From an uncultured Gammaproteobacteria bacterium (GTDB lineage Bacteria; Pseudomonadota; Gammaproteobacteria; Arenicellales; UBA868): DNA of 64,000 nucleotides. Shown one piece after another: positions 1-64,000 of the stretch. The notes beneath the pieces were generated by a model, which was given only the letters and a program-made list of their open reading frames with translations, searched no databases and was not told where the DNA came from. The translations under genes and the position numbers were made by a program. Each line of letters starts with the position of its first letter. The first letter of the stretch is position 1. The stretch lies in contig CAJQRU010000111.1 in the NCBI GenBank assembly GCA_905612355.1, positions 1,690 through 65,689 of the forward strand. Direction: 5' to 3'.

Positions 1-168
1 GCGCGTGCTGCTGTTGCGGCACGAATTTCGGGCGTTTTCATGGAGGTGCATCCGGACCCCGATAATGCCCTAAGTGACGGACCCAATTCGCTTAAGCTCG
101 ACGATCTGGAGCCGTTACTACACGAGTTAAAAGCAATCGACAGGACCGTCAAAGCAGATCTGGCATGA
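1..168 (+). CDS. kdsA: KDO-8-phosphate synthase, C-terminal fragment (5' end outside window)
   Basis: Frame 1 reads ...[43 protein letters not shown], and HPDPxxALSDGPN is the conserved KdsA C-terminus. The stop overlaps the eno ATG (ATGA). The kdsA-eno-ftsB order matches Pseudomonas-type genomes. Confidence 0.8.
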
Positions 169-1478
169 CCAAAATCGTCGGATTGACCGCATTGGAGGTT
201 TTGGACTCAAGAGGCAATCCGACGGTCAAGGCCGCAGTGCATCTTGATAGCGGTCATCGAGGGGTCGCTATGGTTCCCTCAGGCGCGTCGACCGGCTCCC
301 TTGAAGCGGTTGAATTGCGAGACCAGGATCCCTCGCGCTTTCGTGGCCAGGGAGTGATGCGTGCTGTTGAGCATGTCGAGGGTGAGATTGCCCGCTGCCT
401 GATGGGTTGTGATCCGCTTCAACAACGCGTGATCGATAATTACTTGATCGAACTGGATGGTTCCCCGGACAAGGGGCGGTTGGGGGCAAATGCGATTTTA
501 GCCGCTTCACTCGCGACCGCTCGCGCAGCGGCCCAGGTCGCAGATCGTCCGTTGTATGTTTATCTACGAGAGTTGTGCGGGCAAGTTTCCTCAGAATGGA
601 TCATGCCCGTGCCGCAAATTAATATATTGAATGGTGGAGCCCATGCGACCAATGGGATCGACTTCCAGGAGTTCATGATACTGCCGGTGGGAGCCCCATG
701 CTTCTCGGAAGCGATTCGCATGGGTGCCGAGGTCTTCCATTCACTGAAGGGTATTCTTACCCGCAGAGGAATGGTAACGGCGGTGGGTGATGAAGGGGGA
801 TTTGCTCCTAATCTTGCGTCTAATCTGGCGTGCATTGAGGTGGTTTCGGAGGCCGTCGTGGCAGCGGGTTATCAATTAGGCACTGATATAGTGTTAGGCC
901 TAGACGTTGCGAGTACTGAGTTCTACCAGGACAACTGTTATCGATTAAACGCAGAAGGTGTATCCCTGGATGCGGCGGGCATGGTGGCTTATCTTGAAAA
1001 GTGGTGCGATCAATTTCCGCTGGTGAGCATCGAAGATGGTATGGCAGAGAATGATTGGGCGGGTTGGATTGCTTTGACTTCGCGTTTGGGTGATCGAGTT
1101 CAATTGACCGGCGACGATTTGTTCGTTACGAATAAAGAACGTTTGGACAAGGGTATTAAGACAAATGCCGCTAACGCAATCTTAATTAAACCAAACCAGA
1201 TTGGCACGTTGAGTGAAACACTGGACGCCATCGACATGGCGCAAGAGGCGGGTTTTGGTATTACGATATCTCATCGCTCGGGGGAGACAGAGGATACGAC
1301 TATAGCGGACCTGGCCGTGGCGACGGGTGCTGGACAGATCAAGACGGGATCCTTGTGTCGTTCCGAGCGGGTGGCAAAATACAATCGACTTCTCGAGATA
1401 GAGCGTGAGCTGACCGGCCATGTAAATTACCCGGGGCTTGCCGCATTGGCGGGTGGTGGAGGGCTATCGCGCCAGTGA
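165..1478 (+). CDS. eno: enolase (phosphopyruvate hydratase)
   Basis: 437-aa ORF with N-terminus [18 protein letters not shown] and the motifs [14 protein letters not shown] and [17 protein letters not shown]. Confidence 0.97.
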
Positions 1479-1539
1479 GCGAAGGTTTCAAAAAGGGCTT
1501 GCCAGGTATAACTCGGATGACGGGCGTGTAGGCATCAAA

Positions 1540-1818
1540 ATGGGTGGGCGAATGATCATCCTTGTTTTGACGTTATTGTTGGTGGTGCTTCAGTATGCCT
1601 TGTGGGCGGGTCGGCATAATGTGTTTGATCTATTTTTCCTCCAAGATCAACTCACACATCTTGAACAAAACAACGAACTGTTGCGGCAACGCAATAATCA
1701 GTTACACGCCGAGGTGATCGACATCAAAAGTCGCTTGGGTGCGATCGAGGAAAAAGCTCGTTCAGAACTGGGTTTGATCAAACCTGGGGAAACGTTTATA
1801 CGGATCATCCCGCAGTAG
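1540..1818 (+). CDS. ftsB: cell division protein FtsB
   Basis: Internal ATG at 1540 gives a ~92-aa protein with one N-terminal TM helix (IILVLTLLLVVLQYALW). A coiled coil follows and ends in ELGLIKPGETFIRI. It sits directly after eno. The track ORF from 1438 overlaps eno and is probably too long. Confidence 0.85.
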   Translation: MGGRMIILVLTLLLVVLQYALWAGRHNVFDLFFLQDQLTHLEQNNELLRQRNNQLHAEVIDIKSRLGAIEEKARSELGLIKPGETFIRIIPQ

Positions 1819-1831
1819 TTTGAGGTTCGGG

Positions 1832-2890
1832 TTAGTCTGGTTTCGTCGGTTCAGCGTCAGTGAGTTCGTAAGGGAGCGACAAACGGGTCAGTTGGCTACT
1901 TTCGGTGCCTAAGTGGTAGTACGGTGCGTCTAATGCAGCAACCGTCATCGAGATGAGCATCTCGCCTTGTGTGTGATCCATTGGGTGGGCTTGCGCAACG
2001 ACTTCGCCCACGCGTTGCTCCTTATTGGGGAGAAAAACCGGATCGCCTACCTGTGTCTCGACACGGTGCGATACCGCAACACGAATCATGCGATGTTTAG
2101 GTCGGCTGCGATAGTGGACGCGGGCTACGATTTCTTGCCCTGGGTAACAGCCTTTGTTAAAACTCACCGCATTGATCAGATCAAGATTCAGAGTCTGGGG
2201 AATAAATCGCTCGCTAGTTTTGTCGGTGATTCTAGGATTGCCGGCACGAATTTCCAATAAAATCCATTGGTCGGCATCGCACCGCGTGATATCGCTGGAT
2301 GTGTCCTCCCATAACCTGACAGCGGTGTCCGTTGGCACAAGGATAAGGCCGTAGGCTGGATCCCCGCGCTCGCGAAGAATATAGCCAGGTATGAGTTGGT
2401 GAAGTGAGCGTTCAGACAAGTTCGACAATGCAGGAACAGGGCCGATAGGACTGTCAAAACCCATGCCGCTGAGGCCCAACACGGCGGTATCGTTCTCAAA
2501 AGTAAACGTTACATCTGCTCGCATCACATAGATACGCAGTCGATCCAGCAGGTTTGTTAGGAGAGAGATTTCTCCGATCAGGAGATAGTCCGCTCCATCG
2601 GGAACAATGCGCAGAATCGATAATACGCGGCCCTTGGGTGTGCAATAGGCGCCCATAGTCCAGTGGTCTTTATCAATCGCCTGTAAATCACAGGTGAGTT
2701 GGTTCTGCAGGAAATTACTGGAATGGGCGCCAGAGCAACGGGCCACGGCCAGATGGGGGCAGGAATAGAGTCGAGCGGAGTCATCGCCAAGCGCGATGTT
2801 TTGAGTGCTCGATACTCCGAAGGTCATCGTTCCATCAGGTGCCTGGACGGCCCCTTGCCGGGCGAGATAGTTACCCCAGTCCGTTTCCAT
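1832..2890 (-). CDS. ygfZ: folate-binding tRNA-modification/Fe-S protein YgfZ (GcvT-like fold)
   Basis: Hallmark motif NKGCYPGQEIVARVHYR (KGCYxGQE). I place the start at internal Met METDWGNYLARQG (2890). The 403-aa track ORF would run into the sdhC promoter region. Confidence 0.8.
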   Translation of the reverse strand: METDWGNYLARQGAVQAPDGTMTFGVSSTQNIALGDDSARLYSCPHLAVARCSGAHSSNFLQNQLTCDLQAIDKDHWTMGAYCTPKGRVLSILRIVPDGADYLLIGEISLLTNLLDRLRIYVMRADVTFTFENDTAVLGLSGMGFDSPIGPVPALSNLSERSLHQLIPGYILRERGDPAYGLILVPTDTAVRLWEDTSSDITRCDADQWILLEIRAGNPRITDKTSERFIPQTLNLDLINAVSFNKGCYPGQEIVARVHYRSRPKHRMIRVAVSHRVETQVGDPVFLPNKEQRVGEVVAQAHPMDHTQGEMLISMTVAALDAPYYHLGTESSQLTRLSLPYELTDAEPTKPD

Positions 2891-2989
2891 TATCTTTCCA
2901 TAAATTGTGTCTACTCGACATTCGGATTCTATAGCCAGCAGTGTAAACTTAGCTATAGAACACCTGATATTGGAATTCCCCTTTAGACC

Positions 2990-3364
2990 ATGGTAGAAAT
3001 TGATCGACCTACTTCTCCACATCTGCAGATTTATCGGCCGCAACTGACTTCGATTCTATCGATCAGCCACAGAATATCAGGAGTTTTTCTGGTGTTGGGT
3101 GTGGTGTGCCTCTCGGGGTGGATCATCTCCCTGGCGCTTGGCGAGATTTGGTTCGGTTGGTTTGATGCGATCCGTTCGAGTTTATTAGGGCAAGTGTGCA
3201 GTGTCGCGTGGGTGTTTGCACTTTTCTATCACCTGCTCAATGGTGTGCGCCATCTTTTCTGGGATATCGGTTGGGGATTCGATTTGCCTCAAGTTTACGG
3301 TTCTGGGTATGCCGCGGTGCTGGTTGCTGGTGTGTTGACGGGTATTTTGTTTTTCTTTGCTTAA
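2990..3364 (+). CDS. sdhC: succinate dehydrogenase cytochrome b556 subunit
   Basis: 124 aa with RPTSPHLQIYRPQLTSILSISHRISGV and three TM helices. First gene of the sdhCDAB order. Confidence 0.93.
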   Translation: MVEIDRPTSPHLQIYRPQLTSILSISHRISGVFLVLGVVCLSGWIISLALGEIWFGWFDAIRSSLLGQVCSVAWVFALFYHLLNGVRHLFWDIGWGFDLPQVYGSGYAAVLVAGVLTGILFFFA

Positions 3365-3376
3365 AGAATCCGGTGT

Positions 3377-3745
3377 TTGGCGAATACAGGTAGTGGGCGA
3401 GGCTATGCTTTAATGAAAAGTGCATCCCAACACTGGTGGTTGCAGCGCGTTAGCGCAGTCGTGTTGATTCCGCTCGTTGGTTGGATTGCTATCTTTGTTT
3501 TGGGTCGAATGTCCGCGGATTACGAAGGGGCCCGTGGGTGGTTAGGTCAACCGTTGAACGGTGGTCTAATGATCGTGTCCTTGTTTGTCCTGTATTGGCA
3601 CGCGCGGTTAGGTTTACAGGTCATTGCCGAGGATTATGTGGCTAATTCCGTAAGACGTCGCCGGTTACTGTTGGGCGTTAATGGCATTGTCTTGTTTTGG
3701 ATCGCTGCGGCAGTTGTGGCAGTCTGCGCAATAATGAGGTTTTAG
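3377..3745 (+). CDS. sdhD: succinate dehydrogenase hydrophobic membrane anchor subunit
   Basis: 122 aa with [11 protein letters not shown] and three TM helices, positioned between sdhC and sdhA. The TTG start at 3377 gives a Pseudomonas-like length. ATG at 3413 is the alternative. Confidence 0.85.
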
Positions 3746-3746
3746 T

Positions 3747-5534
3747 ATGAAATTGCGAAGTTACGATATCATCGACCATGTCTACGATGTCATCGTTGTT
3801 GGGGCAGGTGGGTCCGGTCTCAGGGCTTGTCTCGGGTTGGCGGAGGCAGGTCTTAAGACCGCTTGTGTGACAAAAGTTTTCCCAACGCGATCACACACAG
3901 TAGCGGCACAGGGGGGCATCAGTGCGGCGCTGGGTAACATGGGCGAAGACGATTGGCGTTGGCACATGTATGACACGGTCAAAGGCTCTGACTGGCTGTC
4001 TGATCAGGATTCGGTTGCAGGAATGTGTGAACAGGCCCCTTCAGCGGTGATTGAGTTGGAGCATTACGGGGTTCCATTTTCACGAACGGTAGATGGAAAA
4101 ATTTATCAACGCCCCTTCGGGGGGATGACAACGCATTACGGTGAGGAGATTGCTGTGCGGACCTGCGCTGCGGCCGATCGTACGGGCCACGCCATTCTTC
4201 ACACACTGTACCAGCAAGCGCTTAAAAACAAAGTTGAATTCTTTGTTGAATACTTTGCGCTTGATTTGATCATGGAGAGGGGGAAGTGTCTCGGACTTAT
4301 GGCGTGGTGTCTAGAGGATGGCACGATGCATCGTTTTCGGAGTAAATTGGTTATTTTGGCGACCGGTGGTTATGGCCGGGCCTATTTTTCCGCGACTTCT
4401 GCACACACTTGTACGGGTGATGGGAACGCGATGGTTTTGCGTGCGGGTTTGCCGTTGCAGGACATGGAATTTGTTCAATTTCATCCAACAGGTATCTATG
4501 GATCCGGCTGCCTGATTACGGAGGGCGCACGCGGTGAGGGCGGGTTTCTGACCAACGCTGACGGGGAGCGGTTTATGGAGCGTTACGCACCCAATGCAAA
4601 AGACCTTGCTTCGCGCGATGTCGTCAGTCGATCAATGACTCAAGAAATTATAGAGGGACGGGGAGTCGGTGTTGATAAGGATCACATGTATCTTCACCTC
4701 AATCACCTGGGACGTTCGGTGCTCGACGAACGCTTGCCAGGAATCACCGAAACTGCCCGCGTATTTGCGGGCGTCGATTTGACGCGTGAACCGATCCCGG
4801 TCATTCCGACAGTGCACTACAACATGGGCGGTATTCCGACCAACTTCGATGGCGAAGTGTTGACTCAAACGGGAGGGATTTTAAAAACCGTTGAAGGTTT
4901 AATGTCGATTGGCGAGGCGGCCTGTGTATCGGTGCATGGAGCCAATCGCTTGGGCTCTAATTCATTGCTTGATCTGATCGTTTTTGGCCGATCTTCGTCC
5001 CGTCGGGCGGCCACTCTTCTAAAAGGGCAAGCGCGGGCGCCTTCATTTGACGGTGCACAAGGAGAGGAAGCCATCGCACGATTCGATCGAGTCCGTGAGG
5101 CCAGAGGTGGGAGCCCAACGGCCGTGATTCGTCAACGCATGCAACGCGCGATGCAGAAGCATTGTTCGGTATTTCGGACTGAGGCCCTGCTTTCCGCTGG
5201 ATTGGAAGAAATTGTGGAGGCTTGGGAAATGTTTCAAGACTTGTCGATAACGGACCGCTCATTGGTCTGGAACACCGATGTGGTGGAGGCGCTGGAACTC
5301 GATAACATGTTACGGCAGAGCGCGACGACTTTGGCCTCGGCACTTTACCGAACGGAAAGCCGTGGTGCACACGCGAGGGAAGATTTCCCCGATCGTGATG
5401 ATACCCGGTGGCTTAAGCATTCCCTTTCCTGGGTTGGTGATACGTTGGAAGTGGGTATGGATACTCGACCGGTCGTGTTGACGACGGGCGATTACGATGT
5501 GCAACCAATTCCACCCAAAGCTCGCAATTACTGA
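3747..5534 (+). CDS. sdhA: succinate dehydrogenase flavoprotein subunit
   Basis: 595 aa with FAD motif [14 protein letters not shown], covalent-FAD region [14 protein letters not shown], and [14 protein letters not shown]. Confidence 0.97.
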
Positions 5535-5548
5535 GGTTTATTTAATCG

Positions 5549-6334
5549 ATGGCTCAATTTCGACTGCCAGTGGGTTCGCGTATTGGTGAGGGGCGCTATT
5601 TCAACTACAACGGCGATGCGACAAAGATTAGGCGGGTCCAGGTTTACCGCTGGAACCAAGAAAGCGGAAAGGAACCGCAAATCGATACTTTTGAGATTGA
5701 TGGTGAAAGGCCCGGCCCGATGGTTCTTGATGTGCTGATTAAGATCAAGGATTCGATTGATTCAACGCTAACTTTCCGACGCTCTTGCCGTGAGGGGATT
5801 TGTGGGTCCTGTGCGATGAATATTGATGGCGTCAATACGCTGGCTTGTACCACGCCCGTGGTCGACTTGCCTGAGACCATCAAAATTTATCCGCTACCGC
5901 ATTTACGGGTGGTTAAAGATTTAGTTCCGGATCTTGGGCAATTTTACAAACAGTACGCGATGGTTGAACCTTGGTTGAAACAAAGCGGGGAGGCGCCTGA
6001 CGAAGAACGCCTTCAGTCACCGGCAGCGCGAGCGGCGCTCGATGGCAGTGATGAGTGCATTTTGTGTGCCTGTTGTTCGACAAGTTGTCCCAGTTATTGG
6101 TGGAATTCCGATGTCTATCTTGGCCCGGCGGCCTTGTTACAGTCGTATCGATGGTTGGCTGACAATCGAGATGGGGCACGATTGGAAAGATTAGAGCAGT
6201 TAGACGACGCCTTCGCACTTTATCGATGTCACACCATCATGAACTGCACGAGTGCGTGTCCGAAAGGACTTAACCCAGCGAGAGCGATTAGTAAGATTAA
6301 GAAAATGCTGGTATCACGGGAAAAGGGGGCCTAG
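5549..6334 (+). CDS. sdhB: succinate dehydrogenase iron-sulfur subunit
   Basis: 261 aa with Cys clusters [28 protein letters not shown] and [15 protein letters not shown]. Confidence 0.97.
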
Positions 6335-6579
6335 TGACCCTTGGGAGAACCTTGTGGCGCTGTCGCCGTGGGGCGAGGGAGTTGGATGCCTTATTGCACC
6401 CTTATGTGAAGGCCTATTACGAAGGATTCTCTGTGGCGCAACGGGTTACGCTCGACCAATTGCTTGCCTGTCCTGATCCTGATCTGCTGGATTGGTTTTT
6501 GAATCGGACACAACCCGAGAGCCCGAGTCTGGCGGTTCTGGTTAACGATATAAGTCAATTTAACCGGCGCGAGAACTGA
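6334..6579 (+). CDS. sdhE: FAD assembly factor SdhE (YgfY/DUF339)
   Basis: 81 aa, GTG start abutting the sdhB stop. Contains WRCRRGARELDALL and DPDLLDWF, typical of SdhE. Confidence 0.8.
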   Translation: MTLGRTLWRCRRGARELDALLHPYVKAYYEGFSVAQRVTLDQLLACPDPDLLDWFLNRTQPESPSLAVLVNDISQFNRREN

Positions 6580-6661
6580 TTCTCTTAAGGTGCTTCTAGT
6601 CACACCGCTCGCTCGGGTGGCCAAGCTCGGTCTGTATTGCGAAGCACGGGTCATTCTCATA

Positions 6662-7300
6662 CTAATTGTGGAAGCTGTCTTCTGGGTGACTTAGGAAATT
6701 ATCTTCTAGCTGATTTAGGAAGTTATTCTCTTGTTGGTTTTGGTGGTTGTTTGTGCTTACTGTTGCGTGGGGTTGGGCAACTGGCTCCTGGATTAAGCAA
6801 CGATTGGTGCAATGATCTGTATCGTCGTCGTTTCCATCATCGCATTGCTCGTTCGACTGATTAACTAGACCGTCGCCACAATAAGGCAGGCCAGTGGTCG
6901 GGTCATCGCGAACATACCACGGGGGTGTCGCCGGACCTTTCAACTTGCAGGAGGACGAACAACTGTCGGTCTCATCGAGATTGCCGTCATCGCACTCTTC
7001 GGGAGCCGTGCCGATGCCATCGCCACAGAACCCAATAGAGGTAGCTCCCTCCACCGAGTTGGCAAGCTTGATAAGAATCTCGGTGGGTTTCGAAGAGAGG
7101 CACAAGTTGGTGCAGCCATCATCATCCACTGTGTTACCGTCGTCACAGGTCTCTATTCCAACGGCAAGCAGTCCATCTCCGCAGTACGTGCTTAGCGTGT
7201 CTAAATTCTGAGAGACACCCTCTAAATCTCTGAGAGACTCCCGATGAGGTTCGTGGGCGTGCATCGCAGGCAAGGAGTAAGACACTTGCCAGTAAGACAA
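6662..7300 (-). CDS. cysteine-rich repeat protein (three CGDG-x-CDDGN-x-D-x-C-x3-C repeats, DUF4215/TIGR02232-like)
   Basis: The three repeats are YCGDGLLAVGIETCDDGNTVDDDGCTNLC, FCGDGIGTAPEECDDGNLDETDSCSSSC and YCGDGLVNQSNEQCDDGNDDDTDHCTNRC. A lipoprotein-type signal peptide is present only in a neighbouring frame (7331-7266); see findings. Confidence 0.7.
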   Translation of the reverse strand: MSYWQVSYSLPAMHAHEPHRESLRDLEGVSQNLDTLSTYCGDGLLAVGIETCDDGNTVDDDGCTNLCLSSKPTEILIKLANSVEGATSIGFCGDGIGTAPEECDDGNLDETDSCSSSCKLKGPATPPWYVRDDPTTGLPYCGDGLVNQSNEQCDDGNDDDTDHCTNRCLIQEPVAQPHATVSTNNHQNQQENNFLNQLEDNFLSHPEDSFHN

Positions 7301-7834
7301 TCGACAGTTTAGGTGGGATCGTCATTCGCACGAGAGGGGTCTAGTTAGCCGTGAGGAGATTCTGTGATGTTGAATTGACAACATAAAGAGGAGCCACGGC
7401 ATCGAGTGATAAGGCGCCTTGCGCAAGAGCTTCAGACTGATTTGGGCGATCAAACCTTCAGAGAGTTTCTATAAATTATTAATATATCCTGTAAAAACAA
7501 TATATTACAGCATTATATTAATAAATGACCTTATCTTCAGCTAGCTTTACTGATTTTTCCATGCGGTCATGGTTTCCCGTTTCTCCCCGACGAAAGGATA
7601 GGGTGGCGCGCTGCCGAACGCCGGTGGCGCGATGGTGGGGGTGTTGCAGACACCAGGGTGTCGTGGGGCCGGCGATGCCGAATGGGGCATCGATGGGAAA
7701 GCGGAACGAATGGGCCGCGACAGTCCTGAGCTACGCTTGGGAAGCGGTTAGAATAGCCTCGAAAGGTGTTCGTGGCGGTGGCATCTGCGGCATTGAAGCG
7801 CAGCACATTCTATGACTTTGTGGTGAATTTGAAG

Positions 7835-8629
7835 ATGGACTTTTCTCTCATTTTATTCCAGGCGTTGATGGTTACCGGGGCGATTGTTCTGGGGAATCGG
7901 CTGATTCTTGGTCGTCCGGTGGATCACGGGCACGTAGCGAGCAGCCTACTCGGGCGCATCGCGATGGTTGTGGTGGATTACTCCCGGGCCTTTTTCCCAG
8001 TCCTCTTGGTTGTTTTTGTGCTCCGATCCTTTGTGGTTGAGCCCTTTCGTATTCCTTCGGGCTCTATGCTGCCGAGTCTTTTCGTAGGCGATTTCATTCT
8101 GGTAAATAAGTTCAAATACGGTATTCGATTGCCAATAAGGAACTTCAAGTTAGTTGAGGTGGATCACCCTGCGAGGGGCGACGTTATGGTCTTTCGATAT
8201 CCCCATGATACAACCCAGAACTACATTAAACGCGTGATTGGTCTACCCGGTGACACGATTGGTTATGAGCAGAAGCGGTTACGGGTCAATGGCATATTGG
8301 TGGGATTCGAGGAGGTCGAGCAACATGAACGTGAATCCGAAGGCCGAACGCTTCGGTTTGCTGAATATACTGAAACTATTGATCGATCCGCCCATCGTGT
8401 AGTCATTGACCGGGGAAGAAATCAGCGGGAGCGGGAACAGAAGTGGACGGTTCCGGCAGGACAGTACCTCGTGATGGGTGATAACCGGGACCACAGTAAC
8501 GACAGCCGCTACTGGGGGTTTGTTCCTGAGAGCCATATCGTGGGTCACGCATTTTTTGTTTGGTTCAGTTGGGATTCGGGCAGTCGGTTCAAGGTCAACT
8601 GGGATCGTATTGGTCACGTGATTCAGTGA
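7835..8629 (+). CDS. lepB: signal peptidase I
   Basis: Motifs FRIPSGSMLPSL (catalytic Ser), YIKRVIGLPGD (catalytic Lys region) and GDNRDHSNDSRYWGFV. I chose the start at ATG 7835 (MDFSLILFQ...). Confidence 0.93.
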   Translation: MDFSLILFQALMVTGAIVLGNRLILGRPVDHGHVASSLLGRIAMVVVDYSRAFFPVLLVVFVLRSFVVEPFRIPSGSMLPSLFVGDFILVNKFKYGIRLPIRNFKLVEVDHPARGDVMVFRYPHDTTQNYIKRVIGLPGDTIGYEQKRLRVNGILVGFEEVEQHERESEGRTLRFAEYTETIDRSAHRVVIDRGRNQREREQKWTVPAGQYLVMGDNRDHSNDSRYWGFVPESHIVGHAFFVWFSWDSGSRFKVNWDRIGHVIQ

Positions 8630-8663
8630 GTACGTTGCGTTACGTTTCGGTTCAAGGCGGGCA

Positions 8664-9362
8664 GTGGCGACCATGACGGAAGTATCGAAGGGACTGCAGA
8701 GCGCGCTGGGGTACCGGTTTGTCGATCAAATGGTGTTGGCCCGTGCCTTAACACATCGGAGTGCGGGTCCAGCGCATAATGAACGACTGGAATTTCTCGG
8801 GGACAGCGTTCTTAGCATTGTCATTTCTGACAATCTCTACCGCCGCTATCCTGAAGCAACGGAGGGTGAGTTGACCCGTTGCCGGGCGCGGCTAGTTCGA
8901 CAGGAAACACTGGCAGTTGTTGCGCAGGAACTTGGCTTGGCCGAGGCCCTGGCAGTGGGCCAGGCCATGGGCGAAAGAGGTAGTGCCGATCGCCCGGGGG
9001 TGTTGGCCGATGCCCTGGAGGCGCTCATTGGCGCAGTTTTTATCGATGGCGGATACTCTGCTGTTGTCGTAATGGTAGAGGGTATTTTTGCGGAACTGTT
9101 GATTGACATAGCGCCCGAATCGATTAGCAAAGATGCGAAAACTGCGCTACAGGAATTACTCCATAAGCTAGGGCTGTCGCTTCCGATCTATCGGGTGGTG
9201 CTGATGCGAGGAGAGCCTCACTTAAGGCAGTTTGATGTCGAATGTTATTTGCCAGCGACCAATGCCCGTTTTTTAGGGCAAGGGGCCAGCCGCAGAAAAG
9301 CAGAGCAGGAAGCGGCCCAGAGGGCATTAGACGCATGCACATCATCAGCTAGGCATGGTTGA
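8664..9362 (+). CDS. rnc: ribonuclease III
   Basis: 232 aa with signature NERLEFLGDSVL and a C-terminal dsRBD. Part of the lepB-rnc-era order. Confidence 0.95.
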   Translation: MATMTEVSKGLQSALGYRFVDQMVLARALTHRSAGPAHNERLEFLGDSVLSIVISDNLYRRYPEATEGELTRCRARLVRQETLAVVAQELGLAEALAVGQAMGERGSADRPGVLADALEALIGAVFIDGGYSAVVVMVEGIFAELLIDIAPESISKDAKTALQELLHKLGLSLPIYRVVLMRGEPHLRQFDVECYLPATNARFLGQGASRRKAEQEAAQRALDACTSSARHG

Positions 9363-10248
9363 ACGATTCGGGTTCTTCGCGGTGGTTGGCCGGCCCAATG
9401 TGGGGAAATCCAGCTTGGTCAACCGTTTAATCGGAGAAAAAGTCAGCATCACCTCGCGACGTCCGCAAACGACTCGAAATCGCATCTTGGGCATTCGTAC
9501 GCAAGGCACAGCACAGATCGTGTTTGTGGATACCCCGGGGATGCAAGCCGGGCAACAGGGGCTCGATTATTCAATTAATGAAACGGCTAAATCGAGCGCA
9601 AGAAGTGCGGATATTATCGGCATGATGATTGACGCGAGGGGTTGGCACGACAGAGATGATCAGGTGCTGGACTATATTCGTTATCTTGAATTACCCACGT
9701 ACTTGCTGGTCAACAAGACGGATCTCTTGCCTTCCGCTGGTCTGGTGTTGCCATTGATCGCAAGCGTTAGTCGAAAGCATTCCTTCACCGAGATTCTGCC
9801 TGTTTCCGTGCGCCGTGGGCACAATTTGAGTCGACTGTTGAGTTTAGTGGAGAAACAATTGCCTGAAGGTCCATTTGGTTTTCCAACCGAGCAGGTTGGG
9901 GTGAGTCAGCGTGAATTCGTTATTGGTGAGTTCATTCGTGAGCAAATTTTCCATACCGTAGGTCGCGAGGTGCCGTATTCCGTTGCGGTCGATGTAACCG
10001 GCGGCAGGAGAACCCGGGGCGACGGCGAGGTCTTTACGGCCGAGGTCTGGGTGGAAAGCAAGGGACAAAAAGCGATTGTTTTGGGGCCCGGCGGAAGTCG
10101 CCTGAAGAAAATTGGCAGCAAAGCACGACGTGAATTGAGTAAGGCGTTCGGGTTACCGGTGTCCCTTGATATTTGGATTAAAGTTCGCAAAGGGTGGACT
10201 AATCATAATCAGAGTCTGGAAAAACTCGGCTACGGACCGGAGCGGTAG
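9355..10248 (+). CDS. era: GTPase Era
   Basis: 297 aa with G1 GRPNVGKSSL, DTPG and NKTD, plus a C-terminal KH domain. Overlaps the rnc stop. Confidence 0.95.
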   Translation: MVERFGFFAVVGRPNVGKSSLVNRLIGEKVSITSRRPQTTRNRILGIRTQGTAQIVFVDTPGMQAGQQGLDYSINETAKSSARSADIIGMMIDARGWHDRDDQVLDYIRYLELPTYLLVNKTDLLPSAGLVLPLIASVSRKHSFTEILPVSVRRGHNLSRLLSLVEKQLPEGPFGFPTEQVGVSQREFVIGEFIREQIFHTVGREVPYSVAVDVTGGRRTRGDGEVFTAEVWVESKGQKAIVLGPGGSRLKKIGSKARRELSKAFGLPVSLDIWIKVRKGWTNHNQSLEKLGYGPER

Positions 10249-10257
10249 GGCGAGGGG

Positions 10258-11007
10258 ATGGAGAAAAGAAGAGTTGCTAACGAACCGGCATTTCTTCTGC
10301 ACCGCAGGCCCTATACGGAAAGCAGTGTATTGATTGATCTATTCTCACGTGATCATGGCAGGATTGTATTGATCGCCAAAGGTGCCCGAAAACTGAAATC
10401 CCGCTGGCGAGGTTCGCTATTGCCCTTTCAACCGCTGATAACTGCGTGGAGTGGGCGGGGAGAGGTTAAGACGGTGACTGGTATGGAAGCCGAGGGACCG
10501 TCCTATGTGTTGCGAGGCAAGGCACTTTATTGTGGTTATTACATGAACGAGCTCGTATTGCGTCTGTTGCACCGGTTCGATCCGCACGAGGGTGTGTTCG
10601 ATAATTATCGAAGCGCACTGGCGCTCTTGTCTGCCGAAGGGGATCAGGAGCGAGTGCTCCGAATTTTTGAAAAGCAGTTGTTAAGAGATGTGGGTTACGG
10701 CATGCATTTGGTCCGGGATGCTGATCACGGAAACCCAATTGAGCCTGGGGCGCGTTATCGGTATAGGCCCGATGCCGGTCCGCTGCAATACTCAGACACC
10801 GATCACCACGGGGTTTCGGTGCATGGTGCCACCTTGCTGGCGCTTGAGGAAGAGGTAGAATTCGACGAACGAACTCGCAGGGAATCGAAACGACTCATTC
10901 GGTCGGTGTTGGATTATCATCTCGGTGGACAAGTATTACGTACCCGAATTGTTTACGGTCAGATGTTTCCCTCGGGGATTGGACAGAATGGACTCGCTGG
11001 CAATTAA
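10258..11007 (+). CDS. recO: DNA repair protein RecO
   Basis: 249 aa beginning AFLLHRRPYTESSVLIDLFSRDHGRI, in the position after era. Confidence 0.88.
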   Translation: MEKRRVANEPAFLLHRRPYTESSVLIDLFSRDHGRIVLIAKGARKLKSRWRGSLLPFQPLITAWSGRGEVKTVTGMEAEGPSYVLRGKALYCGYYMNELVLRLLHRFDPHEGVFDNYRSALALLSAEGDQERVLRIFEKQLLRDVGYGMHLVRDADHGNPIEPGARYRYRPDAGPLQYSDTDHHGVSVHGATLLALEEEVEFDERTRRESKRLIRSVLDYHLGGQVLRTRIVYGQMFPSGIGQNGLAGN

Positions 11008-11035
11008 TAACAACGAATCAGGTTTTGAATAGAAT

Positions 11036-11755
11036 ATGGATCTAGGCGTCAATATTGATCATGTTGCGACACTGCGTCAGGCGCGTGGTACGCGATACCC
11101 AGAGCCTGTGCACGCGGCGTTGATCGCTGAACAAGCCGGCGCCGATTTGATTACTGTTCATCTCAGGGAAGACCGCCGACATATTGTTGATCGGGACATC
11201 GAAATGTTGGTGGGGATGTTGCAGACTCGAATGAATCTCGAGATGGCCGCCACCGAAGAAATGACGATGATCGCGGCCAGAATTCGTCCACACGATGTAT
11301 GTCTGGTTCCGGAGAAACGCGAAGAGTTAACAACGGAAGGCGGACTTGACGTTGTCTCCCAGGAAGGGACGCTTAAGTCGACAGTGTCGACCCTAACGGC
11401 TGCCGGAATTCGTGTTTCTCTGTTTGTTGATCCAGATGTGGCGCAAATTAGGGCCTGCCAGGCAGTGGGGGCAAACGCTATTGAACTTCACACAGGAGTG
11501 TTCGCAGCATTAGTCGATCCGGTCGAGGCTCATACCGAACGAGAACGAATTGTCCAAGCGGCAGCCGAGGGGAAGCGATTAGGTTTGAGAGTTAACGCGG
11601 GTCACGGACTGCACTATCACAATGTTCAGGCGATCGCATCAATCGAAGCGATTAGCGAATTGAATATCGGGCACTCAATTATCGCGCGCGCTGTTTTTTC
11701 CGGCCTGGCGAATGCTGTTCGGGAAATGAAACGATTAATCCAAACGGCAGCGTGA
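11036..11755 (+). CDS. pdxJ: pyridoxine 5'-phosphate synthase
   Basis: 239 aa with [25 protein letters not shown] and NAGHGL. Confidence 0.95.
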
Positions 11756-11786
11756 GACGGTCTGTCTGACCGAGGGGTCAACCCTT

Positions 11787-12893
11787 ATGACAGGTGCTTA
11801 TTTGACGCCATCCATTCGGATAAGGCGAACTCCGTTTTCGAGTCGAGTTGAGCAGGCCGGAGTCAAGGCGTACACCGTTTACAACCACATGCTCCTTCCG
11901 CAGGTTTTCGAGTCGATTGAAGAGGACTACGCACACCTGAAACGGGCTGTGCAATTGTGGGATGTCGCGGCGGAGCGTCAGGTCGAAGTCGTAGGGCCGG
12001 ATGCGTTCAGGCTGGTGCAGATGATGACCCCGAGAGATATCACGAGCATGGCCGATGACCAGTGCTTTTATGTTCCGATGGTCGACGAGCGTGGACGGAT
12101 GTTGAACGATCCGGTGGCAATAAAACGGAATCGGAATCGTTACTGGTTATCATTGGCAGATACCGATATGTTGTATTACTGCAAAGGGTTGGCCGCAGGG
12201 TTTGGGCTTGATGTGCAAGTGTTTGAACCCGACGTTTCCCCATTGGCGGTTCAGGGACCAAAGGCCGATCAGTTGATTGCGCGTGTTTTTGGAGAAGAGG
12301 TGGTGACGACCCGATTCTTTCGGTATCAAACTGTTTCGTTTCAGGGTCATGAAATGGTTATTGCCCGATCAGGATGGTCTCATCAAGGGGGGTTTGAAAT
12401 CTATCTTGATGGTTCAGATTATGGCGAGGCGTTATGGGATCTTCTCTTTGATGCGGGTCGGGACTTGGACGTTCGCGCAGGTTGCCCCAATACCATTGAG
12501 CGGATCGAGGCGGGGCTGCTTAGTTTTGGGAGCGATATCACCATCGAGCACACGCCATTCGAGGTCGGTCTGGGAAAGTACTGTGATCTTGATACAGCTA
12601 CCGCGTGTCTTGGCCATAAGGCCTTGCTGGCAAACCGGGAACCCGAACGTCAGATTAGGCCATTAACGATAGCCGGCGATGCGTTACCGCCAATAGATTG
12701 TCGTTGGAGCCTAACGAATTCAGACGGTGAGTCGGTCGGTTATGTTTCTTCAGCCACTTGGTCTCCAGACTTTGCTGAGAATATTGCCATTGGCATGGTC
12801 AGCCAAACAGTTTGGAATGCGGGCACTATTTTGGATGCGCAAACACCCACCGGTGTTCGTTCTGTGTTGGTGAGGGAAAAATACTGGAATTGA
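11787..12893 (+). CDS. GcvT-family aminomethyltransferase, DmdA-like (candidate dimethylsulfoniopropionate demethylase)
   Basis: 368 aa with IRIRRTPF, EEDYAHLKRAVQLWDV, DVSPLAVQGPKAD, ARSGWSHQGGFEIYL and CPNTIERIEAGLLSFG. As far as I recall these match the motifs of marine DmdA proteins. The assignment is family-level only. Confidence 0.6.
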   Translation: MTGAYLTPSIRIRRTPFSSRVEQAGVKAYTVYNHMLLPQVFESIEEDYAHLKRAVQLWDVAAERQVEVVGPDAFRLVQMMTPRDITSMADDQCFYVPMVDERGRMLNDPVAIKRNRNRYWLSLADTDMLYYCKGLAAGFGLDVQVFEPDVSPLAVQGPKADQLIARVFGEEVVTTRFFRYQTVSFQGHEMVIARSGWSHQGGFEIYLDGSDYGEALWDLLFDAGRDLDVRAGCPNTIERIEAGLLSFGSDITIEHTPFEVGLGKYCDLDTATACLGHKALLANREPERQIRPLTIAGDALPPIDCRWSLTNSDGESVGYVSSATWSPDFAENIAIGMVSQTVWNAGTILDAQTPTGVRSVLVREKYWN

Positions 12894-12926
12894 GCAGCGG
12901 GCCGAAAAGTCGCGTGGCTCGTTAAG

Positions 12927-13202
12927 CTACTTCTTTTGCGGAGCAAAACCGGCCGGTTGGCCGCCAAGATCGCCTTCTTGGAAAAGAAATCCTTTCATAT
13001 TCTCTTCAATAACGTCAAGATTCTCAGGGTCAGCGGTACTTAATTGATTCTCGTTGATGATGAGGACAAGGCGCTCAAGCCATTGTTGCCATGCATCCTT
13101 AGAAATATTCTCGAATACCCTTTGGCCGAGTTCGCCGGGGTAGGGCGCTTCTGAGAGACCTTCAGCTTCCCGCTTAAGCAAGGCGCATTGGACAGTTCGC
13201 AT
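12927..13202 (-). CDS. yggX: Fe(2+)-trafficking protein YggX
   Basis: 91 aa beginning MRTVQCALLKREAEGL, with PYPGELGQRVFENISKDAWQQW. Confidence 0.88.
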   Translation of the reverse strand: MRTVQCALLKREAEGLSEAPYPGELGQRVFENISKDAWQQWLERLVLIINENQLSTADPENLDVIEENMKGFLFQEGDLGGQPAGFAPQKK

Positions 13203-13322
13203 GGTATGATTTCCCCCTGAGTCAGGGTTAGCCGACCCGTAACATGCGAAAGCATGATCAGGGTCGTAATTATGAAGCTAAAATTCTAACATTCTTCATG
13301 GGCTTTCAGGAGAACAGACAAT

Positions 13323-13697
13323 ATGGACGTGCAAGAAAACACCAAGACCATGGCTGAGCTTATCAATGTCACCGATGCTGCCAGGCACAAGATGGCAGAA
13401 CTGATTGAGGGAGCCGACGCCGATATCGAGGCGGTTCGTGTGTTTGTGTCCGGCGGTGGCTGTGGGGGGATGAATTATGGTATGACTTTTGCCGACCGTC
13501 TTGATGAACGTGATCAGGTTTTCACTGGAGATGTAGGGTTTCGATTGTATATGGACCCCGTGGCACTGGGATATATGCATGGCGCCGAGATTGACTATAA
13601 GGACGACGGCGTCAATGCTACCTTTGTGTTTAATAATGTGTTTAAGAGTGTTGGAGGTAGCGGTGCTTGTGGAGGCTGTGGAGGGGCTTCACACTGA
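13323..13697 (+). CDS. A-type iron-sulfur cluster carrier (ErpA/IscA/HesB family)
   Basis: Contains VFVSGGGCGGMNYGM and a C-terminal CGGCGG motif. The real start may be the Met at 13350 (MAELINVT...). Confidence 0.8.
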   Translation: MDVQENTKTMAELINVTDAARHKMAELIEGADADIEAVRVFVSGGGCGGMNYGMTFADRLDERDQVFTGDVGFRLYMDPVALGYMHGAEIDYKDDGVNATFVFNNVFKSVGGSGACGGCGGASH

Positions 13698-13809
13698 AGT
13701 GAGGGCGTTGCCTTCGAGTGATATCTGATGCATTAAGGGCACGGATTAAGGTTTGGCCAGTAAAACTTAAGGGCGGCCTCGTCGGATCAAATCAACCCGG
13801 AAAACGGTC

Positions 13810-15063
13810 TTGCTGGTGGCGCATCCTGCCAGTTACCGGACGGCTTCGTTTATTCGGGCGGGAGAGCGGCTAGGGGTACGCACGGTCGTGGCATCGAATA
13901 GTCGTTTAGGGCTTTCGCCGACCGGGCGCCCCGGCGTCGAGATAGACTTTTCTGACCCTCAAACCGCCGTCGAACGGGTCAGGCAATTTCATGCCCGCGA
14001 TCCGATCAGCGCTGTCCTCGGTGTTGAGGATGGCTCTTTGGAGATCGCGGCGTCAGTAGCGCAGGTCTTATCACTCAAGTCGAATGAACCGCAAGCGATT
14101 CAAGACGCGCGGCTGAAACATCAGTGTCGGAACATCCTGGCGACTGCCGGTTTATTAAGTCCGACGTATCGTGTGCTTGAACCAGAGGAGATGATCAGTT
14201 CCGAGTGGGTCGGTGAGTGCGAATTTCCCTGTGTGGTGAAACCGGTTTCATTGTCCGGGAGTCGTGGGGTGATTCGCGCTGATAACGTAAACGAGTTGTC
14301 GGCGGCGATTGTGCGGGTCAAACGAATGCTTGAGAGAGAGAACCCGAATCTAGATCGTTGCATACTGATAGAAAAGTTTATCGACGGTCATGAATATGCC
14401 ATCGAGGGGGTACTGCATTCAGGAAAATTCCAATGCCTCGCTATTTTCGACAAACCTGATCCATTGGATGGCCCGTACTTTGAGGAAACCATTTATCTCA
14501 CCCCGCCCGATATTCGAAACGATCTCAAGGCAGACATCGTCAAGACGATCGCGATCGCGTGCCGCGCGATTGGTCTGACGCATGGCCCTATCCACGCAGA
14601 GTGTCGCGTCAACAGCAAGGGCGTTTGGGTGCTTGAGGTTGCGCCCCGCACTATCGGCGGACAGTGCGGGAGATTATTGGAATTAGCCCTCGGTCTCTCA
14701 TTGGAAGAAGTCATTATGAGCAATGCGCTGGGTCATTCTGCCTACGTTCAAAATGATGGCCAGTCGGCAGGGGTAATGATGATTCCGGTTCCGGGTCCAG
14801 GGGTGCTCCGCCGCCTTGAGGGCTTAGCTCGGGCCCGCGCGGTAGACCGGATTGAGTCGGTATTGATCGATGTGCATCCAGGGCATCTTTTTGTCCCCTG
14901 GCCTGAGGGTTCCAGTTATCCAGGGTTTATTTTTGCCAAAGCCCCAGACACGGCACAGGTTGAGCGTGCATTGCGTCAGGCGCACGCACAACTAAAGTTT
15001 GTATTGGCCCCCCATTTTCCTATCGCCGTACCGGTGATGCGGGGGGTAAACGAGTCGTTGTGA
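13810..15063 (+). CDS. ATP-grasp domain protein (carboxylate-amine ligase-like)
   Basis: 417 aa with the ATP-grasp core FPCVVKPVSLSGSRGVIRA, LIEKFIDGHEYAIEG and GPIHAECRV...GVWVLEVAPR. TTG start, with an in-frame stop 39 nt upstream. Confidence 0.7.
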   Translation: MLVAHPASYRTASFIRAGERLGVRTVVASNSRLGLSPTGRPGVEIDFSDPQTAVERVRQFHARDPISAVLGVEDGSLEIAASVAQVLSLKSNEPQAIQDARLKHQCRNILATAGLLSPTYRVLEPEEMISSEWVGECEFPCVVKPVSLSGSRGVIRADNVNELSAAIVRVKRMLERENPNLDRCILIEKFIDGHEYAIEGVLHSGKFQCLAIFDKPDPLDGPYFEETIYLTPPDIRNDLKADIVKTIAIACRAIGLTHGPIHAECRVNSKGVWVLEVAPRTIGGQCGRLLELALGLSLEEVIMSNALGHSAYVQNDGQSAGVMMIPVPGPGVLRRLEGLARARAVDRIESVLIDVHPGHLFVPWPEGSSYPGFIFAKAPDTAQVERALRQAHAQLKFVLAPHFPIAVPVMRGVNESL

Positions 15064-15448
15064 TGATTCACTCCGAGTGGGGCTTACAGAGGCTGAGTTG
15101 GCGGCGAGGATTTGGCAGAGCACTCGATAAAATGAATCACTTGGCCGCCGAACGTGCCGGGGGCTAATGTCGATGGTTGTTTGGCGTGGGTTGGGTCTTT
15201 TCGGTACTCGAGCAGTTGACAACTGTAACGATGCGGTCGTACTAACGGCCCATTGATGTCCGGTTTCTTCGGGCTATAGGCAGTAGGCCTCGCCAAATTG
15301 TCAGGGGGAACGGCCCCATAACGCTACGCTCGGTGGGGGTATTTCCTAGGGGATGGGAGGCGGGTTCAATGTGGACTGGGTATTGGTGGCTCGAAGAGAG
15401 GCTCGAGGACGTTATAGTCTCGTCATTGATAAGCAAAGAGAGGAATAA

Positions 15449-16225
15449 ATGAAGAGTTTAACGGTGGAAAAAGATGACTACGTCACAACGGTGACGCTGA
15501 ATCGGGTTGAGAAGCGTAATGCGATGTCGCTTTCGATGTGGCAGGCGTTGGGCGATTTGTATCAGGAACTCGAAATAGACGATGACACTCGCGTCATTAT
15601 TTTGACGGGGGCGGGAGGGCATTTTTGTGCGGGAGCTGACATCAGTGAATTTCCAACGGTTCGTCATAACGCACAGGCCGGGGAGCGATATGACGTCGTT
15701 GCAGATGCCTGTGAGATGGCGATCCTTGAAAGCAGCAAGCCGACTATCGCGGCTATTGATGGTGTCTGCGTAGGCGGTGGTATGGGTCTGGCCGTGTGTT
15801 GTGACTTTCGTATCGCCAGTCGGGGAGCGCGCTTTGGGATTACCGCCGCGCGACTGGGTATTATTTATGGTCTCACCGAGACTCGCATTCTCTACGACCT
15901 GGTTGGTCCATCATCTGCTAAGCGGATTTTAATGTCGGGCGAAATATTTCCAGTGGAGGCTGCCGAGAGTATGGGTTTATTGCAGTCATTAGTGGAATCA
16001 GATGCGTTAGCGGCTGCCCAAGACTTCGCGAGAAGGCTGTCTGACAATGCGCCGTTGTCTGTGATGGGAGCAAAGAAGATTATCGCCAGTCTGACCAACG
16101 GGACGGCTGATCAGGAGAAACAGGAGATCGCGCAGCGCGTATTGGATGCCTTTGATAGTGAGGATTATCGTGAAGGCCAAAAAGCGTTTCTCGCAAAAAG
16201 GAAGCCGAATTTCAAGGGGCGCTGA
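15449..16225 (+). CDS. enoyl-CoA hydratase/isomerase (crotonase) family protein
   Basis: 258 aa with VTLNRVEKRNAMS, ILTGAGGHFCAGADI and AIDGVCVGGGMGLAV. Confidence 0.88.
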   Translation: MKSLTVEKDDYVTTVTLNRVEKRNAMSLSMWQALGDLYQELEIDDDTRVIILTGAGGHFCAGADISEFPTVRHNAQAGERYDVVADACEMAILESSKPTIAAIDGVCVGGGMGLAVCCDFRIASRGARFGITAARLGIIYGLTETRILYDLVGPSSAKRILMSGEIFPVEAAESMGLLQSLVESDALAAAQDFARRLSDNAPLSVMGAKKIIASLTNGTADQEKQEIAQRVLDAFDSEDYREGQKAFLAKRKPNFKGR

Positions 16226-16323
16226 GATAGGGTGAGTTTTAGGGGCGCAGTGTCTGGACAGTTGCCCAAGGGTTCTGCAGGCTCCGGGCGACAGCATGTT
16301 CGGGGGTTAGGTGCGGGCAGTGC

Positions 16324-16872
16324 ATGGAAAGAAGAAAGGATATGAAATCACAAAAGGACATAGATTGGCATCAGGATATTTTCGATGTCCTAGAACGCCA
16401 AGGCATAGATCTAATCGCTCATGTTCCCGATGCCGGTCATGCGCCGTTGATTCGAAAATGTGACGCGCGTAACGATATGGATGTGGTGACCTTAACTACT
16501 GAAGAAGAGGGTGTTGGGTTGCTGTGTGGCGCCTGGGCCGGCGGACGGAAGGGCGTTTTATTAATGCAGTCAAGTGGCGTTGGCAATTGCATCAACGCGT
16601 TGGCGCTGCCCGTTATTTGTCGGGTTCCATTCCTGTCGATAATTTCCATGCGTGGAGAGTGGGGCGAGTTTATTCCGTGGCAAGTGCCGATGGGTCGCGG
16701 CACCCCGAAGGTATTGGAGGCAATGGAGGTCAGTGTTTTTCGTGCCGACGCTAAAGAGAAAGTGGGTGAGACGGTAAACGCGGCGGGACAGTTCGCGTTC
16801 AACACCCGTCGATCGGCTGCTGTACTGTTATCCCAAGAAATGTTGGGCGCAAAGCAGTTTAAGGAGGGTTGA
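16324..16872 (+). CDS. TPP-dependent decarboxylase, alpha (N-terminal pyrimidine-binding) subunit, sulfopyruvate decarboxylase ComD-like
   Basis: 182 aa containing LTTEEEGVGLLCGAWAGGRKGVLLMQSSGVGN. The split two-gene architecture (182+193 aa) is typical of ComDE. Phosphonopyruvate decarboxylase cannot be excluded. Confidence 0.6.
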   Translation: MERRKDMKSQKDIDWHQDIFDVLERQGIDLIAHVPDAGHAPLIRKCDARNDMDVVTLTTEEEGVGLLCGAWAGGRKGVLLMQSSGVGNCINALALPVICRVPFLSIISMRGEWGEFIPWQVPMGRGTPKVLEAMEVSVFRADAKEKVGETVNAAGQFAFNTRRSAAVLLSQEMLGAKQFKEG

Positions 16873-16876
16873 TTTC

Positions 16877-17458
16877 ATGTTTCAGAGAAGAGCCCTAGTC
16901 GAATCTCTCTTGGAGCATCGGCCTGCGAATATGGTGGTGGTATCCAGTCTGGGTAACCCCACTTGGGACGTGGCATCGGTTGGTGATCACCCACTTAACT
17001 TTAACTTTATCGGGGCGATGGGGCAGGCGGGCCCGTTTGCGCTGGGATTGGCTATGGCTAGGCCGGAAAAGAGGATCGTCTTATTCGCCGGTGACGGTGA
17101 GTTGCTAATGAGCCTTGGTGTATTAGCGACCATCGCAAACCAGGCGCCTGCCAACTTGGCCGTTGTCGCGCTCGATAACGAAGCTTACGTCGAAACAGGT
17201 AGTCAGCCGACCGCTACTGCAGGGCCTACTGATCTTGAAGCGGTCGCGCGAGCGTGCGGGTTCGTGCAGACCCGTTCGGTGGTTGAAGAATTGCCGTTGG
17301 ATGACATTCGGGACATGGTATGGCAAGGAGAAGGACCACTGTTTGTGAATATTAAGATTGTGGCTGAAACGCTGCCGCTCGTTTTCCCCTATTCCTTTGA
17401 TGGTGCTACGGCTATGAATCGCTTCCGCGGTGCGGTAAATGACTCGGAAACGCATTAG
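16877..17458 (+). CDS. TPP-dependent decarboxylase, beta (C-terminal PP-binding) subunit, ComE-like
   Basis: 193 aa with TPP motif FAGDGELLMSLGVLATIA...VALDNEAY (GDG-x24-27-N). Confidence 0.6.
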   Translation: MFQRRALVESLLEHRPANMVVVSSLGNPTWDVASVGDHPLNFNFIGAMGQAGPFALGLAMARPEKRIVLFAGDGELLMSLGVLATIANQAPANLAVVALDNEAYVETGSQPTATAGPTDLEAVARACGFVQTRSVVEELPLDDIRDMVWQGEGPLFVNIKIVAETLPLVFPYSFDGATAMNRFRGAVNDSETH

Positions 17459-18070
17459 TTGGCATCAAGTTCCTCCTAACGGCCATTAAGTCGCCGCGAG
17501 GTTGGGTCAGCCTGGTTGGCCATTGATGATGCTAAGGTTGGCAATGGGGCGATGCAGGTAACCCAGCTTCACACAAGGTGGCCCAGATCGTATTTCATGG
17601 CAGTGAGGCTGAGGAAAATAACGTCCTGACTCAGACAGTGCGGGATGCCGGTCGCTATGAGGGCGCGCCGGTTTCCTTGGCGTAAAAGCATGCGAGATGT
17701 CATTGCATTCGTATTGGACGTTGCATGGTTCGGATGTAACTCAATCCTAGAGACGCCGTTGTGGTCTGGCAATGCGATTTCTTTCTTACGATGTTCAGGC
17801 CTACAACGGTTGGAGTGCGCACTCGGTGATTTGCCGCGGGAAGGATCCGACTGGACATTGGGCTGATCATTCCCGTCCGACTGGTGAACAGGTGCCGGTT
17901 CCGGGTAACCCCGAAAGCTCGATGAATGACTTGGTCAACCCGGCCGGAGTTGGTGTAGACAGTAGAAAATGAGTGAGTTTTTGCGAATGCGTTTTTGATA
18001 ACCGCTCAGGACACAACTACGGGGGTCTGCGTTCTTTGTCATTACGCTAAGCATCATCTATGTGGAGACC

Positions 18071-19042
18071 TTAAGCGTAGCGGATTCGCGGATCGAGCCA
18101 GGCATATGACAGATCGATAAGGAGGTTAATCCCAATAAAAACCACTGCAACCAACATAACTAACGCCTGGATCATGTTGTAGTCCGCGTACAGCACCGAC
18201 TCGACCAACAGACGACCAAGGCCATTAAGGTTAAAGACTTGTTCCGTGACGACAAGGCCGCCCATGAAGAAAGAAAACTCCATGCCGATAACCGTTACGA
18301 TAGGCAATAGCGCGTTGGGTAATGCGTGGCGATTGATTATGACTTTAAGGGGTAATCCTTTGGCCCGCGCCGAACGAATGAAGTCTTCATTTAGGATCTC
18401 GAGAAACGCAGCACGGGTCATGCGCGCCACCACGGCCGTATACCGATAGCCAGTGGCGAGCATGGGCCAAAACAAATGCGCCAGATTTTCCATCGGGTCT
18501 ACAAACAGCGACACATATTCAATCGGCGGCATCCAGGGTTCCCCGAACCAAGCTTGGGAAAAAGTAAATAGGCCCAGGATAATAAGAATCCCGAGCCAAA
18601 AGGAGGGAATGGCATTGCCGGCTATGGAAACTATACGGACCAGGTAATCGAGCCAAGTGTTTTGTTTTACAGCTGAGACGATCCCAAGGGGTATAGCGAT
18701 TAAAATAGAAGTGATGGTGGCCATGATGGCCAATTGAAGGGATAACGGGAAGCGTAACGCCAATTCTTCAATGACCGGCCGTCCCGTCCACATCGAATGA
18801 CCGAGATCAAAAGTCACTATGCCCTGGATAAACTGGAGGAACTGGACATGCAGGGGTGCATTGAGACCTAAATCGTTGCGACAGAACTCCAATAGACTCG
18901 GGTCGAGATCAGCGCCGTAGTCGACCCATCTCGCCAGACAAATATCCCCTGGAATAACCCGCATCAAGAAAAAAACCAGGACAGCGACCCCTAAAACGGT
19001 AGGGCCGATTAGGAGAAGCCGATTAAAAATGTAGGATTTCAC
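18071..19042 (-). CDS. ABC transporter permease (Dpp/Opp DppB-type), orphan
   Basis: 323 aa, six TM segments, N-terminus MKSYIFNRLLLIGPTVLGV, EAA-loop region FIRSARAKGLP. No partner genes lie on either side. Confidence 0.85.
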   Translation of the reverse strand: MKSYIFNRLLLIGPTVLGVAVLVFFLMRVIPGDICLARWVDYGADLDPSLLEFCRNDLGLNAPLHVQFLQFIQGIVTFDLGHSMWTGRPVIEELALRFPLSLQLAIMATITSILIAIPLGIVSAVKQNTWLDYLVRIVSIAGNAIPSFWLGILIILGLFTFSQAWFGEPWMPPIEYVSLFVDPMENLAHLFWPMLATGYRYTAVVARMTRAAFLEILNEDFIRSARAKGLPLKVIINRHALPNALLPIVTVIGMEFSFFMGGLVVTEQVFNLNGLGRLLVESVLYADYNMIQALVMLVAVVFIGINLLIDLSYAWLDPRIRYA

Positions 19043-19687
19043 TGAGAATGACTCAGGCAGATTGGTTATGGGTCATCGGCTATCGCGCCATAACCCACGT
19101 CCTCTACCTGCGTGGCTGTGGCGGAATATGGGTTTGAATCGAATTCAAACGTGAAGGGGAAGTCATGCTGAAACAGCCTGGGATAGGAGGCTAGTTGATG
19201 TCCAGTTTGGTACATGAGCGCGCGCTTTATTGATGATTTCGTGTCGTTTTCGTCTACGTGCACCGGACTACAGAGCAGACGTGATGGGTTTTGACAGGTT
19301 GGCCGAGCTGTTTTGGCGATCGTTGCAACCGGTGACGGCTAGTTAGGCGGTTGTGGTCATCGATTAGTTAAGTGCTCTTTTGTCGTTGGGTCAACGCTAG
19401 AGATATTACGTTAATTTCTCTATGGTTTGGCGTTGAGCGCTTGCTATACGTGAATGAAGTTGATCCATTGGTAGGGGAGAATTCGGCGCGTATGGGTAAT
19501 AGGTGTTGACGCTTCGGTAGGGCCTTCTGGTTGCTGATTAGTATGTGAAAGCCTGATGTCTCACAGAGAACACGTGACAAAATAATCAGAGCGGTAGTGC
19601 CATGGGTGTCCGCACGTAACCTTAGGTTAGGATGAATGACAGTTAGAGATATCCGTTGGGTCGAGGTATTCGTTTCTTATCGAGCAT

Positions 19688-20317
19688 TTAGTCAATGAGC
19701 TGTGACCAACGTAGATGAAGTGTGTCAAGGTCGGTGAATCCGGCAGCCAGCACTTGAGTGGGGCGGCTCAAGGCGTCGGGCGGCTGCCACAGTACGGTCG
19801 GGAACCCGCTGACACCAAGGGAACGGGCCTGAACTAACTCGCTCTCAAACGCAGCCTGCACCGCGGTGCCGGTAAGATCGCGTTCGAATTGGATCGCATC
19901 GAGGCCGACTTCAGCGGCAAGCGCAATCAAGGTGTCAAGATCGGAAGGATCACGGGCCTCGAGATAATAGGCGTGTTGTATTGCGGCGTACAGTTGTGCC
20001 CGGCCGCCCTTTTCCTGAAAGCCTGCTGCGATGACCGCGCGACAGGCGGGATAGGTCGCCCGTTTGGGTTGGCAAGTGTCCCAAAACGAAAAGTTGAACT
20101 GAGCACCCGTGCGAGCCTTGACGGCATGCCATGCGCCTTTCACATAGGCCTGAGTCTGAGCATCCATGGGTTCAGTGGCATCCGGTGCCAGGCCTCCCAT
20201 TAGGTCGGTAACGATGATGGATGGGGGTAACCTGGAGTGAAACGTGTCCCATACCGATCGAAATCCCCAGCACCAGCTGCACATGGGATCAACGATCAGA
20301 TAGAGCTGACCGAGCAT
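19688..20317 (-). CDS. DsbA-family thioredoxin-fold protein
   Basis: CxxC motif in LYLIVDPMCSWCWGF. I prefer the ATG at 20317; the track ORF starts at TTG 20347. Confidence 0.7.
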   Translation of the reverse strand: MLGQLYLIVDPMCSWCWGFRSVWDTFHSRLPPSIIVTDLMGGLAPDATEPMDAQTQAYVKGAWHAVKARTGAQFNFSFWDTCQPKRATYPACRAVIAAGFQEKGGRAQLYAAIQHAYYLEARDPSDLDTLIALAAEVGLDAIQFERDLTGTAVQAAFESELVQARSLGVSGFPTVLWQPPDALSRPTQVLAAGFTDLDTLHLRWSQLID

Positions 20318-20571
20318 ATTAAGCACGGGTGCCGGGCGAAATGACAAATATTGACCCTAATGGGGTATGGGTGATAAGACAAAATATGCGATTGAATCTA
20401 CGGGCATTGTATCAATCCAGAGATACAACGGGATTCACTCAATAATAAGGATTATCAGAACAGTGTGGGCGAGACAAAAGAAGTGGGTGGATGGGTTGGT
20501 TTGCTTGTGTGTTTGTTTGTGCTGCGTACCGCGTTATGTCATCTTGATTTTATCAACACGGAGAAAATGTT

Positions 20572-21573
20572 TTGCCAACTGCATTAATACAAGGACGGAT
20601 CGCTGTTCAGTACGAACACCTCTTAAGAGGTGAATTAAACGATGATTGGAGAATTCTTGTGTGGGATCCGTCTTGCAATGAACCTGATGAGTTTATTGCT
20701 ATGGCGCTTGAGGCAGATGCGATCATTGGTGGGAAGATACCCACACCGAACTGGCCGAAGACACCGAAACTGAAGCTGTTCCAGATTCCGTGGACGGGGT
20801 ATGACTTTTGTTCACCGGAAACCATGCCAAGGGGCATTCCTGTCTGTAATTGTTATGAACATGAAACGACGATCGCCGAATTCGTCCTTTGCGCGATGCT
20901 CGAAACAAAAATCGGGTTGCGGGATATTGACCGACGTTTTCGGGCCGAAGGGTGGGGCGGTAGGCCGCCAGGTTCATCTGAATATCACGGAGAAATCCGC
21001 AACCGGACGGTCGGTATTGTGGGTTACGGACATATCGGTAGGGAAGTGGCTCACCGGGCTGCTGCCTTCGGTATGCGAGTGATCGCGATCCGTCGATCGA
21101 AACAGAAAACCCCACCCCCGCTGGATTGGCTGGGAGGCACCGAGCAACTCGATCAATTATTGGCTGAAAGTGATTTTGTTGTGGTGGCCTGTGATATGAA
21201 CAAAGAAAGCATTGGCATGATAGGGGCGCCTCAATTAGCCAGAATGAAACCCGACAGCGTCATCATTAATGTGGGCCGTGGGCGGGTCATAGAGGAAGAG
21301 GCCCTTTACCAGGCGCTGAAGCATCGGTCGATTGGTGGTGCTGTCCTCGATGTTTGGTACAACTATATTGGTAATGACAAAAAAGATGTGTGGCCCTGTA
21401 ATTATCCATTCCAAGATCTTGACAATGTCATTCTCAGCGCCCATGAGAGTGCGGCGGCACCAGAGCAATTGGAGCGACGATGGAAGTTCGTAGCGGATAA
21501 TCTGCAGCGGGCGGCAAAGGGCGGGCTGCCAGAAAATCAGGTTTTTCTTGGAACGGCGACGGCGAATCTTTAA
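20572..21573 (+). CDS. D-isomer-specific 2-hydroxyacid dehydrogenase family, NAD-binding
   Basis: 333 aa with Rossmann motif VGIVGYGHIGREVA, followed by INVGRGRVIEEEAL and the catalytic-His region SAHESA. Confidence 0.85.
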   Translation: MPTALIQGRIAVQYEHLLRGELNDDWRILVWDPSCNEPDEFIAMALEADAIIGGKIPTPNWPKTPKLKLFQIPWTGYDFCSPETMPRGIPVCNCYEHETTIAEFVLCAMLETKIGLRDIDRRFRAEGWGGRPPGSSEYHGEIRNRTVGIVGYGHIGREVAHRAAAFGMRVIAIRRSKQKTPPPLDWLGGTEQLDQLLAESDFVVVACDMNKESIGMIGAPQLARMKPDSVIINVGRGRVIEEEALYQALKHRSIGGAVLDVWYNYIGNDKKDVWPCNYPFQDLDNVILSAHESAAAPEQLERRWKFVADNLQRAAKGGLPENQVFLGTATANL

Positions 21574-21633
21574 ATAATCGTTTTGGTCTAATTAGTGTTT
21601 CACCCGCGGGAGTGCGGTGAAACTTCGCTGGTT

Positions 21634-21670
21634 AAAAAAAACCCTGGCGCCGTTATGCGACGCCAGGGTT
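21634..21670 (-). terminator. rho-independent terminator of the substrate-binding-protein gene
   Basis: On the minus strand AACCCTGGCG-(11 nt)-CGCCAGGGTT forms a 10-bp GC-rich stem followed by T8. It lies 28 nt after the stop at 21698. Confidence 0.75.
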
Positions 21671-21697
21671 GATAGATGCGCGAAGGTTAAACCCGGA

Positions 21698-23311
21698 TCA
21701 TGCAAACCACCAACGTTCGGCCGCTTTGCACCCATCGAGTTCCCAGTTGCCGCCGATGACATCTGGCAATCCCACCTTATCGCTGGTTGCAAAGACATCA
21801 CTCAAGAACAGCGGGAGCACGGTACCACCGTCGTTATGCACAATTCGTTGCATCTCGACATAGATAGTACGTCGCTTGGCTTGGTCTGTTTCGACGCGGC
21901 CCAGTTTCAGCAACTCATCAAACCGGGCGTTTTTCCAATGGGTATCGTTCCAAGCCGCATCCCCAGCGTAGACGGTGGAGAACATCATGTTTTCGGTCGG
22001 TCGACCGGACCAATAACATGCTGAGAATGGTTTCTTCATCCATACATTGGACCAGTAACCATCATCAGGTTCGCGCACGACCTCCACGTTGATGCCCGCT
22101 GGCCGGGCGGTTTCTGCCATCATTTGACCCGCGTCAATGGAACCACCAAATCCGGTTTCTGCCGCGTGAAATTGAACATCTAAGCTGTCATATCCAGCTT
22201 TTTTCAGGTGGAACTTGGCCTTATCCGGATCGTAGGCGCGTTGGGGTAGTTCATCAGTCGTTGCGCGATAGAAGTTGGCTGGACCAATCGGGTTGTCGTT
22301 GCCGAGTTGACCGTACCCCTTCGCGATGACTTTAAGCCATTGCTCACGGTCAACGATGTACTTCATCGCGGTGCGAACATCATTGTTGTCGTAGGGTGAG
22401 ATGTCGGTCAACATGGGTAAAGTGACCTGCTTGTTCCCGGTGGTCGCGCCAACGTAGATCCCTGGTTGCCGTTTGAGCAGGTCTGCTGTTTTCGGTGAAA
22501 CATTGTTCATGGCATCTAGTTCCCCGGTACGCAGGGCATTTTCCCGCGCAGCCGAATCCGCTATCTGCAATGTTTCAACCTCGGCAAAGAACCGACGGCC
22601 TTGTTTCCAGTAGTTGGGGTTAGCCTTGGTTAACGTTCTAACACCTGGGTCGTGTTCAACCAGCGTGAACCCACCTGTGCCGATGCCTGACTTCCAATCG
22701 ATGCCACCATCACCGTTTGATGGGCAAATAAGGAGGTGGTAGTCGCTCAGGATGAAGGGAAAGTCAGCATCACCACCGCTCAATTCCACGGTGAAACCGT
22801 GTTTACCGGCAGCCTTGACGGAGGTCACTGCATTCAATTGGCCCTTGGCTGCAGATTTGGAGTCCTTTCCCAGATGATGATTTAATGAATCAACGACGTC
22901 TTGCGAGGTCAACGATTTTCCATTATGAAATTCAACACCCTGACGGACTTTGAAATTCCACGTTTTGGCGCCGTTACTGGCTTCCCAACTTTCAGCCAGT
23001 TCCGGCAGTAGATCGCCTGAGGCGGCCACCTCGGTCAGGTTGTTGCGCAATTGACCGAACTGTACGTTGATCATGTAATGATCAAGAATCTGGCCTGGAT
23101 CCAGCACATCGCTGGTTGCGCCACCGGTAACACCTTGACGAAATCGCCCGCCTTGTTTGGGTGCGGCCAACGCGCCTTGCATGTAAAGCCCAGGCACCAT
23201 CGCGCCAAGACCCATGGCCGATACACGGGATAAAAACTCGCGCCTGCTCATTTGGCCTTTAGCCACTTTGGCCTGCAGGCGATCCATTTCTATCTTTTGT
23301 CTTTCGTACAT
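21698..23311 (-). CDS. ABC transporter substrate-binding protein, family 5 (peptide/nickel/opine type)
   Basis: 537 aa with a Tat-like leader MSRREFLSRVSAMGLGAMV...ALA. Family-5 features seen in NPNYWKQG, DNPIGP and the overall length. Confidence 0.88.
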   Translation of the reverse strand: MYERQKIEMDRLQAKVAKGQMSRREFLSRVSAMGLGAMVPGLYMQGALAAPKQGGRFRQGVTGGATSDVLDPGQILDHYMINVQFGQLRNNLTEVAASGDLLPELAESWEASNGAKTWNFKVRQGVEFHNGKSLTSQDVVDSLNHHLGKDSKSAAKGQLNAVTSVKAAGKHGFTVELSGGDADFPFILSDYHLLICPSNGDGGIDWKSGIGTGGFTLVEHDPGVRTLTKANPNYWKQGRRFFAEVETLQIADSAARENALRTGELDAMNNVSPKTADLLKRQPGIYVGATTGNKQVTLPMLTDISPYDNNDVRTAMKYIVDREQWLKVIAKGYGQLGNDNPIGPANFYRATTDELPQRAYDPDKAKFHLKKAGYDSLDVQFHAAETGFGGSIDAGQMMAETARPAGINVEVVREPDDGYWSNVWMKKPFSACYWSGRPTENMMFSTVYAGDAAWNDTHWKNARFDELLKLGRVETDQAKRRTIYVEMQRIVHNDGGTVLPLFLSDVFATSDKVGLPDVIGGNWELDGCKAAERWWFA

Positions 23312-23631
23312 ATGTCAGCTCTCCTAGTGAAACAATTTTGCTCGATGAATTAGGCCTATCCTGGCGATTTGAGTTCGCTGATCAACGCTAAGGCTAATTC
23401 CTTGAGGTAAAATTTGCGAGATTGCTTAGACTAAGTCAACAAGTTTCCGTGTAATTAACGTTGTATTTCAAGTTTATCGGTATTTTTAGTAGGATTTTCC
23501 GGTTTAGTCGATCCGACAACTGCTAGTGGGGCAGCATTGCCACGTCGGAGAAAGGAATCTTGCGTCGTTTCATGAAGATCTTCTTTCACTCAGAATCAAG
23601 GCAGTGATTACAGGTGATTTAGGGTGGGGCT

Positions 23632-25163
23632 CTACAATAAATCGCGAGTTAAGGATTTTTGCCACTGCCTTTCACTAACAAGCATTTCATTTTCAAATGC
23701 CTTTACCGTAGCGAATAGGTAAAAATGACCGGTATCACAACGCAATGTGGTGTCGGTCTCCGTACGAATTGACCAGTCACCACGAGACATCCAACAAGTA
23801 TAGCGAGTGGTAGACCGTGCGCTGAGTGGCTCATTGGCAATAATTGACCATTGATCTTCTCGCCGATGGCGCACCCGCAAGCCATGGCCCGGTATTTCTT
23901 CCTCGCCCGTGTCGTCTATGACCTGAAGTTGTGTTCTCCCGGTACTTCGATCCCGCGTTACCGAGCGTTCATAGTGCGCTGGTCGATGGAGCGGGTATTG
24001 AGGCAACGGGTTTAGATTCTCTGGCTCGGTCAATTCATGAACGTCTCCCCCTTGACGGACAGGGAGCTGGACCGCGGTGCATTTACCCGTGTGAATTTGT
24101 GCTGTAACGAGGTAAGGGCAGGGCATGACCATAGGCCAGTACGCGGTGGAAATGGAGAGGCGAATGCGGTGACCCACCGACCATTCTCGCTCTTGCGCGG
24201 GACTCCCGGATGCACGCGTTCAGAGATATAGGCTCGGTAGGCTGGCAGTGACGTTACACCGTTGTCGACACCTTTCAGCCAGGCATCCCACCAGTTGAGC
24301 GCTTCTGTATGAAAATCTATCCGGGGGTGGGGAAAGGCCAAATGCGGGTATTGATGGATCCACGGTCCATTAATCGCCTTGCTAACCCCGGTGAAGTGTT
24401 CAATGGCCGCAGGCGGCGCGTTGATATACCCGTCGGCCCAGCCACTGATCACTAACGCCGGAATATTCATGGCGTCGTAATCTTCACAAATTGAGCCGCG
24501 TCGCCAGTAGTCATCACGGTGTTGGTGGGCAAGCCACGTTTCCAGTGGAAAGGGCTGGGTTTGGAGGCGCTTGAGCCACATCTCACGCCACGAGTCGCCA
24601 ACCAGGAGGGGGTCAGGCGGTTTCGAAGCAAAGCACAGCATCACAGCAGACCAACCGGCGTTTGAATACAGCAGGCAGCCGTTTTTGTAATGAATATCAT
24701 CGTTATAACGGTCCACGGTTGTGCCGATGGCAATGACGGCTCGTAAAGCGGGTGGCTTCATGGAGGCGATCTGAAGGCTGTTGAATCCGCCCCAGGAGAT
24801 ACCCATCATGCCGACATTGCCGTCGCACCAGGTCTGCTGTGCGATCCATGCAACCACTTCGACCCCATCTGTGAGTTCGCGCGCCGAGTATTCATCGTCA
24901 AAATCTCCGTCGGATTCCCCGGTGCCTGCGATATCCACTCGAATGCCGGCATAACCATTAGCGGCAAATATTGGGTAGGTCGATTCATCCCGTTGCGCGG
25001 TGCCATCACGTTTGCGGTAGGGGAGGTACTCCAGGATGGCTGGAACCGGAGATTGCTCAGGCCCATCGGGTAACCACAGCCTTGCGGCAAGGCGTCGACC
25101 ATCGCTGAGCGGTATCAGCAGGTGTGGAACTTCTTTAACGGGCGCGATTTGGCGTAAATTCAA
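23632..25163 (-). pseudogene. CocE/NonD (X-Pro dipeptidyl-peptidase S15) family hydrolase, frameshifted and probably internally shortened
   Basis: ORF 24030-25163 carries the alpha/beta-hydrolase part (GISWGGF nucleophile elbow, LPYRKRDGT). ORF 23632-24177, in another frame, carries the C-terminal part (GHRIRLSISTAYWPM). The two overlap by ~150 nt. Confidence 0.7.
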
Positions 25164-25445
25164 TGGTTTAACTTAACGAAGAAGATCGAAGCGCGTGCCT
25201 TTGGACACTGTTATTGGAGGGCCTGGGCGGATCCACCGTCTGGTAGCACGTATCATTGACCAGGTGCCGCGATGTCATTGCCAACGTGGGCTCCCGGCCA
25301 CGCTTAATTTCCCGCAATGGCGACCGAGTAGCCTTAGTCATGAGCAACAGAGCATGCAAGAGCGAATTCGCTATAGTCATGATGTCACGATAAGCTACGA
25401 CGATACAAACGAAACACGCCGTGACAATGGTGTGAAGCAGGGAGG

Positions 25446-26408
25446 GTGCTGGTGTCCTCGCTTTTAAGGGTGGTGTTGCAGAGGCTTGGGTTGGGTGTGA
25501 TGACGCTTTTCGTCGTCTCATTGATCATTGCGTTTGTCGTTGAGCTGCTACCCGGTGATATTACCCAGGCCATGTTGGGGCAGTCAGCCACACCAGAAAC
25601 GGTAGCGGCGTTTCGGGCCGAGATTGGTCTCGACCGACCGGCCCACATCCGTTACTTCGAGTGGTTACACGGGATGCTGACCGGTGATATGGGTCAGTCA
25701 CTGGCGAGCAAACGCGAGATTGCAGGATTTGTCGGACCTCGATTGTCCAATACGTTGTTTCTGGGCGGCGTTGCGGCTGCGATTGCGGTACCTCTGGCAC
25801 TGTTCCTAGGCTTGCTCGCTGCGTTGTACCGCAACAGCCTATACGACCGTATCGTTAACATGGCCACGTTGACTTCGATTTCTTTTCCTGAATTTTTTGT
25901 CGCCTACATTCTGATCCTCTTCTTTTCGGTAAAAGGTGGCTTCTTTCCGGGGATTTCCAATGTCAGTACGGATCTCGCCTTTGGTGACAAACTTTTTCGG
26001 ACGATTTTGCCCGCGTTGACCCTGACGCTCGTTGTATTGGCCCACATGTTGCGAATGACTCGGGCGGCGATTATTAACTTGTTGTCTAGCCCTTACATTG
26101 AGATGGCCCGTTTGAAAGGAACTCGACCATTTCGCATTATTGTCTACCATGCGTTACCCAATGCTTGGGGACCCATTGTTAACGTGATTGCTCTCAATCT
26201 CGCTTATCTAGTGGTTGGAGTGGTGGTGGTAGAGGTCGTCTTTGTCTACCCGGGGCTAGGGCAGTTGTTGGTGGACAGCGTGTCTAAGCGAGACCTGCCG
26301 GTGGTGCAGGCGTGTGCAATGATCTTCGCAGCGGTCTACATTTTGCTAAATCTGTTATCGGATATCGTGTCGATTGTTTCCAATCCGCGGCTCCTCCATC
26401 CGCGTTAG
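25446..26408 (+). CDS. ABC transporter permease (DppB-type)
   Basis: 320 aa with six TM segments and YIEMARLKGTRPFRIIVYHALPNA. Confidence 0.88.
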   Translation: MLVSSLLRVVLQRLGLGVMTLFVVSLIIAFVVELLPGDITQAMLGQSATPETVAAFRAEIGLDRPAHIRYFEWLHGMLTGDMGQSLASKREIAGFVGPRLSNTLFLGGVAAAIAVPLALFLGLLAALYRNSLYDRIVNMATLTSISFPEFFVAYILILFFSVKGGFFPGISNVSTDLAFGDKLFRTILPALTLTLVVLAHMLRMTRAAIINLLSSPYIEMARLKGTRPFRIIVYHALPNAWGPIVNVIALNLAYLVVGVVVVEVVFVYPGLGQLLVDSVSKRDLPVVQACAMIFAAVYILLNLLSDIVSIVSNPRLLHPR

Positions 26409-26411
26409 AGT

Positions 26412-27242
26412 ATGACAACTGCCGTCAAAGCCCTTCGTAGTGCACCAATCAGTGCGAAAATTGGGTTACTAATTGTCACGGCCTATGCCATTGTGGCGAT
26501 CTTTGCACCCTGGATTGCGCCCTATAGCGAAACCTCGATTGTCGGCTCGTCCTATGAGCTATGGTCAGATGAGTTTATTTTTGGAACCGATAATATTGGA
26601 CGCGATATGCTGTCGCGACTCATTTATGGTGCACGCAATACGATAGGCATAGCCTTTGCCACCGTGGTCCTGGCTTTTTTGATCGGTGGCATCACGGGCA
26701 TGCTCGTTGCTATTTTGGGTGGGTGGTACGACCTGCTGATTGGCCGGTTAGTCGATATTTTGATGGCAGTCCCCAGCCTTATTTTTGCCCTTCTGCTGCT
26801 GACTATCTTTGGCACCTCAATTCCTTCTCTCATCGTGATCATTGCAGTGCTTGACAGCACCCGAGTCTTTCGCATTGCCCGTTCTGCCGCGATGAATGTG
26901 GTCGTTATGGACTTTGTCGAGGTCGCGCAGCTGCGCGGGGAACGCATGTGGTGGGTGATTCGAAAAGAAGTTTTACCCAATATTACGGCGCCGCTGTTGG
27001 CGGAGTTTGGGTTGCGTTTTTGTTTTGTTTTTTTGTTTATCGCTTCATTGAGTTTTTTGGGGTTGGGTATTCAGCCCCCGACCGCTGACTGGGGTTCGAT
27101 GGTGCGCGAAAACGCAACATTGATTAACTACAACGACATTACACCGTTATTACCTGCGGCTGCCATTGCGGGCCTCACCGTCGCGGTAAATTTCGTGGTG
27201 GACTGGATGTTGCACTTGTCAAGCGGATTACGAAATGATTGA
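26412..27242 (+). CDS. ABC transporter permease (DppC-type)
   Basis: 276 aa with PYSETSIVG, GTDNIGRDMLSRLIYGAR and FVEVAQLRGE. Confidence 0.88.
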   Translation: MTTAVKALRSAPISAKIGLLIVTAYAIVAIFAPWIAPYSETSIVGSSYELWSDEFIFGTDNIGRDMLSRLIYGARNTIGIAFATVVLAFLIGGITGMLVAILGGWYDLLIGRLVDILMAVPSLIFALLLLTIFGTSIPSLIVIIAVLDSTRVFRIARSAAMNVVVMDFVEVAQLRGERMWWVIRKEVLPNITAPLLAEFGLRFCFVFLFIASLSFLGLGIQPPTADWGSMVRENATLINYNDITPLLPAAAIAGLTVAVNFVVDWMLHLSSGLRND

Positions 27243-27278
27243 TACGCTCTGGTGAGATATTCTATCTGTATCAGTTAG

Positions 27279-28505
27279 ATGGTCCCGTTCTCTAAAGAAA
27301 CCCCTCGAGTCTTGTTAAGCATGGTGCTGTTGGGCGCAATGCATTTTTTAATGCGCAGCAATAGGCGATTGTTTGTCGATGTCTTTTCGCGGCTGACGCA
27401 TGTTGTAACAATAGCGTGTGTTCTTTGCGGTGGCGTCTCAGCGTCTGACTCACAAGTATTGGTCTCGGAAAAGACTAATTTTAGAGTGACTGAATTAGCG
27501 ACCGACCTAGAGCATCCCTGGGGTTTAGCGTTTCTTCCCAATGGGGCAATGTTGATTACCGAACGCCCGGGCCGGCTGCGATATTTCTATAAGGGTGAAC
27601 TGTCGCCACGACTTGTAAAAGGATTGCCCCCGCTCCACTCGGCAGGTCAGGGTGGGCTTTTGGATATTGTTTTAGATCCCCAGTTTGCCGTGAATCGATT
27701 TATTTATTTTTCGTACGTGCGTGGTACGTCAGGGGAAATGGCAACCTCAGTCGCGCGGGCACGACTTGACAACATGACGCTCAGCGGGCTCGAAGTGATC
27801 TTTAACGCCTACCCAATGACGGGGAAACGCCATCACTTTGGGTCCCGTCTGCTGTTCGGATTGGATGGCACACTACTGATTACTTTAGGCGACCGCGGTC
27901 AACGTAATTGGGCGCAGAATCGTACGGTACACCCGGGTTCTGTTGTTCGTGTTTTGCCAAGCGGGGGCATTCCCTATGACAACCCATTCGTTAGGGGTCC
28001 TAAGGACGGGCGGGCGTTATTTTCCCACGGACATCGAAACCCCCAAGGGCTGGCGATGAACCCGAGTACTGGAGAAGTGTGGATACATGAGCATGGGCCG
28101 CGGGGAGGAGACGAGCTGAATCGACTGAACGCTGGCGTAAATTATGGGTGGCCGGTGATCAGTTATGGGCGAGAGTACTGGTCTTCTGCGCGTGTGGGCG
28201 AAGGAACCCACAAAGCCGGACTCGCACAGCCATTCCACTACTGGGTGCCATCAATTGCACCCTCTGGTATGGCTTTCTATTCAGGTAAGCTGTTTCCAAA
28301 CTGGAAGGATAACCTCTTCATTGGTTCCTTAAAGTTTAAAACACTGGTGCGCCTTGAGTTGGGCCGCGATCGCGTATTGCACGAAGAGCGGTTGTTGCCC
28401 CGAAAGTATGGTCGTATTCGGGATGTCCGCGAGGGACCTGACGGGGCTATTTACTTATTGACGGATGCCGCTAACGGACAGCTATTACGTCTGGACCCAA
28501 CTTGA
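27279..28505 (+). CDS. PQQ-dependent sugar dehydrogenase (soluble aldose/sorbosone dehydrogenase, YliI-like)
   Basis: 408 aa with LEHPWGLAFLPNG, GQGGLLDI, HFGSRL, SHGHRNPQGLA and NYGWP. Confidence 0.85.
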   Translation: MVPFSKETPRVLLSMVLLGAMHFLMRSNRRLFVDVFSRLTHVVTIACVLCGGVSASDSQVLVSEKTNFRVTELATDLEHPWGLAFLPNGAMLITERPGRLRYFYKGELSPRLVKGLPPLHSAGQGGLLDIVLDPQFAVNRFIYFSYVRGTSGEMATSVARARLDNMTLSGLEVIFNAYPMTGKRHHFGSRLLFGLDGTLLITLGDRGQRNWAQNRTVHPGSVVRVLPSGGIPYDNPFVRGPKDGRALFSHGHRNPQGLAMNPSTGEVWIHEHGPRGGDELNRLNAGVNYGWPVISYGREYWSSARVGEGTHKAGLAQPFHYWVPSIAPSGMAFYSGKLFPNWKDNLFIGSLKFKTLVRLELGRDRVLHEERLLPRKYGRIRDVREGPDGAIYLLTDAANGQLLRLDPT

Positions 28506-28845
28506 GCAGGGCTGAACTTCGCCTGGATGTCGCAAACAGACTTGGTGCGTAAAGCGCGGGCTGACCGTTTTCACCATTGATGGGAGCGAGCCCTATTAGG
28601 CCATGTGGCACTCCGGGTCAAAGATATAGTCTAAAAATCAACTTTGCGTTTCTGTTTTGCTGGGCGATCGCCGGTGCCATCACCAGTTTATTGATCATAG
28701 GGGCTCAGTAACCGGAGTTTATAGTTATTTATTCCCCACCAGAATGTTTTAACGAAACTCGCGTTTTAGACTTACGGGAAATTTTAGAATGTAACTCTAT
28801 AAATTTCTCTCTACATTACTTCGTTCACAACAAAACCGGATACCC

Positions 28846-29406
28846 ATGTCGATGGCAGATAAGAAAGTAGACAACGGCGTTAACGTCGAGGCGCTTCTTG
28901 GCGCTAGAGAGGCGTTGAGTGAGGCACCCGCGGCTGCACAGTTCACATGGCGTGCAAAGTGTGACTGGATCCATGGAACACACAGCAAAACCAGCGTTGA
29001 AGGCTTCTTTGGTCTCGGTGAAGAACAGAAGCATAAGACAGTATTCAATTTCGATGCAGATCACCCAGCGGTCTTCGCCTCGGAGGACAGAGGTGCAACA
29101 CCGGTCGAGATGGTCTTAGCCGGCTTAGCAAGTTGTCTGACGGCGGGTGTCGCGGCAGTGGCTCAGCATCGCGAGGTGCAGTTGAAATCCGTATCGGCAA
29201 CCCTGGAGGGGGGGATGGATATCCAGGGGATTCTGGGTATTGATAGTGATGTCAGAAACGGATTTGATGGGATCAAGGTGACCTATCAGATTGACGCTGA
29301 TGCGTCGCGGGAGGATATCGAAGCTATTGTCGCTCAATCACAGAAGAGATCTGCGGTTTATGACATCATCACGAACCCAACGAATGTGACTGTAGACGTC
29401 AGCTGA
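28846..29406 (+). CDS. OsmC-family protein
   Basis: 186 aa containing ATPVEMVLAGLASCLT and, near the C-terminus, KRSAVYDII, typical of the OsmC/Ohr fold. Confidence 0.75.
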   Translation: MSMADKKVDNGVNVEALLGAREALSEAPAAAQFTWRAKCDWIHGTHSKTSVEGFFGLGEEQKHKTVFNFDADHPAVFASEDRGATPVEMVLAGLASCLTAGVAAVAQHREVQLKSVSATLEGGMDIQGILGIDSDVRNGFDGIKVTYQIDADASREDIEAIVAQSQKRSAVYDIITNPTNVTVDVS

Positions 29407-29408
29407 GT

Positions 29409-30668
29409 TTGTTGTCGGTGGGGCCGCACGCAACGCGGAAAATCGATGTCGTTATAGTTGGCGCCGGTCACGCGGGACTGGCGATGAGTTATTGCCTCAA
29501 TGAAAGAGGTGTCGATCACGTTGTGCTGGAGCGGGCCGACATCGCAAATTCCTGGCGTACTGAGCGTTGGGATTCATTGCGTCTACTTACCCCAAACTGG
29601 CAAGCCCGCCTGCCTGGCATGGTGTACGAGGGGGATGACCCCGATGGTTTTCTGACGGTGCCGCAGGTGAGTCATTTTATAGAGTCTTATGCAGACAAGA
29701 TTTCCGCGCCGGTGGAAAGACGCACCAACGTGTTGGGAATTAAAGTTCACGGTAGCGGTTATTTGGTAGAGACGAACCAGGGTGATTGGCAAACCCGTGG
29801 GTTAGTGCTCGCGAGTGGCGCATGTAATAAGTCGAATGTGCCATTGGGGTTGACTGAATCGTTGCCGGATTCCGTTGATATTGTTCACGCGATTGATTAT
29901 CGCAATCCAGATCAGCTGGCTGAGGGTGGTGTGTTGGTCGTAGGCGCCGCGGCGACCGGCACCCAGCTCGCGCTCTAAGTGCAGCGCTCCGATCGACCAG
30001 TAACGTTGGCCGTGGGGGAGCACGTCAGATTGCCGAGGATATATCGAGAACGCGATATCTTCTATTGGATGCAAGCGGTTGGTCTCCTCGATGAAGGCTA
30101 CAAGGAAGTGGACGATATCAAGAGAGCGCGCAAGGTATCGTCTCCGCAATTAATCGGCTCGCCCGAACACGCTAGCTTGGGCCTCAATGAACTGACCAAG
30201 AGTGGTGTAAAACTGGTCGGTCGATACGTTGGCCTTCGCGAGGGCGTTGCGCAATTCTCTGGATCGTTACGCAACCACTGCGCGCTGGCCGACCTCAAAA
30301 TGAATCGTTTATTGAAACGGATTGATGAGTGGGTATTAGAGGAAGACCTCGCCAGTGGCGTCCCGGAACCACACCGTTTTGACCCGACTCAGGTGGAGGA
30401 GTCGCCTCCGTTAGAGATTAACCTCGCGAACGGCGACATAGGAACCATATTGTGGGCGACCGGTTTCCATCCTGATTACGATTGGCTTCATGTGCCCGTG
30501 TTCGATCGGAAGGGGCGTATTCGTCACGATGGCGGCGTTGTGGATGCGCCGGGGATGTACTTGCTTGGTGTTAATTTTTTGCGGCGTCGGAAATCGAGTT
30601 TTATCCATGGTGCCGAAGATGACGCAAACGACTTGAGCGATCATCTTGCGGCCTATTTAGCAGCTTAG
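29409..30668 (+). pseudogene. FAD/NAD(P)-binding flavoprotein (CzcO/flavin-monooxygenase-like) interrupted by an in-frame TAA
   Basis: ORFs 29409-29978 and 29979-30668 are in the same frame, separated only by TAA at 29976-29978. The first dinucleotide motif is VVIVGAGHAGLA. The second, VLVVGAAATGTQLAL*VQRS, is cut by the stop. Confidence 0.75.
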
Positions 30669-30899
30669 CAAACAAGAAGCCGTTAGTCTGAATAGACCTT
30701 CTAAGGCGTGTGGTTGGTGGGGAGAGATCACACGGGTAGTGGGTTATAAGGATTTTAAAACTACGCTTGGCTAGATACATGCTCTATTTCCACACTCGAG
30801 AAAAGAATAATCATCGAACAACGCTCTTCTCCATCATCTCACTGAGGTCTGTAGATCTGGCTAAACAGGCCACTCATGTGGGTGTAGTTAAAGATGATG

Positions 30900-32093
30900 T
30901 TATCTGCGGATAAATTGCCGATAGAGCGCAAACACCGCGTAGACCGTCACTACTGCGAGCAGCGATGAGGGAAAGCCAACGGGACCGATAGCGGTCATTG
31001 CCGTGCCGGCAAGGAATGGGCCAAGCAGCCCCCCGATACCAAACAACACGGAAAACATAGCGTTAGCGGAAACCAGCTCGACATCGCGAAAGCGTTGGCC
31101 CAGCAGAGTAATGCCAACAGTGAAAATGCCGCCCATTGAACCACCCCAGACACTGACTACGGTCCACAGCCCCAGTGCCCGTGGTTCCCACCAGGGACCG
31201 CGTCCACCCTCGATAAGCAGCGGGAACAGAAAGATTGAAACCATCATCGTTAACACGCAGGCAATCAGCAGCCAGCTACGACTAACCTTGTCAGCTAACC
31301 AGCCGATCGGGTATTGAAAAAAGACAGCCGCTATCGCACCGACCCAGATAACTGCATAACCGGTCTGACGAAATTGCGCACCCAGGATATCCATGGTGTA
31401 GAGATGGGCGAAAGATTGCATCGCACCTTCGACAACACCAAACATGGCTGATGACAGTAGGACCGTGGGTGCGGCAATAAATACGGTCGCCAAGCCCATA
31501 GCGACTCCCTGTGTGGAGAGACTCAATTTGACATCAAGCTTCCGCGTAGGCAGCAGAAAAACAGCCGCAACCACGGTTGCCAGCAACCCGCAAACAAACG
31601 GCCAGTAAGTGTCTGGGTCAAGATAAGCGCCGAGAAGGGGTCCGAGGGCCCAACCGGCCATGCCGACCGTGACATAGATGCCCATCCACCGTCCGCGCAC
31701 TCGGTCATCAACAATGTGGTTCATCCACGTGTCACCGGCTGTAAACAACAACGAGTTGCCCACACCCAGCAGGAATCGAATCAACAGCCACGTCTCAAAA
31801 CTACGAAACGCCGGTAAAGCAATTAACATAACCGCGACCACCACCAGGCCGAGCACGATGGTTTTGAAGAATCCCATAGCCGGTATGATGCGCGGTGCGG
31901 CCAGTGCGACAACGATAATGCCGATAAACTGGGCAGCTGCATTAATGCCGATCATGGATTCGCTATAGCCCTGATTGCGCAGAGCTTCAGATAAAATCGG
32001 CCAAGCCAAAGAACTGGTGATCGACACAACCGCCATGGTGGCGACAAGCGCGCTCATGCAGCGAATTCTTTGCTGTGGGGACAACTCACTCAT
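30900..32093 (-). CDS. MFS transporter
   Basis: About 12 TM helices. Start chosen at MSELSPQQRIR (32093), because the longer track ORF runs into the repeat junction at 32142. Confidence 0.85.
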   Translation of the reverse strand: MSELSPQQRIRCMSALVATMAVVSITSSLAWPILSEALRNQGYSESMIGINAAAQFIGIIVVALAAPRIIPAMGFFKTIVLGLVVVAVMLIALPAFRSFETWLLIRFLLGVGNSLLFTAGDTWMNHIVDDRVRGRWMGIYVTVGMAGWALGPLLGAYLDPDTYWPFVCGLLATVVAAVFLLPTRKLDVKLSLSTQGVAMGLATVFIAAPTVLLSSAMFGVVEGAMQSFAHLYTMDILGAQFRQTGYAVIWVGAIAAVFFQYPIGWLADKVSRSWLLIACVLTMMVSIFLFPLLIEGGRGPWWEPRALGLWTVVSVWGGSMGGIFTVGITLLGQRFRDVELVSANAMFSVLFGIGGLLGPFLAGTAMTAIGPVGFPSSLLAVVTVYAVFALYRQFIRR

Positions 32094-32141
32094 CGCGCAA
32101 CTGATCTCCCGCCACCTTGGGGACTGCACGATACCGACACT

Positions 32142-32903
32142 AGGCGGCAATTAGTAGTAGGTGGCTACTGTAGGGACGGGGTGGTGGTGGAACACGTATC
32201 ACATACGAGTCATTACAATCTTAGCCTTCATAGCATCCAATAACAGACAAGCTTAAAATTGGGCGGCAGGCCTCGAATATACCGGTAGGTTTTGAATATA
32301 TTGAAGATGAAGATCAAGTTGAAACTCTACTTGCTCATACCGATGGCAATCCTGTGGTCTGCCTACAATCCGGCATTCTCATCGGAGTCTACATTGACTG
32401 TCTGGAAATCAGCTACTTGTGGTTGTTGCCAAAAATGGGTCGAATATATGAAAGACAATGGATTTAAAGTGATAAGCAACAATGTTGAAAATGTTTTGCT
32501 CATAAAGGCAAAACTCGGCATTACGAACCCTGCACTTCACTCGTGTCACACGGCAGAAGTAGATGGCTACCTGATCGAAGGTCATGTACCAGTTTCTGAT
32601 GTTCGACGATTATTAGCGGAACGCCCGAACGTTGTCGGGTTAACTGCGCCAGGCATGCCACAAATGTCGCCTGGTATGGGTAGCGTTAAACCACGAGGTT
32701 ACGATGTCTTGCAATTCAATTCGAGCCAACGGTCTAGCGTCTTCTCTAGCTATTAGATACGACACTCAACCTAAACAAAAGATCTACGATTCAACAATAA
32801 CAATGCCTTTCATACTGGCCTCGTGGTGACCCGCTACTAGACCGGCAAATCAATTCACTCACTACTCACGTAGTCCAACGCCATCTCTAATAAGTTGCGT
32901 CGA
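32142..32903 (+). repeat. direct repeat copy 1 (~0.76 kb, carries DUF411 gene)
   Basis: 32161-32870 is identical by eye to 41820-42529 (offset 9659). Similarity extends with mismatches to 32142 on the left and ~32903 on the right. Confidence 0.9.
32307..32756 (+). CDS. DUF411/CopG-like periplasmic metal-binding protein, copy 1
   Basis: Signal peptide MKIKLKLYLLIPMAILWSAYNPAFS, CxCC motif (ATCGCCQKW), HSCHT and GMPQMSPGMG. The protein is 100% identical to copy 2. Confidence 0.8.
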   Translation: MKIKLKLYLLIPMAILWSAYNPAFSSESTLTVWKSATCGCCQKWVEYMKDNGFKVISNNVENVLLIKAKLGITNPALHSCHTAEVDGYLIEGHVPVSDVRRLLAERPNVVGLTAPGMPQMSPGMGSVKPRGYDVLQFNSSQRSSVFSSY

Positions 32904-32995
32904 TCCGTCGACGCACTGAGTCCTAACCAAAAGAGCACTCTAAACGAAGCCCTGAAACGAGGTGATTACACAAGACAGCGCGCAGGTATGTTTGC

Positions 32996-33094
32996 CTCGA
33001 GCTATCAAACCCACCCCAACCCATCAAATGAGCATCATCCAGCAAACTCAAAACACTCTCACATCGACTGGACTACATTATCGGGGAGGTCATA
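32996..33094 (+). repeat. ~98-bp dispersed repeat, copy a
   Basis: CTCGAGCTATCAAACCCACCCCAACCCATCAAATGAGCATCATCCAGCAAACTCAAAACACTCTCACATCGACTGGACTACATTATCG... matches 41157-41253 at roughly 90% identity. Confidence 0.8.
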
Positions 33095-33470
33095 AAGCTG
33101 ATCATTTTCTTGGGCTGATACTTTTGGAGCAGATTCTGATCAAATGGATTTCTGAGGAAGCGATCGATTTAATCCACGCTGTCTTTAGATTTTGGCCGGG
33201 ATTCCGAGTAGGGTATTTTGTTGACGTCCACGTGGTGTATGATCTACGTCGTTAGCTTGGTGAGTCTCAATCGCAGGAATTTTGGGCAATCAGTAGCTGA
33301 TAGATTGCGTGAGCACAGGCCAAAGTGAGTTCCTCGGTTTGTTTGAGTTGATGATCGAGGTTAAATTCAGTGAAGGGAACTTAAGCAAATGACTGAGAGT
33401 TGCTTTTCCCCAGAACAAAAGCTGTGATCAGTTCGGTGATGTTAACCACGTAACTTAAGGAAGGAATTTC

Positions 33471-34670
33471 ATGAAATTATTGGTGAACACTTTTCGGTTG
33501 TTTCTGGTTGGATTCGTGCTACTCGCCTTTGGTGTCACAACTTCTCAGGCTGCGAACAAGGTGCTTAAAATCGGCCATATTGGCGTAATGAGTGGACCGG
33601 CTGCGTCATGGGGTTTAATCAATAAATACGCCGCGCTGGCGGGTGCCGAAATCATTAACGAAGATGGTGGTTTTGAAATTGGCGGCGAGAAATATGATAT
33701 CGAAATCGTTAGCCTGGACACCAAGCAGGACCCGCGAGTTGCGATCGCCGGCGCAGAGCGCCTGGTGTATCAGGAGGGCATCAAGTACATCATCGGGCCC
33801 AATGTCGATGATACGACTCGGGCAGTTCTGCCGGTGTTCGAAAAAGCCGGTGCCTTCAACATCTGCTATGGTTGGCACCGCGAATTGTTTACATCACCGA
33901 GCAAGAATACGGCACTTGGAATGATCGCTGGCTATCAGTCAGCACCTGTTATCTATAAGTACCTTAAGGAGCAAAGAGGTGTTAAGAGTCTAGCGTGCGT
34001 GCCTCGAAATGATGCCAGCGGTCTGAACAGCCGAGACAGCTGTGTCGCGGCAGCAGATCAATTAGGAATCAAGATCACGTCTTCCGACAGTACCTACGAA
34101 CCCAATACCAGTGATTTCTTTCCGATCATGGGTCGAATAATCGGCCAGAACCCGGATTTGATCGTACTTTCCGGTGTGGCTCCTGCCGATGCCCCGCTGC
34201 TGATTCGAGCCGCCCGTGAACTGGGTTACAAGGGGCTCATGAGTACGGAAACGGCAATGGATGCAAACATCATCACGGAGATCGCCGGTGAGATGGCCAA
34301 TGGCTATATCTCAGTTGGTGGTGCCAGTGCGCCCGAGCTTAGGACTGACGAGATGAAGCGGTTTATCGAACGGTACAGCAAGGTTGCCGGCGAGTGGAAC
34401 GATGAAGCCGGTACCAAGGTCTACGCCCTGGAGATGCTGCTGCAGACGCTTCGTGTGGCAGGTGCTGCGGCGATTGACGATATCGAGATCTTCAAGGCCG
34501 CCATGCCAAAAGTAAACGCGGAGGACCCGTTCATCAAAGGCGGCAAGGCACGGCTCAAGTGGGTTGGTCAAGGCTATTTCGACCAGCTTCGCCAGGTTAG
34601 TACACCGATGGTGATAACTGAGTTCAAGGACACGGACTTTGTCACGCTGTTCATTGGCTACGTCGAATAG
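33471..34670 (+). CDS. ABC transporter substrate-binding protein (branched-chain amino acid/amide type, LivK-like)
   Basis: 399 aa with signal peptide ...GVTTSQAANK and LKIGHIGVMSGPAASWG. First gene of a five-gene Liv-type operon. Confidence 0.85.
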   Translation: MKLLVNTFRLFLVGFVLLAFGVTTSQAANKVLKIGHIGVMSGPAASWGLINKYAALAGAEIINEDGGFEIGGEKYDIEIVSLDTKQDPRVAIAGAERLVYQEGIKYIIGPNVDDTTRAVLPVFEKAGAFNICYGWHRELFTSPSKNTALGMIAGYQSAPVIYKYLKEQRGVKSLACVPRNDASGLNSRDSCVAAADQLGIKITSSDSTYEPNTSDFFPIMGRIIGQNPDLIVLSGVAPADAPLLIRAARELGYKGLMSTETAMDANIITEIAGEMANGYISVGGASAPELRTDEMKRFIERYSKVAGEWNDEAGTKVYALEMLLQTLRVAGAAAIDDIEIFKAAMPKVNAEDPFIKGGKARLKWVGQGYFDQLRQVSTPMVITEFKDTDFVTLFIGYVE

Positions 34671-34757
34671 TCACTGAACAATCGACCGCGGGCCCTCTGT
34701 CAGGCGCAGTTGTCGTGGGCAGTGGGCCCCAAGTCGAAATCAACGCGGACATTCAAA

Positions 34758-35618
34758 ATGGAACAGGTTATCGTCAACAGCCTGATCCTGGGCATGAACT
34801 ATGCCTTGATTGCGCTCGGCCTGACGCTGATTTTTGCGATTATGAACGTGCTGAACTTCGCTCACGGACAGATGTATGTGCTGGGCGGTTTCATCACCTA
34901 CTACGCGCTACAGGTTCTGCATCTTCCCTTCGTTGTTGGTCTGGTGGCCTCCGTTGTTGTGCTTGTTCTAGTGGGTCTACTATCTGAGCGGCTGTTGTTC
35001 CGACGGGCTATCCGCGTTTCTACCCGTGAAGAGAGCACCATGCTGCTCGCTGCTGGCCTGGCGCTGCTGCTGGAAAGTCTAATTCTTCTTTTTTTTGGCG
35101 AGAAACAGCGTGGAATGCCGCCGATCATCTCTGGTGTTTATCAGGTTTTTGGTGTCTATATTCCAGCCGGGCGCGCCTTTGTATTTGCGATCGCCCTGGC
35201 CTCACTAATCGGTTTCGTCACGTTCATGCAGTTTACCCGCCCAGGAAGGGCTTTGCGGGCTATCGCTCAGGACAAGGAAGTGACAGCGCTTCAGGGCGTT
35301 AACATCAACCGTTATGGAGCGTTAGGCTTTGGCTTGGGTGCAGGGCTTACTGGTCTCGCCGGTTCCCTTCTGGCTACCATTTTTGCGGTCAATTCCGGTC
35401 TCGGTACCGCCGTTTCAATCAAGGCGTTTATCATGGTGATGCTCGGGGGCGCCGGAGTCGTCTCGGGGGCAATAGCTGGGGCATTTGTACTCGGATTTCT
35501 TGAATCCTTTGGCTACGCTTACATGCCTGGTTCAGTGACCTATATGCTGATATTCGCCGGCATGATTATCTTCCTCGTCTTTCGACCACAAGGCATCATG
35601 GGTAAGCCTTGGGGTTGA
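34758..35618 (+). CDS. branched-chain amino acid ABC permease (LivH-type)
   Basis: Begins MEQVIVNSLILGMNYALIALGLTLIF, with VLNFAHGQMYVLGGF. Confidence 0.88.
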   Translation: MEQVIVNSLILGMNYALIALGLTLIFAIMNVLNFAHGQMYVLGGFITYYALQVLHLPFVVGLVASVVVLVLVGLLSERLLFRRAIRVSTREESTMLLAAGLALLLESLILLFFGEKQRGMPPIISGVYQVFGVYIPAGRAFVFAIALASLIGFVTFMQFTRPGRALRAIAQDKEVTALQGVNINRYGALGFGLGAGLTGLAGSLLATIFAVNSGLGTAVSIKAFIMVMLGGAGVVSGAIAGAFVLGFLESFGYAYMPGSVTYMLIFAGMIIFLVFRPQGIMGKPWG

Positions 35619-35637
35619 ACCAAGGGGCATATTACTG

Positions 35638-36669
35638 ATGTCATCGGTAGCGAAAGGTACCCGCAGGGGAGTCGGAGCGCCGAATCGAGCAGTATCGATA
35701 CGGATTGTTCTGGGTGTATTTCTTATTGTCTATCTGATCGTCCTGCCTTCCTATTTCGCTGAATCTCGCTATATACTGCGGGTGATCACCACTGCTTCTG
35801 TTCTCAGTTTTATCAGCCTCGGCGTCTGGCTCACCTTCACCATCGGTCGGATCAACATCGGACAGGGCGCATTCGCTCTTATCGGTGGATACGCGACGGC
35901 GATTCTCAGTACCAAGTTCGGAGTTTCGTTCTGGGTATGTCTACCACTTTCCGGTCTCATCGCTGGACTGACAGGTATCATTTTCGGGCTCGGCATATTG
36001 CGATTAAAGGGTGTCTATTTTGCAATGATTACCCTCAGCCTCACCGAAGCAGTGCGCCTTGGTTTTCTCAGTGGTGGTGACTTTACCGGTGGCGCGCCGG
36101 GTATTTCCAACATTCCACTGCCCGACGAACTCGGGTTGTTTGGAATAACATTGATACCGGATTTCGGAAAGGTGGACACGCATATCGCGTTCTACTACCT
36201 GGCCGCGGTCTTGCTGATTCTCGGTCTTGCCGTCATATGGAGAATTTCATCCAGCCGTCTGGGCTGGATTTTCAAGTCGTTACAGCAGGACGAAGAACTC
36301 AGCCGGAGTGTTGGGATCAATGTCGCCCGATACCGGGTCATGGCCTATGCTATTTGCTGTTTTTATGGCGGCATAGGTGGTGCCTTCTTCACAGTCTCGC
36401 AGCAGAGTATCTACCCCTCGGTATTTGGTGTGCTGGACTCACTGTTCTTCATCCTTTACTGTTTTCTGGGTGGCCTCGCCTTTGTGGCCGGCCCAATTGT
36501 CGGTGCCTTTTTGTTGTTCATTCTCTTCGAACTGTTGCATGAATTTCAGCAATATCAGCAGCTCATTTACTCATTGTTAATGATCTCCATCATGCTCTGG
36601 TTGCCCAATGGTCTTCTCAGCCTGCGTTTACCCGCCGCTTTCTGGCGATCTCGCAACATCAGGGACTAG
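35638..36669 (+). CDS. branched-chain amino acid ABC permease (LivM-type)
   Basis: 343 aa, multi-TM, containing GRINIGQGAFALIGGY. Confidence 0.85.
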   Translation: MSSVAKGTRRGVGAPNRAVSIRIVLGVFLIVYLIVLPSYFAESRYILRVITTASVLSFISLGVWLTFTIGRINIGQGAFALIGGYATAILSTKFGVSFWVCLPLSGLIAGLTGIIFGLGILRLKGVYFAMITLSLTEAVRLGFLSGGDFTGGAPGISNIPLPDELGLFGITLIPDFGKVDTHIAFYYLAAVLLILGLAVIWRISSSRLGWIFKSLQQDEELSRSVGINVARYRVMAYAICCFYGGIGGAFFTVSQQSIYPSVFGVLDSLFFILYCFLGGLAFVAGPIVGAFLLFILFELLHEFQQYQQLIYSLLMISIMLWLPNGLLSLRLPAAFWRSRNIRD

Positions 36670-36672
36670 TCG

Positions 36673-37449
36673 ATGGCGTTGCTTACGGTCGAGAATCTGG
36701 AGAAACGATTTGGTGGTCTGATTGCCGTAAACGATGTCAGCTTTGAAGTTGAAAGCGGTGAAATCTTTACCATCATCGGTCCTAACGGTGCCGGCAAGAG
36801 TACGTTGTTCAAACTGATCACTTCGTTTACACGCCCGACCTCGGGTCGGGTGATTTTCGAGGGCGAAAATATTACCCGCTTACCAGCGCACGTGGTCGCT
36901 CGCAAGGGCGTCGTGCGAACTTTTCAGGAGACCACGATATTCAAAGAGATGACCGTTGTAGAAAATGTCATCGTCGCACACCATTTGCGCAGTCGAGCTT
37001 CTTCTTTGGGCTTCTTTTTCAACAGTCCACTGGCCCGTCGTGACGAACAGGAATTCCGTGAAAGCGCCGACTCAATAATCGAGATCCTCGGTCTGGAAAC
37101 CGTTCGCAATGAACAGGCACGAAACCTGCCCCACGGCTACTTGCGGGAACTTGGCATTGCGATCGCCATGGCAGCCGAACCAAAGGCACTGCTACTCGAC
37201 GAACCATTTTCGGGGATGAATCCGGAAGAGACAGACAGGGTGGTCGATATGGTGCGTGGAATTCGAGATCGTGGCATTACCATACTGTTGGTAGAGCACG
37301 ATATGCGGGCGGTGATGCGTATCAGCGATCGTATTCTGGTTCTAAACTTCGGCAGCATGGTAGCGTTGGGGACGCCGTCGGAAATTCAGACTGACAAAGC
37401 TGTTATTGAGGCGTATCTGGGTCGCGAAGATGACGAACTGGGAATATGA
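36673..37449 (+). CDS. ABC transporter ATP-binding protein (LivG-type)
   Basis: Walker A GPNGAGKST, and LLLDEPFSGMNP. Confidence 0.92.
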   Translation: MALLTVENLEKRFGGLIAVNDVSFEVESGEIFTIIGPNGAGKSTLFKLITSFTRPTSGRVIFEGENITRLPAHVVARKGVVRTFQETTIFKEMTVVENVIVAHHLRSRASSLGFFFNSPLARRDEQEFRESADSIIEILGLETVRNEQARNLPHGYLRELGIAIAMAAEPKALLLDEPFSGMNPEETDRVVDMVRGIRDRGITILLVEHDMRAVMRISDRILVLNFGSMVALGTPSEIQTDKAVIEAYLGREDDELGI

Positions 37450-38162
37450 GTAGCTATTTCGAAGCCAGGAATCTTGATGTCTACTACGATAAAGTGAAAG
37501 CTTTGTCCGACGTATCAATGGTACTAGGTGAAGGCGACATTGTCGCTATCATTGGCACGAACGGGGCGGGAAAGACGACGACGTTGAGGGCATTTACTGG
37601 CCTTACCCGGATCGCTACCGGTGAAATTTGGTATCAGGGTAAGAGAATCGACCAACTCAATCCGGACCAAATCGTTGGTCTTGGTATTTCTATGGTCCCA
37701 GAAGGTCGTCATATCTACCCGTTGATGAATGTCCGAGACAACTTACTGATGGGTGCTTTCTTGCGTAGAGATAAGGCCGAAGTGAAACGGGACCTGGAGC
37801 GCATGTGCGAACGTTTTCCTTTTTTGAAAGAGCGCATGCGCCAGCAGGCGAGCACATTAAGTGGTGGTGAGCAACAGATGGTAGCGATCTCAAGAGCGCT
37901 TATGGCTCGGCCGAAACTATTGCTGATGGACGAACCCTCCCTCGGCCTTGCGCCGAAGGTGGTGCGCGAGATCGCCCGCTCGATCCTGGCTATTAATCGG
38001 GAAGACAAAGTTAGTGTTATCCTGGTTGAGCAGAACTCCAGAATGGCTTTGAAGCTGTCCTCACGGGCTTATGTGCTCGAGACTGGACGTGTGGCGCTCG
38101 AAGGCGCCTCTGAGGAGCTCGTTAACAACGAAGATGTACGCCGGCTCTATCTGGGTGCGTGA
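37446..38162 (+). CDS. ABC transporter ATP-binding protein (LivF-type)
   Basis: Walker A GTNGAGKTT, signature LSGGEQQM, and LLLMDEPSLGLAP. Confidence 0.92.
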   Translation: MSSYFEARNLDVYYDKVKALSDVSMVLGEGDIVAIIGTNGAGKTTTLRAFTGLTRIATGEIWYQGKRIDQLNPDQIVGLGISMVPEGRHIYPLMNVRDNLLMGAFLRRDKAEVKRDLERMCERFPFLKERMRQQASTLSGGEQQMVAISRALMARPKLLLMDEPSLGLAPKVVREIARSILAINREDKVSVILVEQNSRMALKLSSRAYVLETGRVALEGASEELVNNEDVRRLYLGA

Positions 38163-38296
38163 GTCGGTTTTCTAACGGTTAAAACTGGATCAACGCTTCG
38201 GTGCCAGCAACAATTCGGCCTATTCGATCGTCGCTCAGATCGCGAGCACCCGGAGGTCCGGATTTAAATTCCTGAGGTCTGTTGCAGGAATGTAGT

Positions 38297-38857
38297 TCAG
38301 GCTTCGATCTCGAATTCGATGCCCGACGCATTTCCGTATTTCAGAATCTCAGGATTCTGAAATACGTCAAGGTCTCTCGACAAGCAACCAGAGCCGGTCT
38401 GATAGTTGACCAGTTGGGTTGGGTTGGGGTTCGAATTCAGAATTAGAAATTCCGCCCCATGATGATTCAGAATATAACGGTTCAGGGAATGCCAGGTACC
38501 GCGCTTGAAAGAGTATCCTGTGCTGGGATCTATCAGGAATGCACGTACGGCCTCGGGTGGTGGAATATCATGAAGGTTGTCTGGGTCAGTCGGGGCTGCG
38601 GCACATACTACAGCTGAACCTCCGGACAATTGGACAAAACTCTGTGTGACTCCAAAATATCGTTCGAGCTGGTCGAATTTTTGGCCGCCTTGAGGTTGCC
38701 AAATCACGTGAACGGTGGACTGACCATCGTGGTTATATGAAGTCGGGGAAAGAATGCGTCGGTCAGAAGGTTTCTTAGATGCACACCAAAGTTCACCAAA
38801 GGGTTCAAAGCTTGCCTTGGTCATCGGTTCGATTATGAGTGTATGAATTCGGGTCAT
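38297..38857 (-). CDS. ureidoglycolate lyase/hydrolase-like (AllA-type cupin) protein
   Basis: 186 aa with FEPFGEL, LERYFGVTQSFVQL and RGTWHS, resembling AllA-family motifs. The assignment is tentative. Confidence 0.5.
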   Translation of the reverse strand: MTRIHTLIIEPMTKASFEPFGELWCASKKPSDRRILSPTSYNHDGQSTVHVIWQPQGGQKFDQLERYFGVTQSFVQLSGGSAVVCAAAPTDPDNLHDIPPPEAVRAFLIDPSTGYSFKRGTWHSLNRYILNHHGAEFLILNSNPNPTQLVNYQTGSGCLSRDLDVFQNPEILKYGNASGIEFEIEA

Positions 38858-38977
38858 AGTGATCTCTATAGGAGGGGAAACCGGTTCTTACAAGCGTTAC
38901 GGTCAGTGGAGGCGACTATAGCTCCAGCCAGTTCAGTGGTTTGATGATGTTGCGAACTGAAGGACTCAATAGCATCA

Positions 38978-39976
38978 CTAAGAGTCGGTGCTCGGATCTG
39001 TCTGGAGCAGAAGTTTCCCTGAGTTTGTTCTATTCTCGATAGCTTCATGCATATTTCTGGCTTCCTTGAGACTAAATATTTCCACAATGGTTGGATTCAG
39101 CCACCCCGCTTGTAGTGCATTCAGAATAAAGTGATTGCCTTCCTGCCATAATGCAGGAAAACCAATGACGTGTCCGAGATGAAATCGTGTAAAGGTTTGC
39201 GATCGGACAAGACATTGCTGTCTGATGTTTTCTATTGGCTTCCCTTCTGCCTCGCCAATGTTGATTATGTGCCCCAGCACCCGTACGGCATCGAACGTTT
39301 TATCGAGTGTCGTCGCTCCAAGGGAGTCAACCGCCAGATCAACGCCTTTCCCTTCGGTCAGATCAAGAACCTGTTCTACAAAATTACCGTCCGTGAGGTT
39401 AATTACACTGGTTGCTCCGTATGCTAGCGGTTTTTTCTCTTTGCCTGGGGTGCCCACCGTGCCAATAACTTTTGCGCCTGCTCGAATCGCGAGTTGGGTG
39501 ACGAAAAGACCGACCCCACCTCCGGAGGCATGAACGAGTACCCAGTCTCCAGCAGAAATTCTGCTGACTGTATAAAGCATGTGGTAGGCCGTAAGGCCCT
39601 GTACGGGATACGCTGCTGCAGATGCCAGGGATAAACCTTCAGGCACTATCGTCGCAAGGCCTGCATCTGCAACGCAGAATTGTGCATAGCCACCACCTTC
39701 AACGAGAGTGGTTACCCGCTGCCCACGCTTTGGGTGGCTGACGTTCGGACCAACGTCGATTACTTCTCCAGCGATCTCCAGCCCGAGTATTAACGGATAA
39801 TCGGTTTTATGGGGGTATATCCCCTCCCTCATCTGGGTGTCTGCCCAGTTACATCCGCAGTAACCGACTTTGACGAGTATCTGTCCGGGACCAGGTTGGG
39901 GAATGTCCCGTTCCTCGATTCTTATATTTTCCAGACCGCCGGGCTCATTAACAACAACCACTGTCATGGTAGCCAT
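38978..39976 (-). CDS. zinc-type alcohol dehydrogenase/NADPH:quinone oxidoreductase family
   Basis: 332 aa with N-terminal GroES-like fold (GYCGCNWADTQMREG) and Rossmann motif VLVHASGGGVGLFVTQLA. Confidence 0.85.
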   Translation of the reverse strand: MATMTVVVVNEPGGLENIRIEERDIPQPGPGQILVKVGYCGCNWADTQMREGIYPHKTDYPLILGLEIAGEVIDVGPNVSHPKRGQRVTTLVEGGGYAQFCVADAGLATIVPEGLSLASAAAYPVQGLTAYHMLYTVSRISAGDWVLVHASGGGVGLFVTQLAIRAGAKVIGTVGTPGKEKKPLAYGATSVINLTDGNFVEQVLDLTEGKGVDLAVDSLGATTLDKTFDAVRVLGHIINIGEAEGKPIENIRQQCLVRSQTFTRFHLGHVIGFPALWQEGNHFILNALQAGWLNPTIVEIFSLKEARNMHEAIENRTNSGKLLLQTDPSTDS

Positions 39977-40324
39977 TTCTGCTCAGTTTCCATTGGTTTT
40001 ACTGTAGGTTCGAAATTTTAGCACCCCCATTTCTGTTCCGTCGTTTCAGTGAGTCAGGAGGAACGACCACACCACCTGCTCCAGTTGAAAGCAAAGTCCT
40101 CCTCTCGATTAAATTACACTGTTGGGTGTTAAGATGAACGTTCAAACATCTCTTATAGAAATAGGTTTAATTGGGCGTATTTGCTGGCCGCATTTATGTG
40201 AGCACAATCCGCGATATGGTTTGAGAGAAGTGTGAAGTGCTGAAGTATAGAGAAGAGAGTTGCCGTGGCTCTGCAGCGGCAGCGCTCTACGTGCGGCTCT
40301 GATACCCGGGAGAGGTATGGTCTG

Positions 40325-41071
40325 ATGAAAATACTGATTGTCAATCCAAATACCACCGAGTCGATGACGCACAAAATCGGTAAGGCAGCGCAGTCGGTGG
40401 CTGCAGTGGGTACCGAGATCCTGGCAATTAGTCCCAAGGGTGGTCCGGCCAGCGTCGAGGGGTATTACGACGAGGCGTTCGCTGTTCCGGGACTTCTGCG
40501 CGAGATCCGAAACGGTGAAGTCCTCGGCATGGACGGGTATATCATCGCCTGTTTTGATGACCCCGGCCTGGATGCGGCCCGTAGTGTGGCAACCGGTCCT
40601 GTCGTCGGAATCTGTGAGGCCGCCGTGTACGCAGCCAGCATGGTTGCCGGGTCATTTACGGTAGTGACGACGTTGAAAAGTTCAGTGCCGGCAATCGAGA
40701 AAGTTGTGCGTGGTTACGGTCGAGAACATTTCTGTCGCCGAGTACGCGCAGCCGAGATTTCGGTTCTGAGCCTGGAAGAAGAAGGGTCGGAAGCACGGTT
40801 ACTGATCGAGGCAGAAATCGATCGCGCGGTGCGTGAGGATTCAGCGGAAGCGATCGTGCTCGGCTGTGCAGGCATGGCTGATTTTACCCGGCAGCTGACG
40901 GATAAGTTCGGGCTGCCGGTGATCGATGGGGTCGCAGCAGCGGTCAAGATGGTGGAAGGACTGGTTACTCAGGGTCTAAAGACGAGCAAAGTAGGCGCAT
41001 ACTGCTGGCCGCCCGAAAAGGCGTACACCGGTGAATTTGTTGGGGACCAGCCGGGTGAAAAACAATCCTGA
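40325..41071 (+). CDS. Asp/Glu/hydantoin racemase family protein
   Basis: Starts at MKILIVNPNTTESMT, with CFDDPGLDAAR and IVLGCAGMADF (two catalytic Cys regions). Confidence 0.8.
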   Translation: MKILIVNPNTTESMTHKIGKAAQSVAAVGTEILAISPKGGPASVEGYYDEAFAVPGLLREIRNGEVLGMDGYIIACFDDPGLDAARSVATGPVVGICEAAVYAASMVAGSFTVVTTLKSSVPAIEKVVRGYGREHFCRRVRAAEISVLSLEEEGSEARLLIEAEIDRAVREDSAEAIVLGCAGMADFTRQLTDKFGLPVIDGVAAAVKMVEGLVTQGLKTSKVGAYCWPPEKAYTGEFVGDQPGEKQS

Positions 41072-41156
41072 GAGCCACTGACCTGAGCGGCATTTTCTAG
41101 TCCAGTTTGTGGGGGAGGATATCGCCCTTTACAGATACAGCCCCCCGCACCGGTGA

Positions 41157-41253
41157 CTCGAGCCATCAAACCCACCCAACCCACCAAATGACAATCATCC
41201 AGTAAACTCAAAACACTCTCACATCAACTGGACTACATTATCGAGCAGGTCAT
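41157..41253 (+). repeat. ~98-bp dispersed repeat, copy b
   Basis: See 32996-33094; same orientation. Confidence 0.8.
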
Positions 41254-41480
41254 GTGCTACCGGTTGGCTTTCTAAGAATAATGAAAATTTCGTCGCTTCA
41301 TCGAGTGTTCGTACAATCCCGTCCCCGAAAAAAACTATTAAGAAGAGGGGTTTGACCTTGGTAACGCGCCACTGATCTCTTCAACCCACCTCCGAAGAGG
41401 CTCTGCGAGGTGAGACATGAGGGCGCGCCCCGACATTAATATTATACAAAAACTGGGACGAAAGTGTGCCGCAACCGTCT

Positions 41481-41520
41481 ACATTTAACTGCATTTAACT
41501 GCATTTAACTGCATTTAACG
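41481..41520. repeat. 10-bp tandem repeat (G/A)CATTTAAC(T/G) x4
   Basis: Reads ACATTTAACT GCATTTAACT GCATTTAACT GCATTTAACG. It sits ~95 bp from the tRNA-like element. Confidence 0.9.
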
Positions 41521-41615
41521 GCACAGCAATATAAACTTTACAATCAGTGTCAAGGGAATATACCTTCCGCAGCATAGGTAAGTTGTTGTTTTCCCTAACA
41601 CTCTTTTTTACAAAT

Positions 41616-41690
41616 TGGCTCCCCGGGCAAGACTCGAACTTGCGACATATGGATTAACAGTCCACAGTTCTACTAGTTCCAACCGGAGAA
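41616..41690 (-). tRNA. tRNA-Asn(GTT)-like sequence with aberrant D-arm (possible pseudo-tRNA or att-site relic)
   Basis: The reverse complement is TCTCCGG TT GGAACTAGTAGAAC T GTGGA CTGTTAA TCCAT ATGTC GCAAG TTCGAGT CTTGC CCGGGGA G CCA. Acceptor, anticodon (GTT) and T arms pair and resemble E. coli tRNA-Asn. No canonical D stem can be drawn. Confidence 0.45.
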
Positions 41691-41833
41691 AGTCTAGCAA
41701 TAGCAACATATCTTTGCGCTCAGGCTCCACGCATATTCTCTGATATGGGAGATAGTGGGACATAACAGGACTCAAGATAGGCACGTAGATAGGCACGTTT
41801 GGCGGCAATCGGTAGTTGTGTGGCTACTGTAGG
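41616..41833. repeat. tRNA-like + ~140-bp flank repeat block, copy 1
   Basis: Aligns with 47140-47345 at roughly 85% identity, ending in GGCGGCAAT..GTAG..GTG.CTACTGTAGG. Its last ~30 bp also occur at 32142-32172. Confidence 0.85.
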
Positions 41834-42561
41834 GACGGGGTGGTGGTGGAACACGTATCACATACGAGTCATTACAATCTTAGCCTTCATAGCATCCAAT
41901 AACAGACAAGCTTAAAATTGGGCGGCAGGCCTCGAATATACCGGTAGGTTTTGAATATATTGAAGATGAAGATCAAGTTGAAACTCTACTTGCTCATACC
42001 GATGGCAATCCTGTGGTCTGCCTACAATCCGGCATTCTCATCGGAGTCTACATTGACTGTCTGGAAATCAGCTACTTGTGGTTGTTGCCAAAAATGGGTC
42101 GAATATATGAAAGACAATGGATTTAAAGTGATAAGCAACAATGTTGAAAATGTTTTGCTCATAAAGGCAAAACTCGGCATTACGAACCCTGCACTTCACT
42201 CGTGTCACACGGCAGAAGTAGATGGCTACCTGATCGAAGGTCATGTACCAGTTTCTGATGTTCGACGATTATTAGCGGAACGCCCGAACGTTGTCGGGTT
42301 AACTGCGCCAGGCATGCCACAAATGTCGCCTGGTATGGGTAGCGTTAAACCACGAGGTTACGATGTCTTGCAATTCAATTCGAGCCAACGGTCTAGCGTC
42401 TTCTCTAGCTATTAGATACGACACTCAACCTAAACAAAAGATCTACGATTCAACAATAACAATGCCTTTCATACTGGCCTCGTGGTGACCCGCTACTAGA
42501 CCGGCAAATCAATTCACTCACTACTCACGAGTCCAACGGTATTTCTAATAAGTTGCGTCGA
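41801..42561 (+). repeat. direct repeat copy 2 (~0.76 kb, carries DUF411 gene)
   Basis: See 32142-32903. Confidence 0.9.
41966..42415 (+). CDS. DUF411/CopG-like periplasmic metal-binding protein, copy 2
   Basis: Identical to the protein encoded at 32307-32756. Confidence 0.8.
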   Translation: MKIKLKLYLLIPMAILWSAYNPAFSSESTLTVWKSATCGCCQKWVEYMKDNGFKVISNNVENVLLIKAKLGITNPALHSCHTAEVDGYLIEGHVPVSDVRRLLAERPNVVGLTAPGMPQMSPGMGSVKPRGYDVLQFNSSQRSSVFSSY

Positions 42562-42564
42562 TGG

Positions 42565-43620
42565 TTACAACTGGCTGCGGGCGAGCTTCGCGCCCTCCAC
42601 CATCACTTTGAGCTTTCGTCGTGCAATATCGATGTCAAGCGGCACTAAACCGCAGTCCGGTGCAGCCTGGATCTGATCGGCCGGCAGATATTCGGCCGCC
42701 ATCAGCAGCCGGGCGGCTATCTGTTCAGGGCGTTCAACCCGGTCAAACCCCAGCGCACCATTATCGACACAACCAAATAACACCGTTTTGCTGGGGCACA
42801 GCGCGAGCAATTCGGGATTGAGGCCGGATGCTTCAAACTCGAGCGCCAACTGGTCTACCTTTGAGTGTTCCAGTTCTGTGAGTATGGCGGGATAGGCATC
42901 AACGATCGGCCGTGGCACACCCGGCATCGGGTAACTGTAGCAAACATGGACACAGGTTTTGGCGCGGATTCCTTCGATACACCGATCCAGAGCTTCTATA
43001 CCCCATTCGGCAACTTTGTCCGGGTAACGGCTGAATACCGGCTCATCGAACTGAATGACGGCCGGGCCCAGCGCATCCAGAGCGCGGGCCTCGTCGTTCA
43101 ACGCCCGGGCAACTGCCATGGCCAATGCCCGCTCATCCCCATAGTGCTCGTCAAGCGTAGAATCGACCACAGTCATCGGACCGGGCAGCGTCACTTTCAG
43201 CGGGCGACTGCTGTGCGCCATAGCAAAATGAAGATCGTCGACCACGATCGGTGCATCACGGGATACCTCCCCCGTACAGCGGCCGACCTCGGCCAGGCGC
43301 CGATTGTCTCTCACCCACTTCTTGGCTGGCGTGGCATAGTCAAAACCACCCAGCCGCGCCACAATGTGCGCCAAATAAGAGGTGCGGCGTTGTTCACCAT
43401 CGCTGATCACGTCTATATCGGCTTCGGTCTGATCGTGTATCGCGACTCGAACAGCATCGTCCTGCGCGTGTTTGAGCAGTGCTCCCTCAAAAAGCCATGC
43501 GGCCCCTTTACCATGGACCTGTTTGCCACTGGTATTTAGGGGCAGTTTCTCCTGCAGCCAAGGGGGCTTGGGTAGACTCCCAACAACAGTGGTTAGAAAC
43601 GGTCGGTTCGGCACTTCCAT
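42565..43620 (-). CDS. cobalamin-independent methionine synthase (MetE C-terminal domain)-like protein
   Basis: Contains FLTTVVGSLPKP, DVISDGEQRR, and CVHVCYS (zinc-ligand region). Start chosen at MEVPNRPF. Confidence 0.75.
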   Translation of the reverse strand: MEVPNRPFLTTVVGSLPKPPWLQEKLPLNTSGKQVHGKGAAWLFEGALLKHAQDDAVRVAIHDQTEADIDVISDGEQRRTSYLAHIVARLGGFDYATPAKKWVRDNRRLAEVGRCTGEVSRDAPIVVDDLHFAMAHSSRPLKVTLPGPMTVVDSTLDEHYGDERALAMAVARALNDEARALDALGPAVIQFDEPVFSRYPDKVAEWGIEALDRCIEGIRAKTCVHVCYSYPMPGVPRPIVDAYPAILTELEHSKVDQLALEFEASGLNPELLALCPSKTVLFGCVDNGALGFDRVERPEQIAARLLMAAEYLPADQIQAAPDCGLVPLDIDIARRKLKVMVEGAKLARSQL

Positions 43621-43771
43621 GGCTGTTCTCTCCCAGCGTAGCAATGCGCACGCAGGCTGGATCTGGTGTTCTCAACTATATTCTGGCTAACACAGGCTAC
43701 AGGCTGATCGAAGTATCTCGAGCCAGTGTAACCATAACTCATACAGATTCGTTCACCAATAAGCACGCATT

Positions 43772-44686
43772 CTATAGATCATTACAACACCCAGACTGAC
43801 TCGCCCCCAATTCTCTAGACACTTGCCACCGTTTTTGGTACTGCGTTTCATACTCTACCGGCGAGAGCTGGTTATTGAAACCATGTCGCCGTCGAGTGTT
43901 GTAAAACATCTCAATGTAATCGAATACATCACTGCGTGCTCCTTCCCGCGTTGCGTAGACATGACGTCGAACGCGCTCGCGCTTAAGTAGTTGGAAAAAG
44001 CTCTCAGCAACTGCGTTATCGTGACAGTTCCCCCGCCTGCTCATGCTTCCCTTTAGGCTATGCTCCCGCAGGAAGTTTTGCCAGTCGTAACTGGTGTACT
44101 GGCTACCTTGATCTGAGTGCACTGTGACTGTGCTCAGAGGATTGCGGCGCCATACAGCCATTAACAGTCCATCCAGTGCAAGCTCTTTCGTTATTCGTGA
44201 TTGCATCGACCAGCCAATGACACGCCGCGAGAACAAATCAAGCACCACTGCCAGGTAAAGCCAACCTTCGTGGGTGCGGATATACGTGATATCAGTGACC
44301 CACGCTTGATCTGGTGTTTTCGTACTGAACTGCCGCTGCAACAGATTTGGAACAACGACATGTGCAGGCCCGCTTCGGTGGCGAGGCCGCCGATAACCTA
44401 TCTGCGCCCGCAGTCCTGCGGCTTGCATCAAACGATACACTCTGTTCTTGCCGCAATGTTCACCATATTCACGCAGGTCGCTGAATATCTTCCGATATCC
44501 ATATACTCCACCGCTTTCCAGCCAGAATTGCTTAATCAGTCCGGTGAGCCGTTCATTGGCAATAGCCCGTTTAGAACGCGGCTTGTTCAACCATGCGTAA
44601 TAACCGCTGGGATGAACATCAAACAGCTTACACAGAGCCCGTACTGGCCATTGTGCACTCTCGGCCCTGATAAAGCCGTACCTCAC
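43772..44686 (-). CDS. IS3-family transposase OrfB (DDE integrase core)
   Basis: 304 aa with WVTDITYI (D), HSDQGSQYTS (D) and NAVAESFF (E). Confidence 0.92.
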   Translation of the reverse strand: MRYGFIRAESAQWPVRALCKLFDVHPSGYYAWLNKPRSKRAIANERLTGLIKQFWLESGGVYGYRKIFSDLREYGEHCGKNRVYRLMQAAGLRAQIGYRRPRHRSGPAHVVVPNLLQRQFSTKTPDQAWVTDITYIRTHEGWLYLAVVLDLFSRRVIGWSMQSRITKELALDGLLMAVWRRNPLSTVTVHSDQGSQYTSYDWQNFLREHSLKGSMSRRGNCHDNAVAESFFQLLKRERVRRHVYATREGARSDVFDYIEMFYNTRRRHGFNNQLSPVEYETQYQKRWQVSRELGASQSGCCNDL

Positions 44687-44982
44687 TCGGCCTGATTGGC
44701 GAAGTACACCGCGGCTTTTTTTAGGAGATCACGCTCCTGCCTGGTGCGCTTGAGTTCTTTCTTCAAGCGTCGTATCTCGGCCTGCTCTTCCGACATCGCG
44801 TTGTGTTCCGCGGAATCAGGCCCGAACTTCTTGATCCAGGCATACAAACTATGGGTTGTCATACCGAGCCTGTCGGCCACATCGGCCACACTGTGGCCGC
44901 AATCTACTACCTGTTTAACTGCTTCAACCTTGAACTCATCTGGGTATCGATTTTTGCTCATAATCACCTCTGTCATAGTCAT
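44683..44982 (-). CDS. IS3-family transposase OrfA (HTH)
   Basis: 99 aa with YPDEFKVEAVKQV and a leucine-zipper-like segment LKKELKRTRQERDLLKKAAVYFA. Confidence 0.92.
   Translation of the reverse strand: MTMTEVIMSKNRYPDEFKVEAVKQVVDCGHSVADVADRLGMTTHSLYAWIKKFGPDSAEHNAMSEEQAEIRRLKKELKRTRQERDLLKKAAVYFANQAE
44716..44722 (-). promoter_or_regulatory. candidate programmed -1 ribosomal frameshift site (A7)
   Basis: The minus strand reads CTA AAA AAA GCC near the end of orfA. orfB is open in the -1 frame across this point. Confidence 0.65.
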
Positions 44983-45254
44983 GTTGTATGACTGAAAGAT
45001 GCCTAGTAAACTGGGGACGATTCAGAATGAGCTATCAAAACCATATCTGGATGCGCTAGTACTAAGGCTAGCAAGGGTGCTAGCGTTGCGCGGGATAGCT
45101 GGAAGTTACAGAAACGTGCTGGGGTTGGGAAAACTAAGAAAATTTGGCACAGCCTGGGCTCTTACTTCTAGCACTGCCATTGACGCCCTGAGTGGCCAGC
45201 ATCGTTCGAGATCGGTCTTTTCGGCCTTAAAACATATTTGATGAGAAGATCATA

Positions 45255-47126
45255 ATGAGCGTTGTGAGTGGAATTCTTCATGCGTCTCGGACGCCGCTTC
45301 TATTGACAGCATTATTCCTGGCTGTCTCGACTGCAAGTGCTGGAAGTCTCAATGTTTACGATTACCATAAACGAGTCTCACCGGGCAAAGAAAGGCTTAT
45401 CGTGCCCGTCTATAGAGGTGTTCCGGCAAAGACGCGAAGGTTAATGAAGCGGGCAATCACGCAGTCATACAAAGAACTTGGAAAACGCCCCATTGCAAAT
45501 ACCTATGCACTTTATTGGCATACGAAGAAATCCAACCTTAGGAAGGTCGCTAAGACCTGGTGCGCCGTTGCGGGTCGAAAAGGAAGCGACCTAAAGCGTT
45601 GTTTGACCCAAGGTGGCGGCTGGGATCAAGGTTTTAAAAACTCCAACATTGGGAGCGCCGTATTCGAAACTGCTACCCGCAAAGGTTTAATGGAAGCGAC
45701 CCAAGGCAATTGGAGTGACGCAAGCAGCAATTTTCATGCAAAAACTGCAGCTCACGAATACTTCCACGTTTACCAGACCATGATGCAGTACTATTTTGAG
45801 AAAGAAGATCGGATTGGAATCCCACAAAAGAGGACCAGAAAAGATATACATGGTGGCCCAGTCTGGATGATTGAAGGTGGCGCCGATTATTTTTCCTACA
45901 ATATTATGGGAAAGTACAAGTGGCGTGATTACGAAGAGTGGATGGAGGAGGTTCTGGGTGAAGCAAAAGAAGAAATCACTCGTGGTAGAAAGAAGGGGAT
46001 CAAAGTCATTCTTAAAAACTACGCTACCGATTCACAGTTAGACAAGATGAAAGCCAAGGGGTTCTATGCGCACTTTCAATATGACGGTGGCGCGTGGGCA
46101 AACGCTTACCTTCGTTATCTTACAGGCACGAACAAAGGAGTTTTCACCAATTACTATAAAGATATAGCTGAGCTTGAGCGCACCTGGCGAAAAAAAGGAA
46201 AGATGGATTATGGTTGGCAGAAGTCTTTTAAGAAAAACTTCGGCATGACGGTGAATCAATTCTACGTGCGATTTAACAAATTTATGAAATGGCCAACATC
46301 AAAGCAGATGAAAATACTCAAGGTCATCTCTAAATCCAAGTACAAGTCTGCGTCAACCAAGTATGCCAAGACGGCCTATAAATTAAGCACTCCCTTTGGA
46401 CCGAGTTTAGCGCTGGCGGCTTCTGAGAATCTGTTTATGGTTGGGGAGGATTTTGATCGTAAGGTTATGACGACAGGGGCATCGTTTTCGTTTGACGAGT
46501 ACTCGTATATAGAGATAGCGCCTTCCCCACAAAAGAGTTTTCGGCTAGGGTTTAAATCAGGGCAGGATGAACTGCCTCAGATGGGCGGTAACTTCGCTTT
46601 GGGTTACCAACTGGGGGGTATCCACTATCGCCTTGCTGCCGACAACACCTTTCTAGGCTCTAAGGGCAGTGGGTGGTTGGGCTATGAAGACGCAAGAAGC
46701 GCCTATGTCAATGTTGGAAAGCGTTATTCGTTGGGAAAAAAATGGAATATCGCTGGTGGTGTGACCTATGGCTGGTCACAGGCCAATCCTGAAAAGGAAG
46801 GTGTATTGCAAGACTTTTCAAAGGTGCATGCCCTTGGCTTCAATGCATCTGCTGGTTATCAATTGAACACCAATAACGCACTCGGCTTTCGCCTGAATTC
46901 TCCGCTCAAGGTCGAAAAGGGGTCATTGGTTATCAATTCGCCCTATGATAGTGAGAAGGTTAATCTGGCCCCTGTGGGGCGGGAGTTGAACCTCGTACTG
47001 CACCACACCCATCAATTTAAAAATGCCGCTACCCTGACAACTTCACTCCAATATACCCACGATAATGGACATACAAGAGATCAAAATTCTTCTCGAATTA
47101 TGGCGCAATATTCAATCAACTTTTGA
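45255..47126 (+). CDS. secreted HExxH (gluzincin-like) putative metallopeptidase with C-terminal outer-membrane beta-barrel (autotransporter-like)
   Basis: 623 aa with signal peptide LLLTALFLAVSTASA, AAHEYFHVYQ followed 36 residues later by WMIEGGADYF. The last ~250 aa show an alternating beta-strand pattern and end ...RIMAQYSINF. The gene is Lys-rich and visibly AT-richer than its surroundings. Confidence 0.6.
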   Translation: MSVVSGILHASRTPLLLTALFLAVSTASAGSLNVYDYHKRVSPGKERLIVPVYRGVPAKTRRLMKRAITQSYKELGKRPIANTYALYWHTKKSNLRKVAKTWCAVAGRKGSDLKRCLTQGGGWDQGFKNSNIGSAVFETATRKGLMEATQGNWSDASSNFHAKTAAHEYFHVYQTMMQYYFEKEDRIGIPQKRTRKDIHGGPVWMIEGGADYFSYNIMGKYKWRDYEEWMEEVLGEAKEEITRGRKKGIKVILKNYATDSQLDKMKAKGFYAHFQYDGGAWANAYLRYLTGTNKGVFTNYYKDIAELERTWRKKGKMDYGWQKSFKKNFGMTVNQFYVRFNKFMKWPTSKQMKILKVISKSKYKSASTKYAKTAYKLSTPFGPSLALAASENLFMVGEDFDRKVMTTGASFSFDEYSYIEIAPSPQKSFRLGFKSGQDELPQMGGNFALGYQLGGIHYRLAADNTFLGSKGSGWLGYEDARSAYVNVGKRYSLGKKWNIAGGVTYGWSQANPEKEGVLQDFSKVHALGFNASAGYQLNTNNALGFRLNSPLKVEKGSLVINSPYDSEKVNLAPVGRELNLVLHHTHQFKNAATLTTSLQYTHDNGHTRDQNSSRIMAQYSINF

Positions 47127-47139
47127 CCCCTATAAAAAC

Positions 47140-47214
47140 TGGCTCCCCGGGCTGGACTCGAACCAGCGACATATGGATTAACAGTCCACCGTTCCTACTA
47201 GTTCGAACTGGAGA
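47140..47214 (-). tRNA. tRNA-Asn(GTT)-like sequence, acceptor and D-arm imperfect (pseudo-tRNA or att relic)
   Basis: The reverse complement is TCTCCAG TT CGAACTAGTAGGAAC G GTGGA CTGTTAA TCCAT ATGTC GCTGG TTCGAGT CCAGC CCGGGGA G CCA. The anticodon and T arms are intact. The acceptor stem has an A-C mismatch and the D-arm is non-canonical. Confidence 0.4.
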
Positions 47215-47345
47215 AAGTCTAGCAATTACAACACATCCTTGCGCTCAGACTCCACGCATATTCTCCAATTTGGGACATAACAGGACATGAGTGGACAGAA
47301 GATAGGTACGTTAGGCGGCAATCCGTAGTAGGTGACTACTGTAGG
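47140..47345. repeat. tRNA-like + flank repeat block, copy 2
   Basis: See 41616-41833. Confidence 0.85.
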
Positions 47346-47516
47346 TGACATGTATGGCCGTCCGGGAGGTCGCGATATGCCCTGCCGCACTGTCACTCGG
47401 AAAACTGGGGCATATCCCGTTAATTGTTAACCGGCTAATATAAGATTAATGTGATTATTCATTAATTTTCTATTTGACTGATTACCTGCGGCCTTCTGTG
47501 GTGGCGCCATCGGATA

Positions 47517-49937
47517 ATGAACAGCTTATTAAAAAAACAGATTCGCAAATTCTTGGACGCTCATGGACCGTTGCCACCTGAAATGAAGCCCCTCGTCGCC
47601 GAGATTGACGCGACATACCAATCGCACGAAGACGCCTTGGTAGCATTGGCTGGCTTTCAAGAGATCGAAGCGGCATTGGCCGCGGCCAAGCTGGAGGCTG
47701 ATGCAGCCAACGAAGCGAAGAGCGAATTTCTCGCCAACATGAGTCATGAGATTAGAACCCCGATGAATGCGGTGATCGGGCTTGCCGGTCTCGCACTCAA
47801 GACCGATCTAGATGAACAACAGCGTGATTACCTCGAGAAGATCAGCCTGTCCGGCAAGGCACTACTGCAGATCATTAATGACATTCTGGATCACTCTAAG
47901 ATCGAGGCCGGGCGGCTTGAAACCGAGGAAATTGAGTTCGGTATTGAAGAGTTGCTGGTAAACCTCACCAGCATGGTCGCCACACGGGCCCAGGCCAAGC
48001 GATTGGAGTTTCTGTTTTCAATTGCGCCAGACGTGCCGGCGCAGTTGATAGGTGACCCGCTGCGCATTGGCCAGGTATTGACGAACCTGGTGGGTAACGC
48101 AATCAAGTTCACGGAAGCGGGTGAGGTTGTGCTCGCTATTAAGATGGTAGAGCGTAAATCAGACACGGTACAACTCGAGCTCTCGGTGTCCGACAGCGGT
48201 ATTGGCATGACACCTGAAGAGAGCAGTTTTCTATTTCAGGCATTTACCCAAGCCGACAGTTCCATCACGCGGCGTTACGGCGGCACTGGGCTGGGCCTTT
48301 CCATCTCCAAGGACCTGTTGTTACTGCTCAATAGCAACATCGAGGTCGAGAGCGAACGTGGCAAAGGTAGTCGTTTCTTTTTTCAGTTGCATTTGGGTGT
48401 TGCGCCGGAAACGGATGCGATCACGACCCCGCTGTCGCTGGCGGCCTTGGGTGTTCGTCGAGCGATGGTCGTGGATGATAACGGCCCATCGCGTGATTTG
48501 TTGAGTGCGATGCTGCGTGCGATGCAAATCGACGTTGTCAGCGCCGACTCGGGTGAGGCCGCGTTAGCGATGTTGGATACTGCTGGGAATAATGCTGATG
48601 ACACGGTGGACGTTGTCGTAATGGATTGGTTGATGACGGGCATGGACGGCATCGAAACCCTGGAGGCGATACGCCAACAAGGGGCCAGCGGGCAAGCGCC
48701 GACGGTGATCCTCGTGACAGCCTATGGCCTCGAAGAGGTGCGCGCACGATCGAAGCGGGCGGGCGTCAATGGGCTGCTGCAAAAACCAATTACTCCGTTG
48801 GCTTTGTTTAATGCGATTGCGAAGACACGGCCGGAATTTGCTGGCACGATTACTGAAGTGGTAGCGCTATCTGATGCTGAGCGTTATACGCTGACCGGTC
48901 TTCGAGTATTGCTGGTAGATGACAACAGCATCAACCAGCAGGTGGCCGGTGAACTGCTGCGCGGCGCTGGCGTTGAGGTGGATGTGGCGAATAACGGGCT
49001 CCAAGCGGTAGCGGCGGTGTCAAAGAAGCGTTATGCCGCCGTGTTCATGGATCTGCAGATGCCGGAACTCGATGGTTATGGTGCAACGCGCAGAATTCGC
49101 GATGAACTGGTAAGTAAAGTACCGATTATTGCCATGACCGCGCATGCGATGGAGAGTGAGCGGGCGAAGTGCCTCGAGGCTGGCATGAATGAACACATTG
49201 CCAAACCAATTGAGCCCGACCGACTGTTCTCGGTGCTCGAGACACTGGCGGATCGTTCGGCGCCGACGGCCGAGATCGTTCCGAACGATAAGGCGTTACC
49301 GACTGAGACGGCAGTTTTACCGAATGCATTGCCGGGGCTGGATATCGCCGACGGTGTGCGCCGCGTCGGTGGTAACCGGCAGTTGTATCTGACGATCTTG
49401 ACTCAGTTTCTCGATGACTATGCTGATGGCGCTGAGCGGATGGGATTATTTCTTGCCGACGGTCGTAACGAAGACGCGGAACGGCTTGCGCATACGCTAA
49501 AAGGAGTCGGTGGTAGCATCGGCGCGGCGACGCTGCAGGGATGTGCGGCAACCATCGAGAGCGCGCTGCGCTCTGGTACTGCACCTGGGGCGGACGCGGT
49601 GACGGGGTTCGAAAAGGCACTCACGGAAGTACTCGCCGCGGTGGGCGAGCTCACTGCTGTATCCAGTGACGCTAAGCCGACGGAACACGCAGGCACATCA
49701 ATGGATAAGGCGACGGTGATGGCGCACCTTGATGGACTTTCACAAGCCCTGGAGCAGTTCGATCACCGCGCCGTTCAATTGATTCAGACCGTGCGGCCCG
49801 CCCTGGTAGAGGCTGGCCTTGGCGCATTAATCGAGAAGATGGCCAATGAGGTCAGTGATTTCGAGTTTGAAGCGGCCGCGGTCACATTAAATACAGTGAT
49901 TGAAACGCTCGACAACCCCGCACCAGGTAACGATTGA
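47517..49937 (+). CDS. hybrid sensor histidine kinase (HisKA-HATPase-REC-REC-Hpt) without recognisable sensor or TM domain
   Basis: 806 aa. H-box [18 protein letters not shown] boxes [10 protein letters not shown] and [12 protein letters not shown]1 [11 protein letters not shown]...[13 protein letters not shown] and REC2 [11 protein letters not shown]...[12 protein letters not shown]. Hpt motif [13 protein letters not shown]. Confidence 0.9.
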
Positions 49938-50043
49938 GAGGCTGCGCTGGCAGGATTTGGCGTTTCCGCCGTAGATGCCATAATGGAACGATTGCTTATA
50001 GCCTTCGTGCATTAGGCACCACGCACCAGGAAAAAGTGAACCT

Positions 50044-52170
50044 ATGTCCTCGATTGACAATACGGTAAAGCGACGCGTCCTTGTCGTCGATGATGAACGG
50101 GCCTACCTGACGATTGTGTCGATGACACTGTCGGAAGAGGGCTATGACATCAATGTGGCCAAGAACGGCGAAACTGCGCTGAAGATCTGCCGCTCTGACA
50201 ATCCCCCCGACGTCGTATTGTTGGATATCAACATGCCCGAGATGGATGGTTACGAGGTCTGCAGTGCACTTAAGGCAGATGCCGCAACGCGCGATATCCC
50301 GGTGATCTTTCTGACGGCGCGTAACGAAGAAGGTGATGAGGAGCGTGGCATTGAACTCGGTGCGGTCGATTACCTGGTCAAACCATTTTCCGTACCGTTG
50401 CTGAAGGCACGGGTGGCAACACACAGTCAGCACCCGCAGGCGGTTGCGGCGAGTGCGATCAGCGGTCCACTAAGCATTGGCGATACATTGCTTCAGGCTG
50501 GACTGATTAGTCGGGCCGATCTCGATCGCGCGCTGACTGAGCAGCAGGAAAACCCGGGCCTGCGCCTCGCCGATATCCTGGTCGAGAAACGAATCGTCAA
50601 CGAAGACGACATGACGCGCATTATTGCGGAACGTTTCGGTTTCGAATTTGTTGATCTCACAAAGACCGAACCAGATCCGGCAGCCTTTTCGGAACTCCCT
50701 GCACGCTTGGTGAGAGAATTTAACGCGTTGCCGATTGCCACCGACGAGGACACGGTAACGGTTGCGATGGCCGATCCTTTATCCGGTGATGCCCTTGAGG
50801 CCATCCGCTTTGCTAGTAAGAAACGGGTCATCACGGTGGCGGTTTCGCCGAGTCGAGTGGGGCGCATCATTGCCGACGGCGGCGCAGCACATGAGTCCGA
50901 TACCGAATTCGATGCTTTCGTTGCCGGTCTCATGCGCGACCGGGAGACGGACGTTGATGAAATGGAGGTTGACCCCGAATTACAGGGTGCAATGCGATTG
51001 GTTAACCGCATCATCCTGGATGCCATCAAACAGAACGCCTCCGATATTCATTTTGAGTCGGGTGGAGAATCCGAACGCATGATCGTGCGTTTTCGCCGGG
51101 ACGGGACCTTGAGCGACTATCGCTCGATTCCCCCGGCCTACAAGGACCAGATGCTCGCGCGGCTCAAGATCATGGGCAGCATGGACACTGCCAACCGCCG
51201 TGCCTTCCAGGACGGCAAGGTGCGTTTCAAGGCAGGTAACGAAGATCGCGACCTGAGGTTGGTCAGCCTGCCAACGGCCGATGACAACGAAGACATCGTG
51301 ATGCGCATCCTGGAGCGCGAGAGTGCCTTCCCGCTCAATCTACTCGCACTCAGTGACAAGAACCTGGCACAGTTAACCCCCCTGATTGAACAACCCTATG
51401 GAATGATTCTGGCCGTGGGTCCGACAGGTTCGGGTAAGACCACCACGCTGCACGCGATGATCGGTCATATCAATACCCGTGAGCGCAAGATCTGGACGAT
51501 CGAGGACCCGGTCGAGATCAGGCAGCCGGGGCTGCGCCAATTGCAGGTCGTGCGCGAGGTCGATGTTACCTTTCAGAGCGCGATGCGTTCTTTCCTGAGG
51601 GCGGACCCCGACGTCATCATGGTCGGTGAGATGCGCGATGTGGAGACCGCGTCGATGGCGATTGAAGCATCACTCACAGGCCATCTATTGCTGTCCACGC
51701 TGCACACCAACAGCGCGCCCGAGACCATCATACGACTGATTGACATGGGCATGGAGCCATTCGCCTTCTCTGATGCATTACTGGGTATTCTGGCCCAGCG
51801 TCTGGTCAAGCGTCTATGCGGTAAATGTCGTGAGGACTACGCTGCATCGGATGCGGAGCGCGAAGAGTTTGTCCGTTACCTTGGCGAGGAGCGTTTATCG
51901 AAGTTGACTCGCAGTGAGGGGCTGCGCCTGTCGCGTGCGCCGGGCTGCCAGGACTGCGAATACACCGGTTATGATGGCCGCGTGGCCCTGCACGAGCTGC
52001 TGGTGGTGAACGACGAGATCCGCCAGGCCATCCAGGAGCGTGACTCTTCGGCTGCGGTCAGGACGTTGGCGCAGGCAGCCGGCATGGTAACTTTAATCGA
52101 AGACGGTGCAATCAAATGCCTGGATGGATTAACCGATATCGCGCAGGTAGTATCTGCCTGCGGCACTTGA
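50044..52170 (+). CDS. response-regulator receiver fused to GspE/PilB-family secretion ATPase (REC-MshEN-like N domain-ATPase)
   Basis: 708 aa. REC: VLVVDDERAY...VLLDINMPEMDG...K. N-domain SIGDTLLQAGLISRADLDRALTEQ. Walker A GPTGSGKTTTL, MVGEMRD, LSTLHTN, and the CGKC...CQDC tetracysteine. Confidence 0.9.
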   Translation: MSSIDNTVKRRVLVVDDERAYLTIVSMTLSEEGYDINVAKNGETALKICRSDNPPDVVLLDINMPEMDGYEVCSALKADAATRDIPVIFLTARNEEGDEERGIELGAVDYLVKPFSVPLLKARVATHSQHPQAVAASAISGPLSIGDTLLQAGLISRADLDRALTEQQENPGLRLADILVEKRIVNEDDMTRIIAERFGFEFVDLTKTEPDPAAFSELPARLVREFNALPIATDEDTVTVAMADPLSGDALEAIRFASKKRVITVAVSPSRVGRIIADGGAAHESDTEFDAFVAGLMRDRETDVDEMEVDPELQGAMRLVNRIILDAIKQNASDIHFESGGESERMIVRFRRDGTLSDYRSIPPAYKDQMLARLKIMGSMDTANRRAFQDGKVRFKAGNEDRDLRLVSLPTADDNEDIVMRILERESAFPLNLLALSDKNLAQLTPLIEQPYGMILAVGPTGSGKTTTLHAMIGHINTRERKIWTIEDPVEIRQPGLRQLQVVREVDVTFQSAMRSFLRADPDVIMVGEMRDVETASMAIEASLTGHLLLSTLHTNSAPETIIRLIDMGMEPFAFSDALLGILAQRLVKRLCGKCREDYAASDAEREEFVRYLGEERLSKLTRSEGLRLSRAPGCQDCEYTGYDGRVALHELLVVNDEIRQAIQERDSSAAVRTLAQAAGMVTLIEDGAIKCLDGLTDIAQVVSACGT

Positions 52171-52218
52171 TGCAAGATTTAGAGTCTGCGCATTGAATGA
52201 TGGATAAGCATTAATAAA

Positions 52219-54099
52219 ATGGATAAAGCCGGTCAAAAAGGATTCACGTTGCTTGAGATTATGGTGACGGTAGCGATTGTGGGCATATTGGCGGCGATCG
52301 CGATTCCCCTTTACAACAGTTACGTGACCAAGGCGAGGATTGCTGACAGCTTATCGAATGCTCGGGCGTATGCGGGCAAGGTGACGATAGACAGGGCAGA
52401 GCCTATAGCAGCGCCGTCTGGTTTTGATTATTCGAAGATTGAGTTAGCGGGTTCTCAGGCACAGCCGCGGATTCGGATCAACTTAACAACCGAAATTGAC
52501 AGTACGGTTTTGATGAATCCGGATGAGCGCGCTGGTACATATGTGATCGTGCTAAGTGAAGAGCAGACCGATGCGACGACGCGCTGGGGGTGCACGACCA
52601 ATTTGCCGAAGGCATTAATCCCTGAGGATTGTGCTTATGAATCGGGTGTTAAGGATAGGAAACTGCCGGACGAGTGGGTTAAGGGTGAAGATGCGTGCTG
52701 GAGTAATGCGCGTGCGAACAAGACTGGGAATGGCTGGTCGATAGGAGGTTGTACCGATTGCAACCAGCCCACAGTGCAAAGGAACGTAGCCCAAGGTGGG
52801 TATCGTCCGGGGGCCGCAAATGCCTATGGGCTTGGTTGCGCTGGTCTTTATGGGGGTGATGTGCCTCTCGTGGTTGCCCCGACTCAAGGCCCATCTACCG
52901 AGGATCCTTCGTCGACCGCGAGTGTCGGCGCTCTAACGAGCAGTGGCGGCTCCCCCAAAACAGCAGTAGCGGGCCTCCAACCAGCAGTAGGCGGCCCTCA
53001 AACCAGCAGTAGCGGCCCTCAAACCAGCAGTAGCGGCCCTCAAACCAGCAGTAGCGGTGGTGATAAAGCCGACGAAGCTGAAGCCGACAAAGCAACCCCA
53101 GAAATAACCGACAAAGCTGAAGCCGACAAAGCAACCCCAGAAATAACCGACAAAGCTGAAGCCGACAAAGATGAACCCGCCAGAGTAGCCGAGAAGTGTG
53201 TACCGAGAGGCGCCCCAGTCCCTGAAAGTGGTGGCGGTGGTGGTGATAGCGGTAAAGCCGACAAAGCAGAAAAAAAGGCAACTAAAGCAGAAAAAAAGGC
53301 AGCTAAAGAAGAAAAAAAGGCAGCTAAAGAAGAAAAAAAGCCAGCTAAAGCTGAAGAAGAGCCAGCTAAAGCAGAAGAAGAGGAATGCGAACTGACCAAA
53401 GAAGAAACCGCCGCGAAAAAGGCAGTTAAAGCAGAAAAAAAGGCAGCTAAAGCCGCCGCCAAACAAGCCGAAGAAGAAGCCGAAGAAGCCGAAGCCGCCA
53501 GAGTAGCCGACCTGAGCCCCGAAGAACGGGAAAGAGAAGCGGCATGGAACCTCAAAGTGCAAAACGAAGAGACGGAAGGATCCCTTTGGGCGGACGTACC
53601 AAACCATGCGCGTTGTGGAAAGAAATACTGCAATTTGTACGACTATGGGTTTAGGTCCGGAACACGCGGAGACCTAGAAGGGCCCGACATACTGGCCGTT
53701 ACTGTGTGTTGGAGTGACGCTGTTTCACAGGCCTCGCTCAAGGCCGAAGGAGATGGAGACGGATGGGTGATAGGACCAAACGCCGTACAATCACACCAGC
53801 AATCACGTATGAAGGAATGGGCGGATGACTTCCAACGACAGCAGCGGAAGTTTATGGAGTGCGCAGATGCTAATCCGCAGACCATTATAGTAGGGCGCTC
53901 ACGGTCAGGCATCGCAGAGTATTTGGATCCAGCAAATGCGTCAGCGGCTGGCGGGACGAGCTGCGGTCTTACCATATACTATCAATACGCCGGCATGACC
54001 TCCTCCGAGACCTCACTAGGCACTAGACACTTTAGCGATATTATATGGCGAGAGGGCACCCATTACTGCAACGCGCGTGCAGGGGGAGACGGGACTTAG
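52219..54099 (+). CDS. type IV pilin-like protein with ~480-aa repetitive C-terminal extension
   Basis: Prepilin leader MDKAGQKG|FTLLEIMVTVAIVGILAAIAIPLY. A PilA-like head ends in the disulfide loop WGCTTNLPKALIPEDC. Then come GPQTSSS x3, DKAEADKATPEIT x2, six 21-bp K/E/A heptad repeats and a Cys-containing C-terminal domain. Confidence 0.8.
   Translation: MDKAGQKGFTLLEIMVTVAIVGILAAIAIPLYNSYVTKARIADSLSNARAYAGKVTIDRAEPIAAPSGFDYSKIELAGSQAQPRIRINLTTEIDSTVLMNPDERAGTYVIVLSEEQTDATTRWGCTTNLPKALIPEDCAYESGVKDRKLPDEWVKGEDACWSNARANKTGNGWSIGGCTDCNQPTVQRNVAQGGYRPGAANAYGLGCAGLYGGDVPLVVAPTQGPSTEDPSSTASVGALTSSGGSPKTAVAGLQPAVGGPQTSSSGPQTSSSGPQTSSSGGDKADEAEADKATPEITDKAEADKATPEITDKAEADKDEPARVAEKCVPRGAPVPESGGGGGDSGKADKAEKKATKAEKKAAKEEKKAAKEEKKPAKAEEEPAKAEEEECELTKEETAAKKAVKAEKKAAKAAAKQAEEEAEEAEAARVADLSPEEREREAAWNLKVQNEETEGSLWADVPNHARCGKKYCNLYDYGFRSGTRGDLEGPDILAVTVCWSDAVSQASLKAEGDGDGWVIGPNAVQSHQQSRMKEWADDFQRQQRKFMECADANPQTIIVGRSRSGIAEYLDPANASAAGGTSCGLTIYYQYAGMTSSETSLGTRHFSDIIWREGTHYCNARAGGDGT
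52993..53055 (+). repeat. 21-bp in-frame tandem repeat x3 (GPQTSSS)
   Basis: GGCCCTCAAACCAGCAGTAGC appears three times perfectly, preceded by two degenerate units. Confidence 0.9.
53077..53170 (+). repeat. 39-bp in-frame tandem repeat x2.4 (AEADKATPEITDK)
   Basis: GCTGAAGCCGACAAAGCAACCCCAGAAATAACCGACAAA repeated. Confidence 0.9.
53263..53388 (+). repeat. 21-bp in-frame tandem repeat x6 (K-A/E-E-K-K-A-A heptads, with A7 runs)
   Basis: Units of the AAAGCAGAAAAAAAGGCA(A/G)CT type. Confidence 0.85.
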
Positions 54100-54203
54100 G
54101 GCAAGGGCATGACAAGTAGCAACGGGATAGCCCCAGCGATTCTGCCCTGTTCAGAGCGGGAATACATACTCTGCCTGAAGCGCCCTGACTTCTAACCCGC
54201 CCG

Positions 54204-54226
54204 CCATCCGGTCATCAACCGGGTGG
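54204..54226. terminator. hairpin between convergent pilin-like and RT genes
   Basis: CCATCCGG-TCATCAA-CCGGGTGG forms an 8-bp stem including one G-U pair. There is no clear U tract, so function is uncertain. Confidence 0.35.
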
Positions 54227-54234
54227 CAGTGGTG

Positions 54235-55170
54235 TTATGGAATCCCCAATCGCCTGAGGATGTAAATGTAGTAGCGGTTTACGCCTCCCTTGCGAGTGAC
54301 TAACCCACTCAGTCCTCCGTGCAGCCATCGGTGCCAGTGGATCGCGTACTCCCAGAGGCGTTGTTTATCACCCCCTTGCTCATAAAGCCGGCGGGCACGT
54401 GCCACAAAGCGCTGTAGGCTGACAGATGAGGGGCGTAGTCTGCGCTGTGGGTGAATGGTGTATCCCAGAAAATCAAAGCCGTTATCGGTTTTACCGATAA
54501 AGCACTTGGTCTTGCGGTGTAAGCGCAGTTTCAGACCTGTTGTTATCTTGAATATCTGCGCTATGGCCTTTCTAAGATGCCACCGGGTTGTGGCCAGAAT
54601 GACGAAGTCATCCATATAGCGGACATAGACCAACCGTTTGTCCTTGGCCATCTGCTGATCCAGAGGATTGAGATAAAGACCGCCCAGAATCGGTGACAGA
54701 CTGCCCCCTGCCGTCATGCCTTTCCCTAGATGGAGTCTGTCCGGCAGAGCAAGGTAATCGGTAACGACTGTCTTAAGATCACACCCAACATTGGCTTGTC
54801 TTAATGATTCAAGTAATAAGCCATGATGCAGTGACTCATAGTAGGCAACGACATCAAAGCGGGCCACATAAGCATATCGGTCTACCACCCGATGAAGATC
54901 ACGAACAGCACCCTTAACCCCTCCGTGGCCTTTTAAGTGCTTACAACGCTTGCTGAGAGTAGGTCTTAAGTCATGGCGCAGAAGATTAAATGCGGTTCTT
55001 TGGATAACGCGACTCTCAGGGCACCACTTGGCGAACCAGTGCCCGTTGTCACGCCACAGGCCCACCAGACGCAAATGTTTGCCCGCGACTGCGCGCCGGG
55101 CGGCCACAAGTGGACATGACTGTCGCGGCCAATCGGGTAGGATACGTGATCTAACTTCAGGATTCCCCAC
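54235..55170 (-). CDS. reverse transcriptase (RNA-directed DNA polymerase), stand-alone; 5' end uncertain
   Basis: RT motifs: ARFDVVAYYESL (motif A Asp), GGSLSPILGGLYLNPLD, YVRYMDDFVILA (YxDD), LKLRLHRKTK and FDFLGYTI, plus a thumb-like tail RFVARARRLYEQG. The track ORF runs to TTG 55350, but that part is antisense to a well-supported + strand gene. GTG 55170 is the first start that does not overlap that gene. Confidence 0.7.
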   Translation of the reverse strand: MGNPEVRSRILPDWPRQSCPLVAARRAVAGKHLRLVGLWRDNGHWFAKWCPESRVIQRTAFNLLRHDLRPTLSKRCKHLKGHGGVKGAVRDLHRVVDRYAYVARFDVVAYYESLHHGLLLESLRQANVGCDLKTVVTDYLALPDRLHLGKGMTAGGSLSPILGGLYLNPLDQQMAKDKRLVYVRYMDDFVILATTRWHLRKAIAQIFKITTGLKLRLHRKTKCFIGKTDNGFDFLGYTIHPQRRLRPSSVSLQRFVARARRLYEQGGDKQRLWEYAIHWHRWLHGGLSGLVTRKGGVNRYYIYILRRLGIP

Positions 55171-55182
55171 GAGGAGACGAGG

Positions 55183-55464
55183 ATGAAGGTCTACAGAATC
55201 AGCCACTTCACTGTGCTCGATCAAGACAAACTGGCCCAGACACTCGATGACATGCGCGCGAGTTTTGCAGATCGCACTGGCGCAGAATTCATTGATTTTA
55301 TCTGTGATGCCGAGGGCAACGGGATGGCGGTTGCTCGCTATCCAGATCAAGAGGCAATGGATGCCGCGGCGCCGTACTCAAAGCTGGGCTTCGACAGGCT
55401 GATCGAGGCGGGGTCGGTCGAATTTGTCGAGCCTTGGTCCGGCGAGGTCTTGGTGTCGCTTTAA
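55183..55464 (+). CDS. small ABM/ferredoxin-like-fold protein (antibiotic biosynthesis monooxygenase-like)
   Basis: 93 aa. The ATG is preceded by GAGGAGACGAGG (Shine-Dalgarno). The pattern is beta-alpha-beta-beta: VYRISHFTV...AEFIDFICDAEGNGMAVARYPDQEAMDAA. A hairpin follows at 55471-55488. Confidence 0.6.
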   Translation: MKVYRISHFTVLDQDKLAQTLDDMRASFADRTGAEFIDFICDAEGNGMAVARYPDQEAMDAAAPYSKLGFDRLIEAGSVEFVEPWSGEVLVSL

Positions 55465-55506
55465 AGAGACGCTCAGCCTTACCTGAGCAAATCCGTTAGC
55501 CGCCGG

Positions 55507-57891
55507 TCAGCGTTTGCGACCCGCAAAGACACCGCCCGCCTGGTATCGATCGCCGGTGATGCGAAAATGGCCACCCATCTCAGGGGGGCTGTCTCCAGCA
55601 GATGCCCCGTGGCCGAAAAAGTAGCCGCTGGCTCTTAGCGTGTGGGTTTTTTCAGTGTCGTGAGCCCAGGACGCCGAAGTACTCTTCACGTTGAAGGGTG
55701 CAGCATTGCCGGTGGGAGCGCTGACTCCACGAAAGCGCCGCCCGTCAAAGGAAGCATCGAAGGCCTTCACCTGGTAGTGGGTCGTGCCGAAGCGCACGCG
55801 CGCATCGAAACTCCCGCGGCGCTCAACGATCGAACCCGCACGCAGCACCCCGCCCAGCATAGCGCCCGAATAGGTAGCGCTTTTGTCTGCGGCGGCCGCA
55901 AGTTCTGCCGCGGTCGCGGCTGCACCGGCGAGCCAGTAGCGCAAGCCGCTGGTATCTGCAGTACCGCCGGCAAGGGTCTCTCGTCCCCACGCGAGGAAGC
56001 GGCACGCCGTGCACGGCCGGCGAGCCAGCTTGGGCAGGCTGCCGGTTAGTCTGCCGCTAACCGTGGTCTCAATACGGGCGCCGCCATCGACTGACCACGT
56101 CCATAACGCAACAACGCCGGCCGGCAGGCGAGTCTCGCACGTAGACACCTCCGAATCGCATTCTTCGGCTTCAGACTTGGCTTCCTTTTTTGCTGCTTTC
56201 TTTTCTTTCTTTGCTGCTTTCTTTTCTTTCTTTGCTGCTTTCTTTTCTTTCTTTGCTTTTTTTGCTTCCTTTTTTTCTGCTTTAGCTTCTTGTTTTTCTG
56301 CTTTAGCTTCCTTTTTTTCTGCTTTAGCTTCCTTTTTCTCTGCTTTAGCTTCCTTTTTTGCGGCCTTAGTGGGTTTGGTAATGATCAGTGCGGTCGTTGA
56401 ACTTCCCGAGGACCCAACTTCGATCACGCTGTCACAATCTCCGGCTGAACCGCAACGAATCGATGCCTCGCCGGTAATCGGATCGATTGTTACCGAGATC
56501 GGTGCATCAGTGCCGGAATCCCCCTTGGTGCTTGATTGCCCCTCCTGGATAGTGCTACTGATTTGTTTGCGGTTGCTAATGCTGTTGGCTATAACAAGTC
56601 CCGTGCCAGTGCCACTGTCATCAACGGTCGCACGCCCAAGCGCACGAATACGCTTTGTGGCGGCGCGCAACTCCTGCCGTGCGATTTTGTCTTCTTTCCT
56701 TGTTACGCGCAGCTGTTTCTTGGCTGCAGTATTATTGGCGCGGGCAGTCCGTAAGGCGGTTGTCTGCTCCCGGCGGTGCTTGCGGGCCTCTTTCTTTGTT
56801 TGGTTGGCTGCGCTTCGCTCCCGCAGCGCGGTCTTGAGATCCGATCGGTCGGAGCGGCGGACTTGCCGGGCTTGTCGCAGTGCTTCTTTGGCCGCCTTTA
56901 GTGCGGCTTTCCCTTTGGGACCTGGGATGCCTTTTGCTGCATCGACTCGCGCCTTGGCAGCTCTAAGCGTCTCACCCCTGGCTTTTTTATCTGACTTAGC
57001 GCCTTTTTTGTCCTGACCCACTTGTTGTCGCTGCGCTCGTTTTTCTTTCGCTTCTTTCTGCGCAGCTTTTTGATCCTCCCTTGCTTCTTGTACGGCTTCT
57101 TTAGCCGCCGCGACTTCGGCTTTCGCTCCCGCGCGGGCGTCGGCGGTTTGTTGTTTGTTCTCGGTTGCGGCCAGAAGACTGTCTGCGGTGCTCTGGGTCA
57201 CGGGTTTGCGTTCAAAAGCGCCGACCAGTCGCGTGAGATCGATTGAACTTCGATGTTGTGACGGCAACGGAATGGCATTAGCCCCCATCACCGAGATGAA
57301 GCGGCCCGCCTGAGTCGTGCGCTGGGTCTTGCCGCCAGAGGTGACGGTCAACTCATCACCATATAGAAGGTCTGCCGTCAGTGCCCCGTCTTCGCTCAGC
57401 TCAAGCAGTACAATCCCGCCACGGACGCCCACCGTTGCGTTCGGGGCCAGAAACTTGATCGGGGTCTTTTTCGATATCTTTCCACCCACCAGGCGGAAAA
57501 AGCCCTTGGAGATACTGACGGTCATGGCACCGGTGCCCGCCTTGGGGTCATAGATGTATTCGTCAATGACAAGATCAGAGGTCGGGCCCACCGTCAGCGC
57601 AGTGCCATCCTCGAACAACAACTGGGCACGACCGACTTGATTGGTCGAGACTTTCTCTGAGAAGAATACGCCAACGCCGGTCTTGAGTTCTCTTGCCGGT
57701 GAAATAGGCGGTTTGCCGATCGCCTTGAGGTTGGTGGCCGTGGCGACGGCGACCTGAGTTTCAGGCATCGCTGCCTTGGCAGGGGATGCGAGCCCTAGCA
57801 ATAGCATTAGTGTGAACGCGCTTGCCCCACTGAGGACGATCAAGCGACTCGCGCAAGAGAGACATTTGTTGTCCGACGGCTTTGTCAGCAT
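55507..57891 (-). CDS. secreted FecR-domain protein with Lys/Ala/Glu/Arg-rich stalk and TbpB-like C-terminal beta-barrel domain
   Basis: Signal peptide ...LMLLLGLASPAKA. FecR-like region GRAQLLFEDGTALTVGPTSDLVIDEY. About 300 aa of charged coiled coil includes EAKAEKK x4 and KKEKKAA x3. C-terminus ATYSGAMLGG...GSFDARVRFG...GYFFGHGASAGDSPPEMGGHFRI...GGVFAGRKR matches the TbpB/Slam-cargo barrel pattern. Confidence 0.75.
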   Translation of the reverse strand: MLTKPSDNKCLSCASRLIVLSGASAFTLMLLLGLASPAKAAMPETQVAVATATNLKAIGKPPISPARELKTGVGVFFSEKVSTNQVGRAQLLFEDGTALTVGPTSDLVIDEYIYDPKAGTGAMTVSISKGFFRLVGGKISKKTPIKFLAPNATVGVRGGIVLLELSEDGALTADLLYGDELTVTSGGKTQRTTQAGRFISVMGANAIPLPSQHRSSIDLTRLVGAFERKPVTQSTADSLLAATENKQQTADARAGAKAEVAAAKEAVQEAREDQKAAQKEAKEKRAQRQQVGQDKKGAKSDKKARGETLRAAKARVDAAKGIPGPKGKAALKAAKEALRQARQVRRSDRSDLKTALRERSAANQTKKEARKHRREQTTALRTARANNTAAKKQLRVTRKEDKIARQELRAATKRIRALGRATVDDSGTGTGLVIANSISNRKQISSTIQEGQSSTKGDSGTDAPISVTIDPITGEASIRCGSAGDCDSVIEVGSSGSSTTALIITKPTKAAKKEAKAEKKEAKAEKKEAKAEKQEAKAEKKEAKKAKKEKKAAKKEKKAAKKEKKAAKKEAKSEAEECDSEVSTCETRLPAGVVALWTWSVDGGARIETTVSGRLTGSLPKLARRPCTACRFLAWGRETLAGGTADTSGLRYWLAGAAATAAELAAAADKSATYSGAMLGGVLRAGSIVERRGSFDARVRFGTTHYQVKAFDASFDGRRFRGVSAPTGNAAPFNVKSTSASWAHDTEKTHTLRASGYFFGHGASAGDSPPEMGGHFRITGDRYQAGGVFAGRKR
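56191..56362 (-). repeat. two families of 21-bp in-frame tandem repeats (KKEKKAA x3; EAKAEKK x4)
   Basis: The plus strand shows TGCTGCTTTCTTTTCTTTCTT x3, then CTGCTTTAGCTTCCTTTTTTT-type units x4, with T6-T7 runs. Confidence 0.85.
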
Positions 57892-58182
57892 GGAACCAGG
57901 ACCATAGAAGTCGTTGTTAAGCCACCACGGGAAAGCTCGGTAGAGCAAAGTTTACCGCGACGGGCAGTCTTGCGTATTGAAGACGGGTCAGTTTTGGGTC
58001 GCTTCAGCCGATCGAAGCAGCGACCGATGTGATCTTGATCACCGCGCCGACCATTAATCGGTATTTGTTCTCGATTATTGTGACGACGCGCACATTAGTT
58101 TAGAGCGTGTTGATGAAAGATAGCTCCCGTCGTGGACGGTATCGCGGTCAATTCAAGTCACATCACAACGGAGAATTTAGAC

Positions 58183-59637
58183 ATGAAAACGATCCCCAAA
58201 ATGCTTTTGACGGCCGCGTTGGCACTCAGCGCGAGCGTGGTCACGCCGTCAACGTATGCGGCAGAATTGCCTCCGGCCGCCGCTCGTAGCCCGATCGTGG
58301 TGTATCCACAGTTGGCTACCCGCAGCGCCGGTGCCAACGTGAGCAGTGCACTCCTGGAACGCCTGCGTGAGTTACGCATCTTAAGGGTGCTGGTCGGTCT
58401 TGATCTGAAACATACGCCCAGTCATCGATTGAGCGAGGTCGAGAGCATTCGCCAGCGTGCTGACCTGATGGCGATGCAGGACGCCCTGATCAAGCGTACC
58501 TTCGGCGCACGTCAAGATGGCGTGATTGCCCGCTTTGAAGATATTCCCTACCTGACATTAGAGGTGTCGGAGCACCAACTAAGACGCCTGTTGACTGATC
58601 CGAACGTGCATTCTGTACAGGAAGACGGGCTGGCCGCTCCCATGCTCAGGGAAAGTACCAAGCTGATCCGTGCCAAACGCGTGTGGGGCCCAAAGTTCGA
58701 ATTGCGCGGTAAAGGCCAGACCATTGCCATTCTCGATACCGGTAGCAATCACCCGAAGATGCTGAAAAAGAATCGCATCGTGGCCGGGGGTTGTTACTCA
58801 TCGAACCATCCTGGTTACGGCTCGAAGTCCCTCTGCCCCGGTGGTGTCGAAGTCAAGAACAATGCGGCAGCCGGCAAGAACTGCCCGGAATCCATTGCCG
58901 GTTGTGACCATGGAACGCACGTGGCCACGATCGCCGCTGGCAACAGTGGCAAGCTCAAAGGCGTTGCGCGAGAGGCGAATATTATTCGTATGCAGGTGTT
59001 CAGCCAGTTCAACAGCAGTGTTTATTGTGGACGTTCGGTACCTTGCATCATGTCATTCACATCAGACCAGGTTAAGGCACTGGAGCGCATCTACAAATTG
59101 CGCAAGAAACACCATATTGCGGCGGTCAATCTGAGCATAGGCAGTGGAAATTACGCAAGCTACTGTGATGGCAACCAGCCGGCAATGACTGAGATTATTG
59201 ATCGCCTGACCGACGCCGGTGTGGCGGTGGTGGTGGCAGGAGGCAACAGCAACATTCCGACGTACGCGTTTGGTTACACCAGTTTTCCCGCGTGCATCAA
59301 GAATGCGATTGCTGTTGGCAACACCACAAAGACTGATGGCGTATCGGTTTTCTCAAGTCATTCCGATCTCATTGACCTGTTGGCACCCGGGGAGAATATC
59401 TACGCCGGTCTCCCGGGTCGCCGCTATGGCACCAAGAGCGGTACCTCGATGGCAGCGCCCCACGTGGCGGGCGCCATCGCGCTGCTGAAGGGCTATCGGC
59501 CTAAAGCCACGGTAACCGAATTAGTCACGGCGCTTAAGTGCAGCGGCGACTTGCTCTCTGCCGCAGGCATTGCTAAGCCTCGAGTGGATGTGCGCAAAGC
59601 CTACCGTTTCTTAAAAAAGAACAGAACGAGTTGTTAA
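58183..59637 (+). CDS. subtilisin-like serine protease (peptidase S8), secreted
   Basis: Signal peptide MKTIPKMLLTAALALSASVVTPSTYA. Catalytic triad motifs AILDTGS, HGTHVATIAAG and GTSMAAPHVAG. Confidence 0.9.
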   Translation: MKTIPKMLLTAALALSASVVTPSTYAAELPPAAARSPIVVYPQLATRSAGANVSSALLERLRELRILRVLVGLDLKHTPSHRLSEVESIRQRADLMAMQDALIKRTFGARQDGVIARFEDIPYLTLEVSEHQLRRLLTDPNVHSVQEDGLAAPMLRESTKLIRAKRVWGPKFELRGKGQTIAILDTGSNHPKMLKKNRIVAGGCYSSNHPGYGSKSLCPGGVEVKNNAAAGKNCPESIAGCDHGTHVATIAAGNSGKLKGVAREANIIRMQVFSQFNSSVYCGRSVPCIMSFTSDQVKALERIYKLRKKHHIAAVNLSIGSGNYASYCDGNQPAMTEIIDRLTDAGVAVVVAGGNSNIPTYAFGYTSFPACIKNAIAVGNTTKTDGVSVFSSHSDLIDLLAPGENIYAGLPGRRYGTKSGTSMAAPHVAGAIALLKGYRPKATVTELVTALKCSGDLLSAAGIAKPRVDVRKAYRFLKKNRTSC

Positions 59638-59782
59638 TCTAAGGTGAACGCGTGCCCGGGCATTGATGTACCGGGCGCGCACTCAAGGCTGCGGTAGTTT
59701 CAGCCAGTGTGAGATTTGGTATTTGAGGGGCTGGGTGGCGACAATAGCGCCGGGGATTCGATCCCCCCCAAGACTATCGCCA

Positions 59783-62002
59783 ATGACCAACCGACTTCAC
59801 ACTCTAACTTCGAACTGGACTCGGTTGATCCCGTTCTTGCTGCTATTGCTGGCGCTGGCGATCAGAGCCTATGAACCGGCGCTGGTGACGCAACTGCGCC
59901 TGGCGATATTCGATCAGTACCAGTCCATCAAGCCGAGGGAGTTCACGCCGCTACCAGTGCGTATTGTTGATATCGATGAAGAGAGCCTTAAGCGCCTCGG
60001 CCAGTGGCCCTGGCCGCGCGATATTCTGGCGCAGGTGGTGTCGCGTGCCGCGCAAGCCGGGGCCGCCGTCGTGGTGCTCGACGTGCTCCTCGCCGAGCCC
60101 GATCGCCTTTCACCATCGAATTGGCTGCGCCTGTTACCCACCGGGAGCGAATATGAACAGTTGCGCAAGGCCCTGGCGGCCCAGCCAAGCCCGGACCAGG
60201 TACTGGCGGATAGCCTTGGCAGTGCCGATGCGGTGGTTGGTTTCGCTTTGACTGCGAAGGCGGGTACCAGTGGGCCAAGGCCCCCGGCATTGAAAGGGGG
60301 CTATGCGGAGGCGGGGGATCCTTCGGGTCCGTTTATGTTGGCATTCGGTGGTCACGTGCCGGCGTTGGCAGCGTTGCAGGCAACCGCCGGTGGCTACGGC
60401 GCGTTGAGTCTGGTGCCCGATGCCGACGGTGTTGTCCGGCGCGCGCCCCTGTTTGTTACGGTAGCAGACCAGGTGGTGCCCTCGATTGATGCCGAAGCGT
60501 TGCGGGTCGCGCAGGGCGCATCGACCTATGTTGTTAAGTCGACCAACGCCAGCGGTGAGGCGAGCTGGGGCGGTGCCGGTGGTGTAGTCAGTGCGCGGAT
60601 TGGCGCGTTGACCGTGCCGACTGACCGCCATGGGCGCGTGTGGATACGTTATGCCGCAGAGCTGGCAACACCAGTACCGGTCTGGCAACTGCTGAATGGG
60701 AATGTCGATCCGGCGTCGCTCGCCGGTCACATTGTGTTGCTTGGCTCCACGGCCGCGGGTCTCGCACGCCCCCAACCGACGCCGCTCGGTACGATGGCCT
60801 CGGCTATTCAGATTCGGGCACAGCTGCTCGAGACGCTCATCAGTGAGGATTTTCTTAAGCGCCCGGACTGGGCCAATGGTGCCGAGATTCTCCTGGCATT
60901 AATGCTGGGGTTAGCCTTGCTGTGGTTGTTGCCAAAATGGGGTCCGTTGTGGTGTGCACTCATCGCATTGGCCGCCGTGGGTAGCGCCATTGGCGGCTCG
61001 TGGCTGGCGTTTGCACACCAGGGTTTGCTGCTCGATCCGGCGTATTTTTCCTTCGTGATTCTGGTGGTGTACCTCGCGCAATCGCTTAAGGTGTATTTCT
61101 CGAGCGAAAGCGAGAGACGCTATGTGCGCAGCGCGTTCTCACGTTATCTTTCTCCCGCTTTAGTCGAAGACCTGGCGCGCGATCCCGCTCGCTTGCGCCT
61201 GGGTGGCGAGACGCGCGATCTTTCAATCATGTTCTGCGACATTCGCGGCTTTACCAAGATCTCAGAGCGTTATTCCCCGCAAGACCTGACCCGTCTTATT
61301 AATCGCTTTCTGACACCCTTGACCCAGGCCATCCTCGATCGCAAGGGCACTATCGACAAGTACATGGGTGACTGCATCATGGCCTTCTGGAACGCGCCCA
61401 TCACAGTGCCCGGCCATGCCCGTGAGGCGTGTCACGCGGCGCTGGCCATGCTGGAGGCCCTGGCCGCACTAAACCGTGAACTCTCGGCCGAGGACGCGGA
61501 TAATCTGCGCATCGGCATCGGCATCAATACGGGCAGTGCACTGGTGGGGAATCTCGGGTCCGAACAGCGCTTTGATTATTCGGTCCTCGGCGATGCCGTC
61601 AATCTGGCCTCGCGCCTTGAAGGTCAATCGAAGACTTACGGAGTGGATGTGCTGCTCAACGAGAACGTTGTTGACTCAGCACCTGCCATGGCAACACTGG
61701 AACTCGACCTGGTGCAGGTCGTCGGCAAGTCTGAACCCGCCCGCATTTTTACGCTGCTGGGCAACGAGACGCTTGCCGCATCCGCTGCCTTCCAGACATT
61801 GCGAGCGGACCAAGCCAGGATGCTAGGTGCCTACCGTGCGCGCGAATGGGATATGGCCTGTCAGGTGCTCGATCAACTTCGCCAATCGGGGTGGGACGCC
61901 TTGGATGGATATTTCACGATGTTTCGCGAACGAGTGCAAACGTTCAAAGTATCGCCGCCAGGCAGTGATTGGGATGGCGTGGAACGGCGCTTGAGTAAAT
62001 AG
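59783..62002 (+). CDS. CHASE2-domain membrane sensor fused to class III adenylate/guanylate cyclase
   Basis: CHASE2 hallmark VRIVDIDEESLKRLGQWPWPRD. TM helices follow the periplasmic domain. Cyclase motifs LSIMFCDIRGFT, DKYMGDCIMAFWNAP and GINTGSALVGNLGS. Confidence 0.9.
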   Translation: MTNRLHTLTSNWTRLIPFLLLLLALAIRAYEPALVTQLRLAIFDQYQSIKPREFTPLPVRIVDIDEESLKRLGQWPWPRDILAQVVSRAAQAGAAVVVLDVLLAEPDRLSPSNWLRLLPTGSEYEQLRKALAAQPSPDQVLADSLGSADAVVGFALTAKAGTSGPRPPALKGGYAEAGDPSGPFMLAFGGHVPALAALQATAGGYGALSLVPDADGVVRRAPLFVTVADQVVPSIDAEALRVAQGASTYVVKSTNASGEASWGGAGGVVSARIGALTVPTDRHGRVWIRYAAELATPVPVWQLLNGNVDPASLAGHIVLLGSTAAGLARPQPTPLGTMASAIQIRAQLLETLISEDFLKRPDWANGAEILLALMLGLALLWLLPKWGPLWCALIALAAVGSAIGGSWLAFAHQGLLLDPAYFSFVILVVYLAQSLKVYFSSESERRYVRSAFSRYLSPALVEDLARDPARLRLGGETRDLSIMFCDIRGFTKISERYSPQDLTRLINRFLTPLTQAILDRKGTIDKYMGDCIMAFWNAPITVPGHAREACHAALAMLEALAALNRELSAEDADNLRIGIGINTGSALVGNLGSEQRFDYSVLGDAVNLASRLEGQSKTYGVDVLLNENVVDSAPAMATLELDLVQVVGKSEPARIFTLLGNETLAASAAFQTLRADQARMLGAYRAREWDMACQVLDQLRQSGWDALDGYFTMFRERVQTFKVSPPGSDWDGVERRLSK

Positions 62003-62026
62003 GCGTGCAGCTGCTGGCGTGCCGAT

Positions 62027-63409
62027 TTAGAAGCGACCCATTAACCCGATGTTGGTGACCCAGTTCTCATTAGCAAAGTTCGGCAGATTGGAGTCCACTT
62101 CGCTGTAACCGACAGACACCATCAACGCGAGCGTCGCCGACATGGGTATCGACAGATTGGCACCGACCCTGATGGTGGTGTCCGACCGGCGGGTATCGGG
62201 ATCGACGGTGGGTGTGGCCGCGTCGTAATCCCGGCCGTAAAGCCCAAGGGACAGTGCCGTCGTCCAGGCTTGCTTGATGGCGCCAAATGGCGACGCGAAA
62301 CCGCGCTGCAAGGTGCCGGAGACACCGTGTTCCCAGTGAGAAGACGCCGCGTCATTGGTGTGCTCATTAAAACTGCTGATGCCAATCGTGGCCGCCGTTG
62401 TCTCTGATAGGGACAGACGCCTGGTAAGATCGATGCGGCTACGTAGGCCGTCAAGCGCGGACTGGCCACTACCGTCGTGCTCGCGATCCTCGATTCTGAC
62501 GGCGAATTGCCAGTCACCGCGTTGTTGGGATTGGTAACCCACACTGATACCGCCGCCTAAACTGCGGAACGTATCGATCCCGTCAAGGGCCAGCCGGTTC
62601 GCCACGAGGTAGGGGCGAATATCGAGTGACTCTCTTGGCTTGGGTGCCAAGCCAAGGTGCAAGCCACTTTGCAGTTCATAGAGCCGAGTGTTGAGCTGTT
62701 TCTGCGTGTCTTGTCGGTTGGCGTAGAGGGACAGGGTGGTCTCGAGTTTGAGGGCAGGATCCCGGTCGAAGTTATAGACGTGACTGATCTGGCCGGTGAG
62801 GTAGCCATCGGAGTCACTCTGCTGCGTGTACTGGTCATCCAGTACGGCCGTGTTGCCGAATAGTAAGATTTCGTTGCTGCCAGGACCACTGTTGGCATTG
62901 CTCTGGTAACGGATGCCACTCAACAGGGTGCCGGTGAGGTGGTGCGCGGAAGTGAGTGCATTGATCTTTACAAGCATCGTTTCTGCGTCAGCAATAACAT
63001 CGGCGGGTGCTTCAGGGTGTTTAATGACTTCGGACAGGTAAGTCTGTGCCATCGCGTAGGACTTGATCTGAAAATAGAGTGCACCAAGGCGCAGCCTGAT
63101 CTGGGGCAGGCCAGGATCAATGATCAACATTCTCTCAAGTGCCGCCAAGGCACCTTCGATGTCACCGATCTGAATAGCTAACTCGGCAAAATGAAACGTT
63201 TTGTCGAGGTTGCTTGCATCTTTGTACATCGTTCGAAACGCTTCATCGTAGCGTTGCTGGGGGGTGGGCGCTTCCTCGGCGATGAGCGGTAACGAGATAA
63301 GGCTAATCACAGCGAAACCCAACACCATGGTTAATCGAATAATTAAACAATGAGTCACCCGGTATGGGTAAGGGTTCGAGTCAACCTTTGCCATCGTCGA
63401 TTGACGCAT
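62027..63409 (-). CDS. TPR + DUF560 outer-membrane beta-barrel protein (Slam / type XI secretion-like)
   Basis: After the signal peptide comes an N-terminal TPR-like region (QRYDEAFRTMY...ALAALERMLIIDPGLPQIRLRLGALYFQIKSY). Then ~330 aa of amphipathic beta strands (LTGTLLSGIRYQSNANSGPG...) end in ...NIGLMGRF. The start is uncertain (63409, 63394 or the 63481 track start). Confidence 0.7.
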   Translation of the reverse strand: MRQSTMAKVDSNPYPYRVTHCLIIRLTMVLGFAVISLISLPLIAEEAPTPQQRYDEAFRTMYKDASNLDKTFHFAELAIQIGDIEGALAALERMLIIDPGLPQIRLRLGALYFQIKSYAMAQTYLSEVIKHPEAPADVIADAETMLVKINALTSAHHLTGTLLSGIRYQSNANSGPGSNEILLFGNTAVLDDQYTQQSDSDGYLTGQISHVYNFDRDPALKLETTLSLYANRQDTQKQLNTRLYELQSGLHLGLAPKPRESLDIRPYLVANRLALDGIDTFRSLGGGISVGYQSQQRGDWQFAVRIEDREHDGSGQSALDGLRSRIDLTRRLSLSETTAATIGISSFNEHTNDAASSHWEHGVSGTLQRGFASPFGAIKQAWTTALSLGLYGRDYDAATPTVDPDTRRSDTTIRVGANLSIPMSATLALMVSVGYSEVDSNLPNFANENWVTNIGLMGRF

Positions 63410-63575
63410 TACTCTCCCTAGGCCTCGTCGGTGAGGGTTGAGCGTATCCAGAAGAGCCGAGCTACACCAGCTTCTCCACACATTGCTAAAGGGTCCAGTA
63501 TTGCGGCCATATTGGCATGATCATGTCCTTCATAGCTGATGAAACGAGCGTTGCAATAACGGGTCATGGTCAATG

Positions 63576-63599
63576 GTTTCGATGTTTCGATGTTTCGAT
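63576..63599. repeat. 8-bp tandem repeat GTTTCGAT x3 in divergent intergenic region
   Basis: Reads GGTTTCGATGTTTCGATGTTTCGATG. Confidence 0.85.
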
Positions 63600-63828
63600 G
63601 TAATTATGCACACAAAACCTCTTGGGTTTATGATCTATCAGTCAGCTGATTATCGGTCTGGAGCGCGACACGATAGAAAGGATTAGAGGTGCGAGGTGAT
63701 ATGCCCACATTACAAACGTAAGATTAATGTCGTCCAAGACATTGGATTTTAATCGTACCTGTTCGACGCGATTGTGTGTTCGCGGTTTCCGGATGCCGAG
63801 AATTATTCCAGACGGTAGTATCTAGGAG

Positions 63829-64000
63829 ATGGCTAAGCGCTTTGGTGAGGGAATCATTCTGGCATTCGTTCTGATTTGGGTTGCCGCTTGTGGAAGTGGG
63901 GCGACAAGTTCAGGTTCGCGTTCTGGCGATGAGGGTGATCCCCCTGGCAAAGACTACGAGTACCTCCATCAGCACAACGCGGCCTTGCTTAATGGGAAAA
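63829..64000 (+). CDS. putative lipoprotein, N-terminal fragment (runs off window)
   Basis: AGGAG is followed by an ATG 3 nt downstream. Translation is MAKRFGEGIILAFVLIWVAAC|GSGATSSGSRSGDEGD..., with lipobox VAAC. The frame stays open to the window end. Confidence 0.6.
   Translation, partial: MAKRFGEGIILAFVLIWVAACGSGATSSGSRSGDEGDPPGKDYEYLHQHNAALLNGK

Follow-up and report, generated by a model that had tools for sequence, protein, structure and literature searches.

How could a pilus ATPase and a single, very large pilin be put to use where no other filament gene lies nearby, and what would a phosphorelay kinase beside them contribute? The question is raised by a 64-kb stretch of DNA (64,000 nucleotides, hereafter the window) from an uncultured marine gammaproteobacterium, in which genes for a soluble hybrid histidine kinase, a receiver-fused PilB-like ATPase and a 626-aa prepilin follow one another.

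Gene content and boundaries of the locus

The initial annotation of the window described these three genes as co-oriented, and the open reading frames lie exactly at the coordinates and on the strand then given (Table 1). Pfam scans of all ORFs of at least 150 aa in the window yielded no PilC/GspF, PilD, secretin, PilMNOP or PilT, and a six-frame scan for prepilin motifs yielded no second prepilin, in agreement with the earlier statement that no further type IV pilus (T4P) or type II secretion (T2SS) gene is present. The description of the module as minimal is not supported in the sense of self-sufficient: building a filament from an ATPase and a pilin also requires a platform protein and a prepilin peptidase and, in diderms, a secretin, none of which was located in these 64 kb of a metagenome-assembled genome. 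Because ATPase and pilin alone cannot make a filament, the module most probably makes use of a machine whose genes lie beyond the window.

The gene order of the locus is repeated in independent contigs (L005–L011, L096, L097, L106 and L107), and the arrangement is therefore not due to chance; the three genes form a real and recurrent module. The kinase–ATPase pair is present at 90–95% nucleotide identity in at least 11 metagenome contigs. A degenerate tRNA-Asn copy marks the left edge of this conserved core, and the similarity of contig L007 to the window ends leftward of it. The degenerate repeat is 81% identical to positions 41609–41833, which contain an intact tRNA-Asn (41616–41689). The right flank consists of a conserved 93-aa ORF, for which no NCBIfam or PADLOC family was matched, and a gene for a secreted FecR-domain protein. 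The KAEKK repeat array of the latter (56177–56386) is an inverted repeat of the array in the pilin gene; the inverted repeats between the two arrays (I1–I12) are up to 132 nt long (77–86%).

Table 1. Features of the locus, in window coordinates.
Feature	Position	Strand	Basis or remark
Degenerate tRNA-Asn copy + ~150 nt flank	47151–47209 (whole repeat 47133–47345)	-	Rfam tRNA 34 bits, partial
Soluble hybrid histidine kinase, 806 aa	47517–49937	+	Pfam domains
Kinase domains	HisKA 47715–47912; HATPase_c 48051–48395; REC1 ~48462–48824; REC2 48906–49238; Hpt 49395–49637	+	Pfam
REC-fused PilB-like extension ATPase, 708 aa	50044–52170	+	Pfam
ATPase domains	REC 50077–50415; degenerate c-di-GMP motif pair ~50470–50631; MshEN/N1 50635–50871; T2SSE core 50992–52149	+	Pfam, motif alignment
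Whole replaceable cassette, against non-A allele in L096	52171–55191		blastn boundaries
Modular type IVa-like prepilin, 626 aa	52219–54099	+	N_methyl Pfam; PpdD-like and GFxxxE models
Leader, alpha-1 helix and head	52219–52668	+	Pilin part
Cys/Trp-rich "knob 1"	52669–52863	+	Pilin part
Repeat arrays of pilin	Period 21 52926–53057; period 39 53069–53170; period 21 53263–53453	+	TRF
Orphan C-terminal module	53491–54096	+	Pilin part
Hypervariable segment, against other A-type alleles	52715–54169	+	Pilin residue ~166 to stop + 70 nt
Conserved element downstream of A-type pilin genes	54170–54287	.	21-nt part 54170–54190 + 46-nt core 54240–54287
UG4-class reverse transcriptase, convergent with pilin	54235–55158	-	PADLOC RT_UG4 206 bits
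Conserved 93-aa ORF, right flank of variable cassette	55183–55464	+	92% identity in L096; also in L106
FecR-domain secreted protein	55507–57948	-	Pfam FecR; right flank, also conserved in L096 and L106

The hybrid kinase and the receiver-fused ATPase

Within the kinase, Pfam identified HisKA (residues 67–132), HATPase_c (179–293), two Response_reg domains and Hpt (627–707). The corresponding motifs are present: the H-box SHEIRTP at residue 76, the receiver aspartates in VVMDWLMT (367) and VFMDLQMP (509), and HTLKG of the Hpt domain (659). No sensor or transmembrane segment was found in the protein (maximum 19-residue hydropathy 1.29), and domains, hydropathy and motifs all agree with the soluble HisKA-HATPase-REC-REC-Hpt protein first described.

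The ATPase comprises Response_reg (residues 12–124), MshEN (198–276) and T2SSE (317–702, 376 bits) and has no hydrophobic segment (maximum 19-residue hydropathy 1.24), as expected from its annotation as a pilus or secretion ATPase with an N-terminal receiver. All catalytic residues are kept, including the three receiver Asp sites of kinase and ATPase, Walker A and CxxC...CxxC. Its best solved relatives are Thermus PilF (442 bits), Geobacter PilB (345–348), Myxococcus PilB (333) and Vibrio EpsE (310), against only ~117 bits for PilT; judged by these scores, it is an ATPase of the extension type. It stays below the NCBIfam cut-offs for PilB (464.9 against 675.65), GspE (447.6 against 630.25) and TfpB (372.6 against 850). 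The clade as a whole reaches 465–518, so far under the PilB equivalog cut-off as to suggest that it is paralogous and not the canonical motor.

The nearest relatives (52–55% identity) have no REC domain, and their MshEN motif is the canonical RLGxxLVxxGxI...Q; they are located among GGDEF/EAL genes without pilC or pilD, in one case with a 152-aa pilin 4 kb away. At the motif positions the window ATPase has SIG and RLA, which places it outside even the relaxed motif (PMC5013675). As the motif is intact in the REC-less relatives and degenerate in the REC-fused lineage, the comparison suggests that the latter exchanged its c-di-GMP input for a receiver. The fusion was seen in only one 90%-identity cluster of 24 sequences and is therefore a narrow lineage feature.

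The kinase–ATPase pair is under purifying selection, with dN/dS values of 0.22 for the kinase (against L008 and L097), 0.09–0.13 for the ATPase and 0.08–0.12 for its REC part. With all phospho-sites intact and purifying selection on the genes, an Hpt-to-REC relay from kinase to ATPase is plausible. The phosphorelay gating proposed in the initial annotation is upheld to this extent, whereas phosphotransfer specificity is not readable from sequence; the direction of transfer we infer.

Structure of the giant pilin

The pilin starts with the leader MDKAGQKG followed by FTLLE, as claimed, and N_methyl (residues 5–29) is its sole Pfam domain. The D-region cysteine pair attributed to its PilA-like head, Cys125/Cys138, is invariant in the family alignment. 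Pfam Pilin (PF00114) did not match the window pilin and matched its relatives weakly; the best match among solved structures is PAK pilin (1oqw). The head has a dN/dS of 0.27. The protein contains a low-complexity linker that exceeds 200 aa, and the three tandem-repeat arrays reported for the extension were recovered by TRF with periods of 21, 39 and 21. For the C-terminal module there was no Pfam match and just one weak match among 1.84 billion representatives. Two structure predictions gave a pLDDT of 34.5 and 52.4, so that no fold backs an adhesin role. The annotation had further deduced that the large extension would keep the protein from packing into a regular filament; published work on modular pilins favors the tip, yet allows the filament body if the linker is flexible (PMC8179133).

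A hypervariable pilin slot

Five alleles from two unrelated modular-pilin families occupy the position after the ATPase, between the same conserved flanks: one of 626 aa, two of 417 and 411 aa, one of 827 aa and one of 855 aa. Between the A family and the B/C family, identity is just ~28% and restricted to the head. Large size therefore belongs to the slot and not to a single gene, and the pairing of this ATPase with a giant pilin, recurrence of which had been raised as a check, holds for unrelated alleles. In blastn comparisons, L107 and L106 align to the window until 52714 and 52677, respectively, and resume at 54170, while L096 aligns until 52170 and resumes at 55192. Over 2.5 kb, L106 and L107 differ solely in a 175-nt patch in the pilin, and patch variants are shared with other loci (the window resembles L001a; L106 equals L104). 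Six contigs end inside the pilin gene, within its first 10–215 nt. In L001–L004, A-type long pilins lie in tandem without an ATPase nearby.

A conserved 3' element and a UG4 reverse transcriptase

The two parts of the element downstream of the pilin are split in the window by a 53-nt hairpin insert. Copies with 91–94% identity follow each A-type long-pilin gene in L001–L004 and L104, though the pilin 3' halves of these loci do not align. An exact 25-mer of the element occurs in only 4 metagenome contigs, always beside A-type long pilins. Folding z-scores range from -1.9 to -2.8.

The reverse transcriptase (RT) matches RT_UG4 over residues 98–347 (E 1.7e-61), with YMDD at residue 245 and a dN/dS of 0.31. 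Its mechanical ORF spans 54235–55350 on the reverse strand, the first ~64 codons being antisense of the conserved 93-aa gene. The RT accompanies all three A-type alleles at the locus, those of L106 and L107 included, and is absent with the non-A allele of L096; the A-type pilins of L001–L004 have the 3' element and no RT. In plasmids, relatives are located at the 3' end of operons of the chaperone-usher type or are convergent with the gene of an inverse-autotransporter adhesin. The linkage of UG4 RTs to fimbrial proteins, outside defence islands, has been reported and is unexplained (PMC9226505). The hypervariable slot, the degenerate c-di-GMP motif and the linked RT had not been seen in the first reading of the window.

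Proposed function and alternative explanations

With a probability of roughly 0.55, we read the locus as a phosphorelay-gated satellite T4P extension motor that uses core machinery encoded elsewhere to display strain-specific modular pilins. The soluble hybrid kinase would probably pass phosphate via its Hpt domain to the receiver of the PilB-like ATPase, the receiver probably taking over the c-di-GMP input used by the closest relatives of the ATPase. The active ATPase would probably dock on an external core machine (platform protein, prepilin peptidase, alignment complex and secretin), on which the module is presumed to rely, and would power the assembly of filaments bearing the modular pilin encoded downstream. 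This pilin joins an ordinary PilA-type anchor, by way of a long and flexible linker, to display modules that differ between strains; its most likely role is therefore that of a presented subunit serving in adhesion or ligand binding. The pilin position is a replaceable cassette between conserved DNA, like the pilA allele island of Pseudomonas aeruginosa, and in one allele family the UG4 RT is the linked accessory gene.

A PilA-type head and a pilB-adjacent position would fit a major pilin as well, which counts against the satellite reading. The locus could then be the primary pilB-pilA locus, with the remaining T4P genes scattered around the genome and a "bottle-brush" filament in which every subunit carries a 250–700-aa appendage on a flexible tether. 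We consider this unlikely, even if several features agree with it: the best matches of the head are major pilins (PAK pilin and PpdD), the 8-residue leader, F1, E5 and P22 are present, and in Pseudomonas, too, pilA lies beside pilB and its alleles are exchangeable. The REC-less relatives likewise lack pilC and pilD, once with an ordinary-sized pilin close by, and a conserved head with a hypervariable appendage is expected if the appendage shields the head. However, we know of no major pilin of such size, the ATPase clade scores far below the PilB cut-off, and tandem A-type long pilins lie away from ATPases. Steric modelling of a modular pilin also favored the tip (PMC8179133).

It is improbable that the RT and the 3' element form an adhesin-variation device, with kinase and ATPase as mere neighbors of the cassette. 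Such a device would exchange the 3' part of the pilin gene or turn it into a mosaic, through cDNA from pilin-locus RNA or through RT-assisted recombination anchored on the conserved head and the 3' element. The intact, selected RT, its restriction to A-type alleles at this locus, the fimbrial and adhesin neighbors of UG4 RTs (PMC9226505), the patch as sole L106/L107 difference and a 3' element more strongly conserved than coding sequence would all suit it. Against this, a template-repeat/variable-repeat pair is absent and substitutions are not adenine-specific, the A-type pilins of L001–L004 have the element without an RT, and there is no UG4 RT with a known function. Because patch variants recur at other loci, ordinary gene conversion suffices without the RT.

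We give equally little credence to the possibility that the pair builds no pilus, the ATPase serving signalling or a short secretion pseudopilus, or the "pilin" being a membrane-anchored surface or periplasmic protein targeted by its prepilin signal. The near-equal distance of the ATPase from PilB and GspE (465 against 448 bits) and the lack of filament genes in the window would fit, and PilB of Myxococcus can have a signalling role (PMC5544727). But the head retains the polymerisation features E5, P22 and the invariant D-region Cys pair, pilus extension motors are the best solved relatives of the ATPase, and neither secretion substrates nor GspC-M genes are linked.

An artefact, be it an assembly chimera or the frameshift near 52640 that the annotation had considered as fusing an ordinary pilin gene with the next one downstream, is hardly credible: repeats and population heterogeneity break many assemblies at the pilin gene, but L106 and L107 independently span ATPase, pilin, RT, 93-aa ORF and FecR gene in the same order, the family relatives (346–447 aa) conserve sequence across the suspected junction, residues 140–215 are in frame with invariant Cys and Trp positions in ten database relatives and in L001b, L104, L106 and L107, and the C-terminal module is kept in the same frame with 34–40% identity to L106 and L107.

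Comparison with known systems

The satellite motor proposed here would be an unstudied mode of controlling and varying a surface adhesin, built from components whose types are already known: modular pilins, accessory PilB motors and pilin allele islands. Modular type IV pilins are widespread (Raynaud et al., 2021; PMC8179133). Those of Streptococcus sanguinis (PilB/PilC) and CofB/TcpB likewise join a class III signal peptide pilin module through a linker to C-terminal modules, reach 860 aa and are expected to display a ligand-binding module on the filament (PMC8179133). In contrast to these, the extra modules of the window pilin match no known domain and have almost no homologues; the protein has an unusually long linker rich in repeats and is anchored by a PilA-type head instead of a small minor-pilin module, and its gene occupies a hypervariable slot with a dedicated ATPase.

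A second extension motor is known in TfpB of Acinetobacter baylyi (PMC11656802), which exists alongside PilB and is likewise a hexameric, PilB-like motor whose gene lies apart from those of the core machine; the ATPase described here lies outside the TfpB, PilB and GspE equivalog families. In the c-di-GMP-gated MshE and PilB, too, an N-terminal regulatory domain (MshEN) decides the timing of extension, whereas here the c-di-GMP motif is degenerate and a receiver is fused instead, with an Hpt-bearing kinase adjacent. REC-MshEN fusions are mentioned only in a domain census (PMC5013675), and a term search of a 2024 review of PilB control gave no occurrence of the word "receiver".

The Neisseria pilE/pilS system shares a conserved 5' pilin region and a short 3' element around a variable region, mosaic patch-wise variation and extra pilin copies elsewhere (here L001–L004), a resemblance only. 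The 3' element is comparable to the Sma/Cla repeat. The extra copies here, in L001–L004, are not necessarily silent or part of the same genome, and no G4 or recombination-initiating element was identified.

Islands of pilin alleles whose accessory genes are specific to the allele have been described (PMC5331068). In the P. aeruginosa pilA island (groups I–VI, tfpO/tfpY/tfpZ), a pilin beside pilB and near a tRNA gene is likewise swapped between strains for unrelated alleles, each type with its own accessory gene. The pilins here differ in size (411–855 aa, not ~150) and lie co-oriented and downstream of the ATPase with pilC and pilD absent, and one of the allele families has a reverse transcriptase as its accessory gene. 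That enzyme belongs to the same class as the fimbria-linked UG4 RTs (Mestre et al., 2022; PMC9226505), with an adhesin or fimbrial neighbor outside a defence island. Whereas the neighbors inspected in plasmids are chaperone-usher fimbrial genes or an inverse autotransporter, its own neighbor is a type IV modular pilin, and the locus offers a natural series of alleles with and without the RT.

Gene Module and Genomic Surroundings

The three co-oriented genes for a hybrid kinase, an ATPase and a pilin form a locus that is real and more structured than could be seen from the sequence alone, yet it is made of known kinds of parts. The open reading frames lie exactly where the initial annotation had placed them (see the table), with intergenic gaps of 106 nt between kinase and ATPase and 48 nt between ATPase and pilin. 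Pfam searches identified HisKA, HATPase_c, two receiver domains and Hpt in the kinase, and Response_reg (residues 12–124), MshEN (198–276) and T2SSE (317–702) in the ATPase, bearing out the proposed architectures of a phosphorelay protein and a receiver-fused motor. The kinase is without a hydrophobic segment, in agreement with its description as soluble and sensor-less, and the same applies to the ATPase. In the third protein, the N-terminal methylation motif is the sole Pfam domain.

No other filament machinery had been recognized in the window, and Pfam searches of all other ORFs of at least 150 aa in the 64 kb likewise detected no PilC/GspF, PilD, secretin, PilMNOP or PilT. The module is not part of a canonical pil or gsp operon, as neither PilC/GspF nor a prepilin peptidase is encoded in the 64 kb, and a six-frame prepilin-motif search did not find a second prepilin in the window. 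The motor would serve a pilus machine encoded elsewhere. The remaining genes of the window are housekeeping genes (eno, sdhAB, lepB, rnc, era, recO, pdxJ), transporters and metabolic genes. Scans for sigma-54 and sigma-70 promoters and for terminators around the genes gave nothing beyond chance.

An intact tRNA-Asn gene and a degenerate copy of it bracket a 5.3-kb segment with a DUF411 gene, a MetE-like gene, an IS3-family transposase gene and the gene of a 623-aa protein. This segment resembles an island integrated at the tRNA, immediately to the left of the kinase gene. The 623-aa protein is secreted, carries an HExxH-like HEYFH motif and a weak C-terminal match to outer-membrane beta-barrels, and falls in no family. 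A duplication that includes the DUF411 gene and a 100-nt repeat are also present. Right of the pilin cassette are genes for a FecR-domain protein, an S8 subtilase, a CHASE2 adenylate/guanylate cyclase and a TPR protein; the FecR gene and a 93-aa ORF are conserved as flanks in the related loci on contigs L096 and L106.

Coordinates of features at the pilin locus and of related copies on other metagenome contigs
Feature	Sequence	Position (nt)	Strand	Remarks
Duplication	window	32143–32904 and 41801–42562		763 nt, 99% identity
100-nt repeat	window	32993–33093 and 41154–41253		
tRNA-Asn, intact	window	41616–41689	−	
IS3-family transposase	window	43772–44982		
Secreted protein	window	45255–47126	+	623 aa
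tRNA-Asn, degenerate copy	window	47133–47345		with ~150 nt flank, 81% identity
Hybrid kinase	window	47517–49937	+	806 aa
ATPase	window	50044–52170	+	708 aa
Pilin	window	52219–54099	+	626 aa
Internal KCVPRG of pilin	window	~53194–53211		residues 326–331
Inverted repeat	window	53254–53385 and 56245–56376		132 nt, 77–86%
3′ element, first part	window	54170–54190		21 nt
3′ element, core	window	54240–54287		46 nt
UG4 RT ORF	window	54235–55350	−	
Genes right of pilin cassette	window	55507–63481		
3′ element copies	L002	3040–3105 and 4610–4680		
3′ element copy	L104	131–179		
Tandem pilins	L001	7109–9916		408 and 447 aa

The Long Pilin

The N-terminus of the pilin, MDKAGQKG/FTLLE (Gly-1, hydrophobic +1, Glu+5, hydrophobic alpha-1 helix), is the prepilin leader that had been read there, and the signature QKG/FTLLEIMVTVAIVGILAAIAIP is accompanied by scores of 32.8 bits for N_methyl and 33.8 bits for TIGR02532. 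The protein has one strongly hydrophobic helix and 14 Cys. Its anchor is similar in sequence to type IVa major pilins, with PAK pilin as the best solved match and PpdD as the best NCBIfam model. A search of 5.8 billion proteins recovered the window pilin and ten relatives of 346–441 aa, and additional copies of this A family (A-type pilins) were found on L001, L104, L106 and L107. All relatives match over the first ~215 residues with 54–65% identity, a span that covers the region around nt 52640; Cys125, Cys138, Cys160, Trp161 and Trp173 are invariant in the family alignment. The Pfam Pilin model PF00114, which stands for the globular head with its C-terminal disulphide loop, was undetected in the window pilin, scored 21.7–23.1 bits in A-type relatives (cut-off 22) and reached 34.3 bits in allele B, which belongs to the non-A alleles. 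Past residue 215 the relatives have Ala/Glu-rich linkers of variable length, then a small CW...G(N/D)GW.xG module that is present once to three times, and finally variable ends.

The window protein qualifies as a modular pilin, as the ~475 residues past its head comprise a Cys/Trp knob, three repeat arrays, as initially described, and an orphan 200-aa module. None of these extra modules matched a database domain. For residues 425–626, Pfam gives no domain, and an exhaustive profile search of 1.84 billion representative proteins returned one weak match only, confined to the CW...GNGW motif. AlphaFold2 models of residues 1–230 (pLDDT 34.5) and 425–626 (pLDDT 52.4) were too poor for use, because the alignments had only 8–11 sequences. 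The pilin is a putative presented adhesin.

A sequencing frameshift near nt 52640 had been suspected, in which case the long ORF would be an artefactual fusion of a pilin gene and a downstream gene. In the pilins of L106 and L107 the C-terminal module has counterparts in the same reading frame (34–40% identity), and the relatives are continuous over nt 52640, so an artefact of this kind is excluded; the gene order in L106 and L107 also speaks against a fusion to a downstream gene. The internal KCVPRG of the window pilin corresponds to the extreme C-terminus of most of the shorter relatives (...CVPK, CVPR, CVDP), which suggests that the window allele may have grown by fusion of extra modules onto the ancestral end.

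The KAEKKAA array of the pilin recurs in inverted orientation within the FecR-like gene, at a distance of 2.9 kb. The two arrays, which as wholes span 53263–53453 and 56177–56386, share codon phase, and recombination would exchange the 3′ modules of both genes in frame. The A-type alleles of L106 and L107 have a different linker, AEAEAAKVEAA.

A Hypervariable Slot Behind a Conserved Motor

The recurrence of receiver-fused ATPases with long pilins, raised as a question by the initial annotation, is found on other contigs (L005, L006, L096, L106, L107). Contigs match the window at 90–95% nucleotide identity from the kinase through the ATPase stop codon at 52170, and then diverge in a slot that holds a different pilin allele per strain. 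On L005 and L006, the ATPase is followed by an 827-aa prepilin (N_methyl and Pilin, the rest orphan) and then a different downstream gene. L096 carries an 855-aa prepilin, after which the match to the window resumes at 55192 with 92% identity (the 93-aa ORF, then the FecR-like gene). On L106 and L107, A-type pilins of 417 and 411 aa, respectively, occupy the slot, and the match resumes at 54170 with a conserved 3′ element and a reverse transcriptase (RT) gene. The 827- and 855-aa alleles share 34% identity over the first ~450 residues and are unrelated past that; with the A family they share ~28% identity, in the head only. At least five alleles thus occupy the slot; they fall into two unrelated families and are oversized throughout (411–855 aa). 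Six more contigs stop inside the first 10–215 nt of the pilin gene, and these breaks fit the effect of population heterogeneity on assemblies.

The kinase and ATPase genes that flank the slot are under purifying selection, with dN/dS values of 0.22 for the kinase and 0.09–0.13 for the ATPase (0.08–0.12 for its receiver part); values for the pilin head and the RT were 0.27 and 0.31. Although they come from unrelated families, the pilins in the slot are always modular and very large. This suggests a functional coupling between this motor and oversized pilins, and it poses the question of how such pilins are accommodated within a filament.

The ATPase and Its Receiver Domain

The ATPase belongs to the T2SSE superfamily (PF00437, 376 bits) and has the Walker A sequence GPTGSGKT at residue 459. 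The tetracysteine zinc motif of extension-type, not retraction, motors is present (Cys592, Cys595, Cys635, Cys638) and invariant in the alignment with relatives. The protein scores below the NCBI cut-offs for canonical PilB (TIGR02538, 464.9 against 675.65 bits), GspE (TIGR02533, 447.6 against 630.25 bits) and TfpB (NF053534, 372.6 against 850 bits). Its relatives too fall under the PilB, GspE and TfpB cut-offs, those without a receiver (REC-less) reaching 499–518 bits for TIGR02538. Judged by sequence match, the closest solved structures are those of pilus extension motors: Thermus PilF (442 bits), Geobacter PilB (345–348 bits) and Myxococcus PilB (333 bits), with Vibrio EpsE at 310 bits and the retraction motor PilT at ~117 bits. 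The receiver domain (PF00072, 103 bits) has the acidic pocket (VVDDE), the phospho-acceptor Asp61 (VLLDINMP at residue 58) and the conserved Thr (IFLTA) and Lys (LVKP).

Clustered at 90% identity, the ATPase belongs to a group of 24 sequences and the kinase to one of 19. One member of the kinase group comes from a MAG labelled 'Gammaproteobacteria bacterium' at NCBI; members of these clusters derive from marine surveys, e.g., Tara. Outside its own cluster, all 119 other ATPase matches listed are REC-less proteins of 579–587 aa (52–55% identity) from Arenicellales and Pseudomonadales MAGs. No further REC-fused ATPase of more than 620 aa was found among the 80 loci of a genome-collection scan by ATPase peptide patterns, which matched unrelated receiver domains and distant PilBs. 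A protein search with the REC and MshEN half was dominated by receiver-only matches. In the two inspected contexts of REC-less relatives (L012 and L014, Arenicellales MAG contigs), the ATPases are orphan genes amid GGDEF, GGDEF-EAL and PAS genes; pilC and pilD were not found flanking them, and one context has a 152-aa pilin 4 kb downstream. Each of these two ATPase genes is followed by that of a conserved 124–140-aa secreted protein of no known family.

The REC-less relatives keep the MshEN c-di-GMP motif, which was defined together with a relaxed version in PMC5013675, as RLGEVLVKEGIIS...ALAAQ, a 5-residue spacer and RLGEVLV..., with a motif copy reading RLGEVLVKEGII...Q. At the motif copies, the window ATPase has SIGDTLLQAGLI...Q and RLADILVEKRIV...R (in the longer alignment, SIGDTLLQAGLIS...ALTEQ and RLADILVEKRIV...AER), and it does not fit even the relaxed motif, from which it deviates in copy 1 (position 1) and in copy 2 (positions 3 and 10). 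The receiver fusion has probably taken over from c-di-GMP as the input of the ATPase; the REC-less sister clade, with its c-di-GMP motif and its GGDEF/EAL neighbors, would then offer a natural example of input exchange on one motor.

In the kinase, the SHEIRTP H-box is found at residue 76, HATPase_c scores 90 bits, both receivers have their Asp, and the Hpt sequence HTLKG is at residue 659. The phospho-acceptor and catalytic set of the module is complete (H-box, Hpt His, three receiver Asp, Walker A and tetracysteine). Adjacency and co-conservation are the basis for pairing the Hpt domain with the ATPase receiver, and a relay from the kinase may gate the motor. A receiver fused to the motor, with an Hpt-bearing kinase adjoining, would amount to a direct phosphorelay-to-motor switch. 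A 2024 review of PilB regulation (PMC11656802) gives control only via small molecules or partner proteins, and also describes a second extension motor, TfpB, working on one machine. The only mention of REC-MshEN fusions is in a census of domain combinations (PMC5013675).

A UG4 Reverse Transcriptase Accompanies the A-Type Alleles

The RT gene converges on the pilin and belongs to the UG4 class (PADLOC RT_UG4, 206 bits, E 1.7e-61; YMDD at residue 245). Its real start is at ~55158, because the first ~64 codons of the ORF are antisense of the conserved 93-aa gene. The RT is found with all three A-type alleles at the locus (window, L106, L107) and is missing in L096, which has the 855-aa allele. 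A subgroup of UG4 is reported to be widely tied to predicted fimbrial proteins and not enriched in defence islands, with no mechanism given (Mestre et al., PMC9226505). On plasmids, relatives of the RT (~30% identity) form the last gene of chaperone-usher fimbrial operons (Serratia, Burkholderia, E. coli) or converge on an inverse-autotransporter adhesin gene (Salmonella); the best plasmid match, in Vibrio aquimaris, has no pilin nearby. As plasmid relatives adjoin fimbrial or adhesin genes, the association of the RT with an adhesin-like pilin is probably not incidental. The series of alleles with and without the UG4 RT offers a rare, naturally occurring way into an RT class without known function.

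Behind every inspectable A-type long-pilin gene, the two-part 3′ element is conserved at 91–94% identity, and the 3′ halves of the pilins themselves are unalignable. In RT-bearing loci, the element makes up the last ~17 codons of the RT ORF. An exact 25-mer from it occurs on only four metagenome contigs, each time beside A-type long pilins. In folding, the element exceeds shuffled sequence by only a modest margin. Apart from the partial tRNA, Rfam over 43000–58500 identified no known RNA, neither around the RT nor around the 3′ element.

Variation Among Pilin Copies

Across 2.5 kb, the loci of L106 and L107 differ only by one patch and two repeat-number changes in the linker. The patch measures 175 nt (pilin nt 468–642; residues 157–214, knob 1) and holds ~33 substitutions of all types and one 3-nt indel. 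Its variants are seen again at other loci, which indicates gene conversion between copies of the pilin. L001, and likewise L002–L004, carry a tandem pair of A-type long pilins that has no ATPase in its neighborhood and adjoins a 1,765-aa double C39-peptidase ABC transporter. L002 stems from JGI sample 3300009706, which also has a contig encoding Era identical to that of the window. This hints, short of proof, that the tandem pilins are donor copies in the same population.

A diversity-generating retroelement (DGR) is ruled out, since 51500–58500 has no template/variable repeat pair, the patch substitutions are of all types and not adenine-specific, and the RT is of the UG4 class. The locus could be a retroelement-assisted adhesin-variation system unlike DGRs, in which the UG4 RT, acting with the conserved head of the pilin and with the 3′ element, would help to replace the display part of a motor-linked pilin or to convert it into a mosaic, with other long-pilin copies such as the tandem pair as donors. 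We consider this unlikely, at a probability of roughly one in ten; if true, it would provide a function for UG4 RTs and for their unexplained link to fimbrial genes.

Comparison With Known Systems

In the literature we found no description of a steady pairing between one motor and oversized pilins of unrelated families, of a motor that combines a fused receiver with a dedicated relay kinase, or of a UG4 RT that accompanies particular alleles of a type IV pilin as their accessory gene. The pilin itself fits the concept of modular pilins (Raynaud et al., 2021; PMC8179133), which encompass >1,200 proteins in 264 architectures with sizes up to 860 aa; for these, a position at the tip is favored, and one in the filament body is possible if the linker is flexible. 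The slot is similar to the pilA allele island of Pseudomonas, which lies beside a tRNA and where every allele type comes with a dedicated accessory gene (PMC5331068); here, the left boundary is the degenerate tRNA-Asn copy.

Follow-up and report, generated by a model that had tools for sequence, protein, structure and literature searches.

A divergent Slam-like outer-membrane protein paired with a FecR-headed putative secretion cargo and a recurrent CHASE2 cyclase

Four envelope genes in the locus

Four adjacent genes in the 64,000-nucleotide stretch of DNA analysed here (the window) encode an outer-membrane protein (OMP), a FecR-domain protein, a subtilase and a CHASE2 cyclase. This raises the question of whether the four act as one module, as the original prediction proposed. 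In this study, we found that the OMP and the FecR protein form a pair and that a CHASE2 cyclase recurs beside it, but the S8 protease was linked to them only in near-identical relatives. A check of open reading frames (ORFs) and translations showed that all four ORFs are real and intact, each where it had been placed. The FecR, S8, CHASE2 and class III cyclase calls, rechecked with HMM searches, passed the Pfam curated cut-offs. The OMP and cargo-barrel calls were sub-threshold on the window proteins, and the family-level support that they needed was obtained. The features are as follows.

55507..57891, minus strand: secreted 794-aa protein, putative type XI secretion system (T11SS) cargo, with signal peptide, FecR-like N-domain, charged stalk and C-terminal TbpB/NHBA-like barrel
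57772..57891, minus strand: type I signal peptide, 40 aa, cut after AKA (sequence reading)
57174..57783, minus strand: conserved FecR-like N-terminal domain, ~200 aa (PF04773, 30.9 bits against a cut-off of 24)
56062..57173, minus strand: charged stalk, Lys/Arg/Glu/Ala-rich, with a Ser/Thr/Gly-rich insert and KKEAKAE repeats; lineage-specific
55510..56061, minus strand: C-terminal handle and 8-strand barrel of TbpB_B_D/NHBA type, putative T11SS targeting domain
58183..59637, plus strand: secreted subtilase (S8; Peptidase_S8, E 3.7e-36), lineage-specific neighbour and doubtful module member
59783..62002, plus strand: CHASE2 receptor with class III nucleotide cyclase, predicted cAMP producer (mechanical ORF from 59663)
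59843..60913, plus strand: periplasmic CHASE2 domain (PF05226, ORF residues 61-417)
61214..61654, plus strand: cyclase catalytic domain (PF00211, ORF residues 518-664; PDB matches)
62027..63409, minus strand: TPR and 14-strand beta-barrel OMP of a divergent DUF560/Slam-like (T11SS-type) family, 460 aa (mechanical ORF to 63481)
62951..63262, minus strand: periplasmic TPR region of the OMP, residues ~50-153 of 460 (TPR_19 and TPR_9 matches; AF2 helices 50-153)
62030..62944, minus strand: 14-strand barrel of the OMP, residues ~156-460 (AF2: 14 long strands, pLDDT >90)

The outer-membrane protein

The OMP had been predicted to be of DUF560 type. At the curated Pfam cut-offs, the window protein matched TPR families alone, and its scores against SlipAM/DUF560 were 14.4-16.1 bits, under the cut-off of 22. 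We found 29 relatives, five of which (P0012, P0016, P0025, P0027 and P0029) passed the PF04575 cut-off of 22 with 24.8-30.7 bits and matched the window OMP at E 1e-57 to 1e-3. SlipAM was matched at E ≤0.01 by 9 of 28 family members and TPR_Slam by 11 of 28, the latter all under the TPR_Slam cut-off. The AF2 model (pLDDT 88) consisted of a TPR region and 14 strands, and the protein ended in ...GRF, the typical C-terminal aromatic residue. The top Foldseek matches were the 14-strand barrels CymA, OmpG and FadL. No Slam structure was among the PDB matches, so that the fold match is to generic 14-strand barrels only. These results support the DUF560 claim at the family level: it did not hold for the window protein at threshold, but its relatives and the predicted TPR/14-strand architecture point to a divergent DUF560/Slam-like branch. 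At least 535 relatives of the OMP were found among species genomes.

The putative cargo and its barrel

The gene for the FecR-barrel protein occupies an ORF at 55507..57948(-), and the likely ATG at 57891 gives 794 aa. Its signal peptide was type I without a lipobox, as originally proposed, with the cut between ...LASPAKA and AMPE. The same class was found in 51 of 53 cargo relatives, in which an A-x-A cleavage site without a lipobox was followed by a conserved (K/R)VGVT start. The FecR-like N-domain was strongly conserved, with a mean column identity of 52% in an alignment across 46 loci, and was also matched by the NCBIfam model Lsa33 (E 4.9e-6). The middle ~370 aa contained 38% charged residues, with tandem 21-nt repeats at 56156-56386. 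This charged stalk, present in the window protein as predicted, was not a general feature: it was specific to the window lineage and not conserved in the relatives, whose linkers ranged from 24 to 1169 aa and were mostly Gly/Ser/Thr-rich. Some family members were only 415-500 aa long.

The motifs ATYSG, GYFFG, EMGGHF and GVFAGRKR, which had been read as a TbpB-like barrel, were all found in the translation. Against TbpB_B_D, the window barrel reached 20.7 bits, under the cut-off of 26. However, a profile of 52 cargo C-termini matched NHBA (E 4.5e-7), fHbp, TbpB, LbpB and HpuA; 13 of the 52 matched TbpB_B_D (best E 1.7e-9) and 11 matched FHBP_C. An AF2 model of the C-terminus, made with a 16-sequence alignment, had 8 strands (mean pLDDT 65, first 65 residues unmodelled). 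By Foldseek this barrel was closest to NHBA (E 1.3e-4, probability 1.0) and TbpB, with HpuA also returned. The family profile and the model thus support a TbpB/NHBA-type 8-strand barrel at the end of the FecR protein, even though the window sequence is sub-threshold.

An 8-strand C-terminal barrel might instead be a membrane anchor like those of OmpA and Ail. The Campylobacterota counterpart has been named an outer membrane protein (PMC9239204), and Foldseek also returned the OmpA transmembrane domain (E 1.1e-2), Ail and NspA. However, the sequence profile matched soluble Slam-cargo barrels only, with no OmpA-type protein (OmpA, OmpX, Ail) among its matches, and NHBA fitted the model better (rmsd 3.8, TM 0.52-0.65) than OmpA did (rmsd 7.2, TM 0.43). 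The family tails are polar (...FAGQK, ...FAGRKR), resembling ...VFAGKK of NHBA and having no terminal aromatic residue, in contrast to the ...GRF of the neighbouring OMP. In the strands, hydrophobic positions alternate with heavily charged ones, e.g. SIVERRGSFDARVRF, a pattern expected of a soluble barrel whose core is hydrophobic. We consider an OmpA-like anchor highly improbable.

The barrel profile matched 1602 representative clusters; in the best 146 of these, 75 of the 99 proteins of at least 400 aa carried a FecR N-domain. We counted pairing at the 74 OMP genes for which ≥1.5 kb of downstream sequence was available. A FecR N-domain gene lay directly downstream on the same strand at 53, and at 47 of those 53 loci the barrel was in the same ORF, at its extreme C-terminus. 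Tandem OMP-cargo pairs occurred at loci L027, L036 and L078, and ~19 OMP homologues had no FecR neighbour. These results show that the OMP and the barrel-tailed FecR protein are a conserved adjacent pair, in agreement with the unit first proposed.

The CHASE2 cyclase and the S8 protease

The cyclase gene (ORF 59663..62002(+), likely ATG 59783) encodes a CHASE2 sensor (E 5.4e-53) fused to a class III cyclase (Guanylate_cyc, E 7.8e-22), as had been read. Alignment to CyaB and Cya2 showed both metal-binding Asp residues, the Asn/Arg pair and a Lys at the base-specifying position (IDKYMGD). With the catalytic residues intact and Lys at the specificity position, the product is predicted to be cAMP. 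The tie of this gene to the OMP-cargo pair was recurrent: a CHASE2 cyclase abutted the pair at 14 loci in Alpha- and Gammaproteobacteria, and on the Paracoccus plasmid pAMI5 the order was OMP, FecR, cyclase. A similar cluster is known from Campylobacterota (PMC9239204).

Chance or local rearrangement could also have brought the four genes together, with the OMP-cargo pair, cyclase and protease working independently in the window genome. The window has the S8 and cyclase genes on the opposite strand, placed between those for the OMP and the cargo, while in relatives the OMP and cargo genes are directly adjacent. The cluster has an integrase gene and a reverse transcriptase close by, indicating that the region is rearranged. 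In addition, the S8 linkage is not conserved, and a CHASE2 gene was adjacent in only ~1/5 of OMP-cargo loci. On the other hand, the surveyed flanks (~1.2 Mb) contained 14 CHASE2 genes, all of them cyclase fusions and none more than 1.3 kb from an OMP-cargo pair. Gene order and orientation varied among these loci, which came from distant lineages, and clustering of FecR with CHASE2 is found in three independent papers (PMC5192318, PMC5498481, PMC9239204). We regard this reading as very unlikely. Domain identities, folds, the OMP-then-cargo gene order and the recurrent abutment of the CHASE2 cyclase are shown by the analysis.

The S8 gene (ORF 58132..59637(+), ATG 58183) encodes a secreted subtilase, as proposed. 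Its sequence carries a type I signal peptide and the Asp, His and Ser motifs ILDTGS, HGTHVA and GTSMAAPHV, respectively. Its place in the module was not borne out. Linkage to CHASE2 was confined to relatives at ≥90% identity, and no homologue at 41-50% identity had a CHASE2 or FecR neighbour. The suggested co-occurrence of a CHAT or S8 protease with such genes in other phyla was not found in the searchable literature. The subtilase is an accessory of the window lineage only, outside the conserved module, and it may trim the Lys/Arg-rich stalk. NalP, an S8-family protease, releases NHBA and LbpB from the surface by cutting beside a basic stretch, which is a precedent for the original protease idea. 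The subtilase described here, by contrast, lacks an autotransporter domain and is not conserved in its linkage. A protease step in the pathway is not supported by conservation.

Discussion

The OMP-cargo pair resembles the soluble-cargo T11SS branch (HrpB/HrpC of Xenorhabdus; HsmA/HphA, hemophilin), in which an OMP with a periplasmic TPR and a 14-strand DUF560-type barrel adjoins a cargo gene. The cargo of those systems has a type I signal peptide and an N-terminus that is variable or functional, and it ends in one 8-strand TbpB-like barrel (PMC8406197; bioRxiv 10.1101/2023.03.29.534853). The non-lipidated single-barrel cargo here matches the soluble single-barrel class of PMC8406197. There are also differences. 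The window OMP has diverged far enough to fall under the PF04575 threshold, and at its N-terminus the cargo has a FecR-like domain and not one that binds haem or metal. No TonB-dependent receptor is adjacent; a CHASE2 adenylate cyclase is the recurrent partner. Most hosts are free-living Alpha- and Gammaproteobacteria from marine, soil and freshwater habitats. T11SS cargo surveys make no mention of FecR or cyclases. The barrel is homologous by profile and fold to those of the Neisseria Slam1/Slam2 lipoproteins (TbpB, LbpB, fHbp, HpuA, NHBA), with NHBA the best match by both, but the cargo here is not lipidated.

Extracytoplasmic FecR-domain proteins beside CHASE2 receptors are known from the Burkholderia BiofilmReg operon and P. 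aeruginosa PA4035-36 (PMC5192318) and from S. meliloti cyaD1-smc02177 (PMC5498481). A Campylobacterota cAMP cluster of FecR-domain protein, TPR protein and CHASE2 adenylate cyclase, noted in 2022, is alike by description (PMC9239204). The BiofilmReg operon differs in its histidine kinase output, a FecR protein with LysM and no OMP. None of the three papers identified a TPR protein as Slam-like or a FecR-protein tail as a T11SS cargo barrel, and we found no paper tying the Campylobacterota cluster to T11SS. As in FecA-FecR-FecI, a FecR-type beta domain (PF04773) sits in an envelope system, there passing information inward from an outer-membrane protein. The protein here differs in having a cleaved signal peptide instead of a cytoplasmic anti-sigma domain and membrane anchor; neither an ECF sigma factor nor a TonB-dependent transducer is encoded next to it, and the output would be cAMP. 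In S. meliloti, an outer-membrane beta-barrel, NsrA, is needed for the CHASE2 cyclases CyaD1, CyaD2 and CyaK to respond to an external protein (PMC7529298, PMC13001267). NsrA, at ~1200 aa, has a much larger barrel and is not reported to be DUF560-like, and no barrel-tailed FecR cargo is implicated in that system.

We propose that the pair is probably a divergent T11SS unit whose cargo belongs to a new class, and that it is coupled to a CHASE2 receptor that makes cAMP. The 794-aa protein would reach the periplasm via Sec and lose its signal peptide. The OMP would then recognise the C-terminal barrel and export the protein, as known T11SS proteins handle soluble single-barrel cargo (hemophilin HphA, HrpC). 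The FecR-like domain would be the functional end, and the inner-membrane cyclase the signalling partner of the pair: through its CHASE2 domain in the periplasm it would most likely sense whether the FecR-domain protein is present, liganded or in transit, and answer with cAMP. We infer cargo export, contact between the FecR domain and CHASE2, and any proteolysis. A fully exported FecR domain would not contact the periplasmic CHASE2 domain unless a further step intervened. The dispensability of smc02177 for signal perception by the S. meliloti CHASE2 cyclases (PMC5498481) also counts against this proposal.

Alternatively, the protein could be a trans-envelope tether similar to FecA-FecR, with its N-domain held periplasmic on CHASE2 and its barrel in or at the Slam-like OMP, so that outer-membrane events reach the cyclase mechanically or through regulated proteolysis. 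In LysM-FecR/CHASE2 kinase operons, the FecR protein is kept periplasmic by its LysM domain (PMC5192318), which counts against export and suggests that the anchor was swapped while FecR-CHASE2 contact was retained. Conservation is highest in the FecR N-domain, at 52% mean column identity versus 30% for the barrel, in keeping with a conserved internal partner. OMP distances track those of the FecR N-domain closely (r = 0.86), although this mirror-tree signal is confounded by common ancestry, and the requirement for NsrA (PMC7529298) is in line with a tether. However, the variable linkers and short family members are a poor fit to a fixed periplasm-spanning spacer, and each tested T11SS exports its whole cargo (PMC8406197, PMC12282271). 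A tether seems unlikely to us, and we retain export of the FecR protein as the preferred reading.

We found no experimental study of any family member. The trio of OMP, cargo with FecR head and barrel tail, and CHASE2 adenylate cyclase is widespread and unstudied, and it may link protein export to cAMP signalling.

Results

Four adjacent envelope genes at 55507-63481 had been proposed to form one module, and all four are present and intact.

Genes of the proposed module
55507..57948, (-) strand, FecR-barrel protein (cargo), likely start ATG 57891, 794 aa
58132..59637, (+) strand, S8 protease, likely start ATG 58183, 484 aa
59663..62002, (+) strand, CHASE2 cyclase, likely start ATG 59783, 739 aa
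62027..63481, (-) strand, TPR-barrel outer-membrane protein (OMP), likely start 63409, 460 aa

The FecR, Peptidase_S8, CHASE2 and Guanylate_cyc domains each passed the Pfam curated cut-off. The DUF560 barrel and the TbpB-like barrel stayed below cut-off in the window proteins alone, but family profiles and folds agreed with both. In the window, the OMP and cargo genes are separated by the S8 and cyclase genes. An IS-type integrase gene (rve, HTH_21; 43772-44686, (-)) lies about 11 kb upstream and a reverse transcriptase (RT) gene (54235-55350, (-)) directly 3' of the cargo gene; together they suggest that this part of the genome has been rearranged, which may explain the arrangement. The RT gene is separated from the cargo gene by a terminator-like hairpin (55470-55489). 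It matched PADLOC RT_UG4 over nearly its full length (E 1.7e-61), and its likeness to NCBIfam group II intron RTs and Drt3a was below cut-offs. A diversity-generating retroelement was rejected: the search for a template/variable repeat pair came back empty, and the RT belongs to the UG4 type. No structured RNA was found with Rfam at E ≤ 0.1 in 50-64 kb.

The window OMP scored 14.4 bits as a whole protein, and 16.1 bits for its barrel alone, against the SlipAM/DUF560 model of type 11 secretion (T11SS) proteins (PF04575, cut-off 22). A protein search gave 29 OMP relatives. When 28 family members were scanned singly, 9 matched SlipAM at E ≤ 0.01 and 11 matched a Slam-specific TPR model, all below the cut-off of the latter. 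Five relatives (P0012, P0016, P0025, P0027 and P0029) passed the PF04575 cut-off with 24.8-30.7 bits, and these match the window OMP at E 4.5e-57 to 9e-4, the best with 31% identity across 95% of its length. Since these relatives both pass PF04575 and match the window OMP, the latter is, by transitive membership, assigned to a divergent branch of the DUF560 superfamily despite its own score. The AlphaFold2 model built on the family alignment (pLDDT 88) has TPR helices at 50-153 and 14 long strands at 156-459, an arrangement also reported for Slam and T11SS proteins. Neither sequence search nor Foldseek brought up a Slam structure in the PDB; the Foldseek matches were generic 14-strand barrels only (CymA, OmpG, FadL) and the TPR-barrel protein BcsC. 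The DUF560-type TPR barrel proposed at 62027-63409 was therefore recovered through its relatives and its modelled TPR and strands, although not by its own PF04575 score. The OMP is a putative translocator of cargo across the outer membrane.

The C-terminus of the cargo had been described as a TbpB-like barrel, and the sequence motifs quoted for the protein are present in its translation. The last 197 aa scored 20.7 bits (E 6e-4) against TbpB_B_D (PF01298), short of the cut-off of 26, and the C-terminus matched NCBIfam slam_lipo at E 0.09. We then used a profile of 52 C-terminal domains of FecR proteins encoded beside OMP homologues. This profile matched the C-terminal domain of neisserial NHBA at E 4.5e-7, with the alignment running to the VFAGKK end, and also matched fHbp, TbpB, LbpB and HpuA; all five carry the 8-strand barrel of Slam-dependent surface lipoproteins. 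TbpB_B_D was matched by 13 of the 52 members (best E 1.7e-9) and FHBP_C by 11. In the AlphaFold2 model of the last 209 aa, eight strands were placed at residues 86-208 with moderate-to-good confidence, and the first 65 residues were unmodelled. NHBA was the top Foldseek match (E 1.3e-4, probability 1.0, rmsd 3.8), followed by the TbpB C-lobe, whole TbpB and the HpuA barrel; probabilities for NHBA, TbpB and HpuA were 0.97-1.0, with a barrel model of only moderate confidence. Thus, the TbpB-like barrel stands on profile homology and on an 8-strand fold at the extreme C-terminus, although the PF01298 cut-off was missed.

An OmpA-like membrane anchor would be another way to read such a C-terminal barrel. 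OmpA, Ail and NspA did give Foldseek fits, which were poorer than that of NHBA, and were not among the sequence-profile matches. The C-termini of the cargo family have polar tails without a terminal aromatic residue. Because of the profile matches, the better NHBA fit and the polar tails, the domain is read, from sequence and model, as a soluble cargo-type barrel, and a membrane anchor is very improbable.

A type I signal peptide without a lipobox had been noted for the cargo, and inspection confirmed both points and placed the cleavage between AKA and AMPE. A type I signal peptide was likewise found in the cargo of 51 of 53 relatives, followed directly by a conserved (K/R)VGVT start. The FecR domain (PF04773) passed its cut-off of 24 with 30.9 bits. 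This domain is common to the cargo and the FecR-type anti-sigma regulators. Unlike these regulators, the mature cargo opens with the FecR domain right after the cleaved signal peptide and has neither a cytoplasmic anti-sigma domain nor a membrane anchor; nor was a sigma-factor or TonB-receptor domain, as expected of an adjacent ECF sigma factor or TonB-dependent transducer, found in the neighbours scanned from 42.5 to 63.5 kb. A profile of the FecR N-domain (46 loci) gave a single match in the PDB, the N-terminal segment of an ice-binding adhesin entry (5ix9, E 1.6e-4), with no match to a FecR or PupR structure.

The charged stalk claimed for the middle of the cargo is present in the window protein (38% Asp, Glu, Lys and Arg) but is not a general feature of the family, being common only to the window cargo and an Acidiferrobacter relative. 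Cargo linkers range from 24 to 1169 aa (median near 508) and are mostly rich in Gly, Ser and Thr; no Pfam domain was found in the middle region of seven diverse members. Just before the barrel (window ~55960-56010, (-)), a nearly invariant C-x2-C ... (Y/F)-L-x-W-G-x-W motif was observed across the cargo family (columns C27, C30, W35 and G36 of the C-terminal alignment). Pfam TbpB_B_D does not include this motif, and structural confidence there was low; the motif may form a disulfide, bind a metal or serve as an element of the handle.

A neighbouring gene on the opposite strand (52219-54099, (+)) encodes a 626-aa protein. Its features are a prepilin N-methylation motif, an extended stalk of Lys/Ala/Glu repeats and a C-terminus rich in Cys. 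Over 53254-53385, the DNA of these repeats shows 77-86% complementarity to the KKEAKAE tract in the cargo gene (56245-56376, within 56156-56386), so that two neighbouring envelope proteins on opposite strands share one kind of charged repeat. Upstream of this gene are a response-regulator/MshE-type ATPase fusion (50044-52170) and a hybrid histidine kinase (47517-49937).

The OMP and the barrel cargo had been proposed as linked genes. A species-level scan with a 9-sequence OMP alignment, one genome per species, gave at least 535 OMP relatives, and 79 loci were kept. These come from uncultured marine Gammaproteobacteria (one at 97% identity), Arenicellales, Acidiferrobacter and many Alphaproteobacteria (among them Reyranella, Ferrovibrio, Rhodopseudomonas palustris, Microvirga, Enhydrobacter and Oceanibacterium). 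Neighbouring genes were detected with profiles from the window proteins and counted for the 74 OMP genes that had 1.5 kb or more of sequence downstream. A FecR N-domain gene lay directly downstream on the same strand in 53 of these 74 loci, which bears out the linkage. In 47 of the 53 the barrel ends the same ORF, most of the others being cut by contig ends. Few matches were given by word-indexed protein searches with the barrel, and the size of the family became visible only by exhaustive search, in which the barrel profile matched 1602 representative clusters, 694 at E ≤ 1e-10. Among the best 146 of the 1602 clusters, the FecR N-domain stood at the N-terminus in 75 of 99 proteins of at least 400 aa. 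As judged from these sequences, FecR-barrel cargo is a large family in which head and tail are fixed and the middle is variable.

OMP-cargo units were tandemly duplicated in four loci (L008, L027, L036 and L078), and two cargo genes followed one OMP in three (L032, L059 and L077). Behind some OMPs, a long cargo paralogue was accompanied by a short one (415-617 aa). About 19 OMP homologues had no FecR neighbour (L022, L024-L026, L029, L035, L038, L040, L041, L044, L048, L050-L052, L056, L063, L069, L074 and L081), many of them in a similar gene setting. The neighbours at L056, the one such locus scanned, were acyl-CoA dehydrogenase, flavin oxidoreductase and methyltransferase genes and ppiD.

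The window cyclase has a CHASE2 domain (PF05226, E 5.4e-53) between membrane segments and a Guanylate_cyc domain (PF00211, E 7.8e-22). Alignment of the catalytic domain to P. aeruginosa CyaB and Synechocystis Cya2 showed that both metal-binding Asp residues and the Asn/Arg pair are intact. The base-specifying position is Lys (IDKYMGD); the same position is Glu in the wild-type guanylate cyclase Cya2 and Lys in its engineered adenylate cyclase form. By this precedent, the predicted product is cAMP, with adenylate rather than guanylate cyclase specificity.

Fourteen CHASE2 genes were found in the loci from the genome scan and the contig search (~1.2 Mb), in agreement with the proposed link of the cyclase to the exporter and the FecR protein. 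Every one is a cyclase fusion and has an OMP-cargo pair no more than 1.3 kb away. Gene order and orientation differ between these loci, which belong to Gamma- and Alphaproteobacteria and Immundisolibacterales. Such proximity is far above chance for a gene with one or a few copies in each genome, although the loci are not phylogenetically independent. That the genes are independent neighbours is improbable. On the Paracoccus aminophilus plasmid pAMI5 the order is OMP, FecR protein and cyclase, labelled in RefSeq only as 'tetratricopeptide repeat protein', 'FecR domain-containing protein' and 'adenylate/guanylate cyclase'. Clustering of all neighbouring ORFs gave no further conserved partner (chaperone, phosphodiesterase or regulator); the clusters were only antisense shadow ORFs and lineage synteny (glycosyltransferase, SelB and UvrA).

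A Pycsar anti-phage system was also considered and rejected. The PADLOC PycC match (E 8e-30) covers the catalytic domain only, which is generic class III homology; the window cyclase is a CHASE2 membrane receptor, not cytoplasmic, and there is no effector gene within the window. Genes for cNMP-binding proteins were found near three loci only. A cNMP_binding and TIR_2 gene (L001, 19530-21347) and a cNMP-binding patatin-like phospholipase gene (pAMI5, L085, 5602-7428, (-)) stand beside cyclase-containing modules, and their products are possible readers of the cAMP signal; the third locus, L035, is weaker, having no FecR gene beside its OMP.

Processing or release of the cargo by the S8 protease was part of the original prediction. 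The protease (PF00082, E 3.7e-36) has a signal peptide and an intact Asp-His-Ser triad in its DTG, HGTH and GTSMAAP motifs, and its stop codon lies about 145 nt before the likely start of the cyclase. In the metagenome scan, it was linked to the module only in relatives at 90% identity or more (L005 and L086-L088), and next to homologues at 41-50% identity (L090 and L091) there was a VWA-domain gene or other unrelated genes. On this ground, the idea that S8 is a conserved part of the module was rejected, and conservation gives the processing step no support. In Neisseria, the S8 protease NalP releases NHBA and LbpB, cutting beside a basic tract, and this analogy is the sole argument that the S8 protease may process the cargo. 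In the 97%-identical relative L005, a gene for a 200-aa lipoprotein (484-1086, (-)) lies divergently upstream of the OMP; its window equivalent, from ~63820 onward, is cut by the window end. The lipoprotein has a signal ending in VAAC and a HEVGH zinc-protease-like motif, without a Pfam match, and is from its sequence a possible second protease beside the module.

Discussion

Domain identities, folds and gene linkage were observed, and on this basis we infer that the soluble cargo would leave through the T11SS-type OMP with its FecR-like domain as the effector end, and that the CHASE2 adenylate cyclase would act as its signalling partner. We consider this export reading probable. Alternatively, the FecR domain may stay in the periplasm on the CHASE2 domain while the barrel is held at the OMP. 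LysM-anchored FecR homologues would suit such a tether, as would the strong conservation of the N-domain, with a mean column identity of 52% vs 30% for the barrel, but linker lengths are too widely spread to fit it well. Mirror-tree correlations of the domains mostly reflected common ancestry and could not tell the two models apart. We regard the tether as unlikely, and the OmpA-like anchor and the independent neighbours as less likely still. In the export reading, contact between the FecR domain and CHASE2 and any proteolysis would be further putative steps.

DUF560 OMPs have been reported to expose lipoproteins and to secrete soluble cargo with a type I signal peptide and a single TbpB-type barrel, and the C-terminal barrel, a feature common to T11SS cargo, was proposed to target secretion (PMC8406197; PMC12282271; bioRxiv 10.1101/2023.03.29.534853). 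Nine of ten T11SS sequence clusters had no known cargo (PMC8406197), and the known roles of T11SS are limited to nutrient capture and adhesion, all in host-associated bacteria. No paper combining DUF560 with FecR was found in the literature searched; one paper pairs the Slam name with FecR as a gene-neighbourhood filter, in which FecR only picks iron-related neighbours. Three papers have recorded FecR and CHASE2 genes side by side, none with a mechanism (PMC5192318, PMC5498481, PMC9239204). A LysM-FecR gene adjoins a CHASE2 histidine kinase gene in Burkholderia and P. aeruginosa (PMC5192318), and smc02177, which is dispensable for signal perception, adjoins cyaD1 in S. meliloti (PMC5498481). 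A Campylobacterota cluster contains a FecR outer membrane protein, a TPR protein and a CHASE2 cyclase (PMC9239204) and, going by the published gene description, is very probably the same module. In S. meliloti, the OMP NsrA is required for CHASE2 cyclases to sense an external protein (PMC7529298, PMC13001267); NsrA is larger than the window OMP and unrelated to it.

Of the overall module reading, the Slam-like OMP, the cargo with a TbpB-type barrel and the CHASE2 link thus stand; the S8 step and the stalk do not hold as general features. Others had noticed the gene cluster earlier, and the present evidence is computational. These results point to a divergent T11SS branch, a new cargo class and a recurrent second-messenger partner, with a possible signalling role for T11SS. 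More tentatively, the FecR-like domain may be the natural partner or 'ligand' of CHASE2, its location being set by the T11SS OMP, so that export, surface capture or release of one protein would set cellular cAMP.

The analysis defines a large cargo class with a FecR head and a barrel tail. The OMP branch is too divergent for Pfam-based surveys, which would miss it, and most hosts of the OMP-cargo family are free-living Alpha- and Gammaproteobacteria. The CHASE2 adenylate cyclase that recurs beside the pair provides a concrete candidate for what CHASE2 senses, a two-decade-old question, and the Campylobacterota cluster gains a reinterpretation. If the FecR protein is the CHASE2 partner and is placed by the T11SS OMP, the module would form a pathway that couples secretion to a second messenger, and T11SS would gain its first role in signalling.
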